DNA of 64,000 nucleotides from NCBI GenBank assembly GCA_028697455.1, contig JAQVEZ010000002.1, positions 89,921 to 153,920 on the forward strand, in the 5' to 3' direction. Source of the DNA: Minisyncoccota bacterium (GTDB lineage: Bacteria; Patescibacteriota; Minisyncoccia; Phycocordibacterales; UBA1006). The position numbers and the translations under genes were made by a program. This document shows positions 1-64,000 of this stretch, piece after piece (within the stretch, counting starts at the first letter, position 1; each line of letters begins with the position of its first letter). Below the pieces are notes generated by a model. It did not search any database. It was given only the letters and a program-made list of their open reading frames with translations, and was not told where the DNA came from.

Positions 1-368
1 ATAATAGAATAAGAACGGGGGTCCTTGATAAAGAAACAGGGAAAACTCAATACCTCACTCTTCAAACCTTGGCTGATAAATGCGTCTGGTCAAAAGAAAG
101 TCTTTATATTTATTGTGGGGTTCCCCTTTCTCTTGTTGGAAATGAATACCCTGATCTTTGGTATCAAGGGCTTCAATCATTTACCGATAGTCTTTGGGGG
201 ATTAGTGTTGAGAGTTTCAAGGAGGTTCAAATTTCTAACCTTTCAAGAGAGTACGAAGTAAACCTTGATATAGAAAAAATGGGAATTGACGAAAGAAACG
301 GCTACCTTTATTTTATTGATAAGAATACAGAATTCCTTTGGAGTTATAGATTAGATGCCTCTTCATAG
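1..368 (+). CDS. 3' end of a CDS that begins upstream of the window; hypothetical protein
   Basis: Frame 3 is open from position 3 to the stop at 366-368 (…NRIRTGVLDKETGKTQYLTLQTLADKCVWSKE…DASS*). A terminator-like hairpin cctcttc-ataga-agagg-ttttt follows it. Confidence 0.4.
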   Translation, partial: NRIRTGVLDKETGKTQYLTLQTLADKCVWSKESLYIYCGVPLSLVGNEYPDLWYQGLQSFTDSLWGISVESFKEVQISNLSREYEVNLDIEKMGIDERNGYLYFIDKNTEFLWSYRLDASS

Positions 369-411
369 AAGAGGTTTTTCTATTATAATGAAAGTATAGT
401 ATACTTTTAGT

Positions 412-2256
412 ATGTCATTTTTGTCGAGACTTTTTGGATCTTCTCAAAAAGAAGAACCTAAAAAAACAGTTTCTCCTATTTTACCAGGAGAAATTTATAA
501 AACAGCAAAACTCCAACTCCAAGATATTCTTGCACCCGCTGCCGTTGAAATTAATTCAAAGTTTGTAAAGATTGCAGGAAAAACTTCAAAGACTTTTTTT
601 ATCATGTCGTATCCGCGATTTCTTACTGATGGATGGCTCGCCCCTATTATCAATCTTGATAAGGTTTTTGATGTGGGGATACACATACAGCCAATTGCAA
701 CTGATAAAATCCTTAACGAGTTCAAGAAAAAAGTAGCTGAAGTTCAATCACAAATTAGTATCCGAGAGTCAAAAGGGCTTGTTCGTGATCCTATTCTTGA
801 TACTGCTTATCGAGATCTTGAGCAATTACGAGACGCTCTTCAACAAGCACAAGAAAAAATCTTTTCTGTAGGATTGTATTTTACTATTTATGCCGAAGAC
901 GAAGACGAGCTTTTCAAAACAGAAAATGAAATTCGCTCTCTCCTTGAATCAAAACTTATTTATGCAAAACCTGCGCTTTTTCAGCAAATGGAAGGATTTC
1001 TTTCGGTTGCCCCTCTTGCAAAAGACCGGCTTGAAGTCTATACCAAACTCAACACGGGGCCAGTGTCATCCTTCTTCCCGTTTATTTCTTCTGAACTTAC
1101 TGATGATAAGGGGATTCTCTATGGAATAAACCGACATAACTCGGGACTTATTATCTTTGACCGCTATTCTCTTCCAAACTACAACTCTGTTATTTTTGCT
1201 ACTTCGGGAGCGGGAAAATCATACGCAACAAAACTTGAAATTTTGAGAACCATGATGTTTGAAACAGAAGTTATTGTCATTGACCCCGAGCGAGAGTATG
1301 AATATCTTGCAGAAGCTGTTGGGGGAAGATATTTCAACATCTCTCTATCCTCAGAGCATCATATCAACCCCTTCGATGTGCCAAAACCTCTTGATGATGA
1401 AGATCCCGCTGATGTTTTGCGGACGCATACTATTCACCTTGTAGGACTTTTTAGAATCCTTTTAGGAGGACTCACTCCAGAAGAGGATTCCGTTATCGAC
1501 AGAGCCATCACTGAAACCTACGCACTCAAGGACATCACCCCTCAAACTGACTATTCACGAATTCAACCACCACTAATGTCAGATTTTGAAATGGTTCTTT
1601 CCTCTATGGAAGGGAGCGAATCACTGCTCACTCGACTCACCAAATATACTCACGGTACATGGGCTGGTTTTATTAATAAACCTTCAAACGTTGATATCAA
1701 CAAAAAACTTGTTGTTTTCTCTATTCGAGATATGGAAGATGAGCTGAAGCCAGCAGCGATGTACATTATTACTCAGTTTATCTGGAACGCCGTAAGAAAG
1801 AACATCAAAAAGAGACTTCTCGTTGTTGATGAGGCATGGTGGATGATGAAATCAGACGATACTGCTTCATTCCTCTTTATGATTGCAAAAAGAGGTCGTA
1901 AATACTATCTTGGACTTGCTACGATTACTCAAGACGTAGGGGACTTTATCAAGTCACGTTATGGAGTTCCTATTATCACCAACTCATCGATGCAAATCCT
2001 CCTCAAACAATCCCCAAGCGCCATCGATGATCTCCAAAAGATTTTTAGACTCACTGATGAGGAAAAATTCCTCCTTATAGAATCAGGGCTCGGAGAAGGA
2101 ATTTTCTTTGCGGGGCTTAAACATGTTGCTATCAAGGTTGTTGCTTCTTATACCGAAGACCAAATTATTACTTCAGATCCAGCTCAAGTTCTCGCTATCA
2201 AAAAATCAAAACAAGAGCTTCGATCGTCTGGAGGAGAAACTGCTTTTGTAAACTAA
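412..2256 (+). CDS. VirB4/TrbE/TraC-family type IV secretion or conjugation ATPase
   Basis: 614 aa. Walker A FATSGAGKSYATK, Walker B LLVVDEAWWMM, and a C-terminal GLATITQ motif typical of the VirB4 family. Confidence 0.7.
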   Translation: MSFLSRLFGSSQKEEPKKTVSPILPGEIYKTAKLQLQDILAPAAVEINSKFVKIAGKTSKTFFIMSYPRFLTDGWLAPIINLDKVFDVGIHIQPIATDKILNEFKKKVAEVQSQISIRESKGLVRDPILDTAYRDLEQLRDALQQAQEKIFSVGLYFTIYAEDEDELFKTENEIRSLLESKLIYAKPALFQQMEGFLSVAPLAKDRLEVYTKLNTGPVSSFFPFISSELTDDKGILYGINRHNSGLIIFDRYSLPNYNSVIFATSGAGKSYATKLEILRTMMFETEVIVIDPEREYEYLAEAVGGRYFNISLSSEHHINPFDVPKPLDDEDPADVLRTHTIHLVGLFRILLGGLTPEEDSVIDRAITETYALKDITPQTDYSRIQPPLMSDFEMVLSSMEGSESLLTRLTKYTHGTWAGFINKPSNVDINKKLVVFSIRDMEDELKPAAMYIITQFIWNAVRKNIKKRLLVVDEAWWMMKSDDTASFLFMIAKRGRKYYLGLATITQDVGDFIKSRYGVPIITNSSMQILLKQSPSAIDDLQKIFRLTDEEKFLLIESGLGEGIFFAGLKHVAIKVVASYTEDQIITSDPAQVLAIKKSKQELRSSGGETAFVN

Positions 2257-2264
2257 AACTCCTT

Positions 2265-2732
2265 TTATTTGGGAGTTTTTTTCTTGATAATAAGATAACG
2301 TTCTTTTCCTTCTCCCTCTGAATAAGAGTAGAGGAGGGGGTTTTTTTTGATCATTGAGTGAATAATCATTCGTTCAAAAGCATTACTATACTTAAACTCA
2401 TACGGCTTATCAAAAAAGAGTACCCGTTCTGCTGCAATGAGTGCTTTTTGTTTTGCTTCTGCAACAAAATGGATATTCTTTTTGTTAATATCAAAAATAC
2501 TATCTTGGTAGAAATGATATTTTTTTTCAAAAAGAAGTTTAAAAAAATGGCTAAAATCTCGAAGCACTTCATTATTATTTTCAAAAAAAATACGTTCCTC
2601 ATAAGAGGGGACACGTATTGAAAAAAAGAGGATACGAAGATCGTTATCGAAAAAGGTTGTTATTTCTTTGGTTTTTATGCCCATCATTTCAAGAACAAGC
2701 TTTATTTCTTTGATATAAAGATCCTTTTCCAT
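2265..2732 (-). CDS. Jag/KhpB-like R3H-domain protein
   Basis: It lies immediately downstream of yidC, the conserved position of jag. An R3H-like motif FERMIIHSMIKKNP is present. At 155 aa it is shorter than a typical Jag. Confidence 0.45.
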   Translation of the reverse strand: MEKDLYIKEIKLVLEMMGIKTKEITTFFDNDLRILFFSIRVPSYEERIFFENNNEVLRDFSHFFKLLFEKKYHFYQDSIFDINKKNIHFVAEAKQKALIAAERVLFFDKPYEFKYSNAFERMIIHSMIKKNPLLYSYSEGEGKERYLIIKKKTPK

Positions 2733-2768
2733 TAAAAATAATTATAGCACTTTTTGAAGGAAAATAAA

Positions 2769-3482
2769 CTATGCTTGTTTTTTAAGGAGTTTTTTATGAA
2801 AAATCAATTCCTGAATAATCATAAAGAGGTTTGACGTTACCCAATAAACAGAAACCTCAGGCCCAATAACATAAGAAAAGATCATGAGCATCCCTGGAAT
2901 AATATATTTCATAAAACCATTCATAAGAGCCATAACTTTTTCTTGGTCAGTTGAATCATTCGTTAGGGTTGGTTGGTTGACCTTGTTAGACCTATGCATG
3001 TAAATATACTGTGTTACCCCCACAAAGAAAGCAAGGATGAGATTCTTTTTTGAAAAATCAATAATCCAATGAGCATTCACAAAACCTGGGTTATCAACAA
3101 AAGAATAAAGGAGATCAGTATTAATTTCTATTCCCCCATCACGAAAAACAAGGTACAGGGCAATGATAATAGGAAATTGTATCAGCAAGAGAAAGAAACT
3201 TGAAAAAGGATTAATCCCTTCTCTTCGATAAATTTCAAGAGTTTTTTTTGCCTGCTCTTGTTTATCTTTAATTTTTTTAATTTCCCGAAGTTCTGGTTCG
3301 ATAAGCTTGTTTTTTATTTGCGTTTTAACAACCTTATATGAAAGAGGAGAGATAATGAATCTCACAATAACAGTAAGGAGAACGACCGCAAGGAAAAGTG
3401 AATTATGAGGTAAAAATCCTACAAAAAAAACAAGCGCATTGTAAAGGGGTTGGTAAAAAAGAATATTCCAGAGAGTAATCAT
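2769..3482 (-). CDS. yidC: Membrane protein insertase YidC/Oxa1 (short form)
   Basis: It has a multi-TM 60-kDa-insertase-like core. It sits in the conserved rpmH-rnpA-yidC cluster. Confidence 0.85.
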   Translation of the reverse strand: MITLWNILFYQPLYNALVFFVGFLPHNSLFLAVVLLTVIVRFIISPLSYKVVKTQIKNKLIEPELREIKKIKDKQEQAKKTLEIYRREGINPFSSFFLLLIQFPIIIALYLVFRDGGIEINTDLLYSFVDNPGFVNAHWIIDFSKKNLILAFFVGVTQYIYMHRSNKVNQPTLTNDSTDQEKVMALMNGFMKYIIPGMLMIFSYVIGPEVSVYWVTSNLFMIIQELIFHKKLLKKQA

Positions 3483-3521
3483 AAAAAGAATTGTAGCATG
3501 ATCTTCAAAAAGAAGGTAGGA

Positions 3522-3842
3522 CTAAACAAGCGATTCCATTATTTTTTTTAATTCTTTTTCTAAATCAACAAAAGAGAGGTCTTTTGTATCTTTAAAGACA
3601 GTAATAACAACAGCAAATGAAAGCTTTTCTTGATAAGATCTCAAGAGGGCAAGAATTCTTCTTTTTTGTTTATTCCTTAAAACTCTTTTTTTGATAATTT
3701 TTTTAGGAACAAGAACCGCTGCTTTAAAGTGTTTGGAAGGAAGATATCGTAATTTAAGAAAAGACGATTTATTAACAGAACGTCCTTTTGTATAGATTTT
3801 TTTAAAATCACTACTTTTAATTCTCTGTCTTTTTGAAAGCAT
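3522..3842 (-). CDS. rnpA: RNase P protein component
   Basis: A basic 106-aa protein with KLRYLPSKHFKAAVLVPKK…RNKQKRR. It lies between rpmH and yidC. Confidence 0.85.
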   Translation of the reverse strand: MLSKRQRIKSSDFKKIYTKGRSVNKSSFLKLRYLPSKHFKAAVLVPKKIIKKRVLRNKQKRRILALLRSYQEKLSFAVVITVFKDTKDLSFVDLEKELKKIMESLV

Positions 3843-3881
3843 AGTTCTTTTTTATACTAAAAATCCCTTTTTAAAAAGGGT

Positions 3882-4028
3882 TTAAAGTGTGGTTAATTTA
3901 TTTCTTCCTTTTCGTCGTCGAGCAAGAATCACTGCGCGTCCACCAACAGTCTTCATTCGAGAAAGAAATCCATGAGTTTTATGAGCTTTTCTCACTTTAA
4001 GCTTTTTTAAGGTTTGAGATTTTGCCAT
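3882..4028 (-). CDS. rpmH: 50S ribosomal protein L34
   Basis: Hand translation of the minus strand gives [49 protein letters not shown] (48 aa). It falls below the ORF-track length cutoff. Confidence 0.9.
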
Positions 4029-4114
4029 AACAATAGTAACTAAGGTTTAATAATAATATGCACCTTATACTATAGAAAAAAGAAAAAGAATCAAGTGTCT
4101 TTTAATCAAAAAAA

Positions 4115-4123
4115 TTATCCACA
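4115..4123 (+). promoter_or_regulatory. Perfect DnaA box TTATCCACA in the rpmH-dnaA intergenic region
   Basis: Exact 9-mer. A one-mismatch box TTTTCCACA lies at 4155-4163. A TGTATAAT-like -10 element sits at 4175-4182. Confidence 0.7.
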
Positions 4124-4201
4124 GACTTATACACGTTTTACAATTTTTGTCTTTTTTTCCACATATGAGATTCTCTAGTATAATAAGAAAGTAATTGCTC
4201 T

Positions 4202-5554
4202 ATGAATACTATTGATAAAATCTGGAAAAACATTCTAACAGAAATAGAACTCGAAATATCAAAACCTAATTTTAATACTTGGTTCAAAAAAACCTTCGCT
4301 CTCAATAAAGAAGGTGGTGTTTTTATCATTGGTGTTCCTAACGAGTTTAATAAGGAGTGGCTTCATAGTAAGTTTCACGAAATGATCCTCGAAAAACTTC
4401 AAAAATACGATGAAGGAATAAATTCAATAGAATATAGGGTTAAAAAACAAAATCTCGAGAAGAAACCTGCTCCTTTTGAAGAAGAGGGGAAGAAAAATTC
4501 AGGAAGAACACTTCCTTTTGAAATGAACACGGTAAACAAGGAAACGGGATTAAACGAAAAGTATTCGTTCCATTCGTTCGTTGTAGGACCCTTTAATGAA
4601 CTCGCTTACTCAGCGGCTCAAGCTATTATAAAGAAACCAGGAGTATATAATCCTCTCTTCATCTATGGATCAACAGGATTGGGGAAAACTCATCTTATTC
4701 AAGCAACAGGTAACAAAATAGCTCAGGATTATGAAAATTTAAAGATTTTTTATACGAGTTCAGAAAAATTTTCTCAAGATTACGTAAACGCTCTCAAAAA
4801 CAACTCAATAAACGCCTTCAAAAACAAATACCGAAGTTATGACCTCCTTATTATGGATGATATTCAATTCTTTTCAGGAAAAGAAAAACTTCAAGAAGAA
4901 CTCTTTCATTTGTTCAATATTCTTTATGATAAAGAAAAACAAATAATCTTTTCATCTGATAAACACCCAAATTATATTATTGGGCTTGAAGATAGATTAC
5001 GGTCTCGATTTTCTGCAGGGATGATTGTTGATATAACCAAACCCGATTACGAATCAAGATCTGCCCTCCTTAAAACAAAAGCAAGTCAAAGAAAGATACC
5101 TATTAATGAAGACGTTGTAGATTTCTTGGCATCAAATCTTGATGGAAATATTCGTGACCTCGAAGGAATCCTTAATTCTATTAATATTCAAACAGAATTA
5201 AAACAAAAGAAACTTTCAATTCAGGATGTTAAAGCTCTTATAAAAAATAATATAAAACCCAAAAAACATCTTGCAGTGGATGAGATTATAAAAATAGTTT
5301 CTGAATTCTATAATACTGAGACAGAAAAGATATACGACAAAACAAGAAAAAAAGAAGTTGTATATGTAAGACAAATTATTATGTATATCCTAAGAGAATT
5401 CTTTAATGTCTCATATCCAACAATTGGGAAAGAAATTGGTGGAAGAGATCATACGACCGTTATTCATTCATACGAAAGGGTAAAAGAATTTATGAAAGAA
5501 GATCCAAACATTGTTCAAGAAATAGATCAATTAAAAGCAATCCTTGATGTGTAA
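4202..5554 (+). CDS. dnaA: Chromosomal replication initiator DnaA
   Basis: Walker A GSTGLGKTHL and LIMDDIQF. The C-terminal DNA-binding domain contains IGGRDHTTVIHSYERV. Confidence 0.97.
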   Translation: MNTIDKIWKNILTEIELEISKPNFNTWFKKTFALNKEGGVFIIGVPNEFNKEWLHSKFHEMILEKLQKYDEGINSIEYRVKKQNLEKKPAPFEEEGKKNSGRTLPFEMNTVNKETGLNEKYSFHSFVVGPFNELAYSAAQAIIKKPGVYNPLFIYGSTGLGKTHLIQATGNKIAQDYENLKIFYTSSEKFSQDYVNALKNNSINAFKNKYRSYDLLIMDDIQFFSGKEKLQEELFHLFNILYDKEKQIIFSSDKHPNYIIGLEDRLRSRFSAGMIVDITKPDYESRSALLKTKASQRKIPINEDVVDFLASNLDGNIRDLEGILNSINIQTELKQKKLSIQDVKALIKNNIKPKKHLAVDEIIKIVSEFYNTETEKIYDKTRKKEVVYVRQIIMYILREFFNVSYPTIGKEIGGRDHTTVIHSYERVKEFMKEDPNIVQEIDQLKAILDV

Positions 5555-5761
5555 AAAGCTGTTAATAAACTTCTCATAAGTTCTGAACAATTTGTTAACA
5601 AAAAAGTTAATAAATAATATTCACAAAATTATTCAGTTTCCACATTTTTTATCCACAAGAAAAAAATAAAAAATCTCTTTAATTTATTAAACATTTTATT
5701 TAATCCCCAGAATTAACAGCCCTAATAATAGATAATAATTTTATTCTATTAAATTAATATT
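5555..5761. other. Candidate oriC / DNA-unwinding region in the dnaA-dnaN intergenic DNA
   Basis: A 207-bp, very AT-rich spacer. It contains a perfect DnaA box at 5649-5657 and three copies of the TTAATAAA motif. dnaA-dnaN is the conserved origin position. Confidence 0.5.
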
Positions 5762-6862
5762 ATGAAAATAGAAGCTCACTTAGAAAAAATTAAAGATGCT
5801 ATCTCTCGAATACAAAAAGTATCAGCAAAGAATATTAGTCTTCCTATTCTTGAAAATGTCCTTATAACATCTGGTAATAATACTCTTGTTTTAAGGACAA
5901 CGAATCTTCATGTTGGGGTTGAGATAACGGTACCAGTAAAGGTCATTGAAAAAGGGGAGGCGTTGGTTAAGCTTGAAGTCTTTAATGCCATTATTAATAA
6001 TTTAGGAAATGAAGAAGTTGTTATTTTTGAAGTTATTGATAACATACTAAAAATTACAACAGAAAAATCAGAAATGAGTATTAATCTTTTTCCTGTTGAT
6101 GACTTTCCAACACTTCCAAAAAAAGAAAATGAAGTTGAGATTAAACTTCCTCTCCCACTTTTTCTTGATGGAATACGATCGGTTATTTACGCTGCGTCAA
6201 CATCTGATATAAAACCTGAAATATCGAGTGTATATATTTATAGCGATAACAACGAAGTTATCTTTGTTTCAACAGATTCATTTCGGCTTGCAGAAAAACG
6301 AGTTGTTTTTGAAGGAAATGCTGATTTTCCAGGAATTATTATCCCTGTAAAAAATATCAATGAGTTTGTAAAAATCTTTTCTGGAATTGACGAAGAAGTA
6401 AGTGTTTTTATAGGAAAAAATCAATTTTTTGTGCAATCAGAAAATATTTTCTTTACTTCACGTTTAATCGATGGAAATTATCCAGATTACAAACAAATTA
6501 TTCCAAAAGAATCAAAAACAGAGTTTGTACTTCTCAAAGAAGAGCTTGTTCAGTCATTACGACTTGTAAATATCTTTTCAGATAGTTTTAATCAAATACT
6601 CATTAAAACAAAAAATAAAGACGGAAAAGTTGAGATTTTTTCTCGAAATACTGATGTTGGGGAAAATGAAACAGCCATAGACGCGGCAATAAAAGGCGAT
6701 GATATTGATGTGTATCTAAACCATAAATATCTTACTGATGTTTTTCCTGTTATTGGAAGTGATAGTATGAGTTTTTCATTTCTTGATAAAAACAAAGCAG
6801 CTGTTGTGCGATCAGTGGGAGATCCTTCATTTTTGTATTTGATTATGCCAATGAATCGATAA
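5762..6862 (+). CDS. dnaN: DNA polymerase III beta sliding clamp
   Basis: 366 aa, directly downstream of dnaA, with a three-domain clamp-like length. Confidence 0.9.
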   Translation: MKIEAHLEKIKDAISRIQKVSAKNISLPILENVLITSGNNTLVLRTTNLHVGVEITVPVKVIEKGEALVKLEVFNAIINNLGNEEVVIFEVIDNILKITTEKSEMSINLFPVDDFPTLPKKENEVEIKLPLPLFLDGIRSVIYAASTSDIKPEISSVYIYSDNNEVIFVSTDSFRLAEKRVVFEGNADFPGIIIPVKNINEFVKIFSGIDEEVSVFIGKNQFFVQSENIFFTSRLIDGNYPDYKQIIPKESKTEFVLLKEELVQSLRLVNIFSDSFNQILIKTKNKDGKVEIFSRNTDVGENETAIDAAIKGDDIDVYLNHKYLTDVFPVIGSDSMSFSFLDKNKAAVVRSVGDPSFLYLIMPMNR

Positions 6863-6872
6863 TACTTTTGTT

Positions 6873-7118
6873 ATGGATATAAAAAAAGTTAAAGAGTTTC
6901 TCAAGCAACGTATTCCTCTTGATGAAGAAAAAGTAATTATTTTTGAAATACTCAAAAATTATTATCCAGAACTTGATTATTTTGATTTTAAATACAGTAA
7001 AGGAACCTTATATCTCTCAAAAATTCCTCCCTTGTATCGTACTCATATCAAATTAAATAAAATGACCATCAAAAAACTCGCAAAAGAAAAAGGGCTTGGT
7101 ATCTATGATATAATATAA
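6873..7118 (+). CDS. Small conserved hypothetical protein; possibly DUF721/DciA-like
   Basis: 81 aa, immediately after dnaN. KGTLYLS…IKLNKMTIKKLAKEKGLGIYDII resembles the DUF721 pattern. The ORF is tightly packed between its neighbours. Confidence 0.35.
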   Translation: MDIKKVKEFLKQRIPLDEEKVIIFEILKNYYPELDYFDFKYSKGTLYLSKIPPLYRTHIKLNKMTIKKLAKEKGLGIYDII

Positions 7119-7120
7119 CC

Positions 7121-7603
7121 ATGATTATTATCGCTATTGATCCTGGGTACGATAGGCTAGGAATAGCAATCCTCCAAAAAGAAAAAAACAGCAAAGAAAA
7201 AATTCTTTTTTCTGAATGTTTTATAACAGAACGAGAAGAAAGTTTTTATAAGAGACTTTTTGCTCTTGGAAAAAGAATTGATGATCTTATCAAAAAATTT
7301 GAACCAAAAGCTCTTGTTCTTGAAGACTTGTTCTTTTCTCGAAACACCAAAACAGCACTCAAGGTAAGTGAAGCACGTGGTGTTATTGTTTTTCAAGCAC
7401 TTAATAACAATATTCCTATCTTTGAATATAAACCGAATCAAATAAAAGTAGCCATCACAGGTTATGGATCGGCAAAAAAAGAAGATGTTTTTTTTATGGT
7501 CAAAAAGCTTATTTCTCTTGAGGGGAGAAAATATATCGATGATGAAATCGATGCTATTGCAGCAGGGCTTACTTTTTTTGCTCACACGAATAATTTTGTG
7601 TAA
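7121..7603 (+). CDS. ruvC: Holliday junction resolvase RuvC
   Basis: MIIIAIDPGYDRLGIAI at the N-terminus and IDAIAAGLT near the C-terminus, 160 aa. Confidence 0.85.
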   Translation: MIIIAIDPGYDRLGIAILQKEKNSKEKILFSECFITEREESFYKRLFALGKRIDDLIKKFEPKALVLEDLFFSRNTKTALKVSEARGVIVFQALNNNIPIFEYKPNQIKVAITGYGSAKKEDVFFMVKKLISLEGRKYIDDEIDAIAAGLTFFAHTNNFV

Positions 7604-7648
7604 AGTCCCTTTTTTTGTAAAAAATCTCAGCTGTGTATAATAATAACA

Positions 7649-10399
7649 ATGGAAGAAAAGAAAAAGAATTTTTTATCACAACAAAAAGAATCAGCAAAAA
7701 AACATAGAGATTATATGGAAATTCGAAGACAGCGAAGCGTTCAAAAAAAAGAAGAAGAAAAGAAAAAGAACAAAATATCTTACTTTTTCTTCTCGGTGAG
7801 TAAAAAAATAAAGACGTTTTATTTTGATATGAGTAAAAAAACAAAAAAAATAATAGAAGATAAAAAGCTTGAAGAAAAAGGGAATTCATTTTTAACCCTT
7901 AAAAATATAGCGTTTTTTATCCTTATTACTCTTTTTGTTCTTGCTGGAATATTTTTCATTTGGTTTGCAACACTCAAAATCCCAGATATTACCAATTTTG
8001 AAAACCGCAAAATTGCAAACTCAACAAAAATTTACGACAAAACAGGTGAAGTTCTTTTGTACGATATTCATGAAAACATCAGAAGAACCGTTGTTGACCT
8101 TGATAATATTGCACCATCAGCAAAGGACGCGATTATTGCTATCGAAGATCATTCTTTCTATGACCACAAAGGAGTCGTGGTGAGTTCAACTCTGCGGGCA
8201 ATTTTTCAAACAGCACTTTCAAAGATAGGAATGAGAAAAGGAGGAAGTGTTGGAGGGTCAACGCTCACTCAACAAGTGATAAAAAACACCCTTCTCACAC
8301 GAGATAAAGTTCTTTCACGAAAGGCAAAAGAATGGGTTCTCGCATATAAAATAGAACAACGCTTTACCAAAGATGAAATTCTTGAAATCTACCTCAACGA
8401 AGCTCCTTATGGAGGAACTCTCTATGGAATTGAAGAAGCTTCAAAACATTTCTTTGGTGTTTCTGCTTCAGAGCTCACCCTTGCTCAATCAGCATATCTT
8501 GCAGCTATTCCAAATCTTCCTACCTACTATTCTCCATACGGACCCAACAAAGATAAGCTTGATGCACGACAAAAAATTGTTTTGCAGCAAATGAAAAAGT
8601 ATGGATTCATTTCAAACGATGAATATAAAGAAGCCATGGTTGAAGAAGTCACTTTTCTCCCCCAAGAAGATAACTTTGCAAAATCACTACACTTTGTTCA
8701 GTACATACGAGCTTATCTTGAAGAAAAATATGGAGCCGATCTTGTCCAAAACGGTGGACTTAAGGTTATTACAACTCTTGATTATGAACTCCAAGAACGA
8801 GCTGAAGAAATAATCAAAGATCACGTTGAAGAGGTAAAAGATGTTTACAATGCCTCAAACGCAGCTCTTATGGCTATTGATGCCAAAACGGGACAAATCC
8901 TCAGTATGGTTGGTTCTCGAGATTATTCTGACACAGAAGACTTTGACGGAAACTTTAATGTAACCCTCTCACCACGACAGCCAGGGTCATCGTTCAAACC
9001 AATTGCCTATGCAACTGCCTTTGAAAAAGGGTATTTACCAGAAACATTTGTATTTGATACAGAAACACAATTCAACGCTCGCTGTGACGCAAGTGATACC
9101 ACCAGCAATAGCGGATGTTATTCTCCGCGAAATTATGATAACGCCTTTAAGGGACCTATTTCTTTAAGGTCAGCACTTGCAGAATCACGAAACATTCCTG
9201 CAGTAAAGGTAAACTACCTTGCAGGAATTAACAACGTTATCCAAAAAGCAAAAGATATGGGGATAACATCTCTTACCAAACCTGCAAGTTTTTATGGGCT
9301 TGGACTTGTTTTGGGAGGAGGAGAAGTTTCTCTCCTTGAAATGACAAGTGCCTATTCTGTTTTTGCTACCGACGGTATTTATCATAAACCAACAGGAATT
9401 CTCGAGGTCACTGATATGGACGGTACCGTTCTTGAAAAATTTACCCCAAACGAACAACGAGTATTGGGGGCAAATTCTGCTCGGATGATTAACAGCATTC
9501 TCTCAGATAATGTTGCACGAACGCCACTTTTTGGAGCCCAATCATTTCTTTATTTTGGTGAACGACCGGTTGCAGGTAAAACCGGAACGACCAACGACAA
9601 CAAAGATGCGTGGCTTATTGGTTACACTCCTGATGTGGTTGTTGGTGTGTGGACGGGGAACAATGATAACAAACCAATGAAGAAAGGTTCTTCAATTTCT
9701 GGAAAACCATGGCGACAATATATGGATGAAGTTTTGAAGAAGTACCCATCTTCTCGTTTTGATGGATATGCACTTCCAGACGATTTTGAAAGTCTCCCAG
9801 GAATGGTCCGAGGAGACTGGTATGGTGGAACAACCGTGTACCTTGATAGCGTTTCAGGAAAGCTTGCAACAGAGTTCACTCCTGAAGAATCAAAAATTGC
9901 GGTCCCTCAACCAGATCCTCATACTATTTTGTATAGTATCAACAAAGACAATCCGAGAGTTTTGGATTATTCACAAAGCGATCAACAATATCAAAACTGG
10001 GAATATGGTGTTCGGCAATATGTAGAAAAGAATATCGCGCCTCTTCTTTCCCAATTTAATATTCCTCTCCCTGAAGAAGAAGATGATATTCACACCGAAG
10101 AAGAGGCAGAAAGTGATTTTAACATCCTTCTTTCTGGGTATAGTCCCGAGAATGTTTATATGAAAGATCAGACGATTCACTTTATTCTTTCTTTTGTAGG
10201 AAGAGAGCTCAGTGAGATAAAAGACGTACAGTTCTTTATAAACAACGCCTTTGTCTCAAGTGATACCGATGCACCTTTTGATATTTCTTTTGTTCCTCAT
10301 GATCTCTCATACCTTGAACAAAATAACATTCTCAAGGTAGTTGCAACTGACACCAAGGGTTATAGCTCAAGCAAAGAATTCACGATCAATGTTCAGTAA
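7649..10399 (+). CDS. mrcA: Class A penicillin-binding protein (bifunctional glycosyltransferase/transpeptidase)
   Basis: GT51 motifs EDHSFYDHKGV and RKGGSVGGSTLTQQ. Transpeptidase motifs SSFKP, SRN and KTGT. It has a Lys-rich cytoplasmic N-terminal extension and a C-terminal Ig-like extension of about 150 aa. An extended -10 TGTGTATAAT sits 7 nt upstream of the ATG. Confidence 0.9.
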   Translation: MEEKKKNFLSQQKESAKKHRDYMEIRRQRSVQKKEEEKKKNKISYFFFSVSKKIKTFYFDMSKKTKKIIEDKKLEEKGNSFLTLKNIAFFILITLFVLAGIFFIWFATLKIPDITNFENRKIANSTKIYDKTGEVLLYDIHENIRRTVVDLDNIAPSAKDAIIAIEDHSFYDHKGVVVSSTLRAIFQTALSKIGMRKGGSVGGSTLTQQVIKNTLLTRDKVLSRKAKEWVLAYKIEQRFTKDEILEIYLNEAPYGGTLYGIEEASKHFFGVSASELTLAQSAYLAAIPNLPTYYSPYGPNKDKLDARQKIVLQQMKKYGFISNDEYKEAMVEEVTFLPQEDNFAKSLHFVQYIRAYLEEKYGADLVQNGGLKVITTLDYELQERAEEIIKDHVEEVKDVYNASNAALMAIDAKTGQILSMVGSRDYSDTEDFDGNFNVTLSPRQPGSSFKPIAYATAFEKGYLPETFVFDTETQFNARCDASDTTSNSGCYSPRNYDNAFKGPISLRSALAESRNIPAVKVNYLAGINNVIQKAKDMGITSLTKPASFYGLGLVLGGGEVSLLEMTSAYSVFATDGIYHKPTGILEVTDMDGTVLEKFTPNEQRVLGANSARMINSILSDNVARTPLFGAQSFLYFGERPVAGKTGTTNDNKDAWLIGYTPDVVVGVWTGNNDNKPMKKGSSISGKPWRQYMDEVLKKYPSSRFDGYALPDDFESLPGMVRGDWYGGTTVYLDSVSGKLATEFTPEESKIAVPQPDPHTILYSINKDNPRVLDYSQSDQQYQNWEYGVRQYVEKNIAPLLSQFNIPLPEEEDDIHTEEEAESDFNILLSGYSPENVYMKDQTIHFILSFVGRELSEIKDVQFFINNAFVSSDTDAPFDISFVPHDLSYLEQNNILKVVATDTKGYSSSKEFTINVQ

Positions 10400-10410
10400 C
10401 AGATAAAAAA

Positions 10411-10437
10411 AGCAATAAAGAATATTTATTGCTTTTT
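10411..10437 (+). terminator. Intrinsic terminator after the PBP gene
   Basis: Stem agcaataaa/tttattgct with loop gaata and a T-run. Confidence 0.6.
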
Positions 10438-10439
10438 AT

Positions 10440-10448
10440 TTATCCACA
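10440..10448 (+). promoter_or_regulatory. Perfect TTATCCACA box upstream of the secreted BNR protein gene
   Basis: Exact 9-mer, 66 nt upstream of the ATG at 10514. Confidence 0.5.
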
Positions 10449-10513
10449 AATTATTTTTACTTCTCACAAAAAACTTGCTCAAGAGAAGGGCGAGGTGATA
10501 TTCTAGTAAGAAT

Positions 10514-11725
10514 ATGAAGAAAATTAATTTTATATTATTATCAATATTTTTTATAAGTCTGGCGTTTTTGGGAACAGATGCGTATGCAAATGAAATCGAA
10601 TGGTCAAGCATCGAAGCTCCTGCACAAAATTCTTGGCGTGCTGTAACCTATGGTGAAGGGAAATTTGTTGCCGTTTCTACCGATGGAACAAATCGAATTA
10701 TGATTTCAGAAGACGGTAAAAACTGGGAAGTAACTCCAACTACTTGGGGAAGCCAATGGTTTACTGGAATTGCTTACGGGAACGGAGCTTTTGTTCTTGG
10801 AAATGCTTGGAATGGCAACATTTTCTATCGATCAATAGATGGAGGACAAACGTGGACAGGAGTTACCGGAGCCGCTAGTGGAGCTCAATTGGGAGACATT
10901 GCTTATGTTGACGGGGTTTTTGTTGCTGTTGATTATTCAAGAAGCTTTACTAATCAAGCAGCAGGTCAGCAAATATTCATTTCAAATGATGGATGGACGT
11001 GGGAAGCAAAAGGAGAATCAGCCAAGAAATACTGGCATGGTATTGCTTACGGAGATGGAAAAATTGTTATTGTAGGGGGGAAAGGAGAATCAGCAACTGA
11101 TGGAAAACACATTGGAGTATCCGAAGACAAAGGACAAACCTGGCAATACTTTGCGGCACCAGTGGCTGGAGGTGGTTATTGGACCAGTGTTGCTTACGGG
11201 AATGGTAAATTCGTAGCCGTCTCAGACGACGAGGGAGCTGCTCAAGACATTATTGTATCAAGTGATGGTAAGAACTGGACAGCCTACTCTTCTCCCGACA
11301 CCAAAGCATGGTGGGAAGATATTGCTTTCGGAAATGGATATTTTGTAATGGTATCGTATGACTACGATAATAATTTGAGTGAACCAGGAAAGGCTGTTGC
11401 TATCTCTAAGGACGGAATTAACTGGGAGACCGTTGATACAGTACCGGGTCACGGATATTACTCAGTTACTTTTGGAGACGATAAGTTTGTTGTCGTAGCC
11501 CTTGACTCTGATGATAATAATCGAATCTTTCTTGGAGAATTTCCTCCACAAAAAAGCCTTTCATCTTCCAATATCTTCGGAACCCGATTCTGTTCAGCAG
11601 AAGTTACCACCTTCTGTCGACCACAAAACGGATTTATGAATAATAATCCATTAGTAAATATCTACACTGAACTTTTGGGACTCTATCAACAACTCCTTTC
11701 TGCAATGCAGGGACAAAACAGCTAA
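10514..11725 (+). CDS. Secreted BNR/Asp-box repeat beta-propeller-like protein carrying the conserved C-terminal module (paralog A)
   Basis: Signal peptide MKKINFILLSIFFISLAFLGTDAYA. It has about 8 repeats of W..IAYGNGKFVAV and SxDGxxW. The C-terminal 55 aa (SSSNIFGTRFCSAEVTTFCRPQNGF…LLGLYQQLLSAMQ) are shared with the genes at 12043 and 22905. Confidence 0.75.
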   Translation: MKKINFILLSIFFISLAFLGTDAYANEIEWSSIEAPAQNSWRAVTYGEGKFVAVSTDGTNRIMISEDGKNWEVTPTTWGSQWFTGIAYGNGAFVLGNAWNGNIFYRSIDGGQTWTGVTGAASGAQLGDIAYVDGVFVAVDYSRSFTNQAAGQQIFISNDGWTWEAKGESAKKYWHGIAYGDGKIVIVGGKGESATDGKHIGVSEDKGQTWQYFAAPVAGGGYWTSVAYGNGKFVAVSDDEGAAQDIIVSSDGKNWTAYSSPDTKAWWEDIAFGNGYFVMVSYDYDNNLSEPGKAVAISKDGINWETVDTVPGHGYYSVTFGDDKFVVVALDSDDNNRIFLGEFPPQKSLSSSNIFGTRFCSAEVTTFCRPQNGFMNNNPLVNIYTELLGLYQQLLSAMQGQNS

Positions 11726-11821
11726 GGCTGTTTTTCTTTTGTGAGATTCTTGTTGATGTTTTGGAAATAGATTATAATAAAAGAGAGAAGATCCTCTTCT
11801 GTTGAGAATAAGTTGTTTAGG

Positions 11822-11848
11822 AGCCCGCTATTCCGTAGCGGGCTTTTT
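11822..11848 (+). terminator. Intrinsic terminator after paralog A
   Basis: Stem agcccgcta/tagcgggct with loop ttccg and a T-run. Confidence 0.7.
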
Positions 11849-11885
11849 GATATAAAAAGTTACCCACAGGTATCTTTTCTGATAC

Positions 11886-12010
11886 TTGACATTTATCTTT
11901 ATTGTGATAAATTTACTAATGAATCTAACCAATTTAACAACAACACACCGCTTTAACCAAGCACCTAAACCACAAGGCTCCCTTTCATTCGTGAAAGGGG
12001 CTTTTTTCTT
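11886..12010 (+). ncRNA. Candidate small RNA (promoter, CA-rich body, terminator)
   Basis: TTGACA at 11886-11891 followed by a -10-like tgtgataaat. The body is CA-rich (caacaacacaccgctttaaccaagcacctaaaccacaagg). It ends in the hairpin ccctttc-attcgt-gaaaggg plus a T-run at about 11980-12008. No plausible ORF spans it. Confidence 0.3.
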
Positions 12011-12042
12011 TATTTTATTTAATCTTGGTATACTAAAAGAGT

Positions 12043-12894
12043 ATGAAAAAATACGTTTTTACATCACTACTATCATTGTTCGTTATAGTAGGATTTACAA
12101 GCTTTATGAGTCCACACAAAGTTTCTGCTGATTTTGAAGAAGGTCCTGAGGTTGTTTTTGAGGATGGAGGAAGATCTATTGTTGCAACTTTTGATCATGT
12201 TTTTCTTTTTACTCTTAAATATTTTGAGGAGGAAGATGGTACTGGTTATGAATTTGAAGATATAAGTATTCAAAGTTCTAGTGATAAGTGCGAAACAGAA
12301 AATGATGGGGACATCTACACAATAAGTTGTTATCAAGATATTCCCTTTGAAGTACAGAGTATAGTTATTGATTTTATGTGGAAGGGAGAATCACAAGGTG
12401 GTTATGCTCCAACACTATCTTCTTCAGATGTCTATAACAGAGCATTTACTTACCCAGAAATAATCTTTGAAGAAGGTGGTAGAGTTGTTATTATCAATTT
12501 TGATTCTGAATTTTATTTTGATATTTGTTATTTTGATGACGATTGTCTAATATATCTTTCTGATGGGGATTCTCTTGGAGAGGAATGTGAGATTATAGGA
12601 GATTATTCTGTTCGTTGTGAACAAGACATTCCTAAAGGAGCACTCGGGGTTGGGGTAGATGTATACGATGGAGATGGGAACGATTTTTATGATGAATATC
12701 TTTTTTCAACTCATAATCCTTCCTCATCAAGTATTTCAAATATCTTCGGAACACGATTCTGTTCAGCAGGAGTTACGACTTTCTGTCGACCTCAAAATGG
12801 ATTTACGAATAATAACCCATTAATCAGTATCTATACTGAACTTTTGGGATTGTATCAACAACTCCTTTCTGCTCTTCAAAACGAAAACAGCTAA
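12043..12894 (+). CDS. Secreted acidic Cys-containing repeat protein carrying the conserved C-terminal module (paralog B)
   Basis: Signal peptide MKKYVFTSLLSLFVIVGFTSFMSPHKVSA, near-identical to paralog C. It has an internal two-fold repeat (FEEGPEVVFEDGGRSIVATFD… / IFEEGGRVVIINFD…). The C-terminal module is SISNIFGTRFCSAGVTTFCRPQNGFTNNNPLISIYTELLGLYQQLLSALQ. A TGGTATACT -10 element sits 8 nt before the ATG. Confidence 0.75.
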   Translation: MKKYVFTSLLSLFVIVGFTSFMSPHKVSADFEEGPEVVFEDGGRSIVATFDHVFLFTLKYFEEEDGTGYEFEDISIQSSSDKCETENDGDIYTISCYQDIPFEVQSIVIDFMWKGESQGGYAPTLSSSDVYNRAFTYPEIIFEEGGRVVIINFDSEFYFDICYFDDDCLIYLSDGDSLGEECEIIGDYSVRCEQDIPKGALGVGVDVYDGDGNDFYDEYLFSTHNPSSSSISNIFGTRFCSAGVTTFCRPQNGFTNNNPLISIYTELLGLYQQLLSALQNENS

Positions 12895-12906
12895 TCCTAG
12901 CTGTTT

Positions 12907-13434
12907 TTATTCTGCGTTATAATACACATCTTGAACGTCATCGTGTTCTTCGAGAGTTTCAATAAGGGCTTCGAGTTTCTCACCTGTTTCATCATCAATT
13001 TCAATGGTGGTGTTAGGTATCCAATCACGCTCTTCGTTTTGACTAAAATTCCAAGCAACGGATCCACTTGCCCCAAGTGAAGCTCCGTTTTTTGAAAGAA
13101 GGTGTTTGATTTCTTGACTGGTTCGATTGTTGTTATCGGTAAGGCCGGTAATAATAATACCAACTCCTCCAGGGCCATAAGCTTCATAGAGAACAGGAGT
13201 CATATCTCCCGATTCAGATGCTTTTTTGATGGCACGATCGATGTTATCGTTTGGCATATTTTCTTTTCGTGCTTTTTCAATTGCTGTTTTAAGTCCAGGA
13301 GCATTCACATCCCCTCCAGATTTTTTTGCTTCAACTTGAATAAGACGAACGAGCTTTCCAAAGATTTTTGATTTTTGTGCATCAGTTGCTGCTTTTTTGT
13401 GTTTTATTTTTGACCATTTATTGTGTCCAGACAT
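12907..13434 (-). CDS. yebC: YebC/PmpR-family transcriptional regulator
   Basis: MSGHNKWSKIKHKKAATDAQKSKIFGKL is the canonical YebC N-terminus. 175 aa, short form. Confidence 0.85.
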   Translation of the reverse strand: MSGHNKWSKIKHKKAATDAQKSKIFGKLVRLIQVEAKKSGGDVNAPGLKTAIEKARKENMPNDNIDRAIKKASESGDMTPVLYEAYGPGGVGIIITGLTDNNNRTSQEIKHLLSKNGASLGASGSVAWNFSQNEERDWIPNTTIEIDDETGEKLEALIETLEEHDDVQDVYYNAE

Positions 13435-13469
13435 AAGTTAAGAAAGATAAGGGTGAATAATAGAGAAGG

Positions 13470-14486
13470 TTATTTTTTACCGAGATGAGCATAAGCTTTT
13501 TCGGTTGCGACACGCCCTCGTGAGGTGAGCTCGACAAGCCCCAATTGAACAAGATAGGGCTCAACGACCGATTCAAGCGTATCTTTTTCTTCATGAGTTG
13601 CAATAGCGAGCGTCCGCAAGCCAACAGGTCCTCCATTGAATTTATCAATAATAGTATTGAGAATATCGCGGTCATTCTGATGAAGCCCGATTTCATCTAC
13701 CCCAATAAGAGAAAGGGATTCAAGGACAGTGTCTTTGTTGATGGCTTTGTTATGAACATCAGCAAAGTCACGAACACGTTTTAAAAAATAATTTGCTGTC
13801 CGAGGGGTATAGCGACTTCGAATGGCAATTTCACGAGCAGCATCGGTATCAATACGAATGCCTAACTTTGCTGCTGATTGGTGGATAATTGTTTCCATTT
13901 CCTCGTTCGTATAGAATTCGAGTTTGAAAGTTCCTCCAGAAAATCGAGACCGCAATGGAGCCGAGAGCATCGCGATTTTTGTTGTCGCTGCAATGAGGGT
14001 AAAAGGAGGAAGATCGAGTTGAATCGTTCGAGCTGAAGGTCCTTTCCCAATAATAATATCGAGGAACCCAGATTCCATTGCAGGGTAGAGGACTTCCTCG
14101 ATATTTTTATTGAGACGGTGAATCTCATCAATAAAGAGAACATCTCCTTCGCTGAGGTTGGTGAGGATACTTGCGAGATCACCGACTTTTTCGATAGCAG
14201 GCCCTGAAGTTGTTTTGATATTTCGTCCGATTTCTTTTGCAATAAGATAGGAAAGCGTTGTCTTACCAAGACCAGGGGGTCCATAAAAAAGTAAGTGCTC
14301 GGGTTGTTGCCCGCGGTTTTGCGCAGCTGTGAGTAAGATGTGAAGATTATCTTTTATTGACTGCTGGCCTATGTATTCATCCCATGTTTCTGGTCTGAGC
14401 TGTGAATTAAGTGCTTGAGGTGCTTGTTCTTGCATAATAGATATCATAACATTTTTTAAGCTTTTTTTGAAGAAAGGGCTTGACAA
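13470..14486 (-). CDS. ruvB: Holliday junction branch-migration helicase RuvB
   Basis: AAA+ Walker A FYGPPGLGKTTL and FIDEIHRL. The true start may be an internal Met. Confidence 0.92.
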   Translation of the reverse strand: MSSPFFKKSLKNVMISIMQEQAPQALNSQLRPETWDEYIGQQSIKDNLHILLTAAQNRGQQPEHLLFYGPPGLGKTTLSYLIAKEIGRNIKTTSGPAIEKVGDLASILTNLSEGDVLFIDEIHRLNKNIEEVLYPAMESGFLDIIIGKGPSARTIQLDLPPFTLIAATTKIAMLSAPLRSRFSGGTFKLEFYTNEEMETIIHQSAAKLGIRIDTDAAREIAIRSRYTPRTANYFLKRVRDFADVHNKAINKDTVLESLSLIGVDEIGLHQNDRDILNTIIDKFNGGPVGLRTLAIATHEEKDTLESVVEPYLVQLGLVELTSRGRVATEKAYAHLGKK

Positions 14487-14503
14487 TTTTATTTATTCAC
14501 ATA

Positions 14504-14512
14504 TTATCCACA
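14504..14512 (+). promoter_or_regulatory. Perfect TTATCCACA box in the ruvB-pilB divergent intergenic region
   Basis: Exact 9-mer, 18 nt upstream of the ruvB start on the opposite strand. Confidence 0.5.
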
Positions 14513-14588
14513 GGAATATATGACATTGAAAAAATGCCATGTTATAGTCAAGATCCAACAGAGCTATTTATACGAGGGGAAAGGCCTC

Positions 14589-14616
14589 TTGACAAAATAA
14601 TTAGTTCTGCTATACT
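14589..14616 (+). promoter_or_regulatory. Strong sigma70-like promoter (TTGACA, 16-nt spacer, TATACT)
   Basis: Consensus -35 at 14589-14594 and -10 at 14611-14616. It lies about 230 nt upstream of pilB, which has its own TGTATAAT element right at its start. Confidence 0.55.
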
Positions 14617-14621
14617 GTTCT

Positions 14622-14775
14622 TATACATTGAAAGCGTGAATCTCTAAACAATCAGATCTCGCGAATTTGGCCACGTGGATAGGAATATTTGGCTCTCATC
14701 TTGTAATGAGTTCTGCTGAGTATCTCGTTGAAGCGTCGTCAACCTTTATTTTATAAAGTTTTTTTCTGGGTGTTT
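14622..14775 (+). ncRNA. Candidate sRNA or structured leader transcribed from the 14589 promoter
   Basis: The GC content is higher than the flanking AT-rich spacer. It ends with the hairpin gttga-agcgtcg-tcaac followed by a T-rich tract at about 14727-14770. No ORF is present. Confidence 0.3.
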
Positions 14776-14843
14776 AGAGGTTTATGCTTTTAATGAAAAA
14801 GCCGTTCTCATTCTGAGAGCGACTTTTTTATTACTGTTTTTGC

Positions 14844-17159
14844 TTGTATAATAGAAAGAGCATGGCTGCTTTCGACGATAAGGAACAAAATAAAAAAATC
14901 CAAGACATCCGAGCGAAGGAAGAAGAAGCATTCACCGAAAAAATTGCAAAGAAATTTGACCTTCCTTATATTGATCTTACGGGAGCCACGATAGAAACAG
15001 ATGCTCTTTCTAAGGTAAAAGAAGAAGACGCGCGGAAAGCCCTCCTCGCTCCTTTTAAAATTGTTGGAAAAGATTTATATGTTGCGCTCAAGTCGCCTAA
15101 TCTCCCCGAAACAAAAAGAGTTCTTGATAATCTTGAAAAAGACTACAATCTTGGAATTCATCTTGCATCCCAACGAAGTCTTGAAAAAGCATGGGGGCGT
15201 TATGAAGACATTACCTTTACCTTTGGAATAGAAGGAGGGGTTTTAGATATTTCTGAAGAAGAAATCAAAAAACTCGCTGCAAAAATCAAAACCAACCAAG
15301 ACATTGCCTTTGAATTTGACCGGGTTCTTGCTTTGGGAGAAGAGCGAAAGGTAACGCGTCTTATGGAAATTATTTTTGCCGGAGCTATTGCAACCGATTC
15401 TTCTGATGTGCATATTGAAGCGCAAGACGGAAAGGTAAGACTTCGTTTCCGTCAAGATGGAGTTCTTCAAGATATTATTTATTTTGACCCAGCTACCTAC
15501 AAACAAATTCTTTCACGAATTAAGCTCCTTTCAGAAATGAAACTTACTCAAACAGAAAATGCTCAGGACGGAAGGTTTACGATTGATTACGATAAAAAAG
15601 AAATTGAAATCCGTGTATCGGTTGTTCCAGGAGCTTTTGGAGAATCTTTTGTGATGCGTATTTTGAATCCCGATGGGATTAAAGTTGGAGTTGAACATCT
15701 TGGAATCGAAAAACGTCTTTATGAAATCCTTCTCAAGGAAATCGAAAAACCAAACGGAATGATTTTGACAACCGGACCTACCGGATCAGGAAAGACCACA
15801 ACCTTGTATTCTTTTATGAACAAAGTCTATTCTCCTGAGGTAAAGATTCTCACGATTGAAGACCCTATTGAATATCGTATTGAAGGAATCAACCAAACAC
15901 AGGTAAATCGCCAAAAAGGCTACACTTTTTCTTCTGGACTCCGAGCGGCTTTGCGACAGGACCCAGATATTATCATGGTGGGAGAGATTCGAGACAGTGA
16001 AACGGCAAGTATCGCGGTGAACGCTTCACTTACGGGGCACTTGGTTCTTTCAACACTCCACACGAACAGTGCAGCAGGAGTTATTCCTCGACTCCTTGAC
16101 CTTGGAGTATCCCCACAAATCCTTGCGGCTGCCTTATCGGTTTCGATTGCTCAGCGTTTGGTTCGTAAGGTTTGTGAATCATGTAAAGAAATTGTTGCTC
16201 CAACACCAGAACAAGAAGGTATTATTAGAGACGTTTTGAGAGAAGCACAAAAGAACGAAAAACCTCTTCACGAATACGGAATCAGCGTAAACCAAAAAAT
16301 AGAACTCAGTCGCGGAAAGGGCTGTGAAGTATGTAATGGAACAGGATATAAAGGACGTATCGGACTTTTTGAAGCTATTATTACTGATGAATATATCGAA
16401 GAACTCCTCAACAAGAGCCCGTCCGAACAAGAAATTCGTCGTGTTGCCGAAAAGCAGAGACTTCTTAATATCCGTGAAGATGGGGTAGTAAAAATCCTTA
16501 ATGGAATTACTTCTTTTGAAGAAGTTCAAAAGGTGATCGATCTTGATATCAAAAATATCACCCAATTTAAAACTGATACAGAAACCTCTCAAGGAGAAAA
16601 TATTTCTTTGGTAAACGAAGAAAGTAATCTTCCTCAGCAAAATACTTTTGCAGAAATACCTGAAAGTTCCAAACCCATATCTCAAGAAAACAAAGAAGAA
16701 GAAAATCTTGAAAAACTCCTCGAAGAAGTAAGTAAAAAAATCGACCTTGTCAAAGGGTCTGTTATCCCAAGCAAAAAAATTATCCCCGAAGAAGGAGCCC
16801 AAATCTCTCAGATTCCCCCTGCTGCAATTCTTAATAACAAAAGTATTGAGATATCGCTTTTGATTGATTATTTAAGACGACTTGAGCAGGATCAAATTCT
16901 TCGTCCCGATGTTGATATCAGTAAACAGATCAAACAAGTACAGCTCACAATACTTGAGCTTCTCCAGCGGAAACAAGCAGAAAGTATTCTCAACGCACAA
17001 GGAAATTTTGCACAAGCACACAAAACCTATACCGAACTTGCTGATGAGCTTGATACGCTCTATCGAGAACAACTTCAGAACCCAGGAGTTGATATGTCAG
17101 AAAGGATTAAAAAAATCCGTGAAGAAATTGAGTACTATCATTCACAACAAAGTATCTAA
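14844..17159 (+). CDS. pilB: Type II/IV secretion ATPase (PilB/GspE family) with a long C-terminal coiled-coil extension
   Basis: N-terminal T2SSE_N-like domain and Walker A TGPTGSGKTTTLYSF. A zinc-binding tetra-Cys CESCKE…CEVCNGTG is present. The C-terminal extension is about 200 aa. Confidence 0.9.
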   Translation: MYNRKSMAAFDDKEQNKKIQDIRAKEEEAFTEKIAKKFDLPYIDLTGATIETDALSKVKEEDARKALLAPFKIVGKDLYVALKSPNLPETKRVLDNLEKDYNLGIHLASQRSLEKAWGRYEDITFTFGIEGGVLDISEEEIKKLAAKIKTNQDIAFEFDRVLALGEERKVTRLMEIIFAGAIATDSSDVHIEAQDGKVRLRFRQDGVLQDIIYFDPATYKQILSRIKLLSEMKLTQTENAQDGRFTIDYDKKEIEIRVSVVPGAFGESFVMRILNPDGIKVGVEHLGIEKRLYEILLKEIEKPNGMILTTGPTGSGKTTTLYSFMNKVYSPEVKILTIEDPIEYRIEGINQTQVNRQKGYTFSSGLRAALRQDPDIIMVGEIRDSETASIAVNASLTGHLVLSTLHTNSAAGVIPRLLDLGVSPQILAAALSVSIAQRLVRKVCESCKEIVAPTPEQEGIIRDVLREAQKNEKPLHEYGISVNQKIELSRGKGCEVCNGTGYKGRIGLFEAIITDEYIEELLNKSPSEQEIRRVAEKQRLLNIREDGVVKILNGITSFEEVQKVIDLDIKNITQFKTDTETSQGENISLVNEESNLPQQNTFAEIPESSKPISQENKEEENLEKLLEEVSKKIDLVKGSVIPSKKIIPEEGAQISQIPPAAILNNKSIEISLLIDYLRRLEQDQILRPDVDISKQIKQVQLTILELLQRKQAESILNAQGNFAQAHKTYTELADELDTLYREQLQNPGVDMSERIKKIREEIEYYHSQQSI

Positions 17160-17219
17160 ACACTCTTGACAAAGAGTGTTTTTACTTTATGATAAGGAAG
17201 AATTTAAAATATTTTAAAA

Positions 17220-17933
17220 ATGAAAATAAAAACATTGTATTTGGTGTTGACGGCATTTTTTCTGAGTGCTTGCGCAAGTAGCACTTACCAGAAGATGCCT
17301 CCACCGAACCTTCAGCTATCCTTTCAAAATTTACAGTTTGAAAGGATAGATCCTGTGTCCCTTGTAGGCGTCTATGTCTCGTTTACAACAGCGGGACAGT
17401 TCTACAAAGACTCGCGAGCCGATCGTGAGGAAGCAGTCGATGCGGGTGTTTACATCCAGCACGACATTCTGTCGGGCGAGAGTTTGTATCAACCACTGGT
17501 CACTCCTGTTTTATACCTTACTGGTAAGGATCAGGGAAAACCTGTTCGGGACAAACGAACTGGCAAGATCCTCACGGATGATTTCCTTGGTGAGATCGTC
17601 TCGGTTGAGATAATGGACGGAGGACTTCCCTTGTTCTGGGTACATATTGATTCTCCTACGGGAGGAGCGATTTTGCCCTTTGGGCTTAGAGAAAGCCCCA
17701 AGCAAAAGGGACGACTTCAGGACAAGTTCGTCCTGATGATTGATAACAAGAGCGTCAGCTCTGGGGGGAAGAATTTCTTTCCAATTACGGATCTCTCTGG
17801 ACAAACCTGGTTTGCTCAGAATCCTGGCATGGGATTGAGCAAAATCTATTTTGCGAAATCCTCGGAGAACCAATCAACCTCTGAGGTGGGAACCTCAAAA
17901 AAGGTTGGGTTACCCGCCATTCGGGAACAGTAA
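17220..17933 (+). CDS. Lipoprotein, hypothetical (first gene of the GC-elevated island)
   Basis: Lipobox LSAC with signal peptide MKIKTLYLVLTAFFLSAC. The local GC content is visibly higher than elsewhere in the window. Confidence 0.6.
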   Translation: MKIKTLYLVLTAFFLSACASSTYQKMPPPNLQLSFQNLQFERIDPVSLVGVYVSFTTAGQFYKDSRADREEAVDAGVYIQHDILSGESLYQPLVTPVLYLTGKDQGKPVRDKRTGKILTDDFLGEIVSVEIMDGGLPLFWVHIDSPTGGAILPFGLRESPKQKGRLQDKFVLMIDNKSVSSGGKNFFPITDLSGQTWFAQNPGMGLSKIYFAKSSENQSTSEVGTSKKVGLPAIREQ

Positions 17934-18091
17934 TAATTAAAACAAAAACCCCAATTCTTGGACTTTTCCACAGGAGAGGGGTTTTATTCTTGACAAGTTA
18001 TCTTAATTATGATAAGATATTATCAAGGCTGAGTTCTTTACAAGTTCATTTTATTTAATTTTGAGAGTTAATTGTTTTTTTCAATGTAAAG

Positions 18092-18152
18092 TCTCAGCTC
18101 TTTAGGGAGAGTAACAGCATTATTATTCCTAAAGAGCTGAGAATGGTTCTCA
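18092..18152 (+). promoter_or_regulatory. Perfect 15-bp stem hairpin in the 5' UTR of the 18181 gene
   Basis: tctcagctctttagg (18092-18106) pairs exactly with cctaaagagctgaga (18128-18142), enclosing a 21-nt loop. A second hairpin, gagaa-tgg-ttctc, follows. A TTGACA promoter lies at about 17989. Confidence 0.5.
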
Positions 18153-18180
18153 GTAATTCAAAACTCAAAAAATTAAAAAA

Positions 18181-19140
18181 ATGAAAAAAATCTTTTTTTT
18201 GTTCATTGCAATACTGGGTATTGTGGTGAACGCAAATTATCTGGCTCCTGAAGGTTATTTTGTCCTTGAGGGAAGAACACAGGCAATGCCCAATGTGAAT
18301 TGGCTGGCCTCAGAAATGAACCCAACCAATTTTCCCATCTATGCACAGGAAAACAATAGTATGGGAGCATACTTTAACTATTCTTTCGTTCAGGATGGGA
18401 GAGTGATGGGTACTGAAAGGATTCACCTTTCGGATCAGATAGTAGCGTCCATTGGGCGCCACTTGTCAAATCCGAGAACCGGAGAGTCTTTGTCATCCGT
18501 TTGTGCCCGACAGGGAGGGCAATTTAATGCTGTTAATCGTATCGCTTTGCAATACGCACAACAGCAGATACCTGCTCCTCAGCAGCAATGCTGTCCTACG
18601 CCAGCCCCCCAACAAACTCAAATTGAGTATGTGGATAGACCTGTTTATATACAGGATCCACAAACCAATGAGATGTTGGCTCAATTACAAGCTGACAACG
18701 TTCAGCTTGAAAAACAACTGAGACGCAACCAGACCTGGACCCATATTTGGGGAGGGGTGAACCTGGCGGCGACAGCAGTAGACGGGTATTTGACTCGTCG
18801 TGAGATTAAAAAAAGAAACCGCCCTGTTAACTATAATTATAAAATAGTTAACAATACTCGTACCACCAATAATACCTATAATAATGGTGGAACGACTGGT
18901 AGTGGTGAGACCTGGACTGGAAACGGTTCAGGAAACGAGAACGGTGGTAGCTGGAATCCGAACAACAATCCCGGAAATAACAACGGGAATGGTTCGGGAG
19001 CCGATCCCTTTGGGAGAGGCTATCAGCAAGGAAGTGGATACTCACAAGGCTATTCGTCTATGACGAGCCAGGTGAGAACATCAGCTTCTGGAAGAAGCTC
19101 AAACGGAACAAAATCCGTGCGCTTCCAGAAGAAGCGTTAA
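18181..19140 (+). CDS. Secreted low-complexity (N/G/T/Q-rich) hypothetical protein
   Basis: Signal peptide MKKIFFLFIAILGIVVNA. The C-terminal half is NNTYNNGGTTGSGETWTGNGSGNENGG…. The GC content is elevated. Confidence 0.55.
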   Translation: MKKIFFLFIAILGIVVNANYLAPEGYFVLEGRTQAMPNVNWLASEMNPTNFPIYAQENNSMGAYFNYSFVQDGRVMGTERIHLSDQIVASIGRHLSNPRTGESLSSVCARQGGQFNAVNRIALQYAQQQIPAPQQQCCPTPAPQQTQIEYVDRPVYIQDPQTNEMLAQLQADNVQLEKQLRRNQTWTHIWGGVNLAATAVDGYLTRREIKKRNRPVNYNYKIVNNTRTTNNTYNNGGTTGSGETWTGNGSGNENGGSWNPNNNPGNNNGNGSGADPFGRGYQQGSGYSQGYSSMTSQVRTSASGRSSNGTKSVRFQKKR

Positions 19141-19159
19141 GCAAAATTTAAAACAACAA

Positions 19160-19186
19160 GAGCCTTACGAGTTAAGGCTCTTTTTT
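19160..19186 (+). terminator. Intrinsic terminator
   Basis: Stem gagcctta/taaggctc with loop cgagt and a T6 run. Confidence 0.7.
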
Positions 19187-19254
19187 ATTGCACCAAAACA
19201 TTGACAAGAGACTCTTACAATGCTATTTCTAGGGTAAATATAAAAAAATTAAAG

Positions 19255-20055
19255 ATGAAAAAAGTTTTCTTTTTCTTTGTTGTGCTTTTTTCAAGCTTTG
19301 CGCTTGAGGCACAACGAAATGACGGGGTTGCCCGTCCGACCCGAGGTGCTTTTTGGGATCAGGGCTGCGACGGCTCCATATCCAAGTACGTCGAAAATAA
19401 TCTTGGACCAGGGACTTACTCTGTAGAGTGTGGCGGAATTTCTTATTCCATTGTTGTTGAGCAGATGTGGGATAAAGATACTAAAATTCTTTTCCGTGAT
19501 GGAAATTTTTCCGAAAGAAATCGTAACTGGGTTACGATTTACGGAAAAAAAATCTGGAGATATTCAAGCTCAAATGACTGGACCCTTGCAGATTGTGGAA
19601 ATCGTATCTACGATATCTCTCGTGGACCAAAAGATCTCCAAGGAGGAGGGCTTGTTGTTACTGGCGATAACGGATGTAATTGTCCCGAGCCAAAAGTAAA
19701 GGACTATCAGTTCGAAACGACACCCTTGCGGGGGACAAATACTCCTATGTATTATTTTCCTCCACAACCCCAACAGCCAATGTACGCTTTTGACCAAAAT
19801 GCGTTCTTACCAAAGCAAAAAACTTGGATGGGGAGAAATTGGGGATGGTTTGTTCCACTTCTTGCTGTTGGCGTTGGTACGGGAACGTATTTCCTGATAG
19901 ACGCACTCAACAGCAACCACAGCTCAAGCAACCCACCACCTGATGATGGAGATGGTGATGAGACCTGGGGTCCGAACGACTCTGGGAGTGAACGAGGAAA
20001 AGTGTATACCGTTCCAACCCCTTCAAGAGGGTTTGTTATTCCTATTTTCCAGTAA
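19255..20055 (+). CDS. Secreted Cys-containing hypothetical protein with a C-terminal TM anchor
   Basis: The likely start is the Met at 19255 (MKKVFFFFVVLFSSFALEAQ signal peptide); the ORF track begins at 19201. A TM segment WGWFVPLLAVGVGTGTYFLI lies near the C-terminus. The GC content is elevated. Confidence 0.55.
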   Translation: MKKVFFFFVVLFSSFALEAQRNDGVARPTRGAFWDQGCDGSISKYVENNLGPGTYSVECGGISYSIVVEQMWDKDTKILFRDGNFSERNRNWVTIYGKKIWRYSSSNDWTLADCGNRIYDISRGPKDLQGGGLVVTGDNGCNCPEPKVKDYQFETTPLRGTNTPMYYFPPQPQQPMYAFDQNAFLPKQKTWMGRNWGWFVPLLAVGVGTGTYFLIDALNSNHSSSNPPPDDGDGDETWGPNDSGSERGKVYTVPTPSRGFVIPIFQ

Positions 20056-20067
20056 AAGAGGGAAAAC

Positions 20068-20076
20068 TGTGGATAA
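20068..20076 (-). promoter_or_regulatory. Perfect DnaA-box 9-mer (TGTGGATAA on the + strand) upstream of the large surface protein gene
   Basis: Exact reverse complement of TTATCCACA, immediately after the 19255 gene's stop. Confidence 0.45.
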
Positions 20077-20099
20077 CTTTTAAAAAGTAAAAGGTGTAG

Positions 20100-20128
20100 T
20101 TGACAACTACATCTTTTTTTGCTATGAT
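20100..20128 (+). promoter_or_regulatory. Sigma70 promoter (TTGACA, 17-nt spacer, TATGAT)
   Basis: Consensus spacing, upstream of the 20165 gene. Confidence 0.55.
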
Positions 20129-20164
20129 ACACTTGTTATTCATTATAATTTATCACGACATAAC

Positions 20165-22804
20165 ATGAATCAATTTATCAAAAAATTTGTACAAATTGCA
20201 GTACTTACCGGATCCCTCGTTATTGCAGGGAATGCTTTGGCTGCAAATTTTGACCCCCAACCAATGGGGAATCATGGTTTTACAACCATTAACACCAATT
20301 GTTCACAAGATTGTGCAAATCAAAAAAACAGTATTTCATACAACGAGCTTCCAGCAAGCAAGGAATTTACTGTGTATTTGAATTTTCACAATAATACCCC
20401 TGGGCATATTACTAATGCTGCAGGAAAGGTGAGCTATGCTTCATCTGGAAGTTCAGGGTCTGCGACTTTCACCGGACAGCTTTCTGGGTCAGGAGCATCA
20501 ACTATTACTGACACAGCGACTATTACAAACCTTCCATCAAGTTGGCAAATTCAATTTGTTTCTGGTTTTGTAAGAGTAGAAGAACACTACAGTAACCAAG
20601 GAACTCCCTGTACTGGGACTTTTCCTGGAACATGGCCATGGCAACATAGTTTTTCAAACCCTTCTAATGCACCAATAGGAACACTTCATTACTTTAATGC
20701 TAATGAAGGAGGATGGTGTGATCAAGGATATGTTTTTGCAAAATTTAAAATCGTTGATACCACCGTTAATGATCCAACACCAGTAAACGGTCAGTGTCGT
20801 GTTTATAATGGAACCTACTCCTCACAACCTGCAACGAACACCGCAACTGGATGTCTTGCAGGAACCTATCAAGATACACAGGACACTCAAACACAATGGA
20901 GATGGCAATGTAACGGATTGCATGGTGGAGCAACAACCAGTTGTTCTGCCGCAAAGCAAACCATTAACCAACCAGAGTATAGTTATGCCTGGGGATGGAG
21001 TGCCTGGGGATCCTGTATTAACAACATTCGAACAAGAACAGCTCAGTGTTTACGAACAGAAGTAGGAACTCAAGGACCGTCAAACCCTGTTGTGGTAAAT
21101 GATAGTTACTGTATCCAAAATGTTGGGCCAAAACCAGCACCACAAACTCAATCTTGTTCAGGAACACCTTCTGAAGATACTCTTTCTATTGAAACCTTAG
21201 GAGCAACGAATATTACCCAATCAAGCGCAAAGCTTAATGGACGAGTTCTTGCGGGAAGTACTAACTATGTTTACTTTGTATTAGGAACTAACAGTAACAA
21301 TCTTACCTGTTCTTCTAATAACAAATATTTCCCTTATGATTTCAACATTAACCGAAATGCTGGGGATATGTTTAGCTATACTTTCCCTAACGGAAGTTTG
21401 AGCAGCAACTCAACCTATTACTACCGAGCATGTGCCCAAGGAGTTACCGGAATTACTCCAGGACAAATTGTTTCTTTCAAAACAAAAAAAGCTTCATCAA
21501 ATGAAAATCACGTTGAGATCGTTACCGAAGCGCCACAATCAGTAACCAAGACAACAGCTGATCTCTGTGCGAACCTTGTTGAGGATGGAGGGAGTCAAGT
21601 TCAAACATGGATTGAATATCGAAAGAGTTCAGCAAACTCATGGTCAGAGACACCTACTCATCAACGATATGCAGGATACTTCTGTCAGTCAGTTACAGGG
21701 CTTTCTTCAAACACTTCATACGTGTATCGAGCATGTACTCCAGAGGGATGTGCTTCAACCAGAACCTTTAAGACTCTTTCTTCTGGGTCTGGAAGCTATG
21801 ATCCAGGAGAAGCTCCCATTATTATTACTGACGACCCAACAAACGTTCGAAGTAACGGAGCAATCCTTAACGGTACTTATGTAACTAACGCACCAAGTGG
21901 AACCTGTTGGTTCGAATACGGACGAACAGCCAACCTTGGAAGCCAAACACGAAGCTATTCTGTGGGAAGCGGATATGGAACCTGTGTTCATAACTTTACT
22001 AATCTTGCAGCAAATCAGCTTTACTGTGTACGAGCCGTTATTCAGACCGTAAATGGAACTTCACGAGGAGGAATAAAATGTTTCACTACACCAGGAACTA
22101 CTTATACTGGAGGAGGAACAGTCTATGTACCTCCACGAGTTGTTGTTGTTGAAGAAAACCCACAAGTAGACCTCTCTGCTCTTGGACTAGGACTTTCTTT
22201 GGTGAGACTCAATATCGATGATCACAATGATGTTGTTTTTCCAGGACAACAAGTTATGTATGAGGTAACATGGGAAAATATTTCTCATATTGATCTTGAT
22301 AACTTGCAACTCAAGGTTACTATTCCTTCAAAAATCACTATCACCAGTGCTTCACGAGGACGAATTAACCCAGAGGACAACAGTATTCTCTATATGATTA
22401 GTGACCTTCGTTCAGGAGAGCGAGGAGAGCTTACCATTGGAGGACTTGTTGGGAAACCAACCATAGGAACCGCACTTACTGCACAAGCAGAACTTGCGTA
22501 TAAAAACCCTATTAACTTTGCACAAGAAAATGCTCTTGATTTTGACATCAACGATGTTGGAACAAGAATTGCAGGAGTAACGGCTTCTATCTTTGGATTA
22601 GGAAATATTACCTTCCTTGGATGGCTTGTAATTCTCCTTGGACTCTTTATTATCTTCTTGATTGCTCGGTATCTTTACCTTGAACGAGAAGAATTGAGAG
22701 CTCAGGCATATATGAGTGGATATTCACCATATAACAATCCACCAAACTTTAACCCACGACCTCAAGACGATTATTACAATCCGTATCGACCAAATCGTGG
22801 ATAA
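20165..22804 (+). CDS. Large Cys-rich cell-surface protein with a C-terminal TM anchor and a Pro/Tyr/Asn-rich tail
   Basis: 879 aa with signal peptide MNQFIKKFVQIAVLTGSLVIAGNALA. The body has many Cys and repeated blocks of about 90 aa (fibronectin-III-like by pattern). A TM segment FLGWLVILLGLFIIFLIARYL is followed by the tail YSPYNNPPNFNPRPQDDYYNPYRPNRG. Confidence 0.7.
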   Translation: MNQFIKKFVQIAVLTGSLVIAGNALAANFDPQPMGNHGFTTINTNCSQDCANQKNSISYNELPASKEFTVYLNFHNNTPGHITNAAGKVSYASSGSSGSATFTGQLSGSGASTITDTATITNLPSSWQIQFVSGFVRVEEHYSNQGTPCTGTFPGTWPWQHSFSNPSNAPIGTLHYFNANEGGWCDQGYVFAKFKIVDTTVNDPTPVNGQCRVYNGTYSSQPATNTATGCLAGTYQDTQDTQTQWRWQCNGLHGGATTSCSAAKQTINQPEYSYAWGWSAWGSCINNIRTRTAQCLRTEVGTQGPSNPVVVNDSYCIQNVGPKPAPQTQSCSGTPSEDTLSIETLGATNITQSSAKLNGRVLAGSTNYVYFVLGTNSNNLTCSSNNKYFPYDFNINRNAGDMFSYTFPNGSLSSNSTYYYRACAQGVTGITPGQIVSFKTKKASSNENHVEIVTEAPQSVTKTTADLCANLVEDGGSQVQTWIEYRKSSANSWSETPTHQRYAGYFCQSVTGLSSNTSYVYRACTPEGCASTRTFKTLSSGSGSYDPGEAPIIITDDPTNVRSNGAILNGTYVTNAPSGTCWFEYGRTANLGSQTRSYSVGSGYGTCVHNFTNLAANQLYCVRAVIQTVNGTSRGGIKCFTTPGTTYTGGGTVYVPPRVVVVEENPQVDLSALGLGLSLVRLNIDDHNDVVFPGQQVMYEVTWENISHIDLDNLQLKVTIPSKITITSASRGRINPEDNSILYMISDLRSGERGELTIGGLVGKPTIGTALTAQAELAYKNPINFAQENALDFDINDVGTRIAGVTASIFGLGNITFLGWLVILLGLFIIFLIARYLYLEREELRAQAYMSGYSPYNNPPNFNPRPQDDYYNPYRPNRG

Positions 22805-22811
22805 TACCAAA

Positions 22812-22832
22812 AAACACCTTCGGGTGTTTTTT
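22812..22832 (+). terminator. Intrinsic terminator
   Basis: Stem aacacc/ggtgtt with loop ttcg and a T-run. Confidence 0.65.
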
Positions 22833-22859
22833 GATATGGAACAAAGAGTACAAAAGTTT

Positions 22860-22902
22860 TTGACAAAAAATTGACTCGGGGGGGGGGGCAGGGTGATATA
22901 CT
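22860..22902 (+). promoter_or_regulatory. Promoter of paralog C with a G11 homopolymer tract in the -35/-10 spacer
   Basis: TTGACA at 22860-22865 and TTGACT at 22871-22876. The G x11 tract runs 22878-22888. An extended -10 TGATATACT lies at 22894-22902, with 20 nt between TTGACT and TATACT. The G-run is unique in the window. Confidence 0.6.
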
Positions 22903-22910
22903 AGATGAGT

Positions 22911-24209
22911 ATGAATAAACATATTTTTACGTCACTACTATCGTTATTTGTGATAGTAGGTTTTACAAGTTTTATTAACCCACACACGGTTTCTGCTCAA
23001 CCTATCGAATGGGAGGAGTTTGATTTGAGTCCTGATAATTATAATTCTATTGCTTACGGAAATGGAGTGTATGTTGTGGTCGGGGATGAAGCCTCAATGT
23101 ACTCCTCTGACGGAAAGAATTGGTACCCAGCAATGACCTCGTTGGCGGGAGTCCTGTACTCCGTTGTTTATGGAGATGGAAAATTTGTCGCAGTAGGAAG
23201 CAGCAACAACACAAGTACAAGCAATCCTGTAGCTTATACCTCTACAGATGGAGTAATATGGAGTCCTTCTTTTGAGGCCTTGCCCCCTAAAGTAAATACT
23301 GGAGCTGGGCTTAAAAAAGTTTCCTATGTCTATGACAATATCAACGAAAAAAACCTTTTTGTCGCAGTAGGATCTGACTTATCTAATCTTTTAGGAGGAA
23401 GTCAGATTCCTTACATTATTTATTCTTCTAATGGAAACGAGTGGTTTAAGGCTACCTTACCAATGGGGGTTAATGGTACCGCTTCAGATTTAACAGGAGG
23501 TTATAATGAAGATGGAGAGGTCGTTTTCCTATCTTCAGTAGCAACAAACCCCCTTCTCTCTTCATCAAATATTATTATGTCTACTAATGGTGGAGCAAAT
23601 TGGTTCTATCCAGACGACGCTCTTACAGGACTTGACGGTTTTAGCGGGGCAGCTATGAGCTACCTTAATGGAGAATTTTTTCTTGGAGGAACTATTTCTG
23701 ATATGGGAAGTAAGCTTATTTATGTAATGTCTTCATCGGATGGATTCAATTGGGAGCAGCATGAAGTTGGGTCAACTGTCTCATTTTTTCCTAGATTCAA
23801 TTTTGCATATGGAAATGATAATTATATATCGATAGGGGCAGAAGAATCAATATATTCTTTGGGTGGAGAAAATTGGGAATTTTTTACTCCAAGTTTTGAC
23901 AAGAGCACTGATTTTGGAGTCTATCCAATACAATTAATTTATGCAGATGATTCCTTTGTTCTTTTGGGACAAAATGAATTAGGAGAATCTATTGTTGCTT
24001 TTCCTAAACGCCTGAACGATTCATCAGAAGGGCTTTCTTCAAAATCTTCAAGCATTTTTGGAACACGATTTTGTTCAGCAGGAGTTACGACTTTCTGTAG
24101 ACCACAAAACGGATTTGTGAACAACAACCCATTGATTAGTATTTATACTGAACTTCTGGGACTGTACCAACAACTCCTTTCTGCGATGCAGAGTGAAAAT
24201 AGCTTATAA
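22911..24209 (+). CDS. Secreted BNR/Asp-box-like repeat protein carrying the conserved C-terminal module (paralog C)
   Basis: Signal peptide MNKHIFTSLLSLFVIVGFTSFINPHTVSA. Repeats such as YSVVYGDGKFVAVG and SxDGxxW are present. The C-terminal module is SSIFGTRFCSAGVTTFCRPQNGFVNNNPLISIYTELLGLYQQLLSAMQ. The ORF-track start at 22905 is 2 codons upstream. Confidence 0.75.
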   Translation: MNKHIFTSLLSLFVIVGFTSFINPHTVSAQPIEWEEFDLSPDNYNSIAYGNGVYVVVGDEASMYSSDGKNWYPAMTSLAGVLYSVVYGDGKFVAVGSSNNTSTSNPVAYTSTDGVIWSPSFEALPPKVNTGAGLKKVSYVYDNINEKNLFVAVGSDLSNLLGGSQIPYIIYSSNGNEWFKATLPMGVNGTASDLTGGYNEDGEVVFLSSVATNPLLSSSNIIMSTNGGANWFYPDDALTGLDGFSGAAMSYLNGEFFLGGTISDMGSKLIYVMSSSDGFNWEQHEVGSTVSFFPRFNFAYGNDNYISIGAEESIYSLGGENWEFFTPSFDKSTDFGVYPIQLIYADDSFVLLGQNELGESIVAFPKRLNDSSEGLSSKSSSIFGTRFCSAGVTTFCRPQNGFVNNNPLISIYTELLGLYQQLLSAMQSENSL

Positions 24210-24252
24210 GAGCTGTTTTTTTATTTTCGGATTTTGTTAGTATAAGAACTGT

Positions 24253-24702
24253 ATGGAAACCTTCCTTATCAAAAATAAAAAGGAACTCGATTCTTTTGCT
24301 GATAATTTTTTGACAAAATTTGAACCTTCTTTAGAGGGAGCAAGCTTAGTACTTCTTGAAGGAGATCTTGGCTCTGGAAAAACAACCTTTGTTCAATCGT
24401 GTGCAAGGTATTTTGGTATTGAAGAAGCTCTGACAAGCCCGACTTTTGTTATCCAAAAATCCTATCCAATAAAAGCTCATCAGAATTTTCACAAGCTGGT
24501 TCACATTGATGCCTATCGTTTGGATGGACACAAAGACCTTGAATATCTTGGCTGGGAAGAATTGATTCAAGAAAAGGGGATAATTATTTTTTTGGAATGG
24601 CCTCTGATTGTTTCTGGGATTCATTTTCCTCACGATACGGTATCATTATCCTTCTCAATTCTCGAAAACGAAGAGAGAAAAATCATTTTTTCAAAGAAAT
24701 AA
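24253..24702 (+). CDS. tsaE: tRNA t6A biosynthesis ATPase TsaE (YjeE)
   Basis: P-loop GDLGSGKTTFVQ and SPTF motif, 149 aa. Confidence 0.8.
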   Translation: METFLIKNKKELDSFADNFLTKFEPSLEGASLVLLEGDLGSGKTTFVQSCARYFGIEEALTSPTFVIQKSYPIKAHQNFHKLVHIDAYRLDGHKDLEYLGWEELIQEKGIIIFLEWPLIVSGIHFPHDTVSLSFSILENEERKIIFSKK

Positions 24703-24735
24703 AAGACTCGTTGTGTGATATAATCAAAGAAGAAT

Positions 24736-27090
24736 ATGTCTTCTCGTAAGGAAAAAATCGTTCTTCTTGACGCTCACGCTATTATCCACAGGGCTTATCA
24801 CGCACTCCCTGGTTTTTCAACGAGGACCGGTATGCCAACAGGGGCTATTTTTGGCTTTGGGTCAATGATTCTGAGAATTATTGGCGATCTCAAGCCAGAC
24901 TATGTTATTGCGTGTTATGACCTTCCAGGGAAGACCTTTCGTCACGAAGCTTTTGATGAGTATAAGGGAACGAGAGGAGAAACTGATGATTCTCTCAAAT
25001 TACAATTTGATGCGACACGAGAGATGTGCGAAGCTCTTGATATTCCTATATACGACGCAGAAGGCTTTGAAGCAGATGATATCTTGGGGACCATCAGCGC
25101 AAAACTCAAGAGTTCTAATATCGACGTTGTCATTGCTTCTGGAGATATGGATACCTTACAACTGGTTGATGGTGAGAAGGTTCAGGTTTTTACTCTCAAG
25201 AAAGGACTCAACGATACGGTTGTCTATGACGAAAAGGCTGTTCGTGAGCGTTTTGGTTTTGCCCCAATTTCTATTGTTGATTTTAAAGCTCTTCGAGGAG
25301 ATGCTTCTGATAACATTCCAGGGATTAAGGGGATAGGAGAAAAGGCAGCAACAATCGCTATTACTCATTTTGCTACTATTGAAAACCTCTATGCAGCTCT
25401 TGAAAAAAACGAACAAGACCTTCTTGATGCAGGGCTTACCCAGAGAATGGTAACCCTTATTCGAGAAGGAAAAGAAGACGCTGAGTTTTCAAAAATTCTC
25501 GCGACGATTAGGAAAGATGCTCCCATACATTTTAAACTTCCAAAACAAAAATGGGGAGAAGCACTTTCTATGGAAAAAACTCTTGAGATTTTTGAACGCT
25601 ATGAGCTTCATAGTCTTGGAAAACGTCTTAAGACGTTGCTCCACATTGAAGATGAGAAAGAACAAATCAAAGAAAATTTTTCTGAAGAAGATTTAAAAAA
25701 ACTCGCACTCAAATTGTGGGTTCTTGATTCTGATGAGACGGATGCGTCTTTTATAGAAATCAAAGAGTACACCAAAGAAAAAACTTTTTCTCGAGCTCAA
25801 AAGAAAATAGACACAGAGCTTGCACAAGACGCAAGAGTCAAGGAAGTTTATGATTATATTGAAGAACCCCTTTTTCCCATTGTTCAACAAATGCAAAAAA
25901 CAGGCGTTGCTATTGATGAGAAGTTTTTTAAACAACTTAAATCAGAATATGCTGAGTGTTTAACAAAGCTTGAAGAGAAAATTTTTCAATTTTCTTCTGA
26001 GCCTTTTAATATTAAATCTCCAAAACAGCTTTCAAAAGTCCTTTTTGAAGATCTTGCGTTACCAACAAAGGGAATCAAAAAATTACAATCAGGATCATAT
26101 AGTACCAATGTTGACACCCTTGAAAAACTCGCAGAAGCCCATCCTATTATTCCTCTTTTGGTTGAGTTTCGTGAATTTGAGAAACTCCTTTCAACATATA
26201 TTGAAGTTATTCCCACTATGGTTGCCGAAGACAAACGTCTTCATGCTGAATTTCTTCAAAATGGAACATCTACTGGTCGTTTTTCTTCTCGAAATCCAAA
26301 TCTCCAAAACATTCCTACACGAACCGAGAATGGTCAAAAAATACGACAAGGGTTCGTTGCAGAAAAAGGCTATTCATTTATTTCTTTTGACTATTCTCAG
26401 ATCGAGTTAAGGTGTTTGGCACTCCTTTCAGGAGATAAAGCGCTCACAAAGATTTTCAAAGAACACGATGACATTCACTCGGGAGTCGCTGCGCTCATTG
26501 GTGGTGTTCCTATCAACGAAGTAACCAAAGAAATGCGAAGGAAGGCAAAGATTATAAACTTTGGAATTCTTTATGGAATGGGAATAAACTCCCTCAAGAA
26601 AGAGATGGATGTTTCAAGAGAGGAGGCCGAAAGTTTTTATTACGGGTTTTTTGACCAGTTTCCTGATGCGACAAAATATCTCGAAGATGCCAAGGAGCTT
26701 GCACGGAAACGGGGTTACACGGAAACCTTCTTTGGAAGAAGACGACAGTTTAAAAACATCAATTCAAAGCTCCCCTTTATTCGTGCAATGGCAGAGAGAA
26801 TGGCTCTCAATGCACCGATACAGGGAACTTCTGCTGATATGATTAAACTTGCTATGATCCATATCCACCAATGGCTTGAGGAGCAGCACTTACTTGAAAA
26901 TATTCGTCTCGTTCTCCAGATTCATGACGAAATTATTTATGAGGTTGAAGATAGTCTTTGTTCTCAGTTTGAACAAAAAGCACAAGAAATTATGGAAAAT
27001 GTTCTTGAAATTTCTTACAAAAAAGTAAAATCAGAAGTACCTTTTGTTGTAAAATCGAGTGTTGGTAAAAATTGGGGAGAGCTGAAGTAG
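24736..27090 (+). CDS. polA: DNA polymerase I (5'-3' exonuclease plus polymerase domains)
   Basis: FEN-like N-terminus. Polymerase motifs DYSQIELR, RRKAKIINFGILYGMG and QIHDEII. Confidence 0.93.
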   Translation: MSSRKEKIVLLDAHAIIHRAYHALPGFSTRTGMPTGAIFGFGSMILRIIGDLKPDYVIACYDLPGKTFRHEAFDEYKGTRGETDDSLKLQFDATREMCEALDIPIYDAEGFEADDILGTISAKLKSSNIDVVIASGDMDTLQLVDGEKVQVFTLKKGLNDTVVYDEKAVRERFGFAPISIVDFKALRGDASDNIPGIKGIGEKAATIAITHFATIENLYAALEKNEQDLLDAGLTQRMVTLIREGKEDAEFSKILATIRKDAPIHFKLPKQKWGEALSMEKTLEIFERYELHSLGKRLKTLLHIEDEKEQIKENFSEEDLKKLALKLWVLDSDETDASFIEIKEYTKEKTFSRAQKKIDTELAQDARVKEVYDYIEEPLFPIVQQMQKTGVAIDEKFFKQLKSEYAECLTKLEEKIFQFSSEPFNIKSPKQLSKVLFEDLALPTKGIKKLQSGSYSTNVDTLEKLAEAHPIIPLLVEFREFEKLLSTYIEVIPTMVAEDKRLHAEFLQNGTSTGRFSSRNPNLQNIPTRTENGQKIRQGFVAEKGYSFISFDYSQIELRCLALLSGDKALTKIFKEHDDIHSGVAALIGGVPINEVTKEMRRKAKIINFGILYGMGINSLKKEMDVSREEAESFYYGFFDQFPDATKYLEDAKELARKRGYTETFFGRRRQFKNINSKLPFIRAMAERMALNAPIQGTSADMIKLAMIHIHQWLEEQHLLENIRLVLQIHDEIIYEVEDSLCSQFEQKAQEIMENVLEISYKKVKSEVPFVVKSSVGKNWGELK

Positions 27091-27117
27091 ACAGAAGTTA
27101 TTTTAAATTCATTACCA

Positions 27118-27800
27118 TGTTGTATCTTTTTTTTGGAAATAAAAATAAAATAAAAAAAGAAACCGAGAGTCTTCTTCAGTCACGAACTGTTGATGTGTAT
27201 CATTTGTACGAAGAGGATTTTGTAGAGAAATCTTTTTTTGAGCTGACGTCTTTTCAGAAAGGACTTTTTGATGATACCAAGGTGTATATTATTCACGAAG
27301 CTTCTTCTCATGTTCCTCTCAAAAAAATTCTTCCCGAGTGTGCATCTTCTGAGAATATTTTTATTTTTTCAGAAGAAAAAGCCCCCAAAGCTACTCGAGA
27401 ATTGTTTGAAAAAAACAATGGAGAGATTAAGGATTTTTCAGAAAAAATCTTGCAAAAGAAAAATGAAGCTTTCAATATTTTTTCTCTTACTGATCTTTTG
27501 GGAAGGAGAGACAAAAAGGCTTTGTGGCTTTCTTTCCAAGAAGCAAAAAAAGAAAGTAGTCCAGAAGAAATTCATGGCGTCTTGTGGTGGGGACTTAAAA
27601 ATCTTTTTCTTGTAAAATCCTCTCCTACAAAAAATCCAGGAATGAGCCCCTATGTATATCAAAAGAATCTTAGTTTTGCAAAAAATTTTGAAGAGAAAGA
27701 ACTTCTTTCTCTTGCGGACACGCTCGTTCGTATGTTCCACGAGAGAGATTCGGTAAGTTCTCTTGAAATAGAGCTTGAGAAATTTATCTTAAATATATAA
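27118..27800 (+). CDS. holA: DNA polymerase III delta subunit-like (short HolA)
   Basis: MLYLFFGN N-terminus and a C-terminal IFSLTDLLGRRDKKALWL…WWGLKNLF matching the delta-subunit pattern. The ORF-track start at 27072 overlaps polA, so an internal Met is preferred. Confidence 0.5.
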
Positions 27801-27837
27801 AAACCAAACAATTCTCATTGTTTGGTTTTTATAGTAT

Positions 27838-27913
27838 TGGTCCCCCCGGTAGGGATCGAACCTACGACCGTCAGCTTAAAAGGCTGCTGCTCTACCAGCT
27901 GAGCTACAGGGGG
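27838..27913 (-). tRNA. tRNA-Lys (anticodon TTT)
   Basis: Minus-strand sequence CCCCCTGTAGCTCAGCTGGTAGAGCAGCAGCCTTTTAAGCTGACGGTCGTAGGTTCGATCCCTACCGGGGGGACCA. The cloverleaf folds, the anticodon loop is CTTTTAA, the T-loop is TTCGATC, and CCA is encoded. Confidence 0.9.
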
Positions 27914-27954
27914 AGATGTATACTCTATTTATTTAAAGTATTTTGTTACATTGT

Positions 27955-28170
27955 GCTCATTCAGCAGCCTTTTCTTAAAAGGCGTTCGGCGTGCCGTTAA
28001 GGCACCCCTCACCTCCACCAGCTGAGCTACAGGGGGAGATGAATGTTATGTATCCCTCAAAAATTTTATTTCAAAATTCTCACGAAGCAGCCTTTTCTTA
28101 AGAGGTGTTCGGCGTGCCGTTAAGGCACCCCTCACCTCTACCGACTGAGCTACAGGGGGATATCTAACAA
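27955..28170 (-). repeat. Two tandem degenerate tRNA-Lys-derived repeats (tRNA 5' half fused to GC-rich palindromes)
   Basis: The units end at 28044 and 28166 on the minus strand and repeat CCCCCTGTAGCTCAG(C/T)(T/C)GGT(G/A)GAG of the tRNA. They then diverge into GTGAGGGGTGCCTTAACGGCACGCCGAAC and the palindrome GCCTTTT-AAG/CTT-AAAAGGC. Neither has a T-arm or a 3' acceptor strand. The period is about 120-130 bp. Confidence 0.6.
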
Positions 28171-28248
28171 GAATCACTATAGAAAAAAAAGACAAGAAAG
28201 TCAATAAAAATCTTTTGTTTTGTATTCGCTGTGATAGTATTCGCCTTA

Positions 28249-28718
28249 TGAAGACATCTTTGTGGCTCCACAATATTCGAAGTGCCTATAATGTTGGTTC
28301 TCTTTTTCGAACAGCTGATGCTGTTGGAATCCAGCACATCTATCTTTCTGGCTATACACCACTCCCAATTGATCGCTTCGGACGTTATCGTTCTGATATT
28401 GCCAAAACGGCTTTGGGTTCAGAAAAAACACTTTCATGGTCACAACTTAAAAATATTCCAAAAGATATTCTTGAGCTCAAAAGTAGGGGGAATTTTTTTG
28501 TTTGCGTAGAGCAGGATAAAAAATCAATCGATATTTTTGAAGCAAGACTCCCGCAAGGAAAAGATATTATTCTTGCTGTTGGCGAAGAAACACGTGGTTT
28601 TGAGCCAGAGCTTCTTGGGCTTGCAGATATGATTGTCGAAATTCCTATGCGTGGCAAAAAAGAATCTCTTAACGTCACGGTTGCTTTTGGAATTGCTGCT
28701 TATACCTTATTAAAATAA
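28249..28718 (+). CDS. SpoU/TrmH-family RNA 2'-O-methyltransferase
   Basis: NVGSLFRTADAVGI N-terminal motif and C-terminal ESLNVTVAFGIAAY, the SPOUT knot motifs. The ORF-track start at 28215 is probably too early. Confidence 0.7.
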
Positions 28719-28725
28719 AAACCCA

Positions 28726-29301
28726 TTATTGAATGAATTTGAGTGCGAGACGAATCCTCTCGTTGACTTCGGTTATGGCAGGATCAACTTTTGCCAATGA
28801 CGAGTATGCTTGCGAAGGAGAGTAACCTAAGGCAATAAGAGCATCAACCACATCACTATCGTTGTCTTTGAAGGTGTTGGGTGTTTCGGGATTATAATCC
28901 TTGAGATTGTCTTTGAGTTCAATACACATGCGTTCTGCTGTTTTTTTCCCTATACCAGGAACACTCGTAAGAAAATCAATATTGTTACTCACAATTGCTT
29001 GGTAAAGGGTATCCGTCGACGCAAGGGCAATAATCCCCAGCGCTGATTTTGGACCAACACCAGACACTCCTAAAAGTTTTTTGAAAAAATAAAGCTCGTT
29101 TTTGGTTTCAAATCCGTAGAGATCAAAAATATTTTCTCGTATCACGGGGAAAATCCAAAGAGAAACTTTGTTTTGAATGAGTGCCCAGTTGAGGGTTGGT
29201 TCAGTTACATAGATAGAATACCCAACATCTCGGACATCGAGAATAAGCATTTTATCAACTTCAAAGAGAGCTTTTCCTGTTAAATAACCAATCATAGTCA
29301 T
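28726..29301 (-). CDS. ruvA: Holliday junction DNA helicase subunit RuvA
   Basis: MIGYLTGKALFEVDKMLILDVRDVGYSIYV N-terminus, HhH motifs GVGPKSALGI, and a C-terminal domain. Confidence 0.88.
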   Translation of the reverse strand: MTMIGYLTGKALFEVDKMLILDVRDVGYSIYVTEPTLNWALIQNKVSLWIFPVIRENIFDLYGFETKNELYFFKKLLGVSGVGPKSALGIIALASTDTLYQAIVSNNIDFLTSVPGIGKKTAERMCIELKDNLKDYNPETPNTFKDNDSDVVDALIALGYSPSQAYSSLAKVDPAITEVNERIRLALKFIQ

Positions 29302-29317
29302 AGTATAACACGTATTT

Positions 29318-30238
29318 TTGGGATATAATTTATGTATGCGTTTTGAAAATAATATTAAAATAGAGATTTATGAATCATTTTCGAAAAATACAGAGAGGCA
29401 GGAGCGATATTTGAGCCTTTTGAAAAAAAGAGCAGAGCCCTATACTCCAAAAGAAGAGAACTTTACTGATCTTTATTCAGAAAAAGAGATTAACACTGAT
29501 TTAGAGAGGGTTGTGTTTTTAGAAAAAAAATTTGAAGAAGATTCCACAAAAGAAAGCAAAACACTTAAAAGAATTTCTGATGTTTTTGAGGGTGTTGTCG
29601 TTGAACAAGCAGAGCAAGGGGCATGGTTTGGAGAGAAAGTTCATTTCTACCCAACCTCGCGATATGATGATTTTGTTAATGGTGTTGATGGTGTCGCGGA
29701 ATTTTATGACGAGCAAGAAGACGAGAACGGAGAGATTGTTTCCGTTCCAAGTCATACGGCCTTGAGTTTTGATGTTGTTTTTTCTCGAGAGGCAAAAAGA
29801 ATAGAAGAAAAACTCCAAAGAACAAAAGAGATGATTGAACGAGGAGAACTTACTGAAGTAAAATATTTTGAAGATGAAGAAGGAAATAGAAAATCCTTAA
29901 GAGCCCCTCGTATTGTTTTGGGTTCACGACTTTCGTCTGCAGAAAAATTGATTGACCTCTGGGGGAGCAAAACTCCTGATAAAAATAAAAAACTTGCCCG
30001 ACACCCAATGCAGATTAAGCTCCTTTTGGAATCATATTTGCAGTTATATCATTTCTCTGAATACGCTCGAGAGCTCGGTAAGCCAGAAATAGCCCATGCT
30101 TACGGATCTCTTTGTAATCGGGTTTCTGAAATTTTAAATAATGAGAAAAAAGATCTTCTTAATGAGCACTATAATGAAATCTCAGATGATATTGTATTTG
30201 AAACGGTTCGTGATTTTTGTTCAAAAGCCTCTCTTTAG
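29318..30238 (+). CDS. Hypothetical protein
   Basis: A 306-aa ORF in the genomic coding style, with no motif I recognise. Confidence 0.4.
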   Translation: MGYNLCMRFENNIKIEIYESFSKNTERQERYLSLLKKRAEPYTPKEENFTDLYSEKEINTDLERVVFLEKKFEEDSTKESKTLKRISDVFEGVVVEQAEQGAWFGEKVHFYPTSRYDDFVNGVDGVAEFYDEQEDENGEIVSVPSHTALSFDVVFSREAKRIEEKLQRTKEMIERGELTEVKYFEDEEGNRKSLRAPRIVLGSRLSSAEKLIDLWGSKTPDKNKKLARHPMQIKLLLESYLQLYHFSEYARELGKPEIAHAYGSLCNRVSEILNNEKKDLLNEHYNEISDDIVFETVRDFCSKASL

Positions 30239-30271
30239 TTGTAAGGAGGCTTTTTCTTGTTCTGTGTTAGT

Positions 30272-31066
30272 ATGATAATTACCATGGATATTCCCATTAT
30301 TTTTGAAAATGAAGATTTTCTTATTATCAACAAGCCTGCAGGGCTTGTTGTTCATGCTGACGGAAAGACGAAGGAAAAAACACTCGTAGATTGGATACAG
30401 GAACATTATCCAGAACTTTCTACAGTTGGTGAGGATATGCATTTTGAAAATAAAGGAGAGGAAATTACTATCAAGAGACCAGGTATCGTTCATCGCATTG
30501 ACCGAGACACCTCGGGGATTCTGCTTATTGCTAAAACCCAGCAAAGCTTTCTCTATTTTAAAAACCTCTTTAAAGAACAAAAGATTCATAAAAAATACCA
30601 AGCACTTGTCTACGGGCTTATACGAGAAAATGAAGGAACCATTTCTGAACCAATTGGTCGTCATCCAAAAGATTTTAGAAAAAAAATGGCGGGAAGATAT
30701 TCCCGAGGAACTCAACGACCAGCAGAAACTGACTATCAAGTTCTTGCTCGCTATAAAAATGTAGTACTTGAAAAGACAAAAAATTCTTTTGAAAAAAACT
30801 TTACCCTTCTTGAGTGTTCCCCAAAAACAGGGCGAACCCACCAAATACGTGTACACCTCAAATGGATGCACCACCCCATTGTTGGGGACACTCTTTATGA
30901 AGGGCGGGGAAACAAGCATCCCTTCCCAATACAAAGAACAATGCTCCATGCGCATGAAATCTCTTTTATTGATCAAGGGGGAGAGCAACAGCATTTTGTC
31001 GCAGAACTTCCATTTGATTTTGAAGAAACGCTTCGTCTCTTAACACTTTACAAAACTTCTTTATAA
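30272..31066 (+). CDS. RluA-family pseudouridine synthase
   Basis: Catalytic motif HRIDRDTSGILLIAK and the C-terminal GRTHQIRVHL. The ORF track starts at 30257. Confidence 0.85.
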   Translation: MIITMDIPIIFENEDFLIINKPAGLVVHADGKTKEKTLVDWIQEHYPELSTVGEDMHFENKGEEITIKRPGIVHRIDRDTSGILLIAKTQQSFLYFKNLFKEQKIHKKYQALVYGLIRENEGTISEPIGRHPKDFRKKMAGRYSRGTQRPAETDYQVLARYKNVVLEKTKNSFEKNFTLLECSPKTGRTHQIRVHLKWMHHPIVGDTLYEGRGNKHPFPIQRTMLHAHEISFIDQGGEQQHFVAELPFDFEETLRLLTLYKTSL

Positions 31067-31073
31067 TAAAGAT

Positions 31074-31799
31074 ATGAATCTTCGTATAAAGAAGTCCGCT
31101 CTTTTTCTTATTGCTCTTGGTTTTATTCTTTTGACAATAAGTATCTATTTTGGAGGTGGAGAATATCTTGTTATTCAAAAAGGAGAAAAAATTGAAGGAA
31201 CGGTTGTTCGCGTAGAGGAAATTATAAAAACAAACGAAGAAAAAAGTTATCGTTTCTATATTTGGTATCCTCTTCCTTCTCCCGATAAAATTTTTGTAAC
31301 CTCTGAATACTCTAAAACTTCTTTTACCCTCGACCAAACCATACCCCTTTCTTTATATAAAGGAGAGTTGTCTCTTCATAATGAAAAACTCCTCTTTCCG
31401 ATTCTTTTGGGTGTGTTCTTTGGGCTTGTGTTTTTTATCTGGGGATTGTGGTCCTTTCTTAAGAATCTCAAACCCTACTCTGATGAAGAGTACTTAAAAC
31501 TTTTTGGAAAAAAAGTCGTTGCTCGTTTTGTGGAGGCAGAAGTCGTCCATAACATTCTCGGAGAACAAGATGGGTATATTCTCCACCTCGAAAGCCTTGA
31601 ATCGGAAAAAGTTTTTTCCTCAAAACCAATTCTTGATACGCGATCAATACACGATCTTGAGAGAACTTTTTTTGATGTGTACTACAACCCTCAAAAACCA
31701 GAGAGATATTATATTGACCTTGAAAAATATTTTGGAAAACCCGTTATTTTTGAAAAAACAAAACGAAAGAAAAACAAACGAGAAAGTCTTGATAATTAA
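31074..31799 (+). CDS. Hypothetical membrane protein (two TM segments flanking a soluble domain, DUF3592-like topology)
   Basis: TM segments are at residues about 9-27 and about 107-127. Confidence 0.4.
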   Translation: MNLRIKKSALFLIALGFILLTISIYFGGGEYLVIQKGEKIEGTVVRVEEIIKTNEEKSYRFYIWYPLPSPDKIFVTSEYSKTSFTLDQTIPLSLYKGELSLHNEKLLFPILLGVFFGLVFFIWGLWSFLKNLKPYSDEEYLKLFGKKVVARFVEAEVVHNILGEQDGYILHLESLESEKVFSSKPILDTRSIHDLERTFFDVYYNPQKPERYYIDLEKYFGKPVIFEKTKRKKNKRESLDN

Positions 31800-31825
31800 C
31801 AATTTTGTGTTAAGGTGGCTATATT

Positions 31826-32419
31826 ATGAGTAAAATAAAAGAACAATTCCTTCCAGAATCAGTTCGAAATCGTAAAGATCTCGACATCCGAGCAGGTGAT
31901 ACTGTTCGTGTTAACGTAAAGATTCAAGAAAAAGGAAAAACTCGAATTCAAACATTTGAAGGGCTCGTTTTGGCTCGCAAACACGGGAGCGAAAACGGTG
32001 GAACATTTACTGTTCGAAAAATTTCAAAAGGTATTGGAGTAGAAAGAATCTTTCCTCTCTATGCACCTTCTATAGACTCGATTGAAATCTTGAGAAGAGC
32101 AAAGGTACGACAATCAAAACTTTACTTCTTGCGAGATTCAGTTTCTAAGAAGATCCGATACAAACTTCGACGTATTACGAATATCGGAACAGGAACAAAC
32201 GACTTACCTGAGTGGATCAACGAGACACCTGAAGAAATTTCAAACGAAGATCTTCTTGATGAAGAAACGGTTCTCGAAGAAGGATCTGATACACAAGTAG
32301 CCGAAGAAGTTTCGTCTGACGATGTTACGGCAGAACCAGAGGAGACTCCTGAACAAGTTGCTGAAACTGAAGATGTTTCTCCAGAAGAAACTCCTTCCGA
32401 AGAAGCAGCTGCTGAATAA
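31826..32419 (+). CDS. rplS: 50S ribosomal protein L19 with an acidic C-terminal extension
   Basis: MSKIKEQF…[33 protein letters not shown] matches L19. A C-terminal D/E-rich tail of about 70 aa follows. Confidence 0.9.
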
Positions 32420-32483
32420 GAAAAAACCCTTTGTGGGTTTTTTTATTTCCTTTACAAAGTATTTATTGGTATACTAAAGAAGT

Positions 32484-33497
32484 ATGATATGGATAACTTT
32501 AGGTATTATTATTACTTCAATTGCTGGTATTTTTTTAGCACAACACATCGAAAAACATCGCTCTGATGAGAATCACAGTATTTGCCCAATAGGAAGTAAC
32601 TGTGAACCACTTCTCAACGGAAGATTCTCACATTTTTTTGGAATTTCTGTTGAGAAAATTGGAAAATGGTATTTTGCATTTATTCTTGCTCTTTATACGG
32701 CAAGTCTTGTTGTTCCCCTTCCTTTGTGGATTTTATTTATAGGACTTTCGTCTTCTCTTGTTGCGTTCGCTTTCTCTTTATACCTTTCAATCGTTCAGGT
32801 TTTTGTTGTGAGGCGATGGTGTACGCTTGCGCTCTTTTCAACAGCCCTTAGTTTCCTGGTTCTCGTATTGGCTTTTCTTGGTTATGAAAAAACCTTTATA
32901 GAGTTTACCTATTCTCATCGAGATCTTTTTAGGTGGGTGTATGTTCTTGCTGTGTGGGGAGGAACACTTATCACAACGTTCCATGCAGGAACTTTTATAA
33001 AATTCCTTAAAGATTTTAAAATTTCAAAACGAGAAGAGAAACGACTCACTATGTTTTCTCAGGTAGCGTGGACTGCTCTTGGACTTGCTTTCCTTGCGGG
33101 GATAGGACTTGTTTTGACAGATCAATGGAGAGAAATTGTCGACAGTACTTCCTTTGTTGTTATGGTTTTTGTTATGGGGATGCTTATTGTCTATGAGGTT
33201 GTCGCAAATATGATTGTAGCGCCTTGGCTTATTCATCTTAATTTTGAAGAAGGTCTCTCGGAAGAAGAGCTCACACGACACGCTTTTTATAGAAAAACTG
33301 CCTTTAGTTTTATTGGGGTTGGGGTTGTTTCTTGGTATTCGCTCCTCCTCCTCACTACCTTTGACTGGTTCAGTTATTCAAGCTTACAAATTTTCCTTAT
33401 TTACGTAGGACTTATTATTGCATCAGTTATTTGTGCACTCTATCTTGAGCTTATTATTTCTAGAAAATCACAACTTTTCCAAAAAAAAGAACTCTAA
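32484..33497 (+). CDS. Polytopic membrane protein, hypothetical
   Basis: 337 aa with about 9 predicted TM segments and an N-terminal CPIGSNCEPLL Cys pair. A TTGGTATACT -10 element sits 8 nt upstream of the ATG, the same architecture as at 12043. Confidence 0.5.
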   Translation: MIWITLGIIITSIAGIFLAQHIEKHRSDENHSICPIGSNCEPLLNGRFSHFFGISVEKIGKWYFAFILALYTASLVVPLPLWILFIGLSSSLVAFAFSLYLSIVQVFVVRRWCTLALFSTALSFLVLVLAFLGYEKTFIEFTYSHRDLFRWVYVLAVWGGTLITTFHAGTFIKFLKDFKISKREEKRLTMFSQVAWTALGLAFLAGIGLVLTDQWREIVDSTSFVVMVFVMGMLIVYEVVANMIVAPWLIHLNFEEGLSEEELTRHAFYRKTAFSFIGVGVVSWYSLLLLTTFDWFSYSSLQIFLIYVGLIIASVICALYLELIISRKSQLFQKKEL

Positions 33498-33592
33498 CTA
33501 AAGAGTCCAAAGAAGTTACCTACGTTTGATTTTTATCTTGAAAAAGATATACTTTTTGACACGCCAGCCTCTTTGGGGTAGTGGCGTAGTAT

Positions 33593-33665
33593 GGTGGCTA
33601 TGGTGTAACGGTTAACACAGCGGGTTGTGGTTCCGCTGATCTGGGTTCGATTCCCAGTAGCCACC
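33593..33665 (+). tRNA. tRNA-His (anticodon GTG) with an encoded G-1 and C73 discriminator
   Basis: Sequence G-GTGGCTATGGTGTAACGGTTAACACAGCGGGTTGTGGTTCCGCTGATCTGGGTTCGATTCCCAGTAGCCACC. CCA is not encoded. Confidence 0.9.
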
Positions 33666-33723
33666 CTAGAAAAAGGCGAGAGCCTTTTTTATTTTATTTT
33701 TTATTTTATAGAAAATTGCTATA

Positions 33724-34485
33724 ATGAGCACCATGAAAAAACGAAGAAAAATAGTATTTATTATTATCCTTATTGTTCTTGCGACTATCGCAGCCCTTGT
33801 GTTCTCTCTTTTGAAGAAAGATGCTTTTCAAGAAGTTCAGGAAAATGTTCCTGAAGAGCTCGTACAAGAAACAAACGGAGGAGAAGAGAACGCTCTTCCT
33901 GGAATTGGAAAAACATTAACGCTCAACGAAGAAAATATCGAAGGGTCATACCCACAGATTGAAGGAAATAATTTTGTTGCAAAAAGTGCACGAGAATATA
34001 TTAATAACTTTATCCGTGAAAATACCAATCTTGCAAATACTGATCTTCCGGGTTTGAGAGTAGACTTTCCAGAATTTGCTGATCGAAAATACGCAGTAAA
34101 CGTAAATGCTCATTATTTTAAATCACCATACGGTGACTCTATTGTTCTTGAGCAGTTCCTCTATACTGCTGGAGCTAATGGAAACTCATTTTTTATGAGC
34201 TTTAACCAAAATCCTCAAGGAGAAAAAATAACACTCAAAGATATCATTCCAGAAGAGAAGCGCGCTTCATTTACTGCTGAAGTAAAAGCAAGACTTTCTC
34301 ATTATGAAAGAGAGGGAGAGAGTATTGAGCTCTTCCCAGAAGAGGTTGAGGCACTTACCTTTGACCGATTCACACGCTTTGCTTTTGATGGAGAGACATT
34401 GATGCTTTATTTTGATAAATATGAGCTTGCTCCAGGGGCTGTTGGACCCATTACCTTAGTAATACAAAACTTTAAAAATATCTAA
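33724..34485 (+). CDS. Membrane-anchored extracytoplasmic protein, DUF3298/DUF4163-like (RsiV/PdaC-type fold), hypothetical
   Basis: N-terminal TM IVFIIILIVLATIAALVF followed by a soluble domain. The family assignment is from weak pattern similarity only. Confidence 0.35.
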   Translation: MSTMKKRRKIVFIIILIVLATIAALVFSLLKKDAFQEVQENVPEELVQETNGGEENALPGIGKTLTLNEENIEGSYPQIEGNNFVAKSAREYINNFIRENTNLANTDLPGLRVDFPEFADRKYAVNVNAHYFKSPYGDSIVLEQFLYTAGANGNSFFMSFNQNPQGEKITLKDIIPEEKRASFTAEVKARLSHYEREGESIELFPEEVEALTFDRFTRFAFDGETLMLYFDKYELAPGAVGPITLVIQNFKNI

Positions 34486-34526
34486 GCTAAAAAACCATAC
34501 AAACCGTATGGTTTTTTTGATAAGAA

Positions 34527-35270
34527 TTAATGATGAGAAAAAATACTTATTATAATAAACATGAAAACAAGACCAAGAGTAAAAGGGATAATTTTTTTTC
34601 TTAGTTGTTTTTCTTTGTAAAGTTTGAGAGCAGGAAAGAGATCAGTAAAGATAATTCCTAGGAAAAAACTTCCACTCACCCCAAGGAGGAGTCCGCTCAG
34701 AGATCCAGTATCAGCAATCATAATACCAAAGAGAACCCCAACAAGAATAGCAAGGGCAGATATGAAATTCCGCGCAACAGCCTTGAGGTTAGAATATCCT
34801 GATTTTTTTAATACAAAGAACTCTGATACTTCTTGAGGAATTTCATGAAAAATAATTGAAAGAGCAACTCCTATTCCCAATGCAGAGTTAACACTAAAGG
34901 AAGCAACAAGAAAAAGTCCGTCTGCAAGATTGTGGAGAGTATCTCCGATAATGACTTTCCAAGCAAGGTGTTTGTGCCGGTGATCCTTTCCAAGAAGTCG
35001 GTGAGGTTTGAAAAGAAGATGAATAAGTAAAAAAAGAAAAACTCCAGCAAGAACACTGAGAAGGAAGAAAGATGTTTTAAGTGATTCAAAACTTTCGTTG
35101 AGGACGAGAGTGCTCGTAACAAAGAAGATTCCAGCACTGAAGGTCGTTATGGTTATGAGGTTTTTTTCAATATATTCTTGTGCTCTTTTGTTGAGCATGA
35201 GAATAAAAATTCCACTCAAGGAAAGAAGGGCAATAGCAAGCCCATAAATCATAATGGTGAGTTGGGTCAT
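34527..35270 (-). CDS. ZIP-family divalent metal (zinc) transporter
   Basis: Motifs HNLADGLFL and IFHEIPQEVSEF, with 8 TM segments. Confidence 0.85.
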   Translation of the reverse strand: MTQLTIMIYGLAIALLSLSGIFILMLNKRAQEYIEKNLITITTFSAGIFFVTSTLVLNESFESLKTSFFLLSVLAGVFLFLLIHLLFKPHRLLGKDHRHKHLAWKVIIGDTLHNLADGLFLVASFSVNSALGIGVALSIIFHEIPQEVSEFFVLKKSGYSNLKAVARNFISALAILVGVLFGIMIADTGSLSGLLLGVSGSFFLGIIFTDLFPALKLYKEKQLRKKIIPFTLGLVFMFIIISIFSHH

Positions 35271-35674
35271 AGATAGTATCAGTATATTTTTAAATAGAAT
35301 ATTTGCAAAACAAAAACCTCGAGAGAGGTTCTTGTTCGTAAGAGTGTTATTAGGTTTATCTGAGATTATTCAAGGTCTTCGTCGTCGTCTTCCCAAGGCT
35401 CATCGTCTTGATAATCCTCATCATCCTCATCATCATCAAAGTAATTGTCTTCAATTGGATATCCTTCGTCGTCGTAACGAGCGTAACTATCAAGAGTAGA
35501 AAAGGATAATCGCATATTATTAAATAATAATTCGAAGAGTGACATATGTGTTCTGTTTAAAGATATATATCTTGTACTTATTTTTTTAAATAATTAACCT
35601 AAACTTAGGTTAATCGGATTATGAACTTTTTTCAATTTTTGGCAATACTTTTTTGATAGTTTATACTGTGGATT

Positions 35675-36904
35675 ATGAAACGAAAGCACATTGTTATTGC
35701 GGGGGTTGGATTTGCTGGTTTGAATGCCTACAAGTCGCTTCCTCGTTGGATCTCAAGATCTGCTGATATCACCCTTATTGATCAAAAAAATCACTTTCTC
35801 TTCACACCGCTTCTTCATGAGGTTGCAAGTGCAAGCCTCGACGATATGAGTGTTGTGGAACCGTTTCGGGATATTATTCGACCTTCTCACACCTTCATCC
35901 AAGGGTTTGTAGACAGAATTGACCCTGAAAAAAATACTCTCTATCTAGATGAAAAAGAAATTCCCTATGATATTCTTGTGAGCTCATTTGGATCGACAAC
36001 GAATACGTTTGGAATTAAGGGGGTTGATGAATATTCTTTCACGCTAAAAACACTTGAAGATGCTGTTGTTTTAAGGAATCATTGTATTGATATTTTTGAA
36101 AAGGCTTCTCAGATTGAGAACAACGAAGAACGAAAAAAACTCCTTTCTTTTGTTATTGTTGGTGGTGGACCTACAGGAGTAGAACTTGCGGGAGAATTTT
36201 CAGAACTTTTTTTTAAGACGCTTGTGAGAAAACACAAAAATATTCATCCACGAGATATTTCTCTCACCTTGGTAAATGCTGGACCTTCTTTGCTTTCTAC
36301 TTTTCCGAAGCGACTTCAAGATTACGCAGAGAATACGTTGCGTCTAAAAAATGTTATTGTACACAATAATTTTTTTGTTACTGAGGTTCAAAAAGAAGCA
36401 CTTCTTGTTCAGGATGGGAATTTTTTGGATGCGCATACTATTGTTTGGACGGCTGGGGTTCGGGCTCAAGAGCTCAATCTTTCAGGAGTCGAGGCGCAGT
36501 ACCAACAGGGGAAAATTGTTGTTGATCCGAACCTCTTGGTTTCGGGATCTCACAATATTTTTGCTGCGGGTGATATGTCTTTTTTGGAGAACGAAGAAGG
36601 GGGACTCCCTATGACAGCACAGGTAGCAAAACAGCAAGGAATTCATATTGCAAAAAATATTGGGAATCTTATTAAGGGGAAAGAGCTACGTTCTTTTTCT
36701 TATAAGGAGTCAGGAGTTCTTGCTTCACTTGGATTTCTTGATGCTGTTGCATCAATAGGAAAGGTTAAATTTATGGGATTCCCCGCTTGGATTTTGTGGA
36801 GAGCGATTTATCTCTTTAACTTTTCTTCTTGGAAAAAAAGATTCAGGGTTCTCATTGATTGGATTTTCAACGCTTTTACGGGGAGAGAAACAACAAGGCT
36901 TTAA
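35675..36904 (+). CDS. ndh: Type II NADH dehydrogenase / FAD-dependent pyridine nucleotide-disulfide oxidoreductase
   Basis: Two Rossmann motifs, IVIAGVGFAGL and VIVGGGPTGVELAGE. Confidence 0.85.
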   Translation: MKRKHIVIAGVGFAGLNAYKSLPRWISRSADITLIDQKNHFLFTPLLHEVASASLDDMSVVEPFRDIIRPSHTFIQGFVDRIDPEKNTLYLDEKEIPYDILVSSFGSTTNTFGIKGVDEYSFTLKTLEDAVVLRNHCIDIFEKASQIENNEERKKLLSFVIVGGGPTGVELAGEFSELFFKTLVRKHKNIHPRDISLTLVNAGPSLLSTFPKRLQDYAENTLRLKNVIVHNNFFVTEVQKEALLVQDGNFLDAHTIVWTAGVRAQELNLSGVEAQYQQGKIVVDPNLLVSGSHNIFAAGDMSFLENEEGGLPMTAQVAKQQGIHIAKNIGNLIKGKELRSFSYKESGVLASLGFLDAVASIGKVKFMGFPAWILWRAIYLFNFSSWKKRFRVLIDWIFNAFTGRETTRL

Positions 36905-36938
36905 GAGCTTTTGTTTTCATTTATTTCTAGACTATACT

Positions 36939-38120
36939 GATACTATGACACATCGAGATAAAGATAAGATTGAATACCTCCTTACTCGCGGAGTAGAGAA
37001 AATATTTCCCTCAGAGGATTTTGTACGGTCACGACTTCTTTCGGGAGAAAAACTCACCTTGTATATGGGAATTGACCCAACAGGACCTGCACTTCATCTT
37101 GGGCATCTTATTCCTCTTATTAAGCTTTCTCAGTTTCAAGACCTTGGACACAAGGTGATTCTCCTTATTGGAGATTTTACGGCTCAAATTGGGGACCCTG
37201 ACAAAACACAAGTACGGAAACAATTGACTCATAAAGAAGTTTTGGAGAATGCAAAAAACTATAAAAAACAAGCTTCAAAAATTCTCGCTTTTAGCGGTCG
37301 GAACAAGGCGGAGCTTCGGTATAATAGCAAATGGCTCAAAAAGATTGCTTTTCCAGAACTCATCAACCTTGCTTCTCAGATGACGGTACAACGAATGTTG
37401 GATCGAGATATGTTCAGGCGAAGGATGAAAGAGGGAAGTCCTATTTATATACATGAATTTATGTACCCATTGATGCAGGGGTACGATTCAGTTGTTTTGG
37501 CAGTGGATGGCGAGGTTGGAGGAAATGATCAGACCTTCAACATGCTTGTTGGAAGGGACCTTCAAAAAAAGGGAGATGAAAAGAAAGAAAAGTTTATTAT
37601 CCCAATGAAACTCCTTGTCGACTCACAAGGGAATAAAATGGGAAAGACAACAGGAAATATGCTCTCTCTTTCTGATAGCGCAGAAGAACAATTTAAAAAG
37701 ATTATGCGCTGGGAAGACGAAAATATCCTCCTTGCCTTTGAGCTCCTTACTGACGAAGATCTTTCAGTTCTCAAAAAACGAATAGAGCAGAATGAAAATC
37801 CTCGAGATCTTAAGTTGCTACTAGCAGAAAAAATTCTTACCCGATTACACGGAGAAGCACCAGCCTTGAAAGCCAAAGAAATATGGATTCAAGAAGTGAG
37901 CCTTCACAAACAACCAGACAAGTTTCCAGAAATAAAAAACGATGTTGATTTTCTTACAACACTCCAAAAAGGTACGGGAGAAAGTAAGAGTCAATTACGG
38001 CGACTTATCAAAGAAGGAGCTGTTCGAGTTAATGACGAGAGGGTTTCTCGGGAAGATGTTCTTCTCAAAAAAAATGATCTTGTGCAAATAGGTAAGAAAA
38101 AATGGCTTAAAATTATTTAA
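36939..38120 (+). CDS. tyrS: Tyrosyl-tRNA synthetase
   Basis: HIGH-class motif ALHLGHLIP, KMSKS-type KMGKTTGN, and a C-terminal S4 domain. The ORF track starts at 36855, but a start at the Met at 36939 avoids overlap with ndh. Confidence 0.92.
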   Translation, partial: DTMTHRDKDKIEYLLTRGVEKIFPSEDFVRSRLLSGEKLTLYMGIDPTGPALHLGHLIPLIKLSQFQDLGHKVILLIGDFTAQIGDPDKTQVRKQLTHKEVLENAKNYKKQASKILAFSGRNKAELRYNSKWLKKIAFPELINLASQMTVQRMLDRDMFRRRMKEGSPIYIHEFMYPLMQGYDSVVLAVDGEVGGNDQTFNMLVGRDLQKKGDEKKEKFIIPMKLLVDSQGNKMGKTTGNMLSLSDSAEEQFKKIMRWEDENILLAFELLTDEDLSVLKKRIEQNENPRDLKLLLAEKILTRLHGEAPALKAKEIWIQEVSLHKQPDKFPEIKNDVDFLTTLQKGTGESKSQLRRLIKEGAVRVNDERVSREDVLLKKNDLVQIGKKKWLKII

Positions 38121-38167
38121 GCTTTTTATCTTGCAATACTTTTCAGTTCTTTTATAATACGGAGCAT

Positions 38168-38842
38168 ATGACAAGTACATCAAAACGACGAAACAAAAGA
38201 GCTTGGATTATTAGTATTATTGCCATCGTAGCACTTTTGATTATTGCTTTTATTATTTCTCGAACAGAGAAAACTGTCGACCCAGCATCTTTTGCTGATG
38301 TTGTAACCTTTGATTTAGGAGCTCATGAAAAAGGAAATCTTGATTCTCAAATACGACTTATTGAATATTCTGATTTTCAATGTCCTGCATGTAAATCAGC
38401 TGAACCTGCTGTTGAAGATCTTGTAAATACTTTCGGTGATCAGTTTGTGTTTGAATATCGACACTATCCACTGAGATCAATTCACCCTAATGCACAAAAA
38501 GCAGCAGAAGCTTCAGAAGCAGCCGCAAAGCAGGGAAAGTTTTGGGAGATGCATGACATTCTTTTTGCTCGACAAAACGAATGGTCACAATCATTTAACC
38601 CAGAAAAAATGTTTAGCTCTTACGCAAAAGAAATTGGGTTGAACGTTGACCGCTTTAAATATGATTTGAAATCAGATGAGGTTAAGAAGGTGGTTAATGA
38701 TTCTTATAATGAAGCAGTAAGTCTTAACCTTCCAGGGACACCTTCATTTGTGTACGACGGAAAAGAGATTGATTTTAATGACTTTATTAACCAGCACCTT
38801 GATCTTTCTCAATTTATTCAGCCAGAGATTATCGAAGAATAA
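38168..38842 (+). CDS. DsbA-like thiol:disulfide oxidoreductase (membrane-anchored thioredoxin fold)
   Basis: N-terminal TM and the active site FQCPACK. Confidence 0.85.
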   Translation: MTSTSKRRNKRAWIISIIAIVALLIIAFIISRTEKTVDPASFADVVTFDLGAHEKGNLDSQIRLIEYSDFQCPACKSAEPAVEDLVNTFGDQFVFEYRHYPLRSIHPNAQKAAEASEAAAKQGKFWEMHDILFARQNEWSQSFNPEKMFSSYAKEIGLNVDRFKYDLKSDEVKKVVNDSYNEAVSLNLPGTPSFVYDGKEIDFNDFINQHLDLSQFIQPEIIEE

Positions 38843-38872
38843 AACCCTTTTGGGTTTTTTCTTTTACCTGCC

Positions 38873-39562
38873 TTGTGCATGGTATACTGGTACTATATGT
38901 TGCGATTAGCAAGTCTCAAGAAAATTACTATTCCACGCCCTAATACACTTCTTTTTGAAGAAAAATGTTATATTCCCGGAGAAATATTTAAGAAAGATTG
39001 GAGTAAAATATATGAACAACTGAGAACATTCTCTCTTAAATCTCCGATACGAGAAAACTTTCTTGATTACATACCCAAAGAGACTGGCTTTTTTGGCTTC
39101 CAAACTCACCCTCAGACAAAAAAGGAAAATTACTTTCATCTTGGGATTTCATTAGCACTTCCTTCAAATACTAAAATTTTCCCTGTTCTTTCTGGAATTC
39201 TTGAGTATTCGGGATACGGAGCAGTAAATGGACACTATGTTCTTCTTTCTCATCCAGAAATCCAAACAGAAGATGGATACGTCCTTCATAGTATGTACTG
39301 CCACCTCAAAAAGCCTTTGGTAAAATTCAGCTCCTATCAAAAAATGCTGAGAGAGATAAGTCTTGGAAGCTACCCCCTTGTTGAGATAGCTGAGGATACG
39401 GAGCTTGGGATTGCTTCATTTTCTGGAGTGGCATCAAAAGATACCCCAACGCTATATTTGCAACTCAGCTTTAGGAAATTTGGGGAAGACCCCATTATTC
39501 TTGATCCAGCACGTGTCTTTTATAGAAGGGATGAAACAAAGAAGAGCAAGGCTCGGGATTAA
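38873..39562 (+). CDS. LytM/M23 peptidase-domain protein, possibly catalytically degenerate
   Basis: The M23 core pattern HLGISLALP…GYGAVNGHYVLLSHP…GYVLHSMYCHL is present. The HxxxD Asp is replaced (HLGIS) and the HxH motif reads LSHP. Confidence 0.5.
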   Translation: MCMVYWYYMLRLASLKKITIPRPNTLLFEEKCYIPGEIFKKDWSKIYEQLRTFSLKSPIRENFLDYIPKETGFFGFQTHPQTKKENYFHLGISLALPSNTKIFPVLSGILEYSGYGAVNGHYVLLSHPEIQTEDGYVLHSMYCHLKKPLVKFSSYQKMLREISLGSYPLVEIAEDTELGIASFSGVASKDTPTLYLQLSFRKFGEDPIILDPARVFYRRDETKKSKARD

Positions 39563-39600
39563 ATTGATTGTCTTGGTTCTCAATGTTATGATAAATATAT

Positions 39601-40410
39601 ATGAACAATAACCATAAAGAAATAAAATACATTATCTACGTAGGAATCATTTGTTTGATGAGCCTCTCTTTGTTTTTTCTTCAAAAAACTTTTCAATCAG
39701 CAAAAGAAACGAATAGTGCTGAACACACAATAGAGGTTTCTGGATCAGGAGAATTTGTAGCCGTTCCTGATGTTGCAACCTTCTCATTTGTATTTGAGGA
39801 AACTGCGGAAAAAGGAGAGGATGCACAACAAGCTCTTTCTTTGCGTATAAAAACCTTTCTTGAAAAATCAAAGGAACTTGGCATTGACGAAAAAAATATA
39901 AAAACAGAGTCGTACACCATCACTCCTAAATACGAATGGCTCACTCGACCCCAAACTCCTATTATTGCTATCGACGGGACCCCATATCTTCCTGATCCAA
40001 CAGAAAGAAAGCAAGTACAAGTTGGTTTTATTGTTCGGCAAGGAATCAAAATAAAACTCTATGATTTTGAAAAAATACCCTCATTACTAACCCTTCTTAC
40101 TAGTGAGAAAGTCAATAATCTTTATGGCCCTTCATTTGAAGTTGATGATATGGAAGCGGCTCAGGCTGAAGCGCGGAAGGAAGCAATTATCAACGCAAAA
40201 AAGAAGGCTCAAGTGTTGGCACGTATGCTGGGGGTAAAACTTGATACTATTGTTTCTTTTTACGAAAACAACAATAATTATCCTGTGTATCGAGAGGCGA
40301 TGCTTCAATCAAAAGCCCTTGATATGGATGGGGGAATGGTAGAACCCTCACTTCCTACGGGCGAAAATACTATTTCTTCTCAAGTTACTATTGGATACAG
40401 CATTCGCTAA
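39601..40410 (+). CDS. SIMPL/DUF541 (BP26-like) periplasmic protein
   Basis: N-terminal anchor followed by the characteristic IEVSGSGEFVAVPDVATFSFVFEE…DEKNIKTESYTITPKYEW. Confidence 0.6.
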   Translation: MNNNHKEIKYIIYVGIICLMSLSLFFLQKTFQSAKETNSAEHTIEVSGSGEFVAVPDVATFSFVFEETAEKGEDAQQALSLRIKTFLEKSKELGIDEKNIKTESYTITPKYEWLTRPQTPIIAIDGTPYLPDPTERKQVQVGFIVRQGIKIKLYDFEKIPSLLTLLTSEKVNNLYGPSFEVDDMEAAQAEARKEAIINAKKKAQVLARMLGVKLDTIVSFYENNNNYPVYREAMLQSKALDMDGGMVEPSLPTGENTISSQVTIGYSIR

Positions 40411-40561
40411 AAGACTCAACACCCCAAAAGGGTGTGTTTCTTTAATCCTGTCTTTATTGACTTTGCTTGTTGCGAGTGATAAACTAAAATTAATTAAAAG
40501 ACCCCTCGGAAAATCTGACGGGTTTTTTAAATAGATTATTGGATGTTAACCAAAATAATAT

Positions 40562-40735
40562 ATGAGCTATTTTAAGCATATTTGGGGTGAGTTAAAAAAA
40601 GTAATATGGCCAGACAAAAACACAACCGTTCTCTATACTATTGTTGTGGTATTGATTTCTCTTTTTGTTGCCTATTATTTGGGACTTTTTGATTATATTT
40701 TTACTAATTTTGGGCTACGCTCCCTTCTTCAATAA
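40562..40735 (+). CDS. secE: Preprotein translocase subunit SecE
   Basis: Hand translation gives MSYFKHIWGELKKVIWPDKNTTVLYTIVVVLISLFVAYYLGLFDYIFTNFGLRSLLQ (57 aa). It lies immediately upstream of nusG and falls below the ORF-track cutoff. Confidence 0.85.
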   Translation: MSYFKHIWGELKKVIWPDKNTTVLYTIVVVLISLFVAYYLGLFDYIFTNFGLRSLLQ

Positions 40736-40740
40736 GAGAT

Positions 40741-41295
40741 ATGCCAGAACAGCAAGAAAAAGTTAAAAAAGAACGTGGGTGGTATGCCATCCATACCTAC
40801 GCTGGGTACGAGAACGCTGTTGAACGAAATCTCAAACAGCGTATTGAATCTCTTAATATGCAGGATTTAATTTTTGACGTTCTCGTTCCTGTTGAGAAAA
40901 AAATCAAAATCAAAAACGGAAAACGAGTTGAGGTTGAGGAAAAAATTTACCCAGGATATGTGCTCGTCGATATGATTGTTACCGAAGATTCTTGGTTTGT
41001 CGTGCGAAATACCCCTCGCGTTACTGGGTTTATTGGGGCAGGAGGAACTGACCCTGTGCCAGTAAAACAATCAGAGGTTGATGCTATTTTTTCACAAATG
41101 AAAAAATCAACACTTGAACAAGAGCATGGCTATGAGTTAGGAGAAATTGTTCTTGTCATCGATGGACCTTTCTCAGATTTTCAAGGAAAGATAGATACTA
41201 TTGATAACGAAAAAGGGAAGGTGCGACTCCTTGTTTCTATGTTTGGGAGAGAAACTCCTGTTGAGCTTGATTTTCTTCAAATCAAGAAACTCTAA
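40741..41295 (+). CDS. nusG: Transcription termination/antitermination factor NusG
   Basis: NGN domain GWYAIHTYAGYENAV and KOW motif GEIVLVIDGPFSDFQGKI. Confidence 0.93.
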   Translation: MPEQQEKVKKERGWYAIHTYAGYENAVERNLKQRIESLNMQDLIFDVLVPVEKKIKIKNGKRVEVEEKIYPGYVLVDMIVTEDSWFVVRNTPRVTGFIGAGGTDPVPVKQSEVDAIFSQMKKSTLEQEHGYELGEIVLVIDGPFSDFQGKIDTIDNEKGKVRLLVSMFGRETPVELDFLQIKKL

Positions 41296-41387
41296 ACCCT
41301 CTTTCTGTACAAAAATTTTCTTTTTGTTATAGTAATTTTTGTTACGCACATGCTTCATTTTTAGTAAATTTATTTTAACGGTATTAT

Positions 41388-41810
41388 ATGGCAAAACTTA
41401 TCAAACAACTTAAACTTCAAATTGATGCCGGAAAAGCTGTTCCTGCTCCTCCTCTTGGACCAGCGTTAGGACAAGCTGGAGTAAATATTGGAGAATTCGT
41501 TAATCAATTTAACGCCCAAACCCAAGATCAAATGGGAAGTAAGGTTTCAGTTCTCATCAATGTATACGAAGACCGATCTTTTGATTTTGTTATCAAGACT
41601 CCTCCTGTTACAAGCCTCATTTTGAAAGCTGCTGGGGTAAAAGGCGGATCAGGAAAACCTAATGCTAAAAAAGTAGGGAAAATCACTGAAGCGCAATTAA
41701 CTGAAATTGCAGAAATAAAAATGCCAGATCTCAATGCACACGATATTGAAGCTGCAAAAAAGATTGTGGCAGGCTCATGTAGATCAATGGGAATTGACAT
41801 TGTCGCTTAA
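41388..41810 (+). CDS. rplK: 50S ribosomal protein L11
   Basis: [42 protein letters not shown]. Confidence 0.95.
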
Positions 41811-41851
41811 ACTTAAAAACCCACGAGAATTACTTCTCGAGGGTTTTTTTG
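41811..41851 (+). terminator. Intrinsic terminator directly after rplK
   Basis: cccacgagaa-ttac-ttctcgaggg stem with one mismatch, followed by T7. The next gene is convergent, so rplA and rplJ do not follow. Confidence 0.6.
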
Positions 41852-42336
41852 TTGCGCTTCCACATTTCTGTTTGATATGGAAGCTTCTTTTCTTTTTGAA
41901 ATTTCCCCTTTCCGATGATTTCAAAATTATCCCGAAAAAAAGGAAAAAATTTTGAAGAAGAGAATTTTCCTTTTGGATAAATCCTCAAGACCAAAATCCT
42001 ATCGGAATAGGGGAGAAAGTTTTGTATTATTTCTTCACTCCCAAGTATCCAAAAGGTTTTTTCTGGGTTTTCGCGAATGATCTTGTGGACTTCTCCCAGC
42101 TGTTCCTTGCTAAGGATACAATGCTCTCTTTCCTTAACAAAAAAATCAAACTCTTTTTCATTTTCTCGAACCCAATCTTCGTCAGTGACGATTGTAGAGC
42201 CCCATGTAATGAAGTTAAGTTCCTCTATCGCTTCTCTGGGAAAAAAGTGAAAGCTTTCAGCGTTTGAAATGCCGTCATCCTCAGTTTGGCAGCTGAGAAT
42301 ACCAACACCTCCTTTAAAGAAATATTTTTTATTCAT
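41830..42336 (-). CDS. Dihydrofolate reductase-like protein
   Basis: C-terminal ILGSEEIIQNFLPYSDRILVLRIYPKGKF resembles DHFR ([21 protein letters not shown]). The N-terminus fits poorly. Confidence 0.35.
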   Translation of the reverse strand: MNKKYFFKGGVGILSCQTEDDGISNAESFHFFPREAIEELNFITWGSTIVTDEDWVRENEKEFDFFVKEREHCILSKEQLGEVHKIIRENPEKTFWILGSEEIIQNFLPYSDRILVLRIYPKGKFSSSKFFPFFRDNFEIIGKGKFQKEKKLPYQTEMWKRNKKTLEK

Positions 42337-42403
42337 ATTCTCATATTTTTTTATATTATTTCATTTTTAAAATATTTGTCAACACTCCCTTTTACAGAGA
42401 ATA

Positions 42404-43036
42404 GTGTGCTATTATAGAGATATGTATAGGAAACCAGTTGTATCATTTATTGTTTCTCTTTCAGTTTTTGCCCTTGCTCTTTCATTATTGCGTTTATTTC
42501 TATCGGAAGAGACCTCGTATCTGTGGCTCAATTGGAATTTATTTCTCGCACTTCTCCCCCTACTCTTTGCATGGCTTGCTATTCATTTTTCTCGCCAGTT
42601 TCTTTTAAATAAAGTCTTCCTTTTTCTCTGGCTGTTTTTTCTTCCCAATGCACCGTATCTTATTACGGATCTTATCCATCTCAATACTGTTGCTCCAAGA
42701 TCTTTGGTTTGGTATGACGGGGTAATGATTTTTTCATATGCCCTTGTCGGGGTTTTCGTTTGGCTTACAAGCACACTTCTTCTTGAACAACATTTTCACT
42801 GGAAAAAATGGGTGATTTGGCTTATTGCTCTTCTCACTGGTTGTGGAATATACCTTGGAAGAAATCTTCGTTTTAATAGTTGGGATATTTTTTATCGACC
42901 GCATCATATTTTTCAAGAAACACTTTCTTTTTTTGAGGGCCCTTTTATTGATTCCATCTTTTTTATGTCCCTTATTTTTGCCACCTTTTTACTTGTTTGC
43001 TATTTTGCTATGCAAAAGATTTTTAAGGATAAATAA
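42404..43036 (+). CDS. Polytopic membrane protein, hypothetical
   Basis: About 6 TM segments. No motif I recognise. Confidence 0.4.
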   Translation: MCYYRDMYRKPVVSFIVSLSVFALALSLLRLFLSEETSYLWLNWNLFLALLPLLFAWLAIHFSRQFLLNKVFLFLWLFFLPNAPYLITDLIHLNTVAPRSLVWYDGVMIFSYALVGVFVWLTSTLLLEQHFHWKKWVIWLIALLTGCGIYLGRNLRFNSWDIFYRPHHIFQETLSFFEGPFIDSIFFMSLIFATFLLVCYFAMQKIFKDK

Positions 43037-43059
43037 AACTTTTGTGATACTATAAACGT

Positions 43060-44088
43060 ATGAAAGATATTCGAATATCATTTGATAAATACAACCTTTT
43101 TGAGATTTTTCTCGGGGCTTTGTTGGTTTTTATCCTTTGGAAACTTGGAAACCTCCTTCTTATGTTTGGGGTTTCTCTCCTTATTTCTATTTTCATTGAA
43201 GATTTTATACGTTTTGGTAAAAAGTATCGTATTCCTAGAGCAGCTTCTATTATAAGCTTCTATCTTTTTGCCCTTATTATTCTTGCGATTATACTTATTT
43301 TTGTTCTTCCGATTTTCCTCAGGGAACTTTCGAGTATCGCAATGGTGTATCCAGAAATTCATAATTTCTTTAATATCAAAGGAATTTCCCTTGGAGAAAA
43401 CGTAAATGTTAATTTTTCTGAAATTCTTTCAGGGCTCCAGGATCAAGAAATACGAAGGCAGATGATCTCAGGGGTAACTCAGTTTTTTGGCGGAGTTGTT
43501 AACTTCTTGTTCATTTTTATTATTTCTTTATACCTCTCTCTTCAGGAGGGAACTGTTGTTAAGACACTCAAAATTATTACCCCTCTTCGTTATGAAGAGA
43601 GGGTTATTGCCATTTGGGAACGAGCTCAACGAAAAATTGGTTCATGGTTTAGAGGGCACCTTTTGCTTGCTTTACTTATTTTCGTTCTAACCTTTATCTT
43701 TTTGAACCTTTTGGGGGTCCCTTATGCATTTGCATTATCATTCCTCACAGCTATTGTTGAGTTTATCCCCTATGCTGTTTGGGTTATTGGTTTTTTGTCG
43801 GTGAGCGTTGGAGCTGTGTACCAAGGGCTTTGGATTGCTGTCTTTATTGCTATTTTCTACTTTACACTCCAGCAGCTCATTGATCTTGCGGTTCTCCCAT
43901 TTGTTATGAGAAAAATGACAGGAATTCCTTCGCTTATTGTGATTCTTTCTCTTTTGATTGGAGCAAAACTTTTTGGCTTTTATGGGCTTCTCTTGGCGGT
44001 TCCTCTTGCGCTCTTTGTTATGGAACTCGTTTATGAGTCCGAAAAAAACAAAAAAGCAAAGAGAAATCTTTTTTCTCATGATAAATAA
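43060..44088 (+). CDS. AI-2E family (PerM/UPF0118) transporter
   Basis: 8-TM permease with the typical C-terminal LLAVPLALFV. Confidence 0.75.
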   Translation: MKDIRISFDKYNLFEIFLGALLVFILWKLGNLLLMFGVSLLISIFIEDFIRFGKKYRIPRAASIISFYLFALIILAIILIFVLPIFLRELSSIAMVYPEIHNFFNIKGISLGENVNVNFSEILSGLQDQEIRRQMISGVTQFFGGVVNFLFIFIISLYLSLQEGTVVKTLKIITPLRYEERVIAIWERAQRKIGSWFRGHLLLALLIFVLTFIFLNLLGVPYAFALSFLTAIVEFIPYAVWVIGFLSVSVGAVYQGLWIAVFIAIFYFTLQQLIDLAVLPFVMRKMTGIPSLIVILSLLIGAKLFGFYGLLLAVPLALFVMELVYESEKNKKAKRNLFSHDK

Positions 44089-44096
44089 ATTTATTT

Positions 44097-45542
44097 ATGA
44101 CTAAATCTTTTTTAAAACAATATATTACAACAACACTTCCGTACGTAAATTCAGATCCCCATGTTGGGTTTGCTCTTGAACTCGTACGTGCTGATGTCCT
44201 TTCTCGCTACTACTCACTCAATGGCTATGATGTTTTTTTTAACACGGGAACCGATGAACACGGGCTTAAAATTTGGGAACGAGCTAAAAATAACAACATC
44301 CCTGTCCAAGAGTATGTTGACCAATATGCAAAGAAATTTCAGGAACTCATCCTGCTCCTCAATATTTCAGAATCAATTCATTTTATTCGTACAACCGATA
44401 AAAATCATATTCAAGCAGCTCAAACTTTTTGGAAGCGCTGTGATGAAAGAGGATTTATTTACAAAAAACAATATCAAACAAAATATTGTATGGGGTGTGA
44501 GCTCGAAAAAACTGATTCTGAGCTTGACCATGGTAAATGTCCTCTCCACCCAAGTCTTGAGCTTGTGTTAATTGATGAAGAAAATTATTTTTTTAAATTT
44601 TCTGCATGTCAGGATTTCCTTCTTGGTTTTTATAAGGAAAATTCAAATTTTGTAATTCCAAAAACACGTTTTCTTGAAATTCAAAAATTTGTTGAAAACG
44701 GATTACAAGATTTTTCAATTTCTCGTTTAAAAGAGAAGATGCCGTGGGGGATTCCTGTCCCAGGAGATGAAGAGCAGGTAATGTATGTTTGGTTTGACGC
44801 TTTGGTAAATTATATTTCAACTCTTGGATGGCCAGAAGATCTGGATACTTTTGAATCATATTGGACTGAAGGGAACCCTATTCAATACGCAGGAAAAGAT
44901 AACCTCAGACAACAAAGCGCCATGTGGCAAGCAATGCTTTACGCAGCAGGGCTTCCTCAATCAAAGCAAATTATCATTAATGGATTCATTACTTCGGGCG
45001 GGCAAAAGATGTCAAAATCACTTGGTAACGTTATCGATCCGTTGAAACTGGTTGAGGAATATGGGGCTGATGCTTTAAGGTACTATCTCCTACGACACGT
45101 TCAATCCTTTGAGGATTCTGACATGACTCTCGAAAAATTTCATGAAGCATATAATGCACATCTTGCAAATGGCATAGGAAATCTTGTTCAAAGAGTGATG
45201 AAAATGGTAACTTCTTATGACGTTGATATCTCTGAGGTTAATTTCAAGGACCCTGTGCTTGCTTATAATCGTGAATATATTGAACAATTTGATTTTAGTA
45301 AAGCCCTTGATGATATTTGGCGACTTATCGCAGAGGTTGATCAATTTATTGCTGAGCATAAACCTTTTTCAAAAATTAAAGAAAACCCCGAAGGAGCCCA
45401 TGATGATTTACGCTACTGCGTTCGTGAATTATCAAGAATTGCTATAAGTTTATATCCATTTCTTCCTGAGACAGCAGAGAAAATTCAAGAATATATTACT
45501 GAAAAGAAAGTTTCTGAAATTCCCCTTTTCCCAAGAAAATAA
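44097..45542 (+). CDS. metG: Methionyl-tRNA synthetase (short form) with a variant HVGF in place of HIGH
   Basis: PYVNSDPHVGF aligns to PYANGSIHLGH. KMSKS is present, and the zinc knuckle reads CMGCE…CPLH. Confidence 0.88.
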   Translation: MTKSFLKQYITTTLPYVNSDPHVGFALELVRADVLSRYYSLNGYDVFFNTGTDEHGLKIWERAKNNNIPVQEYVDQYAKKFQELILLLNISESIHFIRTTDKNHIQAAQTFWKRCDERGFIYKKQYQTKYCMGCELEKTDSELDHGKCPLHPSLELVLIDEENYFFKFSACQDFLLGFYKENSNFVIPKTRFLEIQKFVENGLQDFSISRLKEKMPWGIPVPGDEEQVMYVWFDALVNYISTLGWPEDLDTFESYWTEGNPIQYAGKDNLRQQSAMWQAMLYAAGLPQSKQIIINGFITSGGQKMSKSLGNVIDPLKLVEEYGADALRYYLLRHVQSFEDSDMTLEKFHEAYNAHLANGIGNLVQRVMKMVTSYDVDISEVNFKDPVLAYNREYIEQFDFSKALDDIWRLIAEVDQFIAEHKPFSKIKENPEGAHDDLRYCVRELSRIAISLYPFLPETAEKIQEYITEKKVSEIPLFPRK

Positions 45543-45561
45543 AAAGAGGTTTTACCTCTTT

Positions 45562-46824
45562 TTATTTTAGGTTTCTTGTTTTCGTTTCGATATGAATCAT
45601 TTTTTCAAGCTTTCGTTTATCTTCAATAAATTGTTCTTTGTTTGTGTTGAAAAGGGTAACCTTGAGTACGGAAGAACCACCATTCTTTGCATAAAGAGAT
45701 TTTCCACCCTTTTTAAGATGCTGGATACTTTCAAGGTAGCTTGTGAGTTTTTTTACTTTTTTAACTCCCTTGATCCCTTTAATAAAACCTTCTTTTTTCG
45801 GGTAAAAATAAATTGTTGAAAGATAGCCGAGAACCTTTTCTTTTATAACAGGTTTTTTATTTGGCATTCGAATGAGAAGATCATTGAGCGTGTGGTTGAT
45901 CCCATAACATTTTTCATAAAGGGTTTCTCTGTTTCCCCCCATACGAGGACCAATTTCAATAATTTTCCAGTCACCGTTTTCAGTAATAACGAGTTCGATG
46001 TGGGTTGTTGTATTTCGTAAACCAAGAGCGTGGACTCCTTTTGTTGCAACAATTTGAGCTTTTGCTATCTTTTCTTTTGAAAGTTTTGCTGGTGCAAGGC
46101 GTTCATAGAGGAAAAAATCATCAAAACCTTTTTGTGCACTTGTTTTATATTTTACAAAAGGAGTAAAAGATATTTCTCCTAAATTATTAACATAAGCATC
46201 AACTGAATAGATTGTTCCTTCGAGGAGTTCTTCTACGAGAACAGCGGGAGTTCCTCTACCTTTTTGCTCTCTATATACAGAGGAGATTTTCTTTTTCATT
46301 TTTTTTAAGATTTCCTCAAGCTCTTCGGGATAATGAGCTGATTGAATGAGGAGACTTGCTGCAAGTCCAGAAGGTTTAACAATGACAGGGAATTGAAGGT
46401 TTTTCATGATTGACTTAACGTCAAAATCTTCATCGAGGTTTTTAATAATTTTAAATTTTGGGGTTATTGAAGGGTCACTTTTTCTGAAAGCCTTTCTCAT
46501 AAGTGTTTTTTCAGTTGATTTTTGTAAAGCATCAACACTTGGAACAAGAACATTTTCAGGAAGGAAGGGAATAATTTTTTGAAAAAGAGGAATATTTTTT
46601 TCTCCGCGAGCGGAAACACAAAGAATGTCTTTCCCATTCGCATCTACCCATTTTTTAAGAGAGCTTTCATCTGAAAAATCGAGATAGACAGTTTCTTTTT
46701 TGGCGATACTTTCTGGTTCTTGGAGAAGAACAATTTCCCACTTCTTATTTTTTTCAGAAATATATTCTCTTATTCTCTCAAGGGAAGAATCACTAACTCC
46801 CCCAATATAAACAATTTTTTTCAT
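45562..46824 (-). CDS. ATP-grasp domain ligase, hypothetical
   Basis: The central region has an ATP-grasp pattern (VIVKPSGLAASL…, EELLEG…YSVDAY, IEIGPRMGG). Confidence 0.55.
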   Translation of the reverse strand: MKKIVYIGGVSDSSLERIREYISEKNKKWEIVLLQEPESIAKKETVYLDFSDESSLKKWVDANGKDILCVSARGEKNIPLFQKIIPFLPENVLVPSVDALQKSTEKTLMRKAFRKSDPSITPKFKIIKNLDEDFDVKSIMKNLQFPVIVKPSGLAASLLIQSAHYPEELEEILKKMKKKISSVYREQKGRGTPAVLVEELLEGTIYSVDAYVNNLGEISFTPFVKYKTSAQKGFDDFFLYERLAPAKLSKEKIAKAQIVATKGVHALGLRNTTTHIELVITENGDWKIIEIGPRMGGNRETLYEKCYGINHTLNDLLIRMPNKKPVIKEKVLGYLSTIYFYPKKEGFIKGIKGVKKVKKLTSYLESIQHLKKGGKSLYAKNGGSSVLKVTLFNTNKEQFIEDKRKLEKMIHIETKTRNLK

Positions 46825-46917
46825 AATAATATACTGAATAGGCTTAAGATACAGGAATTATACACAAAAAAGGATTTTTTACTATACTTTTCACACTGTT
46901 CCGAGTACACTAAAGAT

Positions 46918-47730
46918 ATGAAATTCATAGACACACATGCGCATCTTAACTTTCAAGATTTTCAAGGAGAAGAGGAATCTCTTCAGGAAAAACTCAGCAG
47001 TAACGAGATCACGGTCATTAATGTTGGTATTGATAAATTTTCATCAGGACAGGTGGTAGAACTTGCTCAAAAATATGAAAACTATTTTGCTATTATTGGG
47101 CTTCACCCTATTTCAACGGTTATTACTCGAGAAGATGATTATATTCTTGGAGAAACCTTTGGGTATGAGTTTTTTAAAATGCTAATTCTCACCAACAAGA
47201 AAATTGTTGGAATCGGAGAGTGTGGTTTTGATTACGTGCATAACCCACGAAGCTCACAAGAGGTTCAAGAAAAAGCTTTTCGTGCCCAAATTGAGCTTGC
47301 TCTTGAGATGGATCTTCCGCTGATGCTACACCTCAGACCTTCTCAAAATACGTATGATGCTTATGAGGAGGCTCTTGTTATTCTTCGAGAGTATAAAGAA
47401 CGCAACCCCAACCTTCGTGGGCAAGCACACTTTTTTTCCGGAACAGAAAAAATTGCGCAAGAGTTTATAGAGCTTGGTTTTTATATTTCTTTTACTGGGG
47501 TAATTACCTTTGCCCCATATGACGAGCTTGTTGCTTCAATTCCTATGAACCGCATTCTTTCCGAAACGGATTCCCCTTACGCCGCACCCGTACCTCACCG
47601 AGGGAAGAGAAATGAATCAAGTTATGTTGTTGAGGTTGTTAACAAAATGGCAGAGATTTATCAGGTGCCAATAGATACAATGTCACAGCAAATTATTCAA
47701 AATGCTAAAAAGCTTTATCGACTGGGATAG
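46918..47730 (+). CDS. tatD: TatD-family metal-dependent DNase
   Basis: MKFIDTHAHLNF N-terminus, GECGFDY, and LHLR. The ORF-track start at 46720 overlaps the convergent ATP-grasp gene, so the Met at 46918 is preferred. Confidence 0.85.
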   Translation: MKFIDTHAHLNFQDFQGEEESLQEKLSSNEITVINVGIDKFSSGQVVELAQKYENYFAIIGLHPISTVITREDDYILGETFGYEFFKMLILTNKKIVGIGECGFDYVHNPRSSQEVQEKAFRAQIELALEMDLPLMLHLRPSQNTYDAYEEALVILREYKERNPNLRGQAHFFSGTEKIAQEFIELGFYISFTGVITFAPYDELVASIPMNRILSETDSPYAAPVPHRGKRNESSYVVEVVNKMAEIYQVPIDTMSQQIIQNAKKLYRLG

Positions 47731-47777
47731 ACTTTTTATAAAGAATCTTTTATACTACTTCAAAATTATTCTTTCTT

Positions 47778-48056
47778 ATGAATGTATTGCTGAGTGGTTT
47801 AGTGTTAGGACTTTTTTCTCTTTTTCTATGGAAACAAAGCATGAGTTCTCCAAAAAACCTTAATGTCTATCTCTCGATGAAAACGTCAGCCTTGGTTCCT
47901 GAAGAGCTCATTTTGACTTTCCCGATTGAGTTACAAAAGACACGCTCTCCAAAGAAAAGACAGAAGAAAAATTTTTTTTCTCGAAAACCTTTTCAAAAGC
48001 CTGTAGTTGTACAAAGCGTTTCGCCACGATACGTTATCAAACAGCCTCGTAGTTAG
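47778..48056 (+). CDS. Small membrane-anchored hypothetical protein
   Basis: 92 aa with an N-terminal TM segment and a basic tail. A terminator follows at about 48075-48105. Confidence 0.35.
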   Translation: MNVLLSGLVLGLFSLFLWKQSMSSPKNLNVYLSMKTSALVPEELILTFPIELQKTRSPKKRQKKNFFSRKPFQKPVVVQSVSPRYVIKQPRS

Positions 48057-48147
48057 CAGAAAAGAAAAACCCTTAAACATCCCGTCTTCTGATGGGATTT
48101 TTTTTCACTCTGTACATTTTCCAAAAAATCGGTAATATGCTCTTTGT

Positions 48148-48882
48148 ATGAATGAGAAAAATACAGCAGGTTCTCAAGAAGGTGTTTATTCACCTGAGCC
48201 ACGCGTTTACGAATTAGGGTATATCCTTAGCTCAGATGTAAACGAAGGGAACCTTGGAGAAGAGCGAGATGCTCTTGTGGCTCTTATTACTAATTACAAA
48301 GGAATTGTTATTTCAGAAGGACAGCCAGAACTCATTGATCTAGCATATCCAATGTCAAAAGTTATTAATAACAAACGAAAAACCTTTTCACAAGGGTATT
48401 TTGGCTGGATAAAGTTTGATATTATTCCAGATGTTATTAACAAATTTGAAGAAGAGGTAGACGAAAGAACCTCTCTTTTGCGAAAACTTCTTATTAAAAC
48501 GGTCCGAGAAAATACTATTTTTTCAGAACAACCTTACAAGCTTTCAAAATCTTCATCACATAACGAAGAAGGCGATTCAGGATTTTCGTCAGAAGAAGTC
48601 AGTGGTACTTCTCACGAAGACGAGGGGGGAGAAGGAGACGATCTCACCAAGATAGAAGGAATTGGTCCTGTTATTGCTGGGATTCTTAACCAAAATGGAA
48701 TTCACAGTTTCCAAGACCTTTCGTCTTCAAAGGTTGGAGATTTGAGAAATATTCTTAAAGAAAACGAACTTTCTCAACATGACCCTAAGACATGGTCAAA
48801 GCAAGCAACTCTTGCTAAAAATGGAAAATGGGACGAGCTCAAAGTTCTCCAAGATGAACTTATTGGAGGAAGAGAGGCGTAA
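48148..48882 (+). CDS. rpsF: 30S ribosomal protein S6 with a C-terminal helix-hairpin-helix extension
   Basis: S6 core YELGYILSS…KGIVISEGQPELIDLAYPM…GWIKFDI. The extension contains IEGIGPVIAGILNQNGIHSFQDL. This is the first gene of the conserved rpsF-ssb-rpsR order. Confidence 0.85.
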   Translation: MNEKNTAGSQEGVYSPEPRVYELGYILSSDVNEGNLGEERDALVALITNYKGIVISEGQPELIDLAYPMSKVINNKRKTFSQGYFGWIKFDIIPDVINKFEEEVDERTSLLRKLLIKTVRENTIFSEQPYKLSKSSSHNEEGDSGFSSEEVSGTSHEDEGGEGDDLTKIEGIGPVIAGILNQNGIHSFQDLSSSKVGDLRNILKENELSQHDPKTWSKQATLAKNGKWDELKVLQDELIGGREA

Positions 48883-48931
48883 TCCGTGTTATACTAGAAA
48901 GGTAATTATTCATTAATCTCTTAACTAATAT

Positions 48932-49384
48932 ATGTACTTAAACAAAGCTGTTGTTATTGGGAATCTTACCCGAGACCCAGAACTTAAAAGTCTTCCGTCT
49001 GGAATTAAGGTAACAAGTTTTTCTGTTGCCACTAATCGAGTATGGAAAGACCAAGCAGGACAAAAACAAGAAGCCGTTGATTATCATAACGTTGTTGTTT
49101 TTGGTCGTCAGGCAGAAACAGCCGCACAATATCTTTCAAAGGGATCACAAGTTCTCATCGAAGGAAGAATGCAGACACGCTCTTGGGATGATGCTGGTTC
49201 TGGTAAAAAAATGTACCGAACTGAAATTGTTGCCGATAAAGTACAGTTTGGAAACAGGGGAGGAGGAATGTCTGCTCCGCGGGAAGAAAACCCACAGGGA
49301 GCACCAGAAGCCCCTGAAGCCCCAGATTTTGATGGAATTGACTACCCAGAAGAAGAGATTAATCCAGACGATATTCCTTTCTAA
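48932..49384 (+). CDS. ssb: Single-stranded DNA-binding protein
   Basis: OB fold [16 protein letters not shown] and the acidic C-terminal tip DDIPF. Confidence 0.92.
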
Positions 49385-49425
49385 TACAGTTTTTATTAAA
49401 AATTAGTTTACTTGATATTTATTTT

Positions 49426-49629
49426 ATGAAACAGAATTGTTTTTTTAAACAAAACGGTATTAAACATATCGACTACAAAGACGCTGAACTTTTGAAAAAA
49501 TTCCTCACTCCTAATGCTCGAATTATGGGAAGAAAACGAACAGGAACATCAGCAAAGATGCAACGACAATTAGCCCTTGCTATCAAACGAGCACGATTTA
49601 TGGGACTACTCCCTTATATCCGATCATAA
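49426..49629 (+). CDS. rpsR: 30S ribosomal protein S18
   Basis: [50 protein letters not shown]. Confidence 0.92.
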
Positions 49630-49655
49630 AAAAATACCTCAAAAGAGGTATTTTT

Positions 49656-50240
49656 TTATGCTTTTGAAACTCGTTCGGTATAAGAACCCGTTTCAGTATT
49701 AAGAGCAATAACGTCTCCCGTGTTAATAAAGAGAGGAACGGTTATTTTATATCCGGTTGAGAGCGTTACTAATTTGTCTCCGCCCGTTGCAGTATTTCCT
49801 TTGATAGATGGGGGGGCCTCAACAACCTCAAGCTCAACGCGAATAGGAAGTTTGAGCCCAATAATTTTTTCCTCACCCTCATCATTGGTAAAGACGATGG
49901 CTTCAATGGTATCTTTTTCCTTAATAAAATTGAAGGCATTTCCAACAACTTCTTCAGTCAAAGCAAAACGGTCACGAGGATTTCCTTCTGGGTGAAAATA
50001 AAATTCTGGTCCTTTTCGGTAAATATACGAAATATTTTTTCGTGACATATCTGCTTCTTCGGCAGTATCAGATGATTGGAAAGTATACTCAATGACTCTT
50101 CCTGATATGAGCGATTTGAGCTTAGTTTTATTTACTGGTTTTCGTTGTTGCTGTCGAGAAACCTGTGAATCAACAACCTCAAAAGGCTCATTGTTAAGGA
50201 TAATATATTTTCTTTCTTTGATTTCGTTATAATTTAACAT
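49656..50240 (-). CDS. efp: Elongation factor P
   Basis: 194 aa with a three-OB-domain pattern and the KPVNKTKLKSLISGRV loop region. Confidence 0.9.
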   Translation of the reverse strand: MLNYNEIKERKYIILNNEPFEVVDSQVSRQQQRKPVNKTKLKSLISGRVIEYTFQSSDTAEEADMSRKNISYIYRKGPEFYFHPEGNPRDRFALTEEVVGNAFNFIKEKDTIEAIVFTNDEGEEKIIGLKLPIRVELEVVEAPPSIKGNTATGGDKLVTLSTGYKITVPLFINTGDVIALNTETGSYTERVSKA

Positions 50241-50289
50241 ACCTATTTATAGTAACGATAAGCCATTTTTCTGCAAGCCAAAACCCTTC

Positions 50290-50634
50290 CTAAGAAGGGT
50301 TTTCAATTTCTTGCTTATATTCTTTTTCAATTCCTTTTTGTAATTGTTTGCGAGCTCTTTCGTAATCCCAGTCACTAAAAGTTTGGTGAGTCCAGAGAAA
50401 ATTAAAGATTCCAATAAGCACCGGAATAATAAATCTCTTTTCTTCAAAAGAGGAGATAAGCCCGATACAAACGAGAATGAGAAGGGTAAGGAAAATGTAA
50501 TTGGCACGCCAGATGAAGGCTCTCTTCTTTCTTGAGGAAAAGAGAACATAGACTGAATTTGAAAAGAAAAATAATACTGAAATAACAAGAACGGTCCAAA
50601 ACAAGATACTCGGGATAAGGACTATAAATTTCAT
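50290..50634 (-). CDS. Small membrane protein, hypothetical
   Basis: 114 aa with 3 TM segments. An overlapping alternative frame at 50247-50588 is less membrane-like. Confidence 0.4.
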   Translation of the reverse strand: MKFIVLIPSILFWTVLVISVLFFFSNSVYVLFSSRKKRAFIWRANYIFLTLLILVCIGLISSFEEKRFIIPVLIGIFNFLWTHQTFSDWDYERARKQLQKGIEKEYKQEIENPS

Positions 50635-50657
50635 TGCATAAGGTTCTTTTGTTTATT

Positions 50658-52391
50658 TTAACCTTTTTCAAGATAATCAACAATACGAATACGAAGTTCT
50701 TTTTTTCCCATAAAATAAGATTGTTCAATGTGTCCAAGAATGAGTCCTCCGACGCCAAGCTCAGGAACAAAGGAGAAATCTTCTTTTTCACGGAAGAATG
50801 AAATGGCTCGTAATGATGTATTCCCGTTTTTGAAAGAAAGTTCAAAATGCTCAGAACCTTTTCCAAATTGTTTTACCGACGTGGGAATAATTCCCTTAAA
50901 GAGGAAAAGAGGTTTCTCGTTCCCAGCGCCAAAGGGACCAAGTTTTTGTATTTCTTTATAAAGAGATTCGTTTATTTCATGAAGTTCAATAACATCATCA
51001 TAGACAAAAGATTCTTCATCAGGAACCTCTTTTGTGGGGAAGTTTTTTAAAAGGCGTTCTTCGAGAAAATGAACTTCGTTTTTATCACAACTAAAACCAC
51101 CTGCCTCCTTATGCCCACCAAACTGAATAAAAGTTTCTTTTGGAGCACGTTCCATAATTTCAACAAGGTTGAATCCATTGTAGCTCCGGCAAGATCCTTT
51201 GACGACCCCATTTTCAAGGGACCAAACGAAAGCTGGTTTTTGGTATTTTTCTACGAGCTTTGAGGCAATGAGCCCAAGAATTCCGGCTTGCCAGTCAGGA
51301 CTTCCAACAACAATAATATCTTTGAGCTCTTTTTTCTCTACTTTTGCATAGGCTTGTTTTGACGTTTGAGCAACGAGTAATTTTCTTTTTTTGTTGAGAT
51401 CTTCGAGATGCTTAACACTGCTTTCGGCATCAACATCACTCTCCGCAAGAAAGACCGCAAGGGCATCCTCTGGTTTTCCCATACGAGAAGCAGCATTGAT
51501 TTTGGGAGCAATTCCAAAAGAAACGTCTTCCTCATTAAGGTGATTGAGAGAAGCCCCGCTTTTCCAGATGAGACTTTTGAGACCCTTTCGTTTTGTTTTT
51601 TGTATAACCTTGAGCCCAAAATAAGCAAAAATTCTATTTTCATTAAGGAGAGGAACCATATCAGAAATAGTTGCGATTCCTACCATATCCAAAAGCCATT
51701 TTTCCCAACCCTTTGAAATATGAAATTCCTTTCCGTAACGAATAAGAAACGCCTGCACAAGTTTAAAAGCAACGCCACTCCCTGCAAGCATGGGGTCAGG
51801 ATAGAAACATTCTTCTCGTTTTGGGTTTACAACGGCAAAAGCCTTTGGGAGAAATTCTTTGCCGTCTTTTGTTTCAGGAAGATGGTGATCGGTAATAATG
51901 AGATCGATATCATTGTTCGTGCACCAATCTGCTGCTTCATGTGCTGTGATGCCCACATCAACACTAATGATGAGAGGTTTTTTTTCGGAGGTAATTTTCT
52001 CAAGAGCTTCTTGGTGAATACCATAGCCTTCGTCATAACGATGGGGAATGTAAATCTCGTAATGAGGGTAGTGTATTTTTTTAAAAAGAGAAGAGAGAAT
52101 GATAGCCGCAGGAATTCCGTCAGCATCATAATCAGCATAAATAACAATGGACTCTTTATTTTGTATTGCTCGATAAAGTCTTTCTACAGCAAGAAGCATG
52201 TCTTTCATGAGGAAGGGGTCGTAATTTTTTTCAAATTGAGGATTTAAAAAATCCTCTGCGTCAGAAACACTGAGGATGTTTCTATTATAGAGAAGCTGTG
52301 CAAGGTGAGGTGAATATTTTTTGCGAAGCTCGTGTTGTTCTGGAATGCTCTCTTGTCGTTCAATCAGCGCCATATATATCAAGTATAACAT
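50658..52391 (-). CDS. recJ: Single-stranded-DNA-specific exonuclease RecJ
   Basis: DHH motifs IISVDVG and IITDHHLP, with a DHHA1 domain. Confidence 0.9.
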   Translation of the reverse strand: MLYLIYMALIERQESIPEQHELRKKYSPHLAQLLYNRNILSVSDAEDFLNPQFEKNYDPFLMKDMLLAVERLYRAIQNKESIVIYADYDADGIPAAIILSSLFKKIHYPHYEIYIPHRYDEGYGIHQEALEKITSEKKPLIISVDVGITAHEAADWCTNNDIDLIITDHHLPETKDGKEFLPKAFAVVNPKREECFYPDPMLAGSGVAFKLVQAFLIRYGKEFHISKGWEKWLLDMVGIATISDMVPLLNENRIFAYFGLKVIQKTKRKGLKSLIWKSGASLNHLNEEDVSFGIAPKINAASRMGKPEDALAVFLAESDVDAESSVKHLEDLNKKRKLLVAQTSKQAYAKVEKKELKDIIVVGSPDWQAGILGLIASKLVEKYQKPAFVWSLENGVVKGSCRSYNGFNLVEIMERAPKETFIQFGGHKEAGGFSCDKNEVHFLEERLLKNFPTKEVPDEESFVYDDVIELHEINESLYKEIQKLGPFGAGNEKPLFLFKGIIPTSVKQFGKGSEHFELSFKNGNTSLRAISFFREKEDFSFVPELGVGGLILGHIEQSYFMGKKELRIRIVDYLEKG

Positions 52392-52423
52392 AAATTTCCG
52401 TTTATTTTTGGTATACTTTTCTT

Positions 52424-52804
52424 ATGGAAAAAAGTATTTTTAAGAAAATTATTGATAAAGAGATCCCCGCACACATTCTCTATGAAGACGAGCATTTTTT
52501 AGTGTTTCTTGATAATAACCCAGAGGCTCTGGGACACAGCCTTGTGATTCCCAAAGAAGAAGTTCGTTGGGTTTGGGATACTGAGCATTATCAAGAATAC
52601 TGGAATCTCGTGAGAAAGATTGCAAAAACACTCCAAAGAGTATTCAAAACAGAATGGATTATTTCAAAGGTGGTAGGAGATGAGGTTCCTCACGCCCACG
52701 TGCATCTTTTTCCGGGAGGGATGACAAAAGATGGTACAGAAAAAGATTTTGAAACTATCGCCAAGGTAATAAAAAAAGAGCTTCACGAGGAAACCCTTTT
52801 GTGA
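52424..52804 (+). CDS. HIT-family (histidine triad) hydrolase
   Basis: HAHVHLFPG triad motif. Confidence 0.88.
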   Translation: MEKSIFKKIIDKEIPAHILYEDEHFLVFLDNNPEALGHSLVIPKEEVRWVWDTEHYQEYWNLVRKIAKTLQRVFKTEWIISKVVGDEVPHAHVHLFPGGMTKDGTEKDFETIAKVIKKELHEETLL

Positions 52805-52819
52805 GAGAAATAAAAAATT

Positions 52820-53335
52820 TTAATAAAAAGCTTTCTCTCTTTTCTTTTTCGTTGTAACAGTAAGTGCGTTATCAAGGTCTCGTGTTATTTCTTCCGTGAG
52901 CCTTGTGAGCCATTGGATGTTGTTAATTCTTTCACCGAGCTTCATTTGAAAATTTTTCTCTTGAATCTCTTCAAGGGCCTCGATGATGTAAATCATTTTT
53001 TTCATTGATGGATAAAAATGAATTTCATCACAGGTGACAGAACTCATTTCTTCTTTACTGAGTCCATTCTCCTTAAGAAGAATTAAAACTTCTTTACTTT
53101 TTTCTAAAAAGTTTTTTGTAAGAGTTTGATGACCCTTTTCAATTTTTTTTGGAGTATTTCCATTCAGAGTCACAGTGTTTTCCCCGATAAGAGGTGCAAC
53201 TTTTTGTTGTAAGAATTTTTGATATCGTACCGCCCCATCTTTAAACTCTTTGAAAATCTTTGAACGAAGAATCCAAAATACCGTTAAATAACTTTTCCTG
53301 TCCATATATAAAATTTTTAGTTTATTTTCTTCCAT
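52820..53335 (-). CDS. Hypothetical protein divergent from comEC
   Basis: The ORF track gives 52820-53425, but starting at the internal Met at 53335 avoids a 70-nt overlap with comEC. No motif recognised. Confidence 0.35.
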   Translation of the reverse strand: MEENKLKILYMDRKSYLTVFWILRSKIFKEFKDGAVRYQKFLQQKVAPLIGENTVTLNGNTPKKIEKGHQTLTKNFLEKSKEVLILLKENGLSKEEMSSVTCDEIHFYPSMKKMIYIIEALEEIQEKNFQMKLGERINNIQWLTRLTEEITRDLDNALTVTTKKKREKAFY

Positions 53336-53353
53336 ATTACAATAGAAAGGATT

Positions 53354-54835
53354 GTGGTCAAGTCTTTTGTTATAGGTTTTATCATAGGCATTTTGGGACA
53401 ATCTCTTTTTGCTCCTCATACACACTTGTTTCTTTTGTCACTTGTGCTTTCGCTTGTTTCGCTCTTTTTTATTTTTTTGAGGTCAAAAAAATATCTTATT
53501 ATTACCTGCGCTCTTTTAGGAATATCTACCGGTCTTTTAAGATTTTCTTTTACAGTTTCTGATCATGAAGCTCATATTTTTGATGCTTTTACAGAAGAAA
53601 GAGAAAAAATTGCAGTTCGTGGAACGATATCTTCCGATCCTGTGTATGGTCTTTCATATACAGAGTTTGTTCTTAATACAGAAGGTCTTTTTATCCCAGG
53701 AGGAGATGAAGAAATTATTTCAACAAAAGTTTTAGTCAGAGCTGACAGTTATCAAACTTTTGAATACGGTGAGAGAGTTCTGGTTCAGGCAATTCCTCAA
53801 AAACCCCAGGCATTTGAAACAGAGACTGAACGTATTTTTAACTATGATAATTATCTTGCGAAGGATTCTATTTATTACATTTTTTCTTATGCTGAGGTAA
53901 ACAAACTCGAAGAAGGAAAAAAGAGCCTCCAAAGGTCTCTGTATCGTTTAAAAACTTTTTTCCTTTCTCATGCATATCGCTCAATACCAAATCCTGAATC
54001 AGGATTTCTTGCTGGAATTCTTTTTGGAGAAAAGTCAGCACTCTCAAAAGATTATGATGAAGCTTTTCGTGTTGTTGGGCTGAGTCACATCGTTGTTCTT
54101 TCTGGGTATAACATGAGTGTTGTTGTAGTACTGCTCATGTCGATTCTTTCTTTCCTACGAAGGGAAGTGCGTTCGGTTGTTGCTCTTTGTGGCATTACGG
54201 CCTTTGCTCTTCTGGTTGGGGCAGGTCCGACGGTGGTGCGTGCGTCACTGATGGCATCATTGCTTGTTATTGCAAATCTTTTTGGACGAGAGTATCGTAT
54301 TGACCGAGCTTTGATAATAGCAGGTGTTGTTATGGTGGTGTTTAATCCACGGATTCTTTTGTTTGATATTTCGTTTCAACTTTCATTCCTTGCTACCTAC
54401 GGCCTCATTAAAATTTCTCCGTGGATGACTTATGTTGTACGCTTTCTCCCAACAAAGTTTCTCATTCGAGAAAGTGCTTCGGCAACACTTTCTGCTCAGC
54501 TTATGGTGACGCCTCTTATTTTGTACAAGATGGGAAATATGTCACTCATTTCTCCTCTTGCTAATATTCTTGTGCTCCCCATTATTCCTCTTGCGATGGG
54601 AGTTGGTTTTCTCGAAGCCCTTGTTTCAATGGTGATTCCCGTTGCGCTCGAACCCTTTGCTTTTGTTGCTACGATAATTCTCCGATACCCACTCTGGATT
54701 GCAAAAACCTTCTCTTCAATTACTCTCGCATCTTTTAATATTCCACCTTTTCATTGGGCACTGATGATTCTTGCCTACGTTCTTCTTCTTCGGTATATAA
54801 ACAAGTTTTCAGAGAAACAAACGACCACCCTGTGA
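53354..54835 (+). CDS. comEC: ComEC/Rec2 competence channel protein, membrane core only (lacks the C-terminal MBL domain)
   Basis: N-terminal DUF4131-like TM region and the competence domain (VVGLSHIVVLSGYNMSVV). The protein ends before any metallo-beta-lactamase fold. Confidence 0.8.
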   Translation: MVKSFVIGFIIGILGQSLFAPHTHLFLLSLVLSLVSLFFIFLRSKKYLIITCALLGISTGLLRFSFTVSDHEAHIFDAFTEEREKIAVRGTISSDPVYGLSYTEFVLNTEGLFIPGGDEEIISTKVLVRADSYQTFEYGERVLVQAIPQKPQAFETETERIFNYDNYLAKDSIYYIFSYAEVNKLEEGKKSLQRSLYRLKTFFLSHAYRSIPNPESGFLAGILFGEKSALSKDYDEAFRVVGLSHIVVLSGYNMSVVVVLLMSILSFLRREVRSVVALCGITAFALLVGAGPTVVRASLMASLLVIANLFGREYRIDRALIIAGVVMVVFNPRILLFDISFQLSFLATYGLIKISPWMTYVVRFLPTKFLIRESASATLSAQLMVTPLILYKMGNMSLISPLANILVLPIIPLAMGVGFLEALVSMVIPVALEPFAFVATIILRYPLWIAKTFSSITLASFNIPPFHWALMILAYVLLLRYINKFSEKQTTTL

Positions 54836-54847
54836 TATAATAAAAAT

Positions 54848-55441
54848 ATGAAACATTCTCATCAACAGCACATTATTACTATTGGAGGGAAACCAGGAAG
54901 CGGAAAAAGTAGCACAGCAAAACAGCTCGCGGAGCTTCTTGGATATCAGCATTTTTCAAGTGGAGATTTCTTGCGAGAAGTTGCTCACAAAAGAGGAATG
55001 AGTATTAAAGAACTCATTGAACAAGCTGAAAAAGACGAATCGATTGATAAAGAGATTGATGAGCTTCTTGCGGCAAAGGCACAGGATGAAAATTTTGTTC
55101 TCGATTCACGCCTTGCTTTTCATTGGATTCCTCATTCATACAAGGTCTTTCTCGATATCCAGCCCGAACAAGCTGCCGCGAGGGTTTTTCACGATCTTAA
55201 AAACAACCCACTTCGTCAAAAAAGCGAAGGAACTTCCGAAGAAAATCTTTTAGCTCATGAATTAAGATTAAGGCATGAAAAAGATCTCGAACGTTATCAA
55301 AAATACTATCAGGTTGACTATGCAAATCCTGAGCACTTTGATCTTGTTATCGATACGGGAAATCCCAAGCACGATCTTCCGTATGTCGTCCAAAAGATAC
55401 ATGCTTCATACGAAGAATCATTGAGAAAAAATAATCTATGA
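54848..55441 (+). CDS. cmk: Cytidylate (CMP) kinase
   Basis: P-loop ITIGGKPGSGKSSTAKQLAE. It lies between the two comEC-derived ORFs. Its TGA stop overlaps the next ATG (ATGA). Confidence 0.8.
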   Translation: MKHSHQQHIITIGGKPGSGKSSTAKQLAELLGYQHFSSGDFLREVAHKRGMSIKELIEQAEKDESIDKEIDELLAAKAQDENFVLDSRLAFHWIPHSYKVFLDIQPEQAAARVFHDLKNNPLRQKSEGTSEENLLAHELRLRHEKDLERYQKYYQVDYANPEHFDLVIDTGNPKHDLPYVVQKIHASYEESLRKNNL

Positions 55442-56304
55442 AATTACAGAAGCTCACCTTTGTTATTGGATCTTTTGTAATACTCTGTCTTTCTTTTGTA
55501 TATCTTTCGTCTTTATTAAAAAAACCACAAGATCTCAAAATCATTTTTCTTGACGTAGGACAAGGCGATTCAATTCTTATTCTTACCCCTATGAAAAAAG
55601 TCCTCCTCATTGATGCGGGAGGAGGAAATGATATTGACCGAAAAATTAATACCTATCTTCCCATAAACAAAAGAACTCTCGACATGTTGTTTTTTACTCA
55701 CCCAGACCTCGATCATGTTGGAGGAGCTTTAAGTCTCTTTCGAAGATTCAAAATCAAAAATCTTTTTCATTCAGGACTCTTTGCTGGAAACGAAGTTTAT
55801 GAGGCAATAGCAAATTATAGTCATAAGGCACTCATTCCAAGCAGAGAGCTTTCTCTTGGCGACACCTTTATGATTGAACCAGGGCTTTCTTTAGTAGTTT
55901 TTTCTCCTCATCCAGAGCTCAGGTCGTATGAAGCGAATGATTATTCATTGGTGATGAAACTTGTCTATCACAACACCTCAGTTCTTCTTACGGGAGACGC
56001 AACACAGTTTGTTGAAAATGAACTTATAAATATTTTTGGAAATAATCTTGATTCCGATATTCTCAAGGTAGGGCATCATGGCTCAAACACCTCAACCTCA
56101 GCAGCATTCCTTGATGCTGTTCATCCTGAATACACCGTCCTCTCGTATGGGTGTACCAATAGCTACGGACATCCTCATCCAAACGTTGTCAGCACACTCT
56201 ACAAAAAGAAAGTCCAGGTTCTCGACACCTGTATGATGGGGGACATTGTCTTTCGGTCTGATGGAGAGAGTTTTTTTCTTGAAACAACTCACATAAAAAA
56301 ATAA
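55438..56304 (+). CDS. ComEC-type metallo-beta-lactamase-fold protein (membrane-anchored), encoded separately
   Basis: N-terminal TM segment. MBL motifs HPDLDHVGG and VGHHGS. The start codon overlaps the cmk stop by 4 nt. Confidence 0.8.
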   Translation: MKLQKLTFVIGSFVILCLSFVYLSSLLKKPQDLKIIFLDVGQGDSILILTPMKKVLLIDAGGGNDIDRKINTYLPINKRTLDMLFFTHPDLDHVGGALSLFRRFKIKNLFHSGLFAGNEVYEAIANYSHKALIPSRELSLGDTFMIEPGLSLVVFSPHPELRSYEANDYSLVMKLVYHNTSVLLTGDATQFVENELINIFGNNLDSDILKVGHHGSNTSTSAAFLDAVHPEYTVLSYGCTNSYGHPHPNVVSTLYKKKVQVLDTCMMGDIVFRSDGESFFLETTHIKK

Positions 56305-56324
56305 CAACGAAGTTTCCTTCGTTG

Positions 56325-56570
56325 TTATTTTATCAAACCAGCTTTTTTAAGGGTTTGGTAAGCTCCATTTTTCTTGATAGTTTTGATAGCGTTTGTTGAA
56401 ATACGCATAACAAAGGTTTGATCAAGCTCTGGAACATAAATTCTCTTCTTCTGGAGGTTAGGGAATCGTCGTCGTTTTCCTCGAGGGTTAAACTCAGTCG
56501 CACGAGTTCGATTGCTGTAACCACCTCCTACTTGAGAACTTTTCTGTGTAATTGGACAAGTTCGTGACAT
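56325..56570 (-). CDS. rpmB: 50S ribosomal protein L28
   Basis: MSRTCPITQKSSQVGGGYSNRTRATEFNPRGKRRRFPNLQKKRIYVPELDQTFVMRISTNAIKTIKK. The start is the internal Met; the ORF track begins at 56594. Confidence 0.85.
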   Translation of the reverse strand: MSRTCPITQKSSQVGGGYSNRTRATEFNPRGKRRRFPNLQKKRIYVPELDQTFVMRISTNAIKTIKKNGAYQTLKKAGLIK

Positions 56571-56649
56571 ATTATTGTTGTTTATTACATACAAACGTGC
56601 GCTGCACGCCCTCTTGGTAATAAAAGGATATTAGCATATACTTGAAACT

Positions 56650-57246
56650 ATGCAAGTTGAAAGTATCTTTTTTATTATCACTCTTCTCATCTCTATTATC
56701 TTTCATGAGGTCGCTCATGGCTATGTTGCGTATCGCTTAGGAGACCCAACTGCCAAGTCTTTAGGGCGACTTTCGTTGAACCCTTTGGTTCACCTTGAAT
56801 GGTTTGGTTCCGTAATTCTTCCAGGAATGATGATTCTTACAGGGATGCCTTTTGTCTTTGGTTGGGCAAAACCAGTCCCTTTCAACGTAACTTATTTCAA
56901 AAAACCAGAACAGGGAACACGTCTCGTTGCTGCTGCAGGTCCTTTGACCAATATAGCCCTCGCATTATTTGGGGCAGCGATGTACCACCTTCTTCCTTTG
57001 GGAGAAACAGGAGCGCTCTTTTTTGGAACTTTGGTCGTTATCAATATTGTTCTCGCTATTTTTAACCTCCTTCCCATTCCACCGCTTGATGGTCATCATA
57101 TTCTTTTTTCCCTTCTCCCACGTTCTTTTGACGGGATTAAGGCCTTTTTACGTCAATATGCGCTCATTATTTTGATAGCTTTTCTTGTCTTTGGTTTTGG
57201 TCTTATCGAGCCATTGATGATGTTTGTTATTAACATTCTCCTTTAG
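56650..57246 (+). CDS. Site-2 protease-like M50 metallopeptidase (small, SpoIVFB-type)
   Basis: HEVAHG zinc motif inside the first TM segment. 198 aa, polytopic. Confidence 0.7.
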   Translation: MQVESIFFIITLLISIIFHEVAHGYVAYRLGDPTAKSLGRLSLNPLVHLEWFGSVILPGMMILTGMPFVFGWAKPVPFNVTYFKKPEQGTRLVAAAGPLTNIALALFGAAMYHLLPLGETGALFFGTLVVINIVLAIFNLLPIPPLDGHHILFSLLPRSFDGIKAFLRQYALIILIAFLVFGFGLIEPLMMFVINILL

Positions 57247-57347
57247 AGAGGAAAAAGACTCCCACGTTCTTGCAATTTTTATAATTTATAGTAATGTCTT
57301 CAACATATGACCCTCCACAAGGAGGCGTTATTTTGTAAAGAATATAT

Positions 57348-57761
57348 ATGCCGAAAATTAATCAACTTATTAGAAAGGGTCGACAGTCTCAAAAAGCACA
57401 GCCAAAAGCCATTGCTCTCCGACGTGGATTCAACTCCCTTCAAAATAAACCAACTCGATACCCATCTCCATTCAAACGTGGAGTGTGTACCAAGGTAACC
57501 ACTACGACTCCAAAAAAGCCTAACTCAGCGCTTCGAAAGATTGCTCGAGTTCGACTTACCAACCATATGGAGGTAACTGCGTATATCCCAGGAATGGGAC
57601 ACAAATTGCAGGAACACAGCGTGGTACTCTTGCGAGGAGGTCGTGTGAAAGACTTGATTGGAGTTCGTTATACCGTTGTGCGAGGAGTTCTCGATGCTAC
57701 GGGAGTAGACGGACGAAAGAAATCACGATCACGATACGGAGTAAAGAAACCAAAGGAATAA
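57348..57761 (+). CDS. rpsL: 30S ribosomal protein S12
   Basis: PTINQL-like [12 protein letters not shown] and [17 protein letters not shown]. An anti-SD/SD hairpin cctcc-acaa-ggagg lies in its leader at about 57327-57340. Confidence 0.95.
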
Positions 57762-57778
57762 GAGATATATAATAGATT

Positions 57779-58252
57779 ATGCGAAGACCAGTAAAAAACA
57801 GAAGAAAACCAGGTCCTGATTCAGTATACGATTCAGTTGCCGTTTCTCGATTCATCAACTACGTAATGCTTGATGGAAAAAAAGAAACCGCACGAAAAAT
57901 CGTCTACGGAGCACTTAAGCTTGCCGAAGAAAAAAATGCTGAAAAGAAAGGAGCTCTTGAGATTTTTGAAGCAGCGTTGAAAAACGCAGGTCCTTCTACC
58001 GAAGTTCGTTCACGACGTGTCGGAGGAGCAAACTATCAAGTTCCAATGCCTGTTCGTCCAGAACGACAACAAGCACTTGCGATGCGATGGATTATCGAAA
58101 GTGCCCGAAGCAAAAAAGGAGGAGAGATGTTTACCTTTCTTTCTGAAGAACTTCTTGCTGCAGCTGCAGGAGAAGGGGACGCAGTAAAGAAAAAAGAAAA
58201 CGTTCACAAAATGGCCGAAGCCAACAAGGCTTTTGCTCATCTCTCTTGGTAA
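57779..58252 (+). CDS. rpsG: 30S ribosomal protein S7
   Basis: Canonical S7 (…QVPMPVRPERQQALAMRWIIESAR…). Confidence 0.95.
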   Translation: MRRPVKNRRKPGPDSVYDSVAVSRFINYVMLDGKKETARKIVYGALKLAEEKNAEKKGALEIFEAALKNAGPSTEVRSRRVGGANYQVPMPVRPERQQALAMRWIIESARSKKGGEMFTFLSEELLAAAAGEGDAVKKKENVHKMAEANKAFAHLSW

Positions 58253-58391
58253 TATTCACGAAAAAGAAAACAAGATACATTTCTTGTTTTCTTTTTTTTC
58301 TTTTTCACGCTATACTATCAATAACAGTGATGCGGATAATATTCACAGGCTGTTGTTAATATATTAATTCAGAATAATCGATAGATACACT

Positions 58392-58658
58392 ATGACAGAA
58401 CCACAAGATTTCCTTGCCTATATTGTAAAAGGACTCGTAAGTAATCCTGATGATGTAAAGGTAGAAAAAACCGTTGATGATATGGGAGTACTGCTTACCC
58501 TCTCACTTAACCCAGCTGATATGGGACAAGTAATCGGACGACAAGGAGCTACGGCAAAAGCTATTCGAACCCTCGTTCGTGTAGCAGGGATGAAATCCAA
58601 CGCCCGCGTGAATGTTCGTATTAACGAACCACAAAGAGAATCTTCTGCAACAGAATAA
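58392..58658 (+). CDS. KH-domain RNA-binding protein (KhpA/YlqC-like)
   Basis: 88 aa with the GxxG loop VIGRQGATAKAIRTLV. Confidence 0.7.
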   Translation: MTEPQDFLAYIVKGLVSNPDDVKVEKTVDDMGVLLTLSLNPADMGQVIGRQGATAKAIRTLVRVAGMKSNARVNVRINEPQRESSATE

Positions 58659-58706
58659 AGAAAACGCCGAGAGCGTTTTTTTTATTTATGCTATACTCAA
58701 TACTCT

Positions 58707-59324
58707 ATGAAATTGAACGAAACATTTATTGTTATTGGCCCTTCAGGGTCAGGAAAAGGAACTCAAATCAAACTCCTCAAAGAGTACATCGCGACTCATT
58801 ACCCAGAAACAGACCTTTACTATTTCGAAGCAGGTTCTCATTTTAGGGATTTTACAGAACAAAAAAACAACTACACCAGTAAGATTATGAAATCAATTCT
58901 TGATCGAGGAATGCTTGCGCCAGATTTTGTAACCGAGTGGTTTATCACCGATGCGCTGGTTCACCATATGACAGGAGAAGCCCAAACATTGATTTTTGAT
59001 GGAACACCACGAACCGAAGGACAGGCAAAAACCATCAACGCTATTATGGAATACTATGGGCGAAGGAACATGAAAGTTCTTAACTTTACCGTTCCCGAAG
59101 ACGTTGTTCGCGAACGAATGACCTCACGTGGTCGAGCTGATGATATTGATCCAGAAGCCATCGAAAACAGAATTACATGGTATCGAGAGAAGGTTACCAA
59201 AGCCATCGAATATTTTAGAAACCACGCTGACTATGAAGTCATCGATATTAATGGAGTTGGAGATATTACTGAAATTCACCACAATATTATCGCAAGACTC
59301 CAGCTCGACAAATCAAACGCATAA
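58707..59324 (+). CDS. adk: Adenylate kinase
   Basis: P-loop IVIGPSGSGKGTQ and the LID region. Confidence 0.9.
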   Translation: MKLNETFIVIGPSGSGKGTQIKLLKEYIATHYPETDLYYFEAGSHFRDFTEQKNNYTSKIMKSILDRGMLAPDFVTEWFITDALVHHMTGEAQTLIFDGTPRTEGQAKTINAIMEYYGRRNMKVLNFTVPEDVVRERMTSRGRADDIDPEAIENRITWYREKVTKAIEYFRNHADYEVIDINGVGDITEIHHNIIARLQLDKSNA

Positions 59325-59355
59325 GGCTTCGATTTTTCTTTGATATACTAGAGCT

Positions 59356-60501
59356 ATGAATAATTTTTTTGAAAAATTTTCTCTCATCCATATTCCTGAT
59401 ACCGAGATTCAAGGGCGTGCAGTTCTCATTCGTGTTGACTTTAATGTTCCAATTACCGAAGGGCATGTTGATGACACAGGAGACGGAAGAATCCAATCAA
59501 GCCTCAAAACCATTCGTTATGTTATGGAAAGGGGAGGAACACCGATCCTTATCAGCCACCACGGCAAAAAAGAAGACTCCCTCCTTCCGATTGCAGAATA
59601 TCTCAAAAAATTCTTTGATGTTGTTTTCTTAAAAAATTTCGAAGATTTTAGCCAAGAAAAAAACAACAAAAACTTCCACGGAAAAGTCATTCTCTTTGAG
59701 AACCTCAGACAGTTTGATGGAGAACTCGAAAATGATAGCTCCTATCTCAACCCGTTAATCTCAGAATCTTCATGTTATATCAACGAAGCTTTCCCTGCGT
59801 CTCACCGCGCTCACGGGAGTCTTGATGATATTGTAGGACGATTACCGTCCTATCTTGGCTTCCAATTTCTCGCGGAGCTCGAGGGGCTTGCACTCTTTAA
59901 CAAAGATCACCTTCCACAGAACACAACCCTTGTTCTCGGAGGAGCAAAATTTGGAACCAAACTCAATTTACTCAAAAGTTTTCTCCCGCACCTCGAATAC
60001 GTCCTTATGGGAGGAGCTCTCGCAAACCTTTTCTTGAGAGAACGAGGTTTTGAAGTGGGAAAATCTTTTATTGATGAAGTTGATATTAGCGATATCAAAG
60101 ACAGTGAGAAAATCATTCTCCCAATAGATATCGTTGACCAAGAGGGCGACATTCTCCGCATCGATCGTGTTGGAAGAAATGACAGCATTCTCGATATCGG
60201 CCCAGAAACAGGAGCACTGTTTGAAACCATTATCAAAAAGAGCGCCCTCGTTCTCTGGAATGGCCCTATGGGAAAATACGAAGACAATTATTACGAAGGA
60301 TCACATGCCGTCGTCAAGGCAATGGCAGAAACAACAGCGCGAACACTTATCGGAGGAGGGGATTCTCTTGCGATTATCAAAAAAGAAGGATTCTCCGAAG
60401 AGCAGTTTGATGTTATTTCTATGGGAGGAGGGGCTATGTTGGAATACCTTATTTCAGGAACACTTCCTGTTCTCGAAGCCTACAAAAAACTCACCCAATA
60501 A
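59356..60501 (+). CDS. pgk: Phosphoglycerate kinase
   Basis: RVDFNVP N-terminal motif, 381 aa. Confidence 0.9.
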   Translation: MNNFFEKFSLIHIPDTEIQGRAVLIRVDFNVPITEGHVDDTGDGRIQSSLKTIRYVMERGGTPILISHHGKKEDSLLPIAEYLKKFFDVVFLKNFEDFSQEKNNKNFHGKVILFENLRQFDGELENDSSYLNPLISESSCYINEAFPASHRAHGSLDDIVGRLPSYLGFQFLAELEGLALFNKDHLPQNTTLVLGGAKFGTKLNLLKSFLPHLEYVLMGGALANLFLRERGFEVGKSFIDEVDISDIKDSEKIILPIDIVDQEGDILRIDRVGRNDSILDIGPETGALFETIIKKSALVLWNGPMGKYEDNYYEGSHAVVKAMAETTARTLIGGGDSLAIIKKEGFSEEQFDVISMGGGAMLEYLISGTLPVLEAYKKLTQ

Positions 60502-60525
60502 TAAAAAGCTCATCCGAGCTTTTTA

Positions 60526-61254
60526 TTATTCCGTAACACCCCAGTCTTTGATAATTTCTTTTTCGTGTTCGAGAGAGAGAGCCTTTCTAAATTTTGCTGA
60601 TCGTCCTGTTACGCGCGCTTCACAGTCAGCCCAATTACTAAAGCGTTCAACCTTACCATCAATCAATGCAATATATGAATATGCTGTTCCCGCTTTTCTT
60701 CCTTTGTAGAGTTCTTTTTGCTCTGCATCTTTTGGAATCGTGAGAATATCGTGAATGCCGTATTGAGAGAGTTTCCCTCGATAAAGATTTACCTTGCTTC
60801 CTTCAGCAAGTCCTCGCGCGATATCATCGACACGCTCATTTCCAGGAACGCCAACATGCCCATGAACATGGTGGAAATGAATCGTATTTTTCCCGCGCGT
60901 CTCAATGAGCTCAAGAAGACTCTGCCACAAAGCTTTGTTTTTTACATCTTCCTTCTCACTTGTTTTCCAGCCGTTGCGAGACCAGCGATAGATCCATTCA
61001 GTTGCTCCCTGAATCGTATAACGAGAATCAGTATAAATATGGAGCGGGGCATTACTGTTCAGAGCGTAACCTAGGGCAGAAACAACCGCTGTGAGTTCCA
61101 TTTCATTATTGGTAGTGTGGGCCTTGTTTCCACCAAGTTCAATCACCTCATCAAGTTTCTGATAAATAAGAATCGCTCCCCAGCCTCCAACTCCAGGATT
61201 TCCAAGGGATGATCCATCAGCAAATACAACTAAATCATTTTCGTGCTTTTTCAT
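60526..61254 (-). CDS. rnhA: Ribonuclease HI with a C-terminal hybrid-binding (caulimovirus viroplasmin-like) domain
   Basis: RNase H core DGSSLGNPG, TNNEMEL and HVHGHVGVPGNERVD. The C-terminal 60 aa (AYSYIALIDGKVERFSNWADCEARVTGRSAKFRKALSLEHEKE) match the HBD consensus. The HBD is normally N-terminal. Confidence 0.8.
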   Translation of the reverse strand: MKKHENDLVVFADGSSLGNPGVGGWGAILIYQKLDEVIELGGNKAHTTNNEMELTAVVSALGYALNSNAPLHIYTDSRYTIQGATEWIYRWSRNGWKTSEKEDVKNKALWQSLLELIETRGKNTIHFHHVHGHVGVPGNERVDDIARGLAEGSKVNLYRGKLSQYGIHDILTIPKDAEQKELYKGRKAGTAYSYIALIDGKVERFSNWADCEARVTGRSAKFRKALSLEHEKEIIKDWGVTE

Positions 61255-61305
61255 ATTGTTATCCTAACACATTCAAACAAAAAAACAGAGATTGCTCTCT
61301 ATTTT

Positions 61306-62427
61306 TTATTTAAGGGTCATTTCCTTTCGCATACTTGCTCGGATTTCTTTTTCAAGTTGATTCATAATCTTCTTGTCTTCTTCAAGTTTCTTTCGAGCAG
61401 CATCGTATCCACGACCAAGTTTTAACTCATCAGGATACTTTGCATCGGGGGCAGGGGTATAGGTATACGAAGCACCAGCCTTTTTGATAAATCCATATTT
61501 TTCTCCAAGAGCAAGCAACTCTCCATTACGAGCAATTCCTTCTCCATAAATGATATCAAACTCAGTTTGCCGAAACGGTGCAGAGACTTTGTTCTTGGCT
61601 ACCTTTACGCGTGTTCGTGAGCCAACAACTTCTTCTCCTTTTTTAATAGAAGCAATACGTCTAATATCAATACGAACAGAAGAATAGAACTTGAGCGCTT
61701 TTCCTCCCGTAGTTGTTTCAGGTGATCCAAACATCACACCAATCTTCATACGAATTTGGTTGATAAAGATAACCGTTGTTTTTGATTTCGCAACGAGCCC
61801 AGTAAGCTTTCGCAATGCTTGTGACATAAGTCGCGCTTGTTTCCCAACATGGTGAGCTCCCATATCTCCCTCAATCTCATCTTTTGGAGTAAGCGCTGCC
61901 ACCGAGTCAACGACCACAACGCTAATATTTCCAGAACGAACGAGACTATCAACAATCTCCAAAGCCTGCTCTCCGGTATCTGGTTGCGAGATGAGGAGGC
62001 TATCAGTCTTGACCCCAATGTTCTTTGCATAAATAGGATCGAGCGCATGCTCCGCATCAATAAAGGCACACACGCCACCAGCTTTTTGGGCTTCGGCAAT
62101 AATGTGGAGTGTCAGGGTTGTCTTTCCAGATGATTCAGGTCCGTAAATTTCAATAATTCTTCCACGAGGAATTCCTCCGACTCCCAAGGCTTCATCAAGC
62201 CCAATAGATCCTGTTGGAATAGTATCAATATCCACCTTTGGAGCATCTCCCAATTTGATAATAGATCCTTCTCCAAATTTTGTTTGAATAAGATCAATCG
62301 TTTCCTTGATATGTTCGTCGCGGATATCTTTTTCGGTCATTTTTTCTTTTACTTCTTTTGTTTCCTTTTCTGCTTTTGGAGCGGTCTCTTTAGCAGTTTT
62401 TTTTGTCGTTGTTTTTTTTGTTGCCAT
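61306..62427 (-). CDS. recA: Recombinase RecA with a Lys-rich N-terminal extension
   Basis: Walker [11 protein letters not shown] and the L1/L2 loops. The N-terminal extension of about 30 aa is [27 protein letters not shown]. Confidence 0.95.
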
Positions 62428-62442
62428 AATGCTTAGGTATAA

Positions 62443-62913
62443 TTATTCATTCGTAATAACAAGGCTCTCGTCCAAAGAAGATTCGTCGTGTTCAATCAGG
62501 TCTTCTTCGGGATTGATTTCATTTCCTTGCTGAGAAGCTTTTGCTTCACTGAGCGTTTTCGAGAACGGCTCGGGTTTTTGGGTACTTATAATCGTATAGT
62601 GATAGATACGGTGATGCTTAAAGATATCAGATACATCTACCTCAAGTATAGTCTCTCCTGGAGGAACAACAATAGTTTCCTCAAAGCTGTCTTCTTCTCG
62701 CAAGGTAATGCTTCTTCCGTTAATGAGCATCTCATTTACGTTTTTGATTTTGCCACGAAAGACCAAATGCGCACCGCTAATTTCCGAAATAGGGGAGAGA
62801 GAACTCTCAACAATCAGGGGGCCACGAAACACACGTTCAAACCTTCCAAGGGCAAACAAGAGAACAAAGGCAAAGAACGCAATACCAATACCACTGAGGA
62901 TAACTTTCTTCAT
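62443..62913 (-). CDS. Membrane-anchored hypothetical protein
   Basis: N-terminal TM segment and a C-terminal acidic tail. It lies between ftsK and recA. Confidence 0.4.
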   Translation of the reverse strand: MKKVILSGIGIAFFAFVLLFALGRFERVFRGPLIVESSLSPISEISGAHLVFRGKIKNVNEMLINGRSITLREEDSFEETIVVPPGETILEVDVSDIFKHHRIYHYTIISTQKPEPFSKTLSEAKASQQGNEINPEEDLIEHDESSLDESLVITNE

Positions 62914-62918
62914 ATCAT

Positions 62919-64000
62919 TTATGAGCTCAGAATATCGTTGCCATATTCTTCGTTGCGGTTCTTTGTTTCTTCTTCGCTATACACCTCACGAGCTTTCGAG
63001 CCATCAGCGGGACTAATAATTCTCCGTTCCTCAAGGATATCCATGATACGAGCTGCGCGACTATATCCAATGGCAAGCTTCCTTTGAAGATATGAAGTCG
63101 AAGCCTTGTCGGCTTCTCGTACCGCTGCGATAGCGTCTTCGAGGAGAGGATCTTCTGATTCATCATCAGAGAGAAGAATACCTCCCGTTCCATCGTTTAT
63201 TTGTTCATCAGGAAGGCTAATCGTATCGTCAAGATCATAACGGTGATTTTTTTGGAGATACGCGACGACTTTCTTGACCTCTTCTTCTGATACGAAAGGA
63301 CACTGAATTCGAATGGGTTCATTCGCACCCTCTCCTTTATAAAGCATATCTCCATAACCAAGGAGCTTCTCCGCTCCTGCAGAATCCAAAATCGTTCGTG
63401 AGTCTATTTGTGACGTTACCTTCATGGCAAGTCGTGTTGGAACGTTTGCCTTGATAATTCCAGTAATAACGTTGACCGATGGACGCTGCGTTGCAAGGAG
63501 AAGGTGAATTCCCACCGCTCGTGACATCTGTGCCAATCGTACGATTGAGGCTTCAAGTTCTCGTGGATAGCTACTCATAATATCCGAGAGCTCATCAATA
63601 ATCACCACAATAAACGGCATTTTCTCTGGAAGCTCTTCTTGCATACTTTCGATTTCTTCTTCATCGAGATCTTTATACGCAGGTTGCACAATTGATTTGT
63701 GATAGGACTGGATATCTCGTACCGAATATTGTTGAAGCATTTCCAGTCGCCGCTCCATTTCTCGTACTGCCCATTTGAGCGCCAGCACGGCTTTCTTGGG
63801 GTCGGTAATCACAGGGGTCAAGAGATGCGGAATCTTTTTATAGAGTGTCATCTCAACACGTTTCGGATCCACCATAATGAATCTGAGCATATCAGGCCCA
63901 TTACGATAAAGAAGAGAAAGGATAATGTTGTGAATCGTTACCGATTTTCCTGCCCCGGTTGCTCCCGCAATCAAGGCGTGAGGCATCTTGGAAATGTTCA
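62919..64000 (-). CDS. ftsK: DNA translocase FtsK/SpoIIIE, C-terminal part (the gene continues past the window end)
   Basis: Motor-domain motifs MPHALIAGATGAGKS and LLLATQRPSVNVITG. The gamma winged-helix domain contains SYLQRKLAIGYSRAARIMDILEERRII. The reading frame is open to position 64000. Confidence 0.9.
   Translation of the reverse strand, partial: NISKMPHALIAGATGAGKSVTIHNIILSLLYRNGPDMLRFIMVDPKRVEMTLYKKIPHLLTPVITDPKKAVLALKWAVREMERRLEMLQQYSVRDIQSYHKSIVQPAYKDLDEEEIESMQEELPEKMPFIVVIIDELSDIMSSYPRELEASIVRLAQMSRAVGIHLLLATQRPSVNVITGIIKANVPTRLAMKVTSQIDSRTILDSAGAEKLLGYGDMLYKGEGANEPIRIQCPFVSEEEVKKVVAYLQKNHRYDLDDTISLPDEQINDGTGGILLSDDESEDPLLEDAIAAVREADKASTSYLQRKLAIGYSRAARIMDILEERRIISPADGSKAREVYSEEETKNRNEEYGNDILSS

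Follow-up and report, generated by a model that had tools for sequence, protein, structure and literature searches.

A conserved C-terminal module of about 50 residues on strain-variable, predicted secreted proteins of Pacebacteria-like bacteria

Main

Several described systems place a constant element at the end of variable exported proteins. Sec-dependent proteins carry the signals of the LPXTG/sortase, PEP-CTERM/exosortase, GlyGly-CTERM/rhombosortase, PGF-CTERM/archaeosortase and T9SS CTD systems at their extreme C-terminus; such sorting or anchoring domains follow a low-complexity Ser-rich linker and, within one lineage, are found on multiple paralogs of a genome that differ in their passengers. 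OmpA-like, SLH, LysM and dockerin domains are constant docking units on variable passengers, and the low-molecular-weight PBPs (PBP5/DacA and PBP6 of E. coli), which are Sec-exported, otherwise soluble and devoid of a TM segment, are anchored to the membrane by C-terminal amphipathic helices. Mycoplasma Vsp/Vlp-type lipoproteins form variable surface families whose genes are conserved at both the 5′ and the 3′ end.

The module described here, carried by three genes in a 64-kb stretch of DNA (the window), resembles each of these in part. It shares the position, linker and paralog distribution of the sorting domains, but has no signature tripeptide, hydrophobic TM helix or basic tail, and differs from the T9SS CTD, a β-sandwich of about 80 aa; no model of any of these systems matches it, and no cognate enzyme is encoded nearby. 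The module proteins resemble PBP5 and PBP6 in overall type, but the module adds an invariant disulfide-type loop, and its helix combines a lack of cationic residues and a moderate hydrophobic moment with near residue-for-residue conservation, which points to a specific partner rather than generic lipid binding. As a constant unit on variable passengers it parallels OmpA-like, SLH, LysM and dockerin domains, to which it has no sequence similarity, and it is smaller (about 50 aa), with a predicted loop and single helix; an OmpA-like domain is found on homologous Asp-box propellers of other phyla, at the C-terminus in the homolog P0105. The genes themselves recall Vsp/Vlp families: their divergent centres lie between a conserved tail and a block of promoter and signal peptide that is nearly identical, and their cassette content varies by strain in a reduced-genome, host-associated bacterium. 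Unlike those families, they lack a lipobox, tandem-repeat expansion, an invertase or phase-variation element and silent cassettes, and the variation lies between strains (allelic replacement or deletion) rather than in demonstrated within-clone switching.

Three genes with one C-terminal module

Genes A, B and C all end in the same module:

10514-11725, + strand: gene A, ORF of 403 aa; propeller, Ser-rich linker and module
12043-12894, + strand: gene B, ORF of 283 aa; acidic Cys-containing passenger, Ser-rich linker and module
22911-24209, + strand: gene C, ORF of 432 aa from 22911; propeller, Ser-rich linker and module
11573-11722, + strand: module copy A, IFGTRFCSAEVTTFCRPQNGFMNNNPLVNIYTELLGLYQQLLSAMQGQNS
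12742-12891, + strand: module copy B, IFGTRFCSAGVTTFCRPQNGFTNNNPLISIYTELLGLYQQLLSALQNENS
24054-24206, + strand: module copy C, IFGTRFCSAGVTTFCRPQNGFVNNNPLISIYTELLGLYQQLLSAMQSENSL

The common pattern is IFGTRFC-x7-CRPQNGFxNNNPL..IYTELLGLYQQLLSA.Q, with seven residues between the cysteines (C SAEVTTF C) and not the eight counted in an earlier, sequence-only reading of this DNA, which had proposed the shared module. With the module of A as a tblastn query, exactly three copies are found in the window (E values of 4e-36, 8e-29 and 2e-28) and the next match has an E value of 0.2, a gap that puts the similarity well outside what chance would give. The six-frame ORFs of the window, all scanned with an HMM of the module, contain the same three copies only. 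Protein identity among the modules is 85-89%, against just 34% for A and C overall. Nucleotide identity is 81-83%, with synonymous differences in 12-19 of the 46-48 codons that encode the same amino acid in each pair, and 36-57% of synonymous sites differ between copies. By the Nei-Gojobori method, dS is 0.5-1.1, dN 0.03-0.06 and dN/dS 0.03-0.13. The low dN/dS together with the many synonymous differences confirms, at the level of codon comparison, the purifying selection on the module peptide that had been suspected.

All three proteins begin with a signal peptide (residues 1-25 in A, 10514-10588; 1-29 in B, 12043-12129; 1-29 in C, 22911-22997). The 29-aa signal peptide is common to B and C, as previously noted, and the Met equivalent to the start of C at 22911 is used by its homologs P0005 and P0004/P0130. 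The passengers had been called unrelated, which holds for B only: those of A and C are homologous propellers with SxDGxxW Asp-box repeats. AlphaFold2 (AF2) predicts a seven-bladed β-propeller for A (residues ~29-342), and the best PDB match of this propeller in Foldseek is Ycf48 (E value of 1e-14; TM-score of 0.73, normalised by target length). Ycf48/BNR propellers share its seven blades and Asp-boxes, at a sequence identity of merely 15%, and the likeness covers the passenger only. Orthologs of A are 95% (P0003) and 83% (P0016) identical to it; NCBI labels P0016 a ‘sialidase family protein’, which does not imply catalytic function. The B passenger is, as described before, an internal duplication rich in Asp, Glu and Cys. 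Gene B has no match in Pfam or NCBIfam, and its protein is identical to P0002.

A family beyond the window

When 1.84 billion proteins were scanned exhaustively with HMMER, the module was recovered in 13 cluster representatives; altogether, about 19 distinct proteins with it are known. Every member belongs to Pacebacteria-like CPR bacteria and carries the module 0-6 residues from its C-terminus, and members with a complete N-terminus have a signal peptide; one MAG (PHC89) holds at least six copies. The passengers are of three kinds: seven-bladed Asp-box propellers, short spacers rich in Gly, and the acidic domain with Cys and an internal duplication. Across 11 aligned modules the invariant residues are G, R, F, C ... 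F, C, R, followed by Y, L and Q in the helix; the distant members P0013 and P0014 keep this G-R-F-C...F-C-R...Y..L..Q set, and blastn finds no match between their DNA and the window. The module itself matches nothing in Pfam, NCBIfam or PDB sequences, in line with the expectation that it was not a known Pfam domain. The module is a genuine, undescribed C-terminal domain under constraint at the peptide level. A mere three-gene duplication is ruled out by its recurrence on further secreted proteins, with other passengers, in related genomes.

Some members, among them P0011 (130 aa), P0013 (115 aa) and one of 147 aa on contig L012, contain hardly anything beyond a signal peptide, a spacer and the module. 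Proteins of spacer and module only are odd for a pure anchor, and an oligomerisation or effector role would fit them equally well.

Predicted structure

A flexible Ser-rich linker leads into G-(T/V)-R-F-C-x7-C-R, a short Asn/Pro-rich hinge and an uncharged, amphipathic helix of about 22 residues that reaches the stop codon. The Cys loop contains an invariant Arg and one Phe beside each Cys, and the window copies are nearly neutral (net charge 0 to +1). For the module alone (56 residues), AF2 predicts the helix (model residues 32-55) with block-mean pLDDT values of 77-95 (residues 31-56). In full-length A (22-sequence MSA), the propeller is confident and the module is a low-confidence appendage that is not packed against it; the Cys loop is of low confidence in both models. 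The helix has a hydrophobic moment (μH) of 0.32-0.45, equalled or exceeded by 0.5-5% of shuffles, and contains no Lys or Arg in any member but one. The module has no TM segment, as was first read from the sequence (its Kyte-Doolittle 19-residue mean peaks at about 1.0), and the helix falls below the Eisenberg surface-seeking threshold (μH ~0.35 at <H> ~0.35). Given this and the absence of cationic residues, plain lipid anchoring by the helix is not well supported by its predicted properties.

The C-x7-C segment is most likely a disulfide-closed loop. Two genes in the window provide context only:

32484-33497, + strand: VKOR-family protein (Pfam PF07884, E value of 1e-14)
38168-38842, + strand: DsbA-like thioredoxin-fold protein (Pfam PF01323/PF13462, E values of 1e-16 to 3e-17)

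VKOR proteins are part of the extracytoplasmic disulfide-forming machinery, and the presence of one in the window lends plausibility to a disulfide bond that joins the two invariant cysteines; we infer the link of VKOR and DsbA to the module.

Conserved gene ends and strain variation

DNA conservation is not confined to the coding region: in A, B and C it runs past the stop codon, where a terminator hairpin begins within the final codons, and similar promoter-like blocks precede each gene:

12002-12042, + strand: 5′ block conserved at gene B; it includes an extended -10-like box (TGGTATACT) that stops ~8 nt short of the ATG
11715-11734, + strand: intrinsic-terminator hairpin of A, AAAACAGC-TAAG-GCTGTTTT plus a T-run
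12883-12908, + strand: terminator hairpin of B, GAAAACAGCUA-AUCC-UAGCUGUUUUU, overlapping the end of B
24198-24217, + strand: terminator hairpin of C, overlapping the end of C
10619-12735, + strand: strain-variable segment (blastn of the window against contigs L010 and L011)

The A hairpin shares sequence with the final two sense codons and with the stop codon of the gene, the B hairpin has a folding energy of -12.4 kcal/mol (z = -4.6), and the C stem is kept intact through a U.G wobble. By alignment, the blocks before A and C lie at ~10490-10513 and ~22879-22910, and window positions 12002-12086/12105 are matched at 80-88% identity by L012 (3940-4024) and L009 (3402-3507).

Between the window and two close strains, represented by L010 and L011, the flanks are ~96-97% identical; identity is lost after the signal peptide of A (10618) and returns inside the module of B (12736). 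The intervening segment holds the passenger and module of A, the intergenic region, and the signal peptide and passenger of B. L010 carries a different, 915-bp propeller cassette in its place, and in L011 the module of A is fused to a B-type tail, giving a mosaic module whose informative sites match A in the 5′ part and B in the 3′ part. Gene B is absent from both contigs. A second locus, in L009 and L012, has one versus two tandem members. The segment exchange or deletion and the mosaic module in these alignments show the conserved ends to be recombination breakpoints; RecA, ComEC and PilB are present. The earlier proposal of selection rather than gene conversion therefore stands for selection (by dN/dS) but not for its second half: recombination breakpoints fall within the module or at it, and one copy is an A/B mosaic. 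The best-backed part of the earlier reading is its alternative of a cassette-like surface-protein family, as strains swap or lose passengers between conserved ends.

Module members sit among housekeeping genes. Close to the family in the window are, as reported before, PilB (14844-17159) and a large surface protein of 879 aa with DUF11 (20165-22804). The supposed GC-elevated island is real but modest (0.41-0.43 versus about 0.38).

Discussion

Our tentative best explanation, to which we give a little under an even chance, is that the module, restricted to this lineage, docks strain-variable, adhesin-like proteins to the cell envelope, or retains them there, in a non-covalent manner. It would fold independently at the C-terminus of Sec-exported proteins that form a dispersed multigene family. 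Once these have been exported and their signal peptides removed, it would hold otherwise soluble passengers on the envelope without covalent attachment, its helix, with the Arg/Phe loop, packing against a shared partner in the envelope or into the membrane's outer face. In the window and the short contigs of relatives, no gene for a candidate receptor lies consistently next to the members. The Asp-box propellers probably bind ligands or the host. Their homologs in other phyla carry a type IV pilin motif at the N-terminus or, at the C-terminus, an OmpA-like domain (PF00691; 8 of the top 120 matches) or a T9SS tail (PF18962). With such recognised anchoring or sorting parts, the propeller is habitually a tethered surface passenger.

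The module could instead form a coiled coil or a short bundle of helices, with the disulfide loops as caps, and so multimerise its passengers (as trimeric adhesins or fibres, for example) without attaching them to the envelope. Such a homo-oligomerisation domain, which we consider unlikely, would suit the hhphhpp hydrophobic pattern over three heptads, the uncharged polar face, the very high sequence conservation and a helix that is confidently predicted yet unpacked on its own passenger, and the spacer-plus-module proteins could serve as fibre subunits. A helix of just ~22 residues is short for this role, however, and multimerisation would explain neither a near-identical tail on unrelated passengers, barring hetero-oligomers, nor the surface retention of proteins that have no other anchor.

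Non-covalent docking or anchoring also fits the module better than a true sorting signal, itself a guess, in which a dedicated enzyme would recognise the tail and remove or covalently transfer it, on the model of the sortase, exosortase, rhombosortase and T9SS-CTD systems. Placement at the extreme C-terminus after a Ser-rich linker, sharing by paralogs with different passengers and the multiple copies in the PHC89 MAG all recall such signals. The TM helix and basic tail of LPXTG, PEP-CTERM, GlyGly-CTERM and PGF-CTERM are nevertheless missing, and no Pfam or NCBIfam sorting model matches even at E ≤ 1, in agreement with the first reading that LPXTG, PEP-CTERM and GlyGly-CTERM signatures are absent. 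A dedicated protease or transporter, which that reading had envisaged, adjoins no member in the window (where Pfam was run on every long ORF except four, taken from those of 150 aa or more) or in loci L001-L013. Sortase-, rhomboid- and exosortase-like genes are likewise absent from the window and from beside other members, and apart from a generic M50 peptidase (56650-57246) there is no membrane protease nearby; enzymatic sorting is improbable.

We give still less credence to an effector role, with loop and helix as a membrane-active or receptor-binding ‘warhead’ targeted by the variable passengers. The CPR lifestyle is one of attachment to host cells, P0011 and P0013 contain little besides the module, the loop has the invariant Arg and a Phe beside each Cys, and the layout may resemble that of pediocin-like bacteriocins and Arg-flanked disulfide-loop peptides. 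However, no Pfam bacteriocin family matches the module, the window copies are nearly neutral and no immunity-like gene recurs beside the members. Finally, conservation purely of DNA, with gene conversion keeping the ends alike as recombination handles for a peptide of no specific function, would account for the mosaic module, the breakpoints, the conserved terminator and promoter block and a dS lower among window paralogs than to more distant members (1.7-3), but is scarcely credible, as dN/dS already largely refutes it, and synonymous divergence at low dN and the invariant residues of P0013 and P0014 argue for selection on the protein.

Both gene ends also have a role as DNA. The strain comparisons show that the 5′ ends (promoter block and signal peptide) and the 3′ ends (module and terminator), which are conserved among paralogs, serve as homology arms, and that between strains passenger cassettes are replaced, gained or lost there. 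The outcome would be a constant attachment device bearing a variable surface repertoire.

Anatomy of the module-bearing genes

Three forward-strand genes of the window encode secreted proteins with a common C-terminal module of about 50 residues, a two-cysteine loop and an amphipathic helix, joined by a Ser-rich linker to variable middle parts that we call passengers:

10514-11725, + strand, gene A, ORF of 403 aa
12043-12894, + strand, gene B, ORF of 283 aa
22911-24209, + strand, gene C, ORF of 432 aa

The common ending reads IFGTRFCSA(E/G)VTTFCRPQNGF(M/T/V)NNNPL(V/I)(N/S)IYTELLGLYQQLLSA(M/L)Q, with 4-5 further residues before the stop codon. A tblastn search with one module as query finds exactly three copies in the window (E 4e-36 to 2e-28; next match, E 0.2), and a module hidden Markov model run on all six-frame ORFs of the window returns the same three. 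The shared module described in the sequence-only reading is therefore real, with cysteines spaced C-x7-C and not C-x8-C as stated there. Each protein has a signal peptide, near-identical over 29 residues in B and C. The passengers had been described as unrelated, which is correct for B, an acidic, internally duplicated, Cys-containing domain that has no family match in Pfam or NCBIfam and leaves B alignable with A and C at its ends only; it is incorrect for A and C, which are homologous propellers, although their full-length alignment gives only 34% identity.

Conservation among the three genes reaches beyond the coding sequence. At the 3′ end of all three, a hairpin of the form AAAACAGC(U)-loop-(A)GCUGUUUU with a U-run overlaps the final two codons and the stop, and at the 5′ end an extended -10-like box, TGnTAT(A/T)CT, ends about 8 nt before the ATG:

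10490-10513, block with the -10-like box, gene A
11715-11734, terminator hairpin, gene A
12020-12042, block with the -10-like box, gene B
12883-12908, terminator hairpin, gene B
22888-22910, block with the -10-like box, gene C
24198-24217, terminator hairpin, gene C

Since each terminator hairpin takes part of its sequence from the final two sense codons and the stop, constraint on the RNA rather than on the protein may explain why the terminal (Q/E)NS residues are conserved. No clear Shine-Dalgarno sequence lies between the box and the ATG, and this layout suggests leaderless or near-leaderless transcripts. The -10-like block is also kept in three contigs of relatives (L009, L012 and L008).

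Module structure and comparison with known C-terminal signals

We tentatively favour a reading of the module as a lineage-specific, non-covalent domain for envelope retention or docking. AlphaFold predicts its last ~24 residues as a confident helix (block-mean pLDDT 77-95), and in the full-length model of A the module is a flexible appendage, unpacked against the propeller. Across 11 aligned modules the residues G, R, F, C … F, C, R are invariant, followed by Y, L and Q in the helix, which carries one Glu, is otherwise uncharged and has a hydrophobic moment (muH) of 0.32-0.45 that 0.5-5% of shuffles reach or exceed. The window encodes a VKOR-family protein (32484-33497) and a DsbA-like protein (38168-38842), so the organism appears capable of extracytoplasmic disulfide bonds and one within the module is plausible.

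A role in closing or packing on the propeller was ruled out, as the module also exists without a propeller and is undocked in the AlphaFold2 model. That the tail joins copies of its own protein, as a homo-oligomerisation domain, seems to us rather unlikely.

The sequence-only reading had left room for the module being a known Pfam domain. It is not one: with the module or the full-length proteins as query, Pfam and NCBIfam yield nothing that matches the module at E <= 1, hmmscan reports no OmpA-like, SLH, LysM or dockerin docking domains, and a module profile finds no match among PDB sequences at E <= 10. Signals of the LPXTG/sortase class combine their motif with a hydrophobic transmembrane (TM) helix and a basic tail; here the last 60 residues contain no LPXTG, the maximal KD 19-mer mean is ~1.0, a basic tail is absent and no NCBIfam match appears at E <= 1. 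Hydropathy likewise rules out a TM anchor, with one related protein, P0014, borderline at 1.8. The PEP-CTERM, GlyGly-CTERM and PGF-CTERM class is recognized by a motif followed by a TM helix and a cluster of Arg/Lys, with the matching sorting enzyme encoded in the same genome; the module lacks both the signature motif and the TM helix and matches no such family in NCBIfam or Pfam, and no enzyme of the exosortase, rhombosortase or archaeosortase type is encoded within the 64-kb window. Lacking TM helix, motif and any enzyme found, a processed sorting signal is a distinctly improbable explanation, and an effector peptide carried at the C-terminus is more improbable still.

Two other comparisons concern fold and membrane contact. 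The T9SS C-terminal domain (PF18962 / TIGR04183) is a beta-sandwich of ~70-100 aa, whereas the module, which matches neither Pfam nor NCBIfam entry, is ~50 aa with a predicted loop and helix. PBP5-type anchors, a class set by function rather than sequence, are defined by demonstrated membrane association and by an amphipathic helix at the terminus whose hydrophobic moment is high and whose apolar face usually has cationic flanks; the module helix is amphipathic, with a moderate moment and no K/R in the window copies. That variable surface proteins can share a constant C-terminal module as a tether is a known concept. The module sequence family and its TM-less loop-plus-helix architecture have no description in the libraries and literature searched.

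Propeller passengers

Asp-box (BNR) proteins are recognized by repeated S-x-D-x-G-x-x-W hairpins in a propeller of 6-8 blades, and the passengers of A and C are beta-propellers of this class, with SxDGxxW motifs visible in every blade. In the AlphaFold2 model of A, built on a 22-sequence alignment, residues 29-342 form a 7-bladed propeller with high confidence (pTM 0.77), for which Ycf48 is the top structural match among PDB neighbours (E 1e-14). Propeller homologs number at least 2443 matches, with PF03736, PF25852, PF02012 or PF15902; the Pfam matches of A itself fall below the gathering score. Homologous propellers of other phyla bear tethering parts, namely OmpA-like domains, a T9SS tail (PF18962 in the homolog P0097) and type IV pilin N-termini, so this propeller is habitually a surface-tethered passenger.

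Two proteins of other bacteria (P0043 and P0060) join a homologous Asp-box propeller to an N-terminus of type IV pilin-like sequence (FSLVEML / FTIVEMM), so this kind of passenger can be carried by pilin-like scaffolds too. These fusions are of interest because A and B adjoin pilB.

Distribution of the family

When 1.84 billion cluster representatives were scanned exhaustively with HMMER, 13 proved to be true members, each of them ending in the module, and later searches added the A ortholog P0016, the related proteins P0079 and P0130, and a 147-aa ORF in contig L012. At least six members lie on four contigs of one 'Candidatus Pacebacteria bacterium' metagenome-assembled genome (MAG; PHC89_ locus tags), which carries MDD3694240.1, MDD3694219.1, MDD3694164.1, MDD3693974.1, MDD3694196.1 and MDD3693786.1. 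The module thus recurs beyond the window's three genes, a point on which the initial proposal depended. Passengers comprise propellers, the gene B domain and short spacers rich in Gly or Pro, as in the proteins P0011 (130 aa) and P0013 (115 aa).

Two module profiles run against 5.8 billion proteins in a word-indexed search recovered P0001 only, and that search was evidently blind to most members that the exhaustive scan had found. Scanning by pattern, which divergent copies could escape, gave no confirmed further locus in GTDB species representatives, JGI metagenomes or IMG/VR; these collections therefore lack the module or contain it very rarely, and the family is narrow, found only in a Pacebacteria-like group and in a handful of samples. 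Source samples include the runs SRR21722008-21, SRR22315504 and SRR31966184.

Selection and recombination

The three window modules are 85-89% identical as protein and only 81-83% identical as DNA; among the 46-48 codons per pair that specify the same amino acid, 12-19 differ in DNA. Nei-Gojobori estimates (dS 0.5-1.1, dN 0.03-0.06, dN/dS 0.04-0.13) bear out the peptide-level selection proposed from the sequence alone, and distant members retain the invariant residues. Both observations contradict the view that the shared ends are purely a DNA-level recombination handle, which is hardly credible. The accompanying claim that conservation does not reflect gene conversion holds in part: the peptide is under selection, but strain comparison shows that the module DNA also recombines.

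Two contigs of related strains, L010 and L011, are ~96-97% identical to window positions 1088-17198. In L010, identity ends at 10618, just past the A signal peptide, and restarts at 12736, the start of the B module; the interval, which in the window comprises the A passenger, the A module, the intergenic region and B, is occupied in L010 by a single different propeller (P0006, 47% identical to A). Of A and B, L011 keeps just an A-like gene, whose module begins with ~66 nt of A-type bases and continues with B-type bases, terminator and flank. At a second locus, L009 and L012 differ by one member versus two tandem members. These comparisons show that passengers are exchanged as cassettes and that the conserved gene ends are real recombination breakpoints. 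A 1.4-kb fragment with little beyond gene B (L013) is as expected if assemblies break at repeated gene ends.

The second polymorphic locus (L012 3008-5426 versus L009 3445-3837) lies downstream of a HicA toxin gene. Its tandem pair in L012 is the 147-aa Gly-rich member and a propeller, and L009 has the short member only. In the L012 propeller the signal peptide (3981-4124) and the body are separated, a sign of either a frameshift or a misassembly.

Phase- or antigen-variable families are defined by conserved flanks, a variable core and demonstrated switching (invertase, slipped-strand repeats or silent-cassette conversion). The genes studied here show conserved flanks, a variable core, and replacement and deletion between strains; no switching element is seen beside them. 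The window contains genes for RecA, ComEC and PilB.

Neighbourhoods and candidate partners

Housekeeping genes surround the members, which follow rplE, lie between dnaJ and cysS, or stand between the PBP1 gene and yebC. The sequence-only reading had asked whether a protease or transporter co-occurs with the module, and none is adjacent in the window or at the L001-L013 loci, where no sortase-, rhomboid- or transporter-type neighbour stands beside a member. Pfam scans of the window ORFs (all but four of the long ORFs of >= 150 aa, plus tsaE) gave no match of these types, and the only membrane protease among them is a generic M50 peptidase. The neighbours of P0013 (89-91 aa and 149 aa) have no module and no obvious relation to it, and a regular-expression search of window proteins for Leu/Gln-rich amphipathic helices as partners found nothing convincing.

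Downstream of the members in L009 (4728-5117) and L012 (6010-6342) is a gene for a secreted protein with a Leu/Gln-rich amphipathic helix (ELKLQILQLLTQLQAQIISL) directly after the signal peptide, followed by a stretch resembling a peptidoglycan-binding domain. This protein is a conceivable helix-helix partner of the module tail; no equivalent was seen in the window.

Between pilB and C, window positions 17220-22804 encode a series of secreted or membrane proteins that match no family, in DNA of slightly raised GC (0.41-0.43):

17220-17933, lipoprotein, Cys in a lipobox-like SAC
18181-19140 and 19201-20055, two proteins rich in Asn, Gly and Pro, with a hydrophobic segment in the C-terminal part of each
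20165-22804, DUF11 protein of 879 aa with a C-terminal TM anchor

At 412-2256, just upstream of the jag/yidC/rnpA-dnaA origin-region genes, lies a gene for a TraG/VirB4-like P-loop ATPase (PF19044, E 7e-26).

Implications

In the envelope-retention or docking reading, the module would hold on the envelope a variable set of passengers that probably bind ligands or hosts; we infer attachment from its terminal position, its linker, its independence of the passenger and the anchors on homologous propellers. A more specific proposal, which we hold as doubtful, is that the tail is a new Patescibacteria surface anchor, TM-less and sortase-independent, whose disulfide loop and uncharged amphipathic helix plug into a dedicated envelope receptor, and that module DNA and the signal-peptide block act as homology arms that let naturally competent cells exchange host-binding propeller cassettes across strains. 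If true, this would link attachment chemistry with host-range variation in an episymbiotic lineage.

To our knowledge, how CPR bacteria retain proteins at their surface and recognize hosts is largely unknown. A constant tail of ~50 residues, present in at least six genes of one small MAG, flags secreted proteins that vary among strains and probably bind ligands, and provides a concrete, testable handle. Should the tail serve for anchoring or docking, part of the lineage's surface proteome would be definable from sequence alone, and the loci at which strains differ most would be picked out as candidate determinants of host specificity.

Follow-up and report, generated by a model that had tools for sequence, protein, structure and literature searches.

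Introduction

Recombination-shaped, fast-evolving surface-protein loci are exemplified by the host-interacting lipoprotein loci of Borrelia (PMC11389397) and by the hypervariable Ig-protein module of the Thermococcales (PMC8416519). We set beside them a locus of three consecutive genes (g1, g2 and g3) in a 64,000-nt stretch of a Minisyncoccota genome (GCA_028697455.1 JAQVEZ010000002.1:89921-153920; hereafter the window). The source bacterium is an uncultured, ultra-small member of the Paceibacteria. A large part of bacterial diversity falls to the CPR/Patescibacteria, the majority of which are believed to live attached to other cells; to our knowledge, almost nothing is known about their surface molecules and the regulation thereof.

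An original prediction, made from the sequence, had described the three genes as a GC-elevated island and suggested either horizontally acquired DNA or a specialised surface module. On balance, we think it probable that the locus is an ancestral surface cassette of one Paceibacteria (CPR) clade, with a switch in the leader of g2 and a replacement of the g1 and g2 alleles.

Results

Three genes for proteins with export signals between pilB and a giant surface-protein gene

The locus lies where the original prediction had placed it, between the gene for a long-form PilB-type ATPase and that for a large surface protein (Table 1). The PilB protein bears a C-terminal extension of ~200 aa; relatives (57-73% identity) match it through residues ~763-770. 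Its downstream counterpart, the giant surface protein, shows weak Pfam matches to DUF11 and FN3-like domains.

Each of the three products carries an export signal and none belongs to a recognisable family, both as predicted: searches of Pfam, NCBIfam, PHROGs and PDB returned no family match to g1, g2 or g3, and PADLOC nothing credible. The g1 signal peptide (MKIKTLYLVLTAFFLSAC) ends in the lipobox LSAC, whose Cys18 is invariant in 8/8 family members, making g1 a predicted membrane-tethered lipoprotein. With bacterial lipoproteins processed by the Lgt-LspA pathway, g1 and all its homologues share an N terminus that is short and basic, a hydrophobic segment and the invariant Cys in L-[SAT]-[SAG]-C, whereas the mature part of g1 fits no known lipoprotein family. 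PDB profile searches yielded a sole match, of a signal peptide to TrwH, and single-sequence AlphaFold2 gave no predictable fold (pLDDT 34).

The g2 protein, correctly described beforehand as N/G-rich and secreted, comprises a signal peptide, a conserved alpha/beta head (~25-130), a Gln/Pro linker, a coiled-coil helix (160-189), a weakly hydrophobic helix (198-212; ‘module 1’) and an N-, G- and S-rich tail with an ETWxG motif. Its family counts ~15 representatives among 1.84 billion proteins, and an AlphaFold2 model built from 16 sequences reached pLDDT >90 in the head. By hydropathy, the module 1 helix is too polar to count as a transmembrane segment, and g2 may therefore be released instead of anchored. 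A thioredoxin-like fold for the head was rejected, given that the best Foldseek PDB matches had E ~0.02 and rmsd 7-9 Å and that the family has no CxxC but a single invariant Cys108. Also dismissed were a PADLOC ThsB match (E 0.002), which sits in the low-complexity tail, and weak T7_gp14 Pfam matches in two family members.

The third product fits the predicted TM-anchored Cys protein and has a type-I membrane protein layout: a signal peptide, a ~150-aa head with five cysteines, a Pro/Gln linker, a C-terminal ‘module 2’ (the motif KTWMGRNWGW and, after it, a transmembrane segment spanning 200-218) and an acidic tail with an ETWG motif. Between strains, its dN/dS is 0.14-0.18. Since, in addition, g1 differs from its counterpart in strain L002 by five synonymous and zero non-synonymous changes and the g2 head is modelled at the above confidence, g1, g2 and g3 are real genes under constraint.

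Table 1 Positions of the cassette genes, their neighbours and regulatory elements within the window
Feature	Position	Strand	Remarks
Long-form PilB-type ATPase gene	14844-17159	+	Pfam T2SSE (E 3e-117) and MshEN; conserved, upstream anchor of cassette
Low-diversity tract among strains	16716-19520	.	One difference from L001 over 2.8 kb
pilB terminator hairpin	17158-17181	+	Terminator scan
g1 promoter	17166-17193	+	TTGACA-N16/17-TAxxxT; promoter scan; -35 TTGACA inside pilB terminator hairpin
g1 ORF	17220-17933	+	237 aa
g1 terminator hairpin	17945-17985	+	Scan match 17963-17979; longer stem in fold of 17934-18183
g2 promoter	17990-18018	+	TTGACA, 17 nt, TG-extended TAAGAT
g2 structured leader (predicted)	18017-18183	+	Covariance model R1, 110 bits; covariation, folds
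Leader Box1	18027-18033	+	
Leader P1 5' strand	~18047-18069	+	
Leader P3 hairpin	18092-18108 with 18126-18142; inner stem 18110-18114 with 18120-18124	+	
Leader small downstream hairpin	~18136-18152	+	
Leader P1 3' strand	~18155-18183	+	Takes in A-rich start region and ATG
g2 ORF	18181-19140	+	319 aa
g2 terminator	19158-19182	+	10-bp stem, then T run; scan
Putative g3 promoter	19201-19229	+	-35 TTGACA at 19201, weak -10; read from sequence, not called by scan
g3 ORF	19255-20055	+	266 aa, counted from the ATG of the original prediction
g3 terminator	20089-20117	+	Scan; overlaps giant surface-protein gene promoter
Giant surface-protein gene promoter	20100-20128	+	TTGACA-N16/17-TAxxxT; scan
Giant surface-protein gene	20165-22804	+	879 aa, C-terminal transmembrane segment; conserved, downstream anchor

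A compositional anomaly at a conserved position

The elevated G+C content of the three genes is real. The interval 17220-20055 stands at 43.5% GC versus 37.8% for the whole window, the highest value among all 2836-nt windows and ~2 sd over their mean, and the individual genes reach 46.9% (g1), 45.4% (g2) and 44.8% (g3) versus 38.5±3.7% for 60 genes in the window. Many 200-nt stretches within the interval lie at 45-52%, in keeping with the 45-50% first estimated, although the background is ~38% instead of ~35%. Third codon positions follow suit: GC3 amounts to 0.50, 0.43 and 0.39 in g1, g2 and g3, respectively, against 0.306±0.056 (z 3.4, 2.2 and 1.4), with g1 ranking first and g2 second among the 60 genes, and GC at fourfold sites is 0.40 versus 0.27. 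The intergenic spacers have 29-30% GC, which confines the excess to coding sequences. Tetranucleotide analysis, the second check proposed along with windowed GC, did not bear out a deviation: after normalisation for composition, the island is unremarkable (z -0.9, rank 27 of 245). The strongest tetranucleotide deviation in the window falls on the giant surface gene.

The layout—long-form pilB, a g1-type lipoprotein gene, one to three genes for secreted or anchored proteins, then the giant surface-protein gene—is kept in at least 12 related Paceibacteria lineages, and beside long-form pilB it recurs in every related lineage with enough flanking DNA. A g1-family lipoprotein gene lies downstream of long pilB, either next to it or with one gene in between, in L011, L012, L013, L014, L092, L093, L096, L171, L178, L179 and L180; in L172, on a short contig without pilB, the g1 homologue precedes a g2 homologue. 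A full RuvB-PilB-cassette-giant surface protein-TsaE-PolA order was found in L171, L012, L014 and L096, and homologues of the giant surface protein (38-52% identical) occupy the same position in L012, L014, L096, L171 and L180.

Could the cassette nevertheless be a genomic island, recently inserted between pilB and the surface-protein gene? It resembles one in that its GC content and codon usage deviate locally—the excess in both GC and GC3 is genuine, and the codon usage of g1 and g2 is foreign to the genome (see below)—and in that it carries secreted-protein genes; in searches of large databases, each of the three proteins comes out as an orphan. The genes are, however, conserved and syntenic in relatives, the outcome that had been named as counting against recent acquisition, and this refutes the plain acquired-island reading. 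Nor did we find a flanking tRNA, repeat, integrase or mobility gene (the nearest tRNAs are at 27.8 and 33.6 kb); promoters, terminators and the conserved leader are of a native type common to relatives, the tetranucleotide signature is ordinary, and g3 is best fitted by the codon model of the host. A recent insertion is thus very improbable. What survives of the proposed horizontal origin is the foreign codon usage of g1 and g2 and a tract of low strain diversity, and the suggested specialised surface module is supported by the recurrence of the arrangement beside long-form pilB.

Within this stable frame, the proteins themselves are labile. Comparison with L171 (PilB 66%, PolA 63% and RuvB 78% identical, versus 35% for g1 and 50% for the g2 head) shows the predicted cassette proteins to diverge far faster than neighbouring housekeeping genes. 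For g1, the L171 homologue was matched at E 5e-35, those of L178 and L180 at 28-30% identity, and positional homologues in L011, L012, L013, L014, L092, L093 and L096 emerged from a local iterative HMM search; for g1 and g3, database homology searches brought up nothing beyond the query itself or a strain variant at 94%. The g3 head matches L014 (15344-16492), while its anchor matches six other loci. Head A is joined to module 1 in the window, L172 and L173 and to module 2 in L171 and L174-L176, and module 1 carries other heads in L171 and L180. These combinations show that the heads of g2-type and g3-type genes have been swapped between the two conserved C-terminal modules.

Codon usage and strain diversity of g1 and g2

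We compared the codon usage of the genes with models of 121 CPR genomes. While the model of their own genome ranks first for pilB, the giant surface-protein gene, polA, p434 and g3, its likelihood ranks only 78th for g1 and 43rd for g2, and uniform codon usage fits both better than any genome model. The codons GAG, CAG, CTG and GTG are enriched in g1 and g2, and the native favourite CTC is depleted (0.27 to 0.08).

The same genes are nearly devoid of variation among strains, as judged from contigs that stem from few projects and may not be independent: a tract of ~2.4-2.8 kb is nearly identical, whereas its flanks differ by 3-9%. Differences are near zero across 17160-19520; with respect to the other strain type, the clean part begins at ~17082-17838. 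Synonymous divergence (dS) is 0-0.03 in g1 and g2 versus 0.13-0.36 in pilB, g3 and the giant surface-protein gene. Raised GC3 reaches into the strain-diverse part of g3, which means that the sweep and the compositional shift are not exactly coextensive. The population is mosaic, and identical tracts are found at other places too, for instance at ruvB in L002.

The pattern fits a recent allele replacement or sweep. The alleles of g1 and g2 may have been replaced by recombination with a related, GC-richer lineage, whereupon the new allele would have spread through the population; such a replacement would explain why codon usage is nearly uniform and diversity almost absent. GC-richer relatives exist within the clade (L180 and L012, GC3 0.35-0.44). 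As donors of this codon usage, the two were rejected, for they fit g1 and g2 barely better than the host and worse than uniform usage. A search of 5.8 billion clusters for the donor gave only self and strain copies, and a profile concatenating the three families via artificial spacer peptides, which worked in local search, returned from the big database only g1 and g2 themselves.

Alternatively, no foreign DNA need be involved: the GC3 of g1-g3 could have been raised from within, for instance by GC-biased gene conversion in a locus prone to recombination or by selection acting on the mRNA, and low diversity could reflect the sweep of a native allele or strong constraint. We regard this as unlikely, albeit an alternative to be taken seriously. 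In its favour, both strain alleles show raised GC3 in the diverse part of g3 (0.39-0.40), tetranucleotide usage is unremarkable, mosaicism and recombination are evident in the population, no donor was found, and the g1 homologues in L172, L093 and L171 are somewhat GC3-richer than their neighbours. Against it, the shift is mostly towards G-ending codons with a loss of CTC, which a simple GC drive would not yield, the g1 homologue of five other relatives has no excess of GC3, and the ribosomal-protein genes in the window are not GC3-rich. Their ordinary GC3 likewise led us to reject expression-linked codon bias.

A conserved structured leader upstream of g2

Each gene had been predicted to possess its own promoter and terminator. 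This holds for all three terminators and for the promoters of g1 and g2; the g3 promoter is less certain (Table 1). The layout of the g2 promoter is also present in eight relatives and, going by the promoter consensus, transcription of g2 probably starts near 18025.

The predicted perfect 15-bp hairpin in the 5' UTR of g2 was recovered as the core of two longer arms (18092-18114 and 18120-18142). Its place in a conserved, covarying leader had been missed. In the cassette, the second-position gene is always preceded by a leader of ~165 nt. The covariance model R1 matches 11 lineages on the plus strand only, with one copy per locus and the match always ending at an ATG, scoring 62-142 bits there as opposed to 32-60 bits on the minus strand. 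It found the leaders of L178, L179 and L180, which lie outside its training set; two of these end at the called ATG, and the true start of L180 is taken to be the ATG 69 nt inside the called gene, at which the R1 match ends.

Several measures argue for an RNA fold. The leader folds with z = -5.4 relative to shuffles. Across 11 sequences, 88.9% of cells are paired, compared with 70.2±1.6% after shuffling and 41-47% with slid partners, and 63 cells carry double changes versus 20.9 in shuffles; 0/500 shuffles reached the observed values. Double changes occur in 22/28 pairs, with compensatory pairs making up 16/19 in P3 and 6/9 in P1, and a U-G pair is retained in 9/11 sequences. Rfam 15 gave no match within 18017-18183 at E up to 1. 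The leader is a hitherto undescribed conserved RNA structure, predicted to pair the start region of the g2 mRNA within P1, with P3 atop P1. For each start region, the upstream region of the same leader is the best pairing partner (-12.8 versus -6.3 kcal/mol), and in every leader P1 takes in the final 10-25 nt ahead of the ATG. The ATG itself is paired within P1 as a whole in the window, L093 and L014 and in part in L172.

We propose that the leader would hold translation of g2 off as P1 ties up the A-rich ribosome-loading region and, in most lineages, the ATG in pairing with sequence further upstream. Opening might come about when Box1, which lies at the 5' end and nearly duplicates the 3' arm of P3, takes the place of that arm in pairing with the 5' arm, be it during transcription or upon a trans-acting or physical signal. 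Judged by duplex energies, since three sequences are one column out of register in the alignment, Box1 pairs better with the P3 5' arm of its own leader (-13.1) than across species (-9.1), at modest significance (p = 0.012). In energy calculations with the P3 3' arm blocked, the start region was freed in 5/8 leaders and P1 retained in 3/8.

Two other RNA-based mechanisms were rejected. A terminator or attenuator is contradicted by the lack of a U tract after P3 or the small hairpin in any leader and by a silent terminator scan. With regard to a leader peptide, AUGs precede P3 in most leaders, yet the resulting ORFs range from 1 to >20 codons.

One may also read the palindrome as an operator or repeat element acting at the DNA level, or as a mere RNA-stabilising hairpin, with no translational switch at all. 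Perfect long arms could be bound by a dimeric protein, Box1 is close to the promoter, and the evidence for a switch is computational. But the arms covary without a fixed recognition sequence, G-U pairs are kept on the plus strand only and the model scores are strand-asymmetric, the helix P1 changes in step with each gene's start region, and a single copy per locus that always ends at an ATG is not what a dispersed repeat would look like. Collectively, this renders the DNA-level reading improbable, and a leader that controls translation of g2 is the one we prefer.

Discussion

We propose that the locus encodes, between long-form pilB and the giant anchored surface protein, the lipoprotein g1 and two ‘head-stalk-C-terminal module’ proteins (g2 and g3), which would be displayed on the cell surface and contact a host cell or other partner under diversifying pressure. 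Export signals together with the evolutionary pattern lead us to infer this display and partner contact.

A competing view takes g1-g3 not for independent surface proteins but for accessories of a type IV pilus-like machine that the adjacent PilB drives, for instance as functional counterparts of the lipoprotein PilP and the alignment proteins PilN/PilO. Linkage to long-form pilB is indeed strict across the clade; like pilus accessory loci, this one adjoins a PilB-type ATPase gene and encodes a lipoprotein (as is PilP) along with bitopic or coiled-coil proteins, the coiled-coil segment lying in g2. Yet neither Pfam nor NCBIfam (E up to 0.1) matched any of the three to a pilus family, PDB gave no sequence match, and no pilC, pilM or pilin gene was seen nearby among the genes examined. 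PilN and PilO have a short cytoplasmic N terminus, a transmembrane segment and then an external domain; g2 and g3 display the reverse topology, with an N-terminal signal peptide and a hydrophobic segment near the C terminus. The genes are separate transcription units, each with its own promoter and terminator, and their divergence is very fast: machine parts seldom fall to 30-35% identity or swap heads while the ATPase stays at 66%. We thus give little credence to pilus parts and continue with a surface cassette.

Its significance lies, firstly, in a defined, position-conserved set of unannotated surface proteins that is tied to a distinctive PilB variant and shows domain shuffling as well as allele turnover within the population. 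If the proteins mediate attachment, their heads would be candidate determinants of partner specificity. Secondly, the leader is a strongly supported, undescribed RNA structure with putative control over g2, and its motif could serve as a genomic marker for such cassettes. A bolder scenario, doubtful at present, is that the leader represents a novel riboregulator class, a switch of four segments with the mRNA 5' end mimicking an arm of a very stable hairpin. Responding to contact, temperature or a trans-acting factor, the switch would gate production of a surface protein with exchangeable heads in a CPR bacterium that lives as an episymbiont. Combined with head/module swapping and allele import by natural transformation, it might form a dedicated surface-variation system.

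How does the leader relate to known regulators? As in translation-repressing leaders, such as the RNA thermometers ROSE and fourU or translational riboswitch platforms, a helix is predicted to occlude the ribosome-loading region and start codon; unlike those, the g2 leader has no Rfam match and contains neither a Shine-Dalgarno sequence that could be masked nor a conserved leader peptide nor a pocket recognisable as ligand-binding, and thermometer helices are much shorter and less stable than P3. Its 5' segment copies one arm, giving two mutually exclusive pairings in the logic of the trp leader; in contrast to transcription attenuators, no hairpin is followed by a U tract, and transcription termination would consequently not be expected.

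At the level of the locus, the Borrelia and Thermococcales systems bear no sequence or fold relationship to the cassette, which comes from an uncultured member of the CPR for which no partner is known; neither silent cassettes nor repeats of the phase-variation type were seen. With these systems, the cassette nonetheless shares a fixed chromosomal position, export signals, divergence faster than that of the flanks, module exchange and mosaic recombination tracts.

A syntenic, fast-evolving cassette of probable surface proteins

Genes g1, g2 and g3 lie between pilB and the gene for an 879-aa giant surface protein, an arrangement confirmed by open reading frames and a T2SSE domain match. The host lineage belongs to the uncultured Paceibacteria (CPR), and an NCBI MAG protein of 'Candidatus Pacebacteria' has the same sequence as the product of g1. 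All three products bear the export signals foreseen in the original prediction—a lipobox in g1, signal peptides in g2 and g3—and the low-complexity tail of g2 as well as the membrane-anchored, cysteine-containing nature of g3 were likewise borne out. They belong to no recognized family: Pfam, NCBIfam, PHROGs and PDB sequences yielded no match, and PADLOC no credible one. Promoter- and terminator-like sites flank each gene, as expected for separate transcription units, with the reservation that the −10 element of g3 is weak.

Features of the cassette and its surroundings (window positions)
Feature	Position	Length	Description
Paralogous secreted-protein gene	10514-11725
Paralogous secreted-protein gene	12043-12894
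pilB	14844-17159		PilB-type ATPase; T2SSE, E 3e-117; upstream neighbour of g1
Terminator-promoter overlap	17158-17181
A-rich start context, g1	17201-17229
g1	17220-17933	237 aa	ORF, lipobox LSAC
Box1	18027-18033
A-rich start context, g2	18162-18190
g2	18181-19140	319 aa	ORF, signal peptide, tail rich in N, G, S
Repeat in g2 tail	18902-18932	31 nt
A-rich start context, g3	19236-19264
g3	19255-20055	266 aa	ORF, signal peptide, five Cys, transmembrane segment 200-218
Repeat in g3 tail	19955-19985	31 nt
Terminator-promoter overlap	20089-20117
Giant surface-protein gene	20165-22804	879 aa	First gene downstream of g3
Paralogous secreted-protein gene	22905-24209	434 aa	Second gene downstream (p434)
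tsaE			Third gene downstream
polA			Fourth gene downstream

The starts of g1, g2 and g3 have an A-rich context in common (AAAAATTAAAxATGAAAAAA) and no Shine-Dalgarno sequence, and each product begins with a signal peptide of the MK(K/I) type. At two junctions, the −35 element (TTGACA) of the next promoter sits inside the loop or stem of the upstream terminator hairpin, a very compact overlap.

At 43.5% GC as compared to 37.8% for the window, the stretch from g1 to g3 ranks top of all same-size windows, which upholds in substance the predicted GC enrichment. Coding GC of the three genes is 45-47% (38.5 ± 3.7% over 60 genes), and GC3 is 0.50, 0.43 and 0.39 for g1, g2 and g3, respectively (0.306 ± 0.056), the first two being the highest in the window. 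As the intergenic spacers have 29-30% GC, the excess resides in the coding sequences. Compositional deviation was thus found in the GC profile but not in the composition-normalized tetranucleotide profile, which is ordinary and did not flag the region.

This composition, together with the secreted products, had been taken to suggest either horizontally acquired DNA or a specialised surface or host-interaction module. We fetched related loci with PilB, from species-representative genomes and metagenomes, and later with members of the g2 family. Every relative with enough flanking DNA keeps the layout: long-form pilB (usually divergent from ruvB), a g1-family lipoprotein gene, between one and three genes encoding proteins with signal peptides, the giant surface-protein gene, tsaE and polA. 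Local iterative HMM searches matched the g1 lipoprotein to loci L011, L012, L013, L014, L092, L093 and L096, and BLASTP further tied it to L171 (E 5e-35), L172, L178 and L180; matches to g2 were found in L093, L091 and L012 and later in L171-L180, and matches to g3 in L014 and L096. No flanking tRNA, flanking repeat or mobility gene was present around the three genes. By the criterion set in the original prediction, conservation and synteny in the relatives refute a recently acquired island; the locus is better explained as an ancestral, fast-evolving surface cassette.

Two relatives carry an additional, unrelated lipoprotein gene between pilB and the g1 homologue (598 aa, L014 12272-14068; 371 aa, L096 12212-13327), implying that the cassette gains and loses members. 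Two small unannotated genes (~218 and ~138 aa) occur as a conserved pair next to pilB or to the g1 homologue in L015, L091 and L092, and in L091 this pair stands between pilB and a g2-type gene.

Divergence and module exchange

Relative to L171, the closest fully syntenic relative, identity is 66% for PilB, 63% for PolA and 78% for RuvB, but 35% for g1 and 50% for the g2 head. When 1.84 billion representatives were searched exhaustively with HMMER, only ~15 g2 relatives came back, all on rare contigs. Their head (~110 aa) is well conserved, with invariant G31, C108 and Q111. An AlphaFold2 model depicts it as a beta-alpha-beta-beta-beta-alpha-alpha domain (pLDDT above 90) followed by two long helices, and no significant structural match was found in PDB or viral structure libraries.

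Splitting the proteins into parts revealed two conserved C-terminal modules: module 1, of g2 type, with 'KKARTEAW..TG...DG' and weakly hydrophobic, and module 2, of g3 type, in which 'KTWxGRNWGW' leads into a transmembrane segment. No fewer than four unrelated heads are combined with these modules. In the window, L172 and L173, head A is joined to module 1, and in L171 and L174-L176 to module 2; module 1 bears other heads in L171 and L180. An ETWG-type motif is common to the tails of both protein types. At the nucleotide level, the g2 and g3 tails contain a 31-nt stretch that is 71% identical and codes for G(D/E)ETW(T)G, a motif seen again in family tails of other lineages (proteins P0005, P0018 and P0004). 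Between strains, dN/dS of g3 and the giant gene is 0.10-0.18, reflecting purifying selection and marking both as real, constrained genes.

A structured leader RNA precedes g2

The most novel element is the g2 leader, glimpsed in the original prediction as a hairpin in the 5' UTR, which we confirmed. Folding of the relatives' spacers revealed that, irrespective of its head, the second-position gene follows a promoter of the same design and a leader of ~155-180 nt, the latter with a near-perfect hairpin of 14-20 bp (P3) whose sequence differs between lineages. RNAalifold, applied to a MAFFT alignment of eight leaders, called 19 pairs, of which 16 show compensatory changes. A second helix, P1, joins an upstream A/U-rich strand to the 10-25 nt that precede the ATG, which in most lineages is paired as well. 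Once P1 was counted, the eight leaders had 86.9% of cells paired, as compared to 71.8% in shuffles and 42-49% when partners were slid.

A covariance model trained on this alignment matched only these sites among ~170 loci and the window, and detected three further, untrained instances (L178-L180). Each of these ends at the ATG opening the second-position gene, which in L180 is found 69 nt into the gene as called. The public call there (4966-5865) begins within the leader, and both the RNA model and the signal peptide point to 5035 as the true start. Across all 11 leaders, 88.9% of cells were paired (70.2 ± 1.6% in shuffles; P3 93.5%, P1 79.8%), with 63 double-change cells as opposed to 20.9 in shuffles. 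Model scores were much higher on the coding strand, a U-G pair was retained in nine of the 11 leaders, and the best partner of each start region was its own upstream region (−12.8 vs −6.3 kcal/mol), which together argue that the structure forms in the mRNA and not in DNA. We conclude with good confidence that a conserved structured leader occludes the g2 start region. Rfam held no match for it. A role as transcription attenuator was ruled out, there being no U tract.

The first transcribed nucleotides, Box1, are in each lineage a near-repeat of the distal P3 3' arm. Box1 pairs with its own P3 5' arm at −13.1 kcal/mol, as compared to −9.1 in cross-species pairings (p = 0.012), and upon blocking the 3' arm in the fold, five of eight leaders adopt the Box1 pairing, freeing the start region. 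With low-to-moderate confidence, we read these folds as pointing to a switch via alternative pairing, which would keep g2 production off until a signal comes.

Codon anomaly and a low-diversity tract

Codon usage of g1 and g2 is almost uniform: GAG, CAG, CTG, TTG and GTG are enriched, and the host-favoured CTC drops from 0.27 to 0.08. In a likelihood test with 121 CPR codon models, the window's own model was the best fit for pilB, polA, the giant gene, p434 and g3, but ranked 78th for g1 and 43rd for g2, both of which were better described by uniform usage than by any genome's model. Strain contigs from other samples diverge from the window by 3-9% (pilB, g3, the giant gene and p434; dS 0.07-0.36), as opposed to 0-5 differences over g1, g2, the spacer between them and the opening 266 nt of g3. 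These contigs are few, and part of them stem from a single project.

The g1 and g2 alleles have probably turned over recently. The simplest joint reading of codon anomaly and low diversity would have recombination with a GC-richer relative replace the resident alleles, the imported allele then spreading through the population. GC-richer related lineages exist (L180, L012); no donor for g1 or g2 was found. Further caveats to this reading are the ordinary oligonucleotide signature, the modest GC3 excess of g3, which falls where strains are diverse, the identical tracts that occur elsewhere in this mosaic population, and the small, partly shared origin of the strain contigs. A serious rival is an internal cause (biased gene conversion or selection, for instance) together with the sweep of an allele that is native.

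Neighbouring genes

PilB carries a charged, coiled-coil-like C-terminal extension of ~200 aa past the T2SSE domain (residues ~570-771), kept in the clade (matches reach residues 763-770) and absent from more distant CPR PilBs, whose matches stop near residue 568. Among the three paralogous secreted proteins, p434 and p403 are 33% identical, and p283 has only its first 29 (79%) and last 50 residues (94%) in common with p434, pointing to a chimera or to a copy whose interior was replaced. The p283 and p434 genes form direct partial repeats around the block of yebC, ruvB, pilB, cassette and giant gene; p434 shows the highest dN/dS between strains (0.4-0.5). The giant protein ends in a transmembrane segment (815-833) and the tail Y-x-P-Y-[RK]-P-N-R-G, which recurs in its homologues in L012, L014 and L096, whose ectodomains are very divergent. 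In the region of 412-2256, 4202-5554 and 5762-6862, a VirB4/TraG-like ATPase gene lies beside what we take, by position and N-terminal sequence, to be dnaA and dnaN; if so, ~13 kb would separate the cassette from the likely origin of replication.

Likely role

The cassette is marked by export signals, a conserved place beside the long-form pilB and the giant gene, separate transcription units, rapid modular divergence, purifying selection within the species and a conserved leader on its second gene. We infer that the encoded proteins sit on the cell envelope, in a bacterium whose way of life is probably attachment to other cells, and that they would serve contact or recognition there, with selection for variation; g2 output is presumably held back pending a signal. 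That the proteins are parts of a pilus machine is less likely: their topology is reversed, they match no family, their promoters are independent, and their divergence is extreme relative to that of PilB. The RNA motif and the swapping of modules are concrete, testable and undescribed.

Follow-up and report, generated by a model that had tools for sequence, protein, structure and literature searches.

The question raised by this locus is whether an uninterrupted run of 11 G residues upstream of the gene PHC89_01515, in an uncultivated member of the Patescibacteria, is a hypermutable element that switches expression of a surface protein, or a repeat that varies in length with no consequence for the gene. 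Across this tract, the window (the whole 64-kb stretch of DNA that was analyzed) reads TTGACAAAAAATTGACTC-G11-CAGGGTGATATACTAGATGAGTATGAATAAA. A preliminary description of the window had placed the tract between a -35 element (TTGACT) and an extended -10 element separated by 20 nt, and each of these coordinates was borne out when the sequence was re-read (Table 1; spacer at 22877-22896). Apart from the tract, a homopolymer census of the 64 kb found no G or C run of at least 6 nt except three G6 runs, one G7 run (49810-49816) and three C6 runs, in keeping with the earlier statement that no second run of 9 or more is present. The GC content had been put at ~36% and measures 37.8%. An independent-base model predicts 0.0009 G11 runs in the window and a first-order Markov model 0.004, so the tract is indeed improbable by chance. 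No ORF of at least 60 aa overlaps it on either strand of the window.

Table 1. Features of the poly-G promoter locus and of the related promoters in the window
Feature	Position	Strand	Description
Poly-G tract G11	22878..22888	+	Variable element; G9, G10, G11 or G12 across assemblies
-35 element TTGACT	22871..22876	+	Consensus match 5/6; invariant in all assemblies of the locus
Extended -10 element TGaTATACT (TGATATACT)	22894..22902	+	Hexamer at 22897-22902; TATAAT there in lineages B and C
Second -35-like hexamer TTGACA	22860..22865	+	11 nt 5' of the -35 box; kept in lineages A-C
Intrinsic terminator of the upstream gene	22804..22837	+	Hairpin with A-tract, GC stem, UUCG loop and T-tract
Putatively regulated gene PHC89_01515 (432 aa)	22911..24209	+	Secreted beta-propeller protein
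Conserved C-terminal module (IFGTRFCSAGVTTFCRPQNGF.NNNPL..IYTELLGLYQQLL)	24042..24206	+	Common to the gene family
Homologous promoter of family member 10514..11725	10475..10513	+	TTGCTC-18 nt (AAGAGAAGGGCGAGGTGA)-TATTCT-9 nt-ATG; interrupted tract
Promoter of third family member (12043..12894)	12026..12042	+	TGgTATACT-8 nt-ATG; no tract

The gene upstream of the tract encodes an 879-aa surface protein, and its stop codon (22802-22804) is followed by an inverted repeat that folds into a strong terminator hairpin (-15.3 kcal/mol, z = -3.4) and is kept in all lineages compared. Because this terminator stands directly after the upstream stop codon, ~70 nt are left over for a promoter. To place the promoter elements in the context of the genome, the upstream regions of the 48 ATG-start genes in the window were aligned. 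In 41 of these genes, the ATG is preceded by a -10-like hexamer whose 3' end lies 3-13 nt (mode 6-9) away, as compared to 27% at random positions; the extended TGn motif is found in 16 of the 41. Most promoters of the genome have a weak -35 element or none; where a TTG-containing element is present (7/41 promoters), it is separated from the -10 box by 16-18 nt. Only one of the 48 genes has a Shine-Dalgarno core. This scarcity agrees with the detection of an anti-Shine-Dalgarno motif in only 48% of Parcubacteria (PMC9297842), and we thus regard the genome as essentially leaderless. Apart from this loss of the anti-Shine-Dalgarno motif in Parcubacteria, the literature searched held nothing specific on leaderless translation in the Candidate Phyla Radiation (CPR). 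A genome that is leaderless to this extent bears on how genes are called and promoters predicted in such metagenome-assembled genomes (MAGs).

The hexamer TATACT at the locus ends 8 nt before ATG 22911, which matches the genome-wide placement of -10 boxes. Based on the 41 of 48 genes with such a box and the single Shine-Dalgarno core, TATACT is predicted to belong to the promoter of a leaderless mRNA, with the tract in the spacer of that promoter rather than in a 5' untranslated region (UTR). The PHC89_01515 transcript would accordingly be leaderless or nearly so, beginning close to an ATG that lies 8 nt past the -10 box, and the tract would sit between the -35 and -10 elements that drive this gene. 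The earlier assignment of the tract to a promoter spacer therefore stands, given the terminator upstream, the leaderless pattern of the genome and the preservation, in three lineages, of a -10 box placed 8 nt from the ATG. The promoter at 22871-22902 was not listed by a promoter scan, because that scan admits only spacers of 16-18 nt. One element of the preliminary description had to be corrected: it had taken ATG 22905 as the start codon, whereas the real start is ATG 22911 (MNK...), as in the NCBI protein PHC89_01515 (432 aa) from a MAG named 'Candidatus Pacebacteria bacterium', to which the downstream ORF is identical.

A second position for the tract, in a transcribed 5' UTR where it would act on translation, is very improbable. 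The sequence GGGTGAT resembles the Shine-Dalgarno consensus and lies 7 nt before ATG 22905, and G11CAGGG fits the G3+N1-7 motif of a G-quadruplex. However, two related lineages (B and C, described below) have neither ATG 22905 nor GGGTGAT nor the fourth G run, and it is on the absence of the first two that this position for the tract was ruled out. Furthermore, Shine-Dalgarno cores are nearly lacking in the window and anti-Shine-Dalgarno motifs are often missing in Parcubacteria, no promoter with a proper -10 box is found between the terminator and the tract, and no Rfam family matched at the locus. Both specific candidates were rejected, the Shine-Dalgarno element for its lack of conservation and the rarity of such cores, and the intramolecular G-quadruplex because the fourth run occurs only in lineage A: the corresponding sequences of lineage B (G12CAGAGG) and lineage C (G9CAGAAT) lack one.

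Scans of the GTDB representative genomes and JGI metagenomes with an alignment of the protein family returned no family member, and the exact 24-nt promoter pattern was likewise absent from both collections. As a result, all comparative data come from Logan contigs, which were reached through neighboring genes and proteins. Lineage A is the window's own strain. Logan contigs of SRR22315504 cover positions 16165-22961 and 22936-28013 of the window, and in the 9,657 + 5,078 aligned bases (14.7 kb) the sole difference is a tract of G10 in place of G11; 24 A/T runs of 7-8 nt in the same region are unchanged. As the MAG and the SRR22315504 assembly possibly share reads, this G10/G11 difference could be due in part to consensus calling in a noisy homopolymer. 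The break between the two Logan contigs (L002 and L001) falls in the repeated signal peptide sequence and not in the G tract.

Longer and shorter tracts are found in the other lineages. Lineage B (SRR28106885, 95.1% identical) has TTGACT-C-G12-CAGAGGA-TATAAT-8 nt-ATG, with a spacer of 20 nt. In lineage C (SRR217220xx, 95.7% identity to the window), three runs (SRR21722018, SRR21722020 and SRR21722015) have G9, giving a near-consensus promoter (TTGACT-17 nt-TATAAT), and SRR21722012 has G10. Two contigs of this lineage (L005 and L018) align over 1,334 nt with 0 mismatches and 1 gap, and this gap is located in the tract (G9 versus G10). The length of the tract is thus polymorphic among otherwise identical or near-identical genomes. 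Comparison of homologous loci, which the preliminary description had put forward as a check on its proposal, identified tracts of 9, 10, 11 and 12 G with identical or nearly identical flanks, and the resulting spacers range from 17 to 20 nt in steps of 1 nt per G.

Homopolymers of at least 10 nt are error-prone, and one Logan contig (L016, from the lineage C run SRR21722009) stops inside the tract after ten G. The variation might on these grounds be ascribed to two-color Illumina poly-G noise or homopolymer miscalls, with no real differences in length, but there is very little probability that this is so for three reasons. First, the tract is internal to the contigs, with unique sequence on both sides, and recurs in eight sequencing runs from four accession series. 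Second, G9 was called identically in three separately fetched runs, which indicates that the lengths are not random assembly noise; the SRR21722018 contig was also recorded in a second sample, and the G12 contig of lineage B was recorded in two samples. Third, tract lengths differ between lineages along with the substitutions linked to them. The G11 tract itself, for which an assembly artefact had been considered in the preliminary description, is taken to be real on the basis of its unique flanks and its recurrence across these runs and series.

The product of PHC89_01515 begins with a Sec-type signal peptide (aa 1-29, MNKHIFTSLLSLFVIVGFTSFINPHTVSA/QP) in which a hydrophobic N-terminal helix (modelled at residues 3-22) is followed by VSA/Q, and this signal peptide is conserved across the family. 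In the family alignment, Asp-box-like SxDGxxW repeats occur approximately six times with nearly invariant columns. An AlphaFold2 model built from this alignment (mean pLDDT 77.8) shows a confident beta-propeller (aa ~33-365) that is joined by a disordered linker to a helix at the C-terminus. The best PDB matches of the model are the lectin 6gxs and sialidase/glycosidase-like propellers, with a TM score of ~0.5; the domain is best described as a generic propeller and not as a specific enzyme. The name "BNR protein" used in the preliminary description is therefore loosely supported: the repeats and the modelled propeller speak for it, but the Pfam BNR and sialidase models gave no significant match to PHC89_01515, for which only DUF6242 (E-value: 0.006) was returned. 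The C-terminal module (aa ~378-432) is a 50-aa segment that is extremely conserved, matches no Pfam or NCBIfam model and has only 15 matches among 1.84 billion representative proteins. With this module and the conserved signal peptide, the gene encodes a putatively secreted member of the C-terminal module family, as had been claimed. Among its neighbors are genes for a type IV pilus ATPase and for several proteins that are secreted or sit in the membrane. From these sequence features, the product is predicted to be surface-exposed or secreted.

Three members of the family are located in the window (starting at 10514, 12043 and 22911), and paralogues (P0002, P0003 and P0004) are found on other contigs of the same MAG. 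A second locus proved informative with respect to the promoter. In a fourth strain (lineage D; contig L019 of SRR31966184), the position of the window gene at 10514 is occupied by the gene 3' of the penicillin-binding protein gene. This gene (P0008) is a different family member from that of the window. Upstream of P0008, the contig reads CACAAAAAACTTGACTC-G11-TAAGGTGATATACT, in which the promoter is CACAAAAAAC-TTGACT-C-G11-TAAGGTGA-TATACT-9 nt-ATG. In both the window and lineage C, the second locus has TTGCTC-AAGAGAAGGGCGAGGTGA-TAT(T/A)CT, a purine-rich, interrupted version with a fixed 18-nt spacer that we interpret as a non-slippery or "locked" derivative of the poly-G promoter. The presence of a G11 promoter before another family member at a second locus suggests that this promoter is a recurring module of the gene family. 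Not every member carries it, as 12043 and P0006 have a plain TGgTATACT promoter and no tract.

Taken with the position of the tract, these data make it likely that this G run is a hypermutable repeat lying within a sigma-70-type promoter spacer and serves as a slipped-strand expression switch for a surface protein. Under this model, slipped-strand mispairing during replication would cause G residues to be gained or lost. Each gain or loss would alter the distance and helical phasing of the -35 element with respect to the -10 element, and transcription would change as a consequence. Spacers of 17-18 nt (G9 and G10 in lineage C; a predicted G8 and G9 in the window's lineage) would correspond to an ON or high state, and spacers of 19-20 nt (G10 and G11 in the window's lineage; G12 in lineage B) to a low or OFF state. 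The population would in this way keep subpopulations with and without display of the surface protein; the one hint of length changes within a clonal population is contig L016, which stops within the tract. The switch promoter would be a module of the gene family, shared with the second-locus member of another strain. This is in line with the slipped-strand phase variation proposed in the preliminary description, which the promoter-spacer position and hypervariability of the tract support; we infer the slippage, its rate, the reversibility of the ON and OFF states and the dependence of transcription on length from the observed polymorphism, the tract position, the leaderless architecture and the second locus.

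The tract might be a slipping mutational hotspot with no regulatory role, in which case the -10 element or extended -10 element alone would drive the promoter and the polymorphism would be neutral. Most promoters in the window lack a conserved -35 element, TGn is common among them and the promoter in question has the extended form TGaTATACT. E. coli promoters with an extended -10 element (TGn) are largely independent of the -35 element. In addition, the consensus spacer is 19-20 nt in three of the four lineages, which is the predicted low or OFF state; this fits a contingency locus, and it fits equally well a spacer whose length has no consequence. Nor is the matter decided by the finding that three lineages, at ~5% average divergence, have all kept a tract of 9-12 nt free of interruptions, as this is by itself statistically non-significant. 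We nevertheless consider a neutral hotspot unlikely, although it retains some weight, for four reasons. First, the -35 hexamer next to the tract, with its 5/6 consensus match, is strictly kept, both in every assembly of this locus and at the second one, even though the neighboring bases are ~25% diverged. The 22-nt stretch that separates the tract from the ATG differs between lineages by 5-6 substitutions and 1 indel, as compared to 4/73 upstream and 5-7/300 at the start of the coding region; despite these diverged flanking bases, three lineages keep the -35 and -10 hexamers as well as the 8-nt spacing of the latter to the ATG. Second, lineages B and C do not have TGn, so the -35 element should be needed there. 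Third, G9 yields a spacer of exactly 17 nt in combination with TATAAT. Fourth, a long G run is otherwise unique at 38% GC, yet it is found twice before members of the same gene family.

Spacing between -35 and -10 elements is not the only way in which a variable tract could switch transcription. The tract could instead set the distance from an activator site to the -10 box, or it could affect DNA structure or melting beside that box. The region upstream of the tract contains a direct repeat, TTGAC-N6-TTGAC (22860-22875; TTGACA-N5-TTGACT, with an 11-bp period), that is kept in lineages A-C, and an activator might bind at the upstream TTGACA copy. Promoters with poly-G tracts that work by means other than spacing have also been described (PMC7864442); for tprL and tprE/G/J of Treponema pallidum, an effect on DNA structure or melting was proposed. 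Against a switch of this type, the second-locus promoter of lineage D has both the tract and TTGACT but lacks the upstream TTGACA, with CACAAAAAAC in its place; moreover, the repeat pattern is not enriched within the 64-kb window, and the regulator is hypothetical. We therefore judge it to be quite unlikely. With respect to the spacing switch, the optional nature of -35 boxes in this genome and the extended -10 elements of lineages A and D suggest that its effect may be graded rather than all-or-none, and the tract may modulate expression only mildly.

Several well-characterized systems resemble this locus in part, and a spacing switch here would make it a contingency locus of the porA, tp0126 or Mycoplasma vlp type. 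The closest in promoter design are porA of Neisseria meningitidis and tp0126 of T. pallidum, in which the -35 and -10 elements are separated by a spacer that contains a poly-G tract and has an optimum of 17 nt (PMC7864442). As in these genes, a G homopolymer occupies the spacer of the PHC89_01515 promoter, which is of the sigma-70 type and belongs to a surface protein gene; the homopolymer changes in length by single G residues, and the 17-nt spacer of lineage C (G9) equals their optimum. The differences are that the host is an uncultivated member of the Patescibacteria (Paceibacteria) with leaderless mRNA and optional -35 elements, known here from sequence alone, and that the product is a secreted beta-propeller protein with a lineage-specific C-terminal module instead of a porin or OmpW. 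In the vlp family of Mycoplasma hyorhinis, a poly-A tract in every vlp promoter governs ON/OFF expression (PMC10502178). The two systems have in common a multigene family of surface proteins with a conserved 5' end (promoter and signal peptide) in a genome-reduced, host-dependent bacterium, and a promoter homopolymer before more than one member, here two members at two loci. They differ in that the tract is G rather than A and is carried by only some members, that the variable part is a beta-propeller rather than tandem repeats, and that the products are not lipoproteins (there is no lipobox cysteine).

Other comparisons are more distant. The fim2 and fim3 promoters of Bordetella pertussis have a poly-C tract between an activator site and the -10 box, and the activator BvgA is required. 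As in the PHC89_01515 promoter, the geometry depends on the length of a homopolymer 5' of the -10 box, which in B. pertussis precedes a surface appendage gene; in contrast, an activator is hypothetical here, and the putative direct repeat is absent at the second locus. G or C homopolymers of 8-13 nt in the AT-rich genomes of Campylobacter jejuni and Helicobacter pylori are linked to surface structures and are hypervariable between and within strains. Unlike the tract described here, which lies in a promoter, these are mostly intragenic and switch expression by frameshift. Poly-G/C contingency loci of this kind have been reviewed (PMC11868660).

The likeness to vlp suggests a broader possibility. 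The family may constitute a vlp-like system of surface variation, in which a portable poly-G promoter provides ON/OFF control and both conserved ends of the genes, namely the promoter and signal peptide at the 5' end and the 50-aa module at the 3' end, act as recombination handles through which the central domain is swapped or deleted between strains. We offer this only tentatively, as a possibility with nearly as much for it as against it.

The Patescibacteria (CPR) form a very large bacterial group, most of it uncultivated, whose members live attached to host cells. To our knowledge, little is known about the regulation and variation of their surfaces. The literature searched contained no description of phase variation mediated by simple sequence repeats in the CPR/Patescibacteria, with unrelated mentions only; while the mechanism is a classical one, it is apparently undescribed so far in this group. 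For a sequence-only analysis, the evidence is unusually direct, as it consists of length polymorphism between identical flanks. If the PHC89_01515 tract is a switch, these bacteria would use the same bet-hedging logic as reduced-genome pathogens such as Neisseria, Treponema and Mycoplasma, and the protein family would be marked as likely to be important in contact with hosts or phages. If the vlp-like reading is also true, it would represent combinatorial surface variation in an uncultivated episymbiont, serving host attachment or phage evasion, and no earlier contingency-locus system would have been described from the Candidate Phyla Radiation.

The members of this family of secreted beta-propeller proteins carry a C-terminal module in which two cysteines are followed by an amphipathic helix. 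In the protein alignment of the family (A1), this module is close to invariant across paralogues that show just 33-60% identity elsewhere. It had no match among the Pfam and NCBIfam models, and only 15 matches were found among 1.84 billion representative proteins. One possible role for the module is that of a sorting or anchoring signal specific to the lineage.

When the window was compared with contigs from related strains, the two ends of the family genes (promoter and signal peptide at the 5' end, C-terminal module at the 3' end) were found to be kept, while the central propeller was swapped, as in P0008 of contig L019 (SRR31966184). Furthermore, the gene at 12043 is absent from both L019 and L021, with the junction falling within the C-terminal module. 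The family behaves like a set of cassettes, a pattern that suggests recombination between the conserved ends of its genes.

Features and regions compared (window positions unless a contig is named)
Feature	Position	Details
C-terminal module	24036-24206	50 aa; family alignment A1
Direct repeat of two -35-like hexamers	22860-22876	TTGACAAAAAATTGACT; 11-bp period
Regions compared for the cassette pattern	10514-12894; L019:2001-3193; L021:7001-8225	
Example leaderless genes	7121, 7649, 24736, 32484, 54848, 59356	

The promoter of family member 10514 (bp 10475-10513) is a homologue of the poly-G promoter, with AAGAGAAGGGCGAGG in place of the G tract and a spacer fixed at 18 nt; it could be a locked derivative of the poly-G switch or its precursor. 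Between the tract and ATG 22911, the 22 nt at 22889-22910 show approximately 25% divergence between lineages (window versus contigs L004 and L005), compared with 2-5% for the flanking DNA. The -10 hexamer and its 8-nt distance to the ATG are nevertheless retained. This pattern suggests that the core promoter is being tuned rapidly, or that promoters of the family undergo gene conversion with one another. The direct repeat upstream of the tract may serve as an activator site; it is absent from the second poly-G promoter (that of L019) and its pattern is not enriched across the window.

The second-longest G/C run of the window is a G7 at 49810-49816, inside a minus-strand ORF (49656..50240) and therefore C7 on the coding strand; its length is insufficient for it to be called a switch. 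Based on the Pfam families of the syntenic locus L021, rnpA (minus strand), dnaA and dnaN are grouped at 3522-6862. Replication probably starts close to 3.8-4.2 kb. With the origin there, the G tract would lie in the right replichore, approximately 19 kb from it, and its G-rich strand would be the leading strand.

A TATAAT-like box ends 3-13 nt 5' of the start codon in 41 of the 48 ATG-start genes in the window (16 of these with an extended TGn), while a Shine-Dalgarno core precedes only one of the 48. Judged from these upstream motifs, the genome is leaderless almost throughout. Gene callers, like promoter models, will misplace starts in this genome if they are tuned to Shine-Dalgarno sequences, ATG 22905 versus ATG 22911 being an example.
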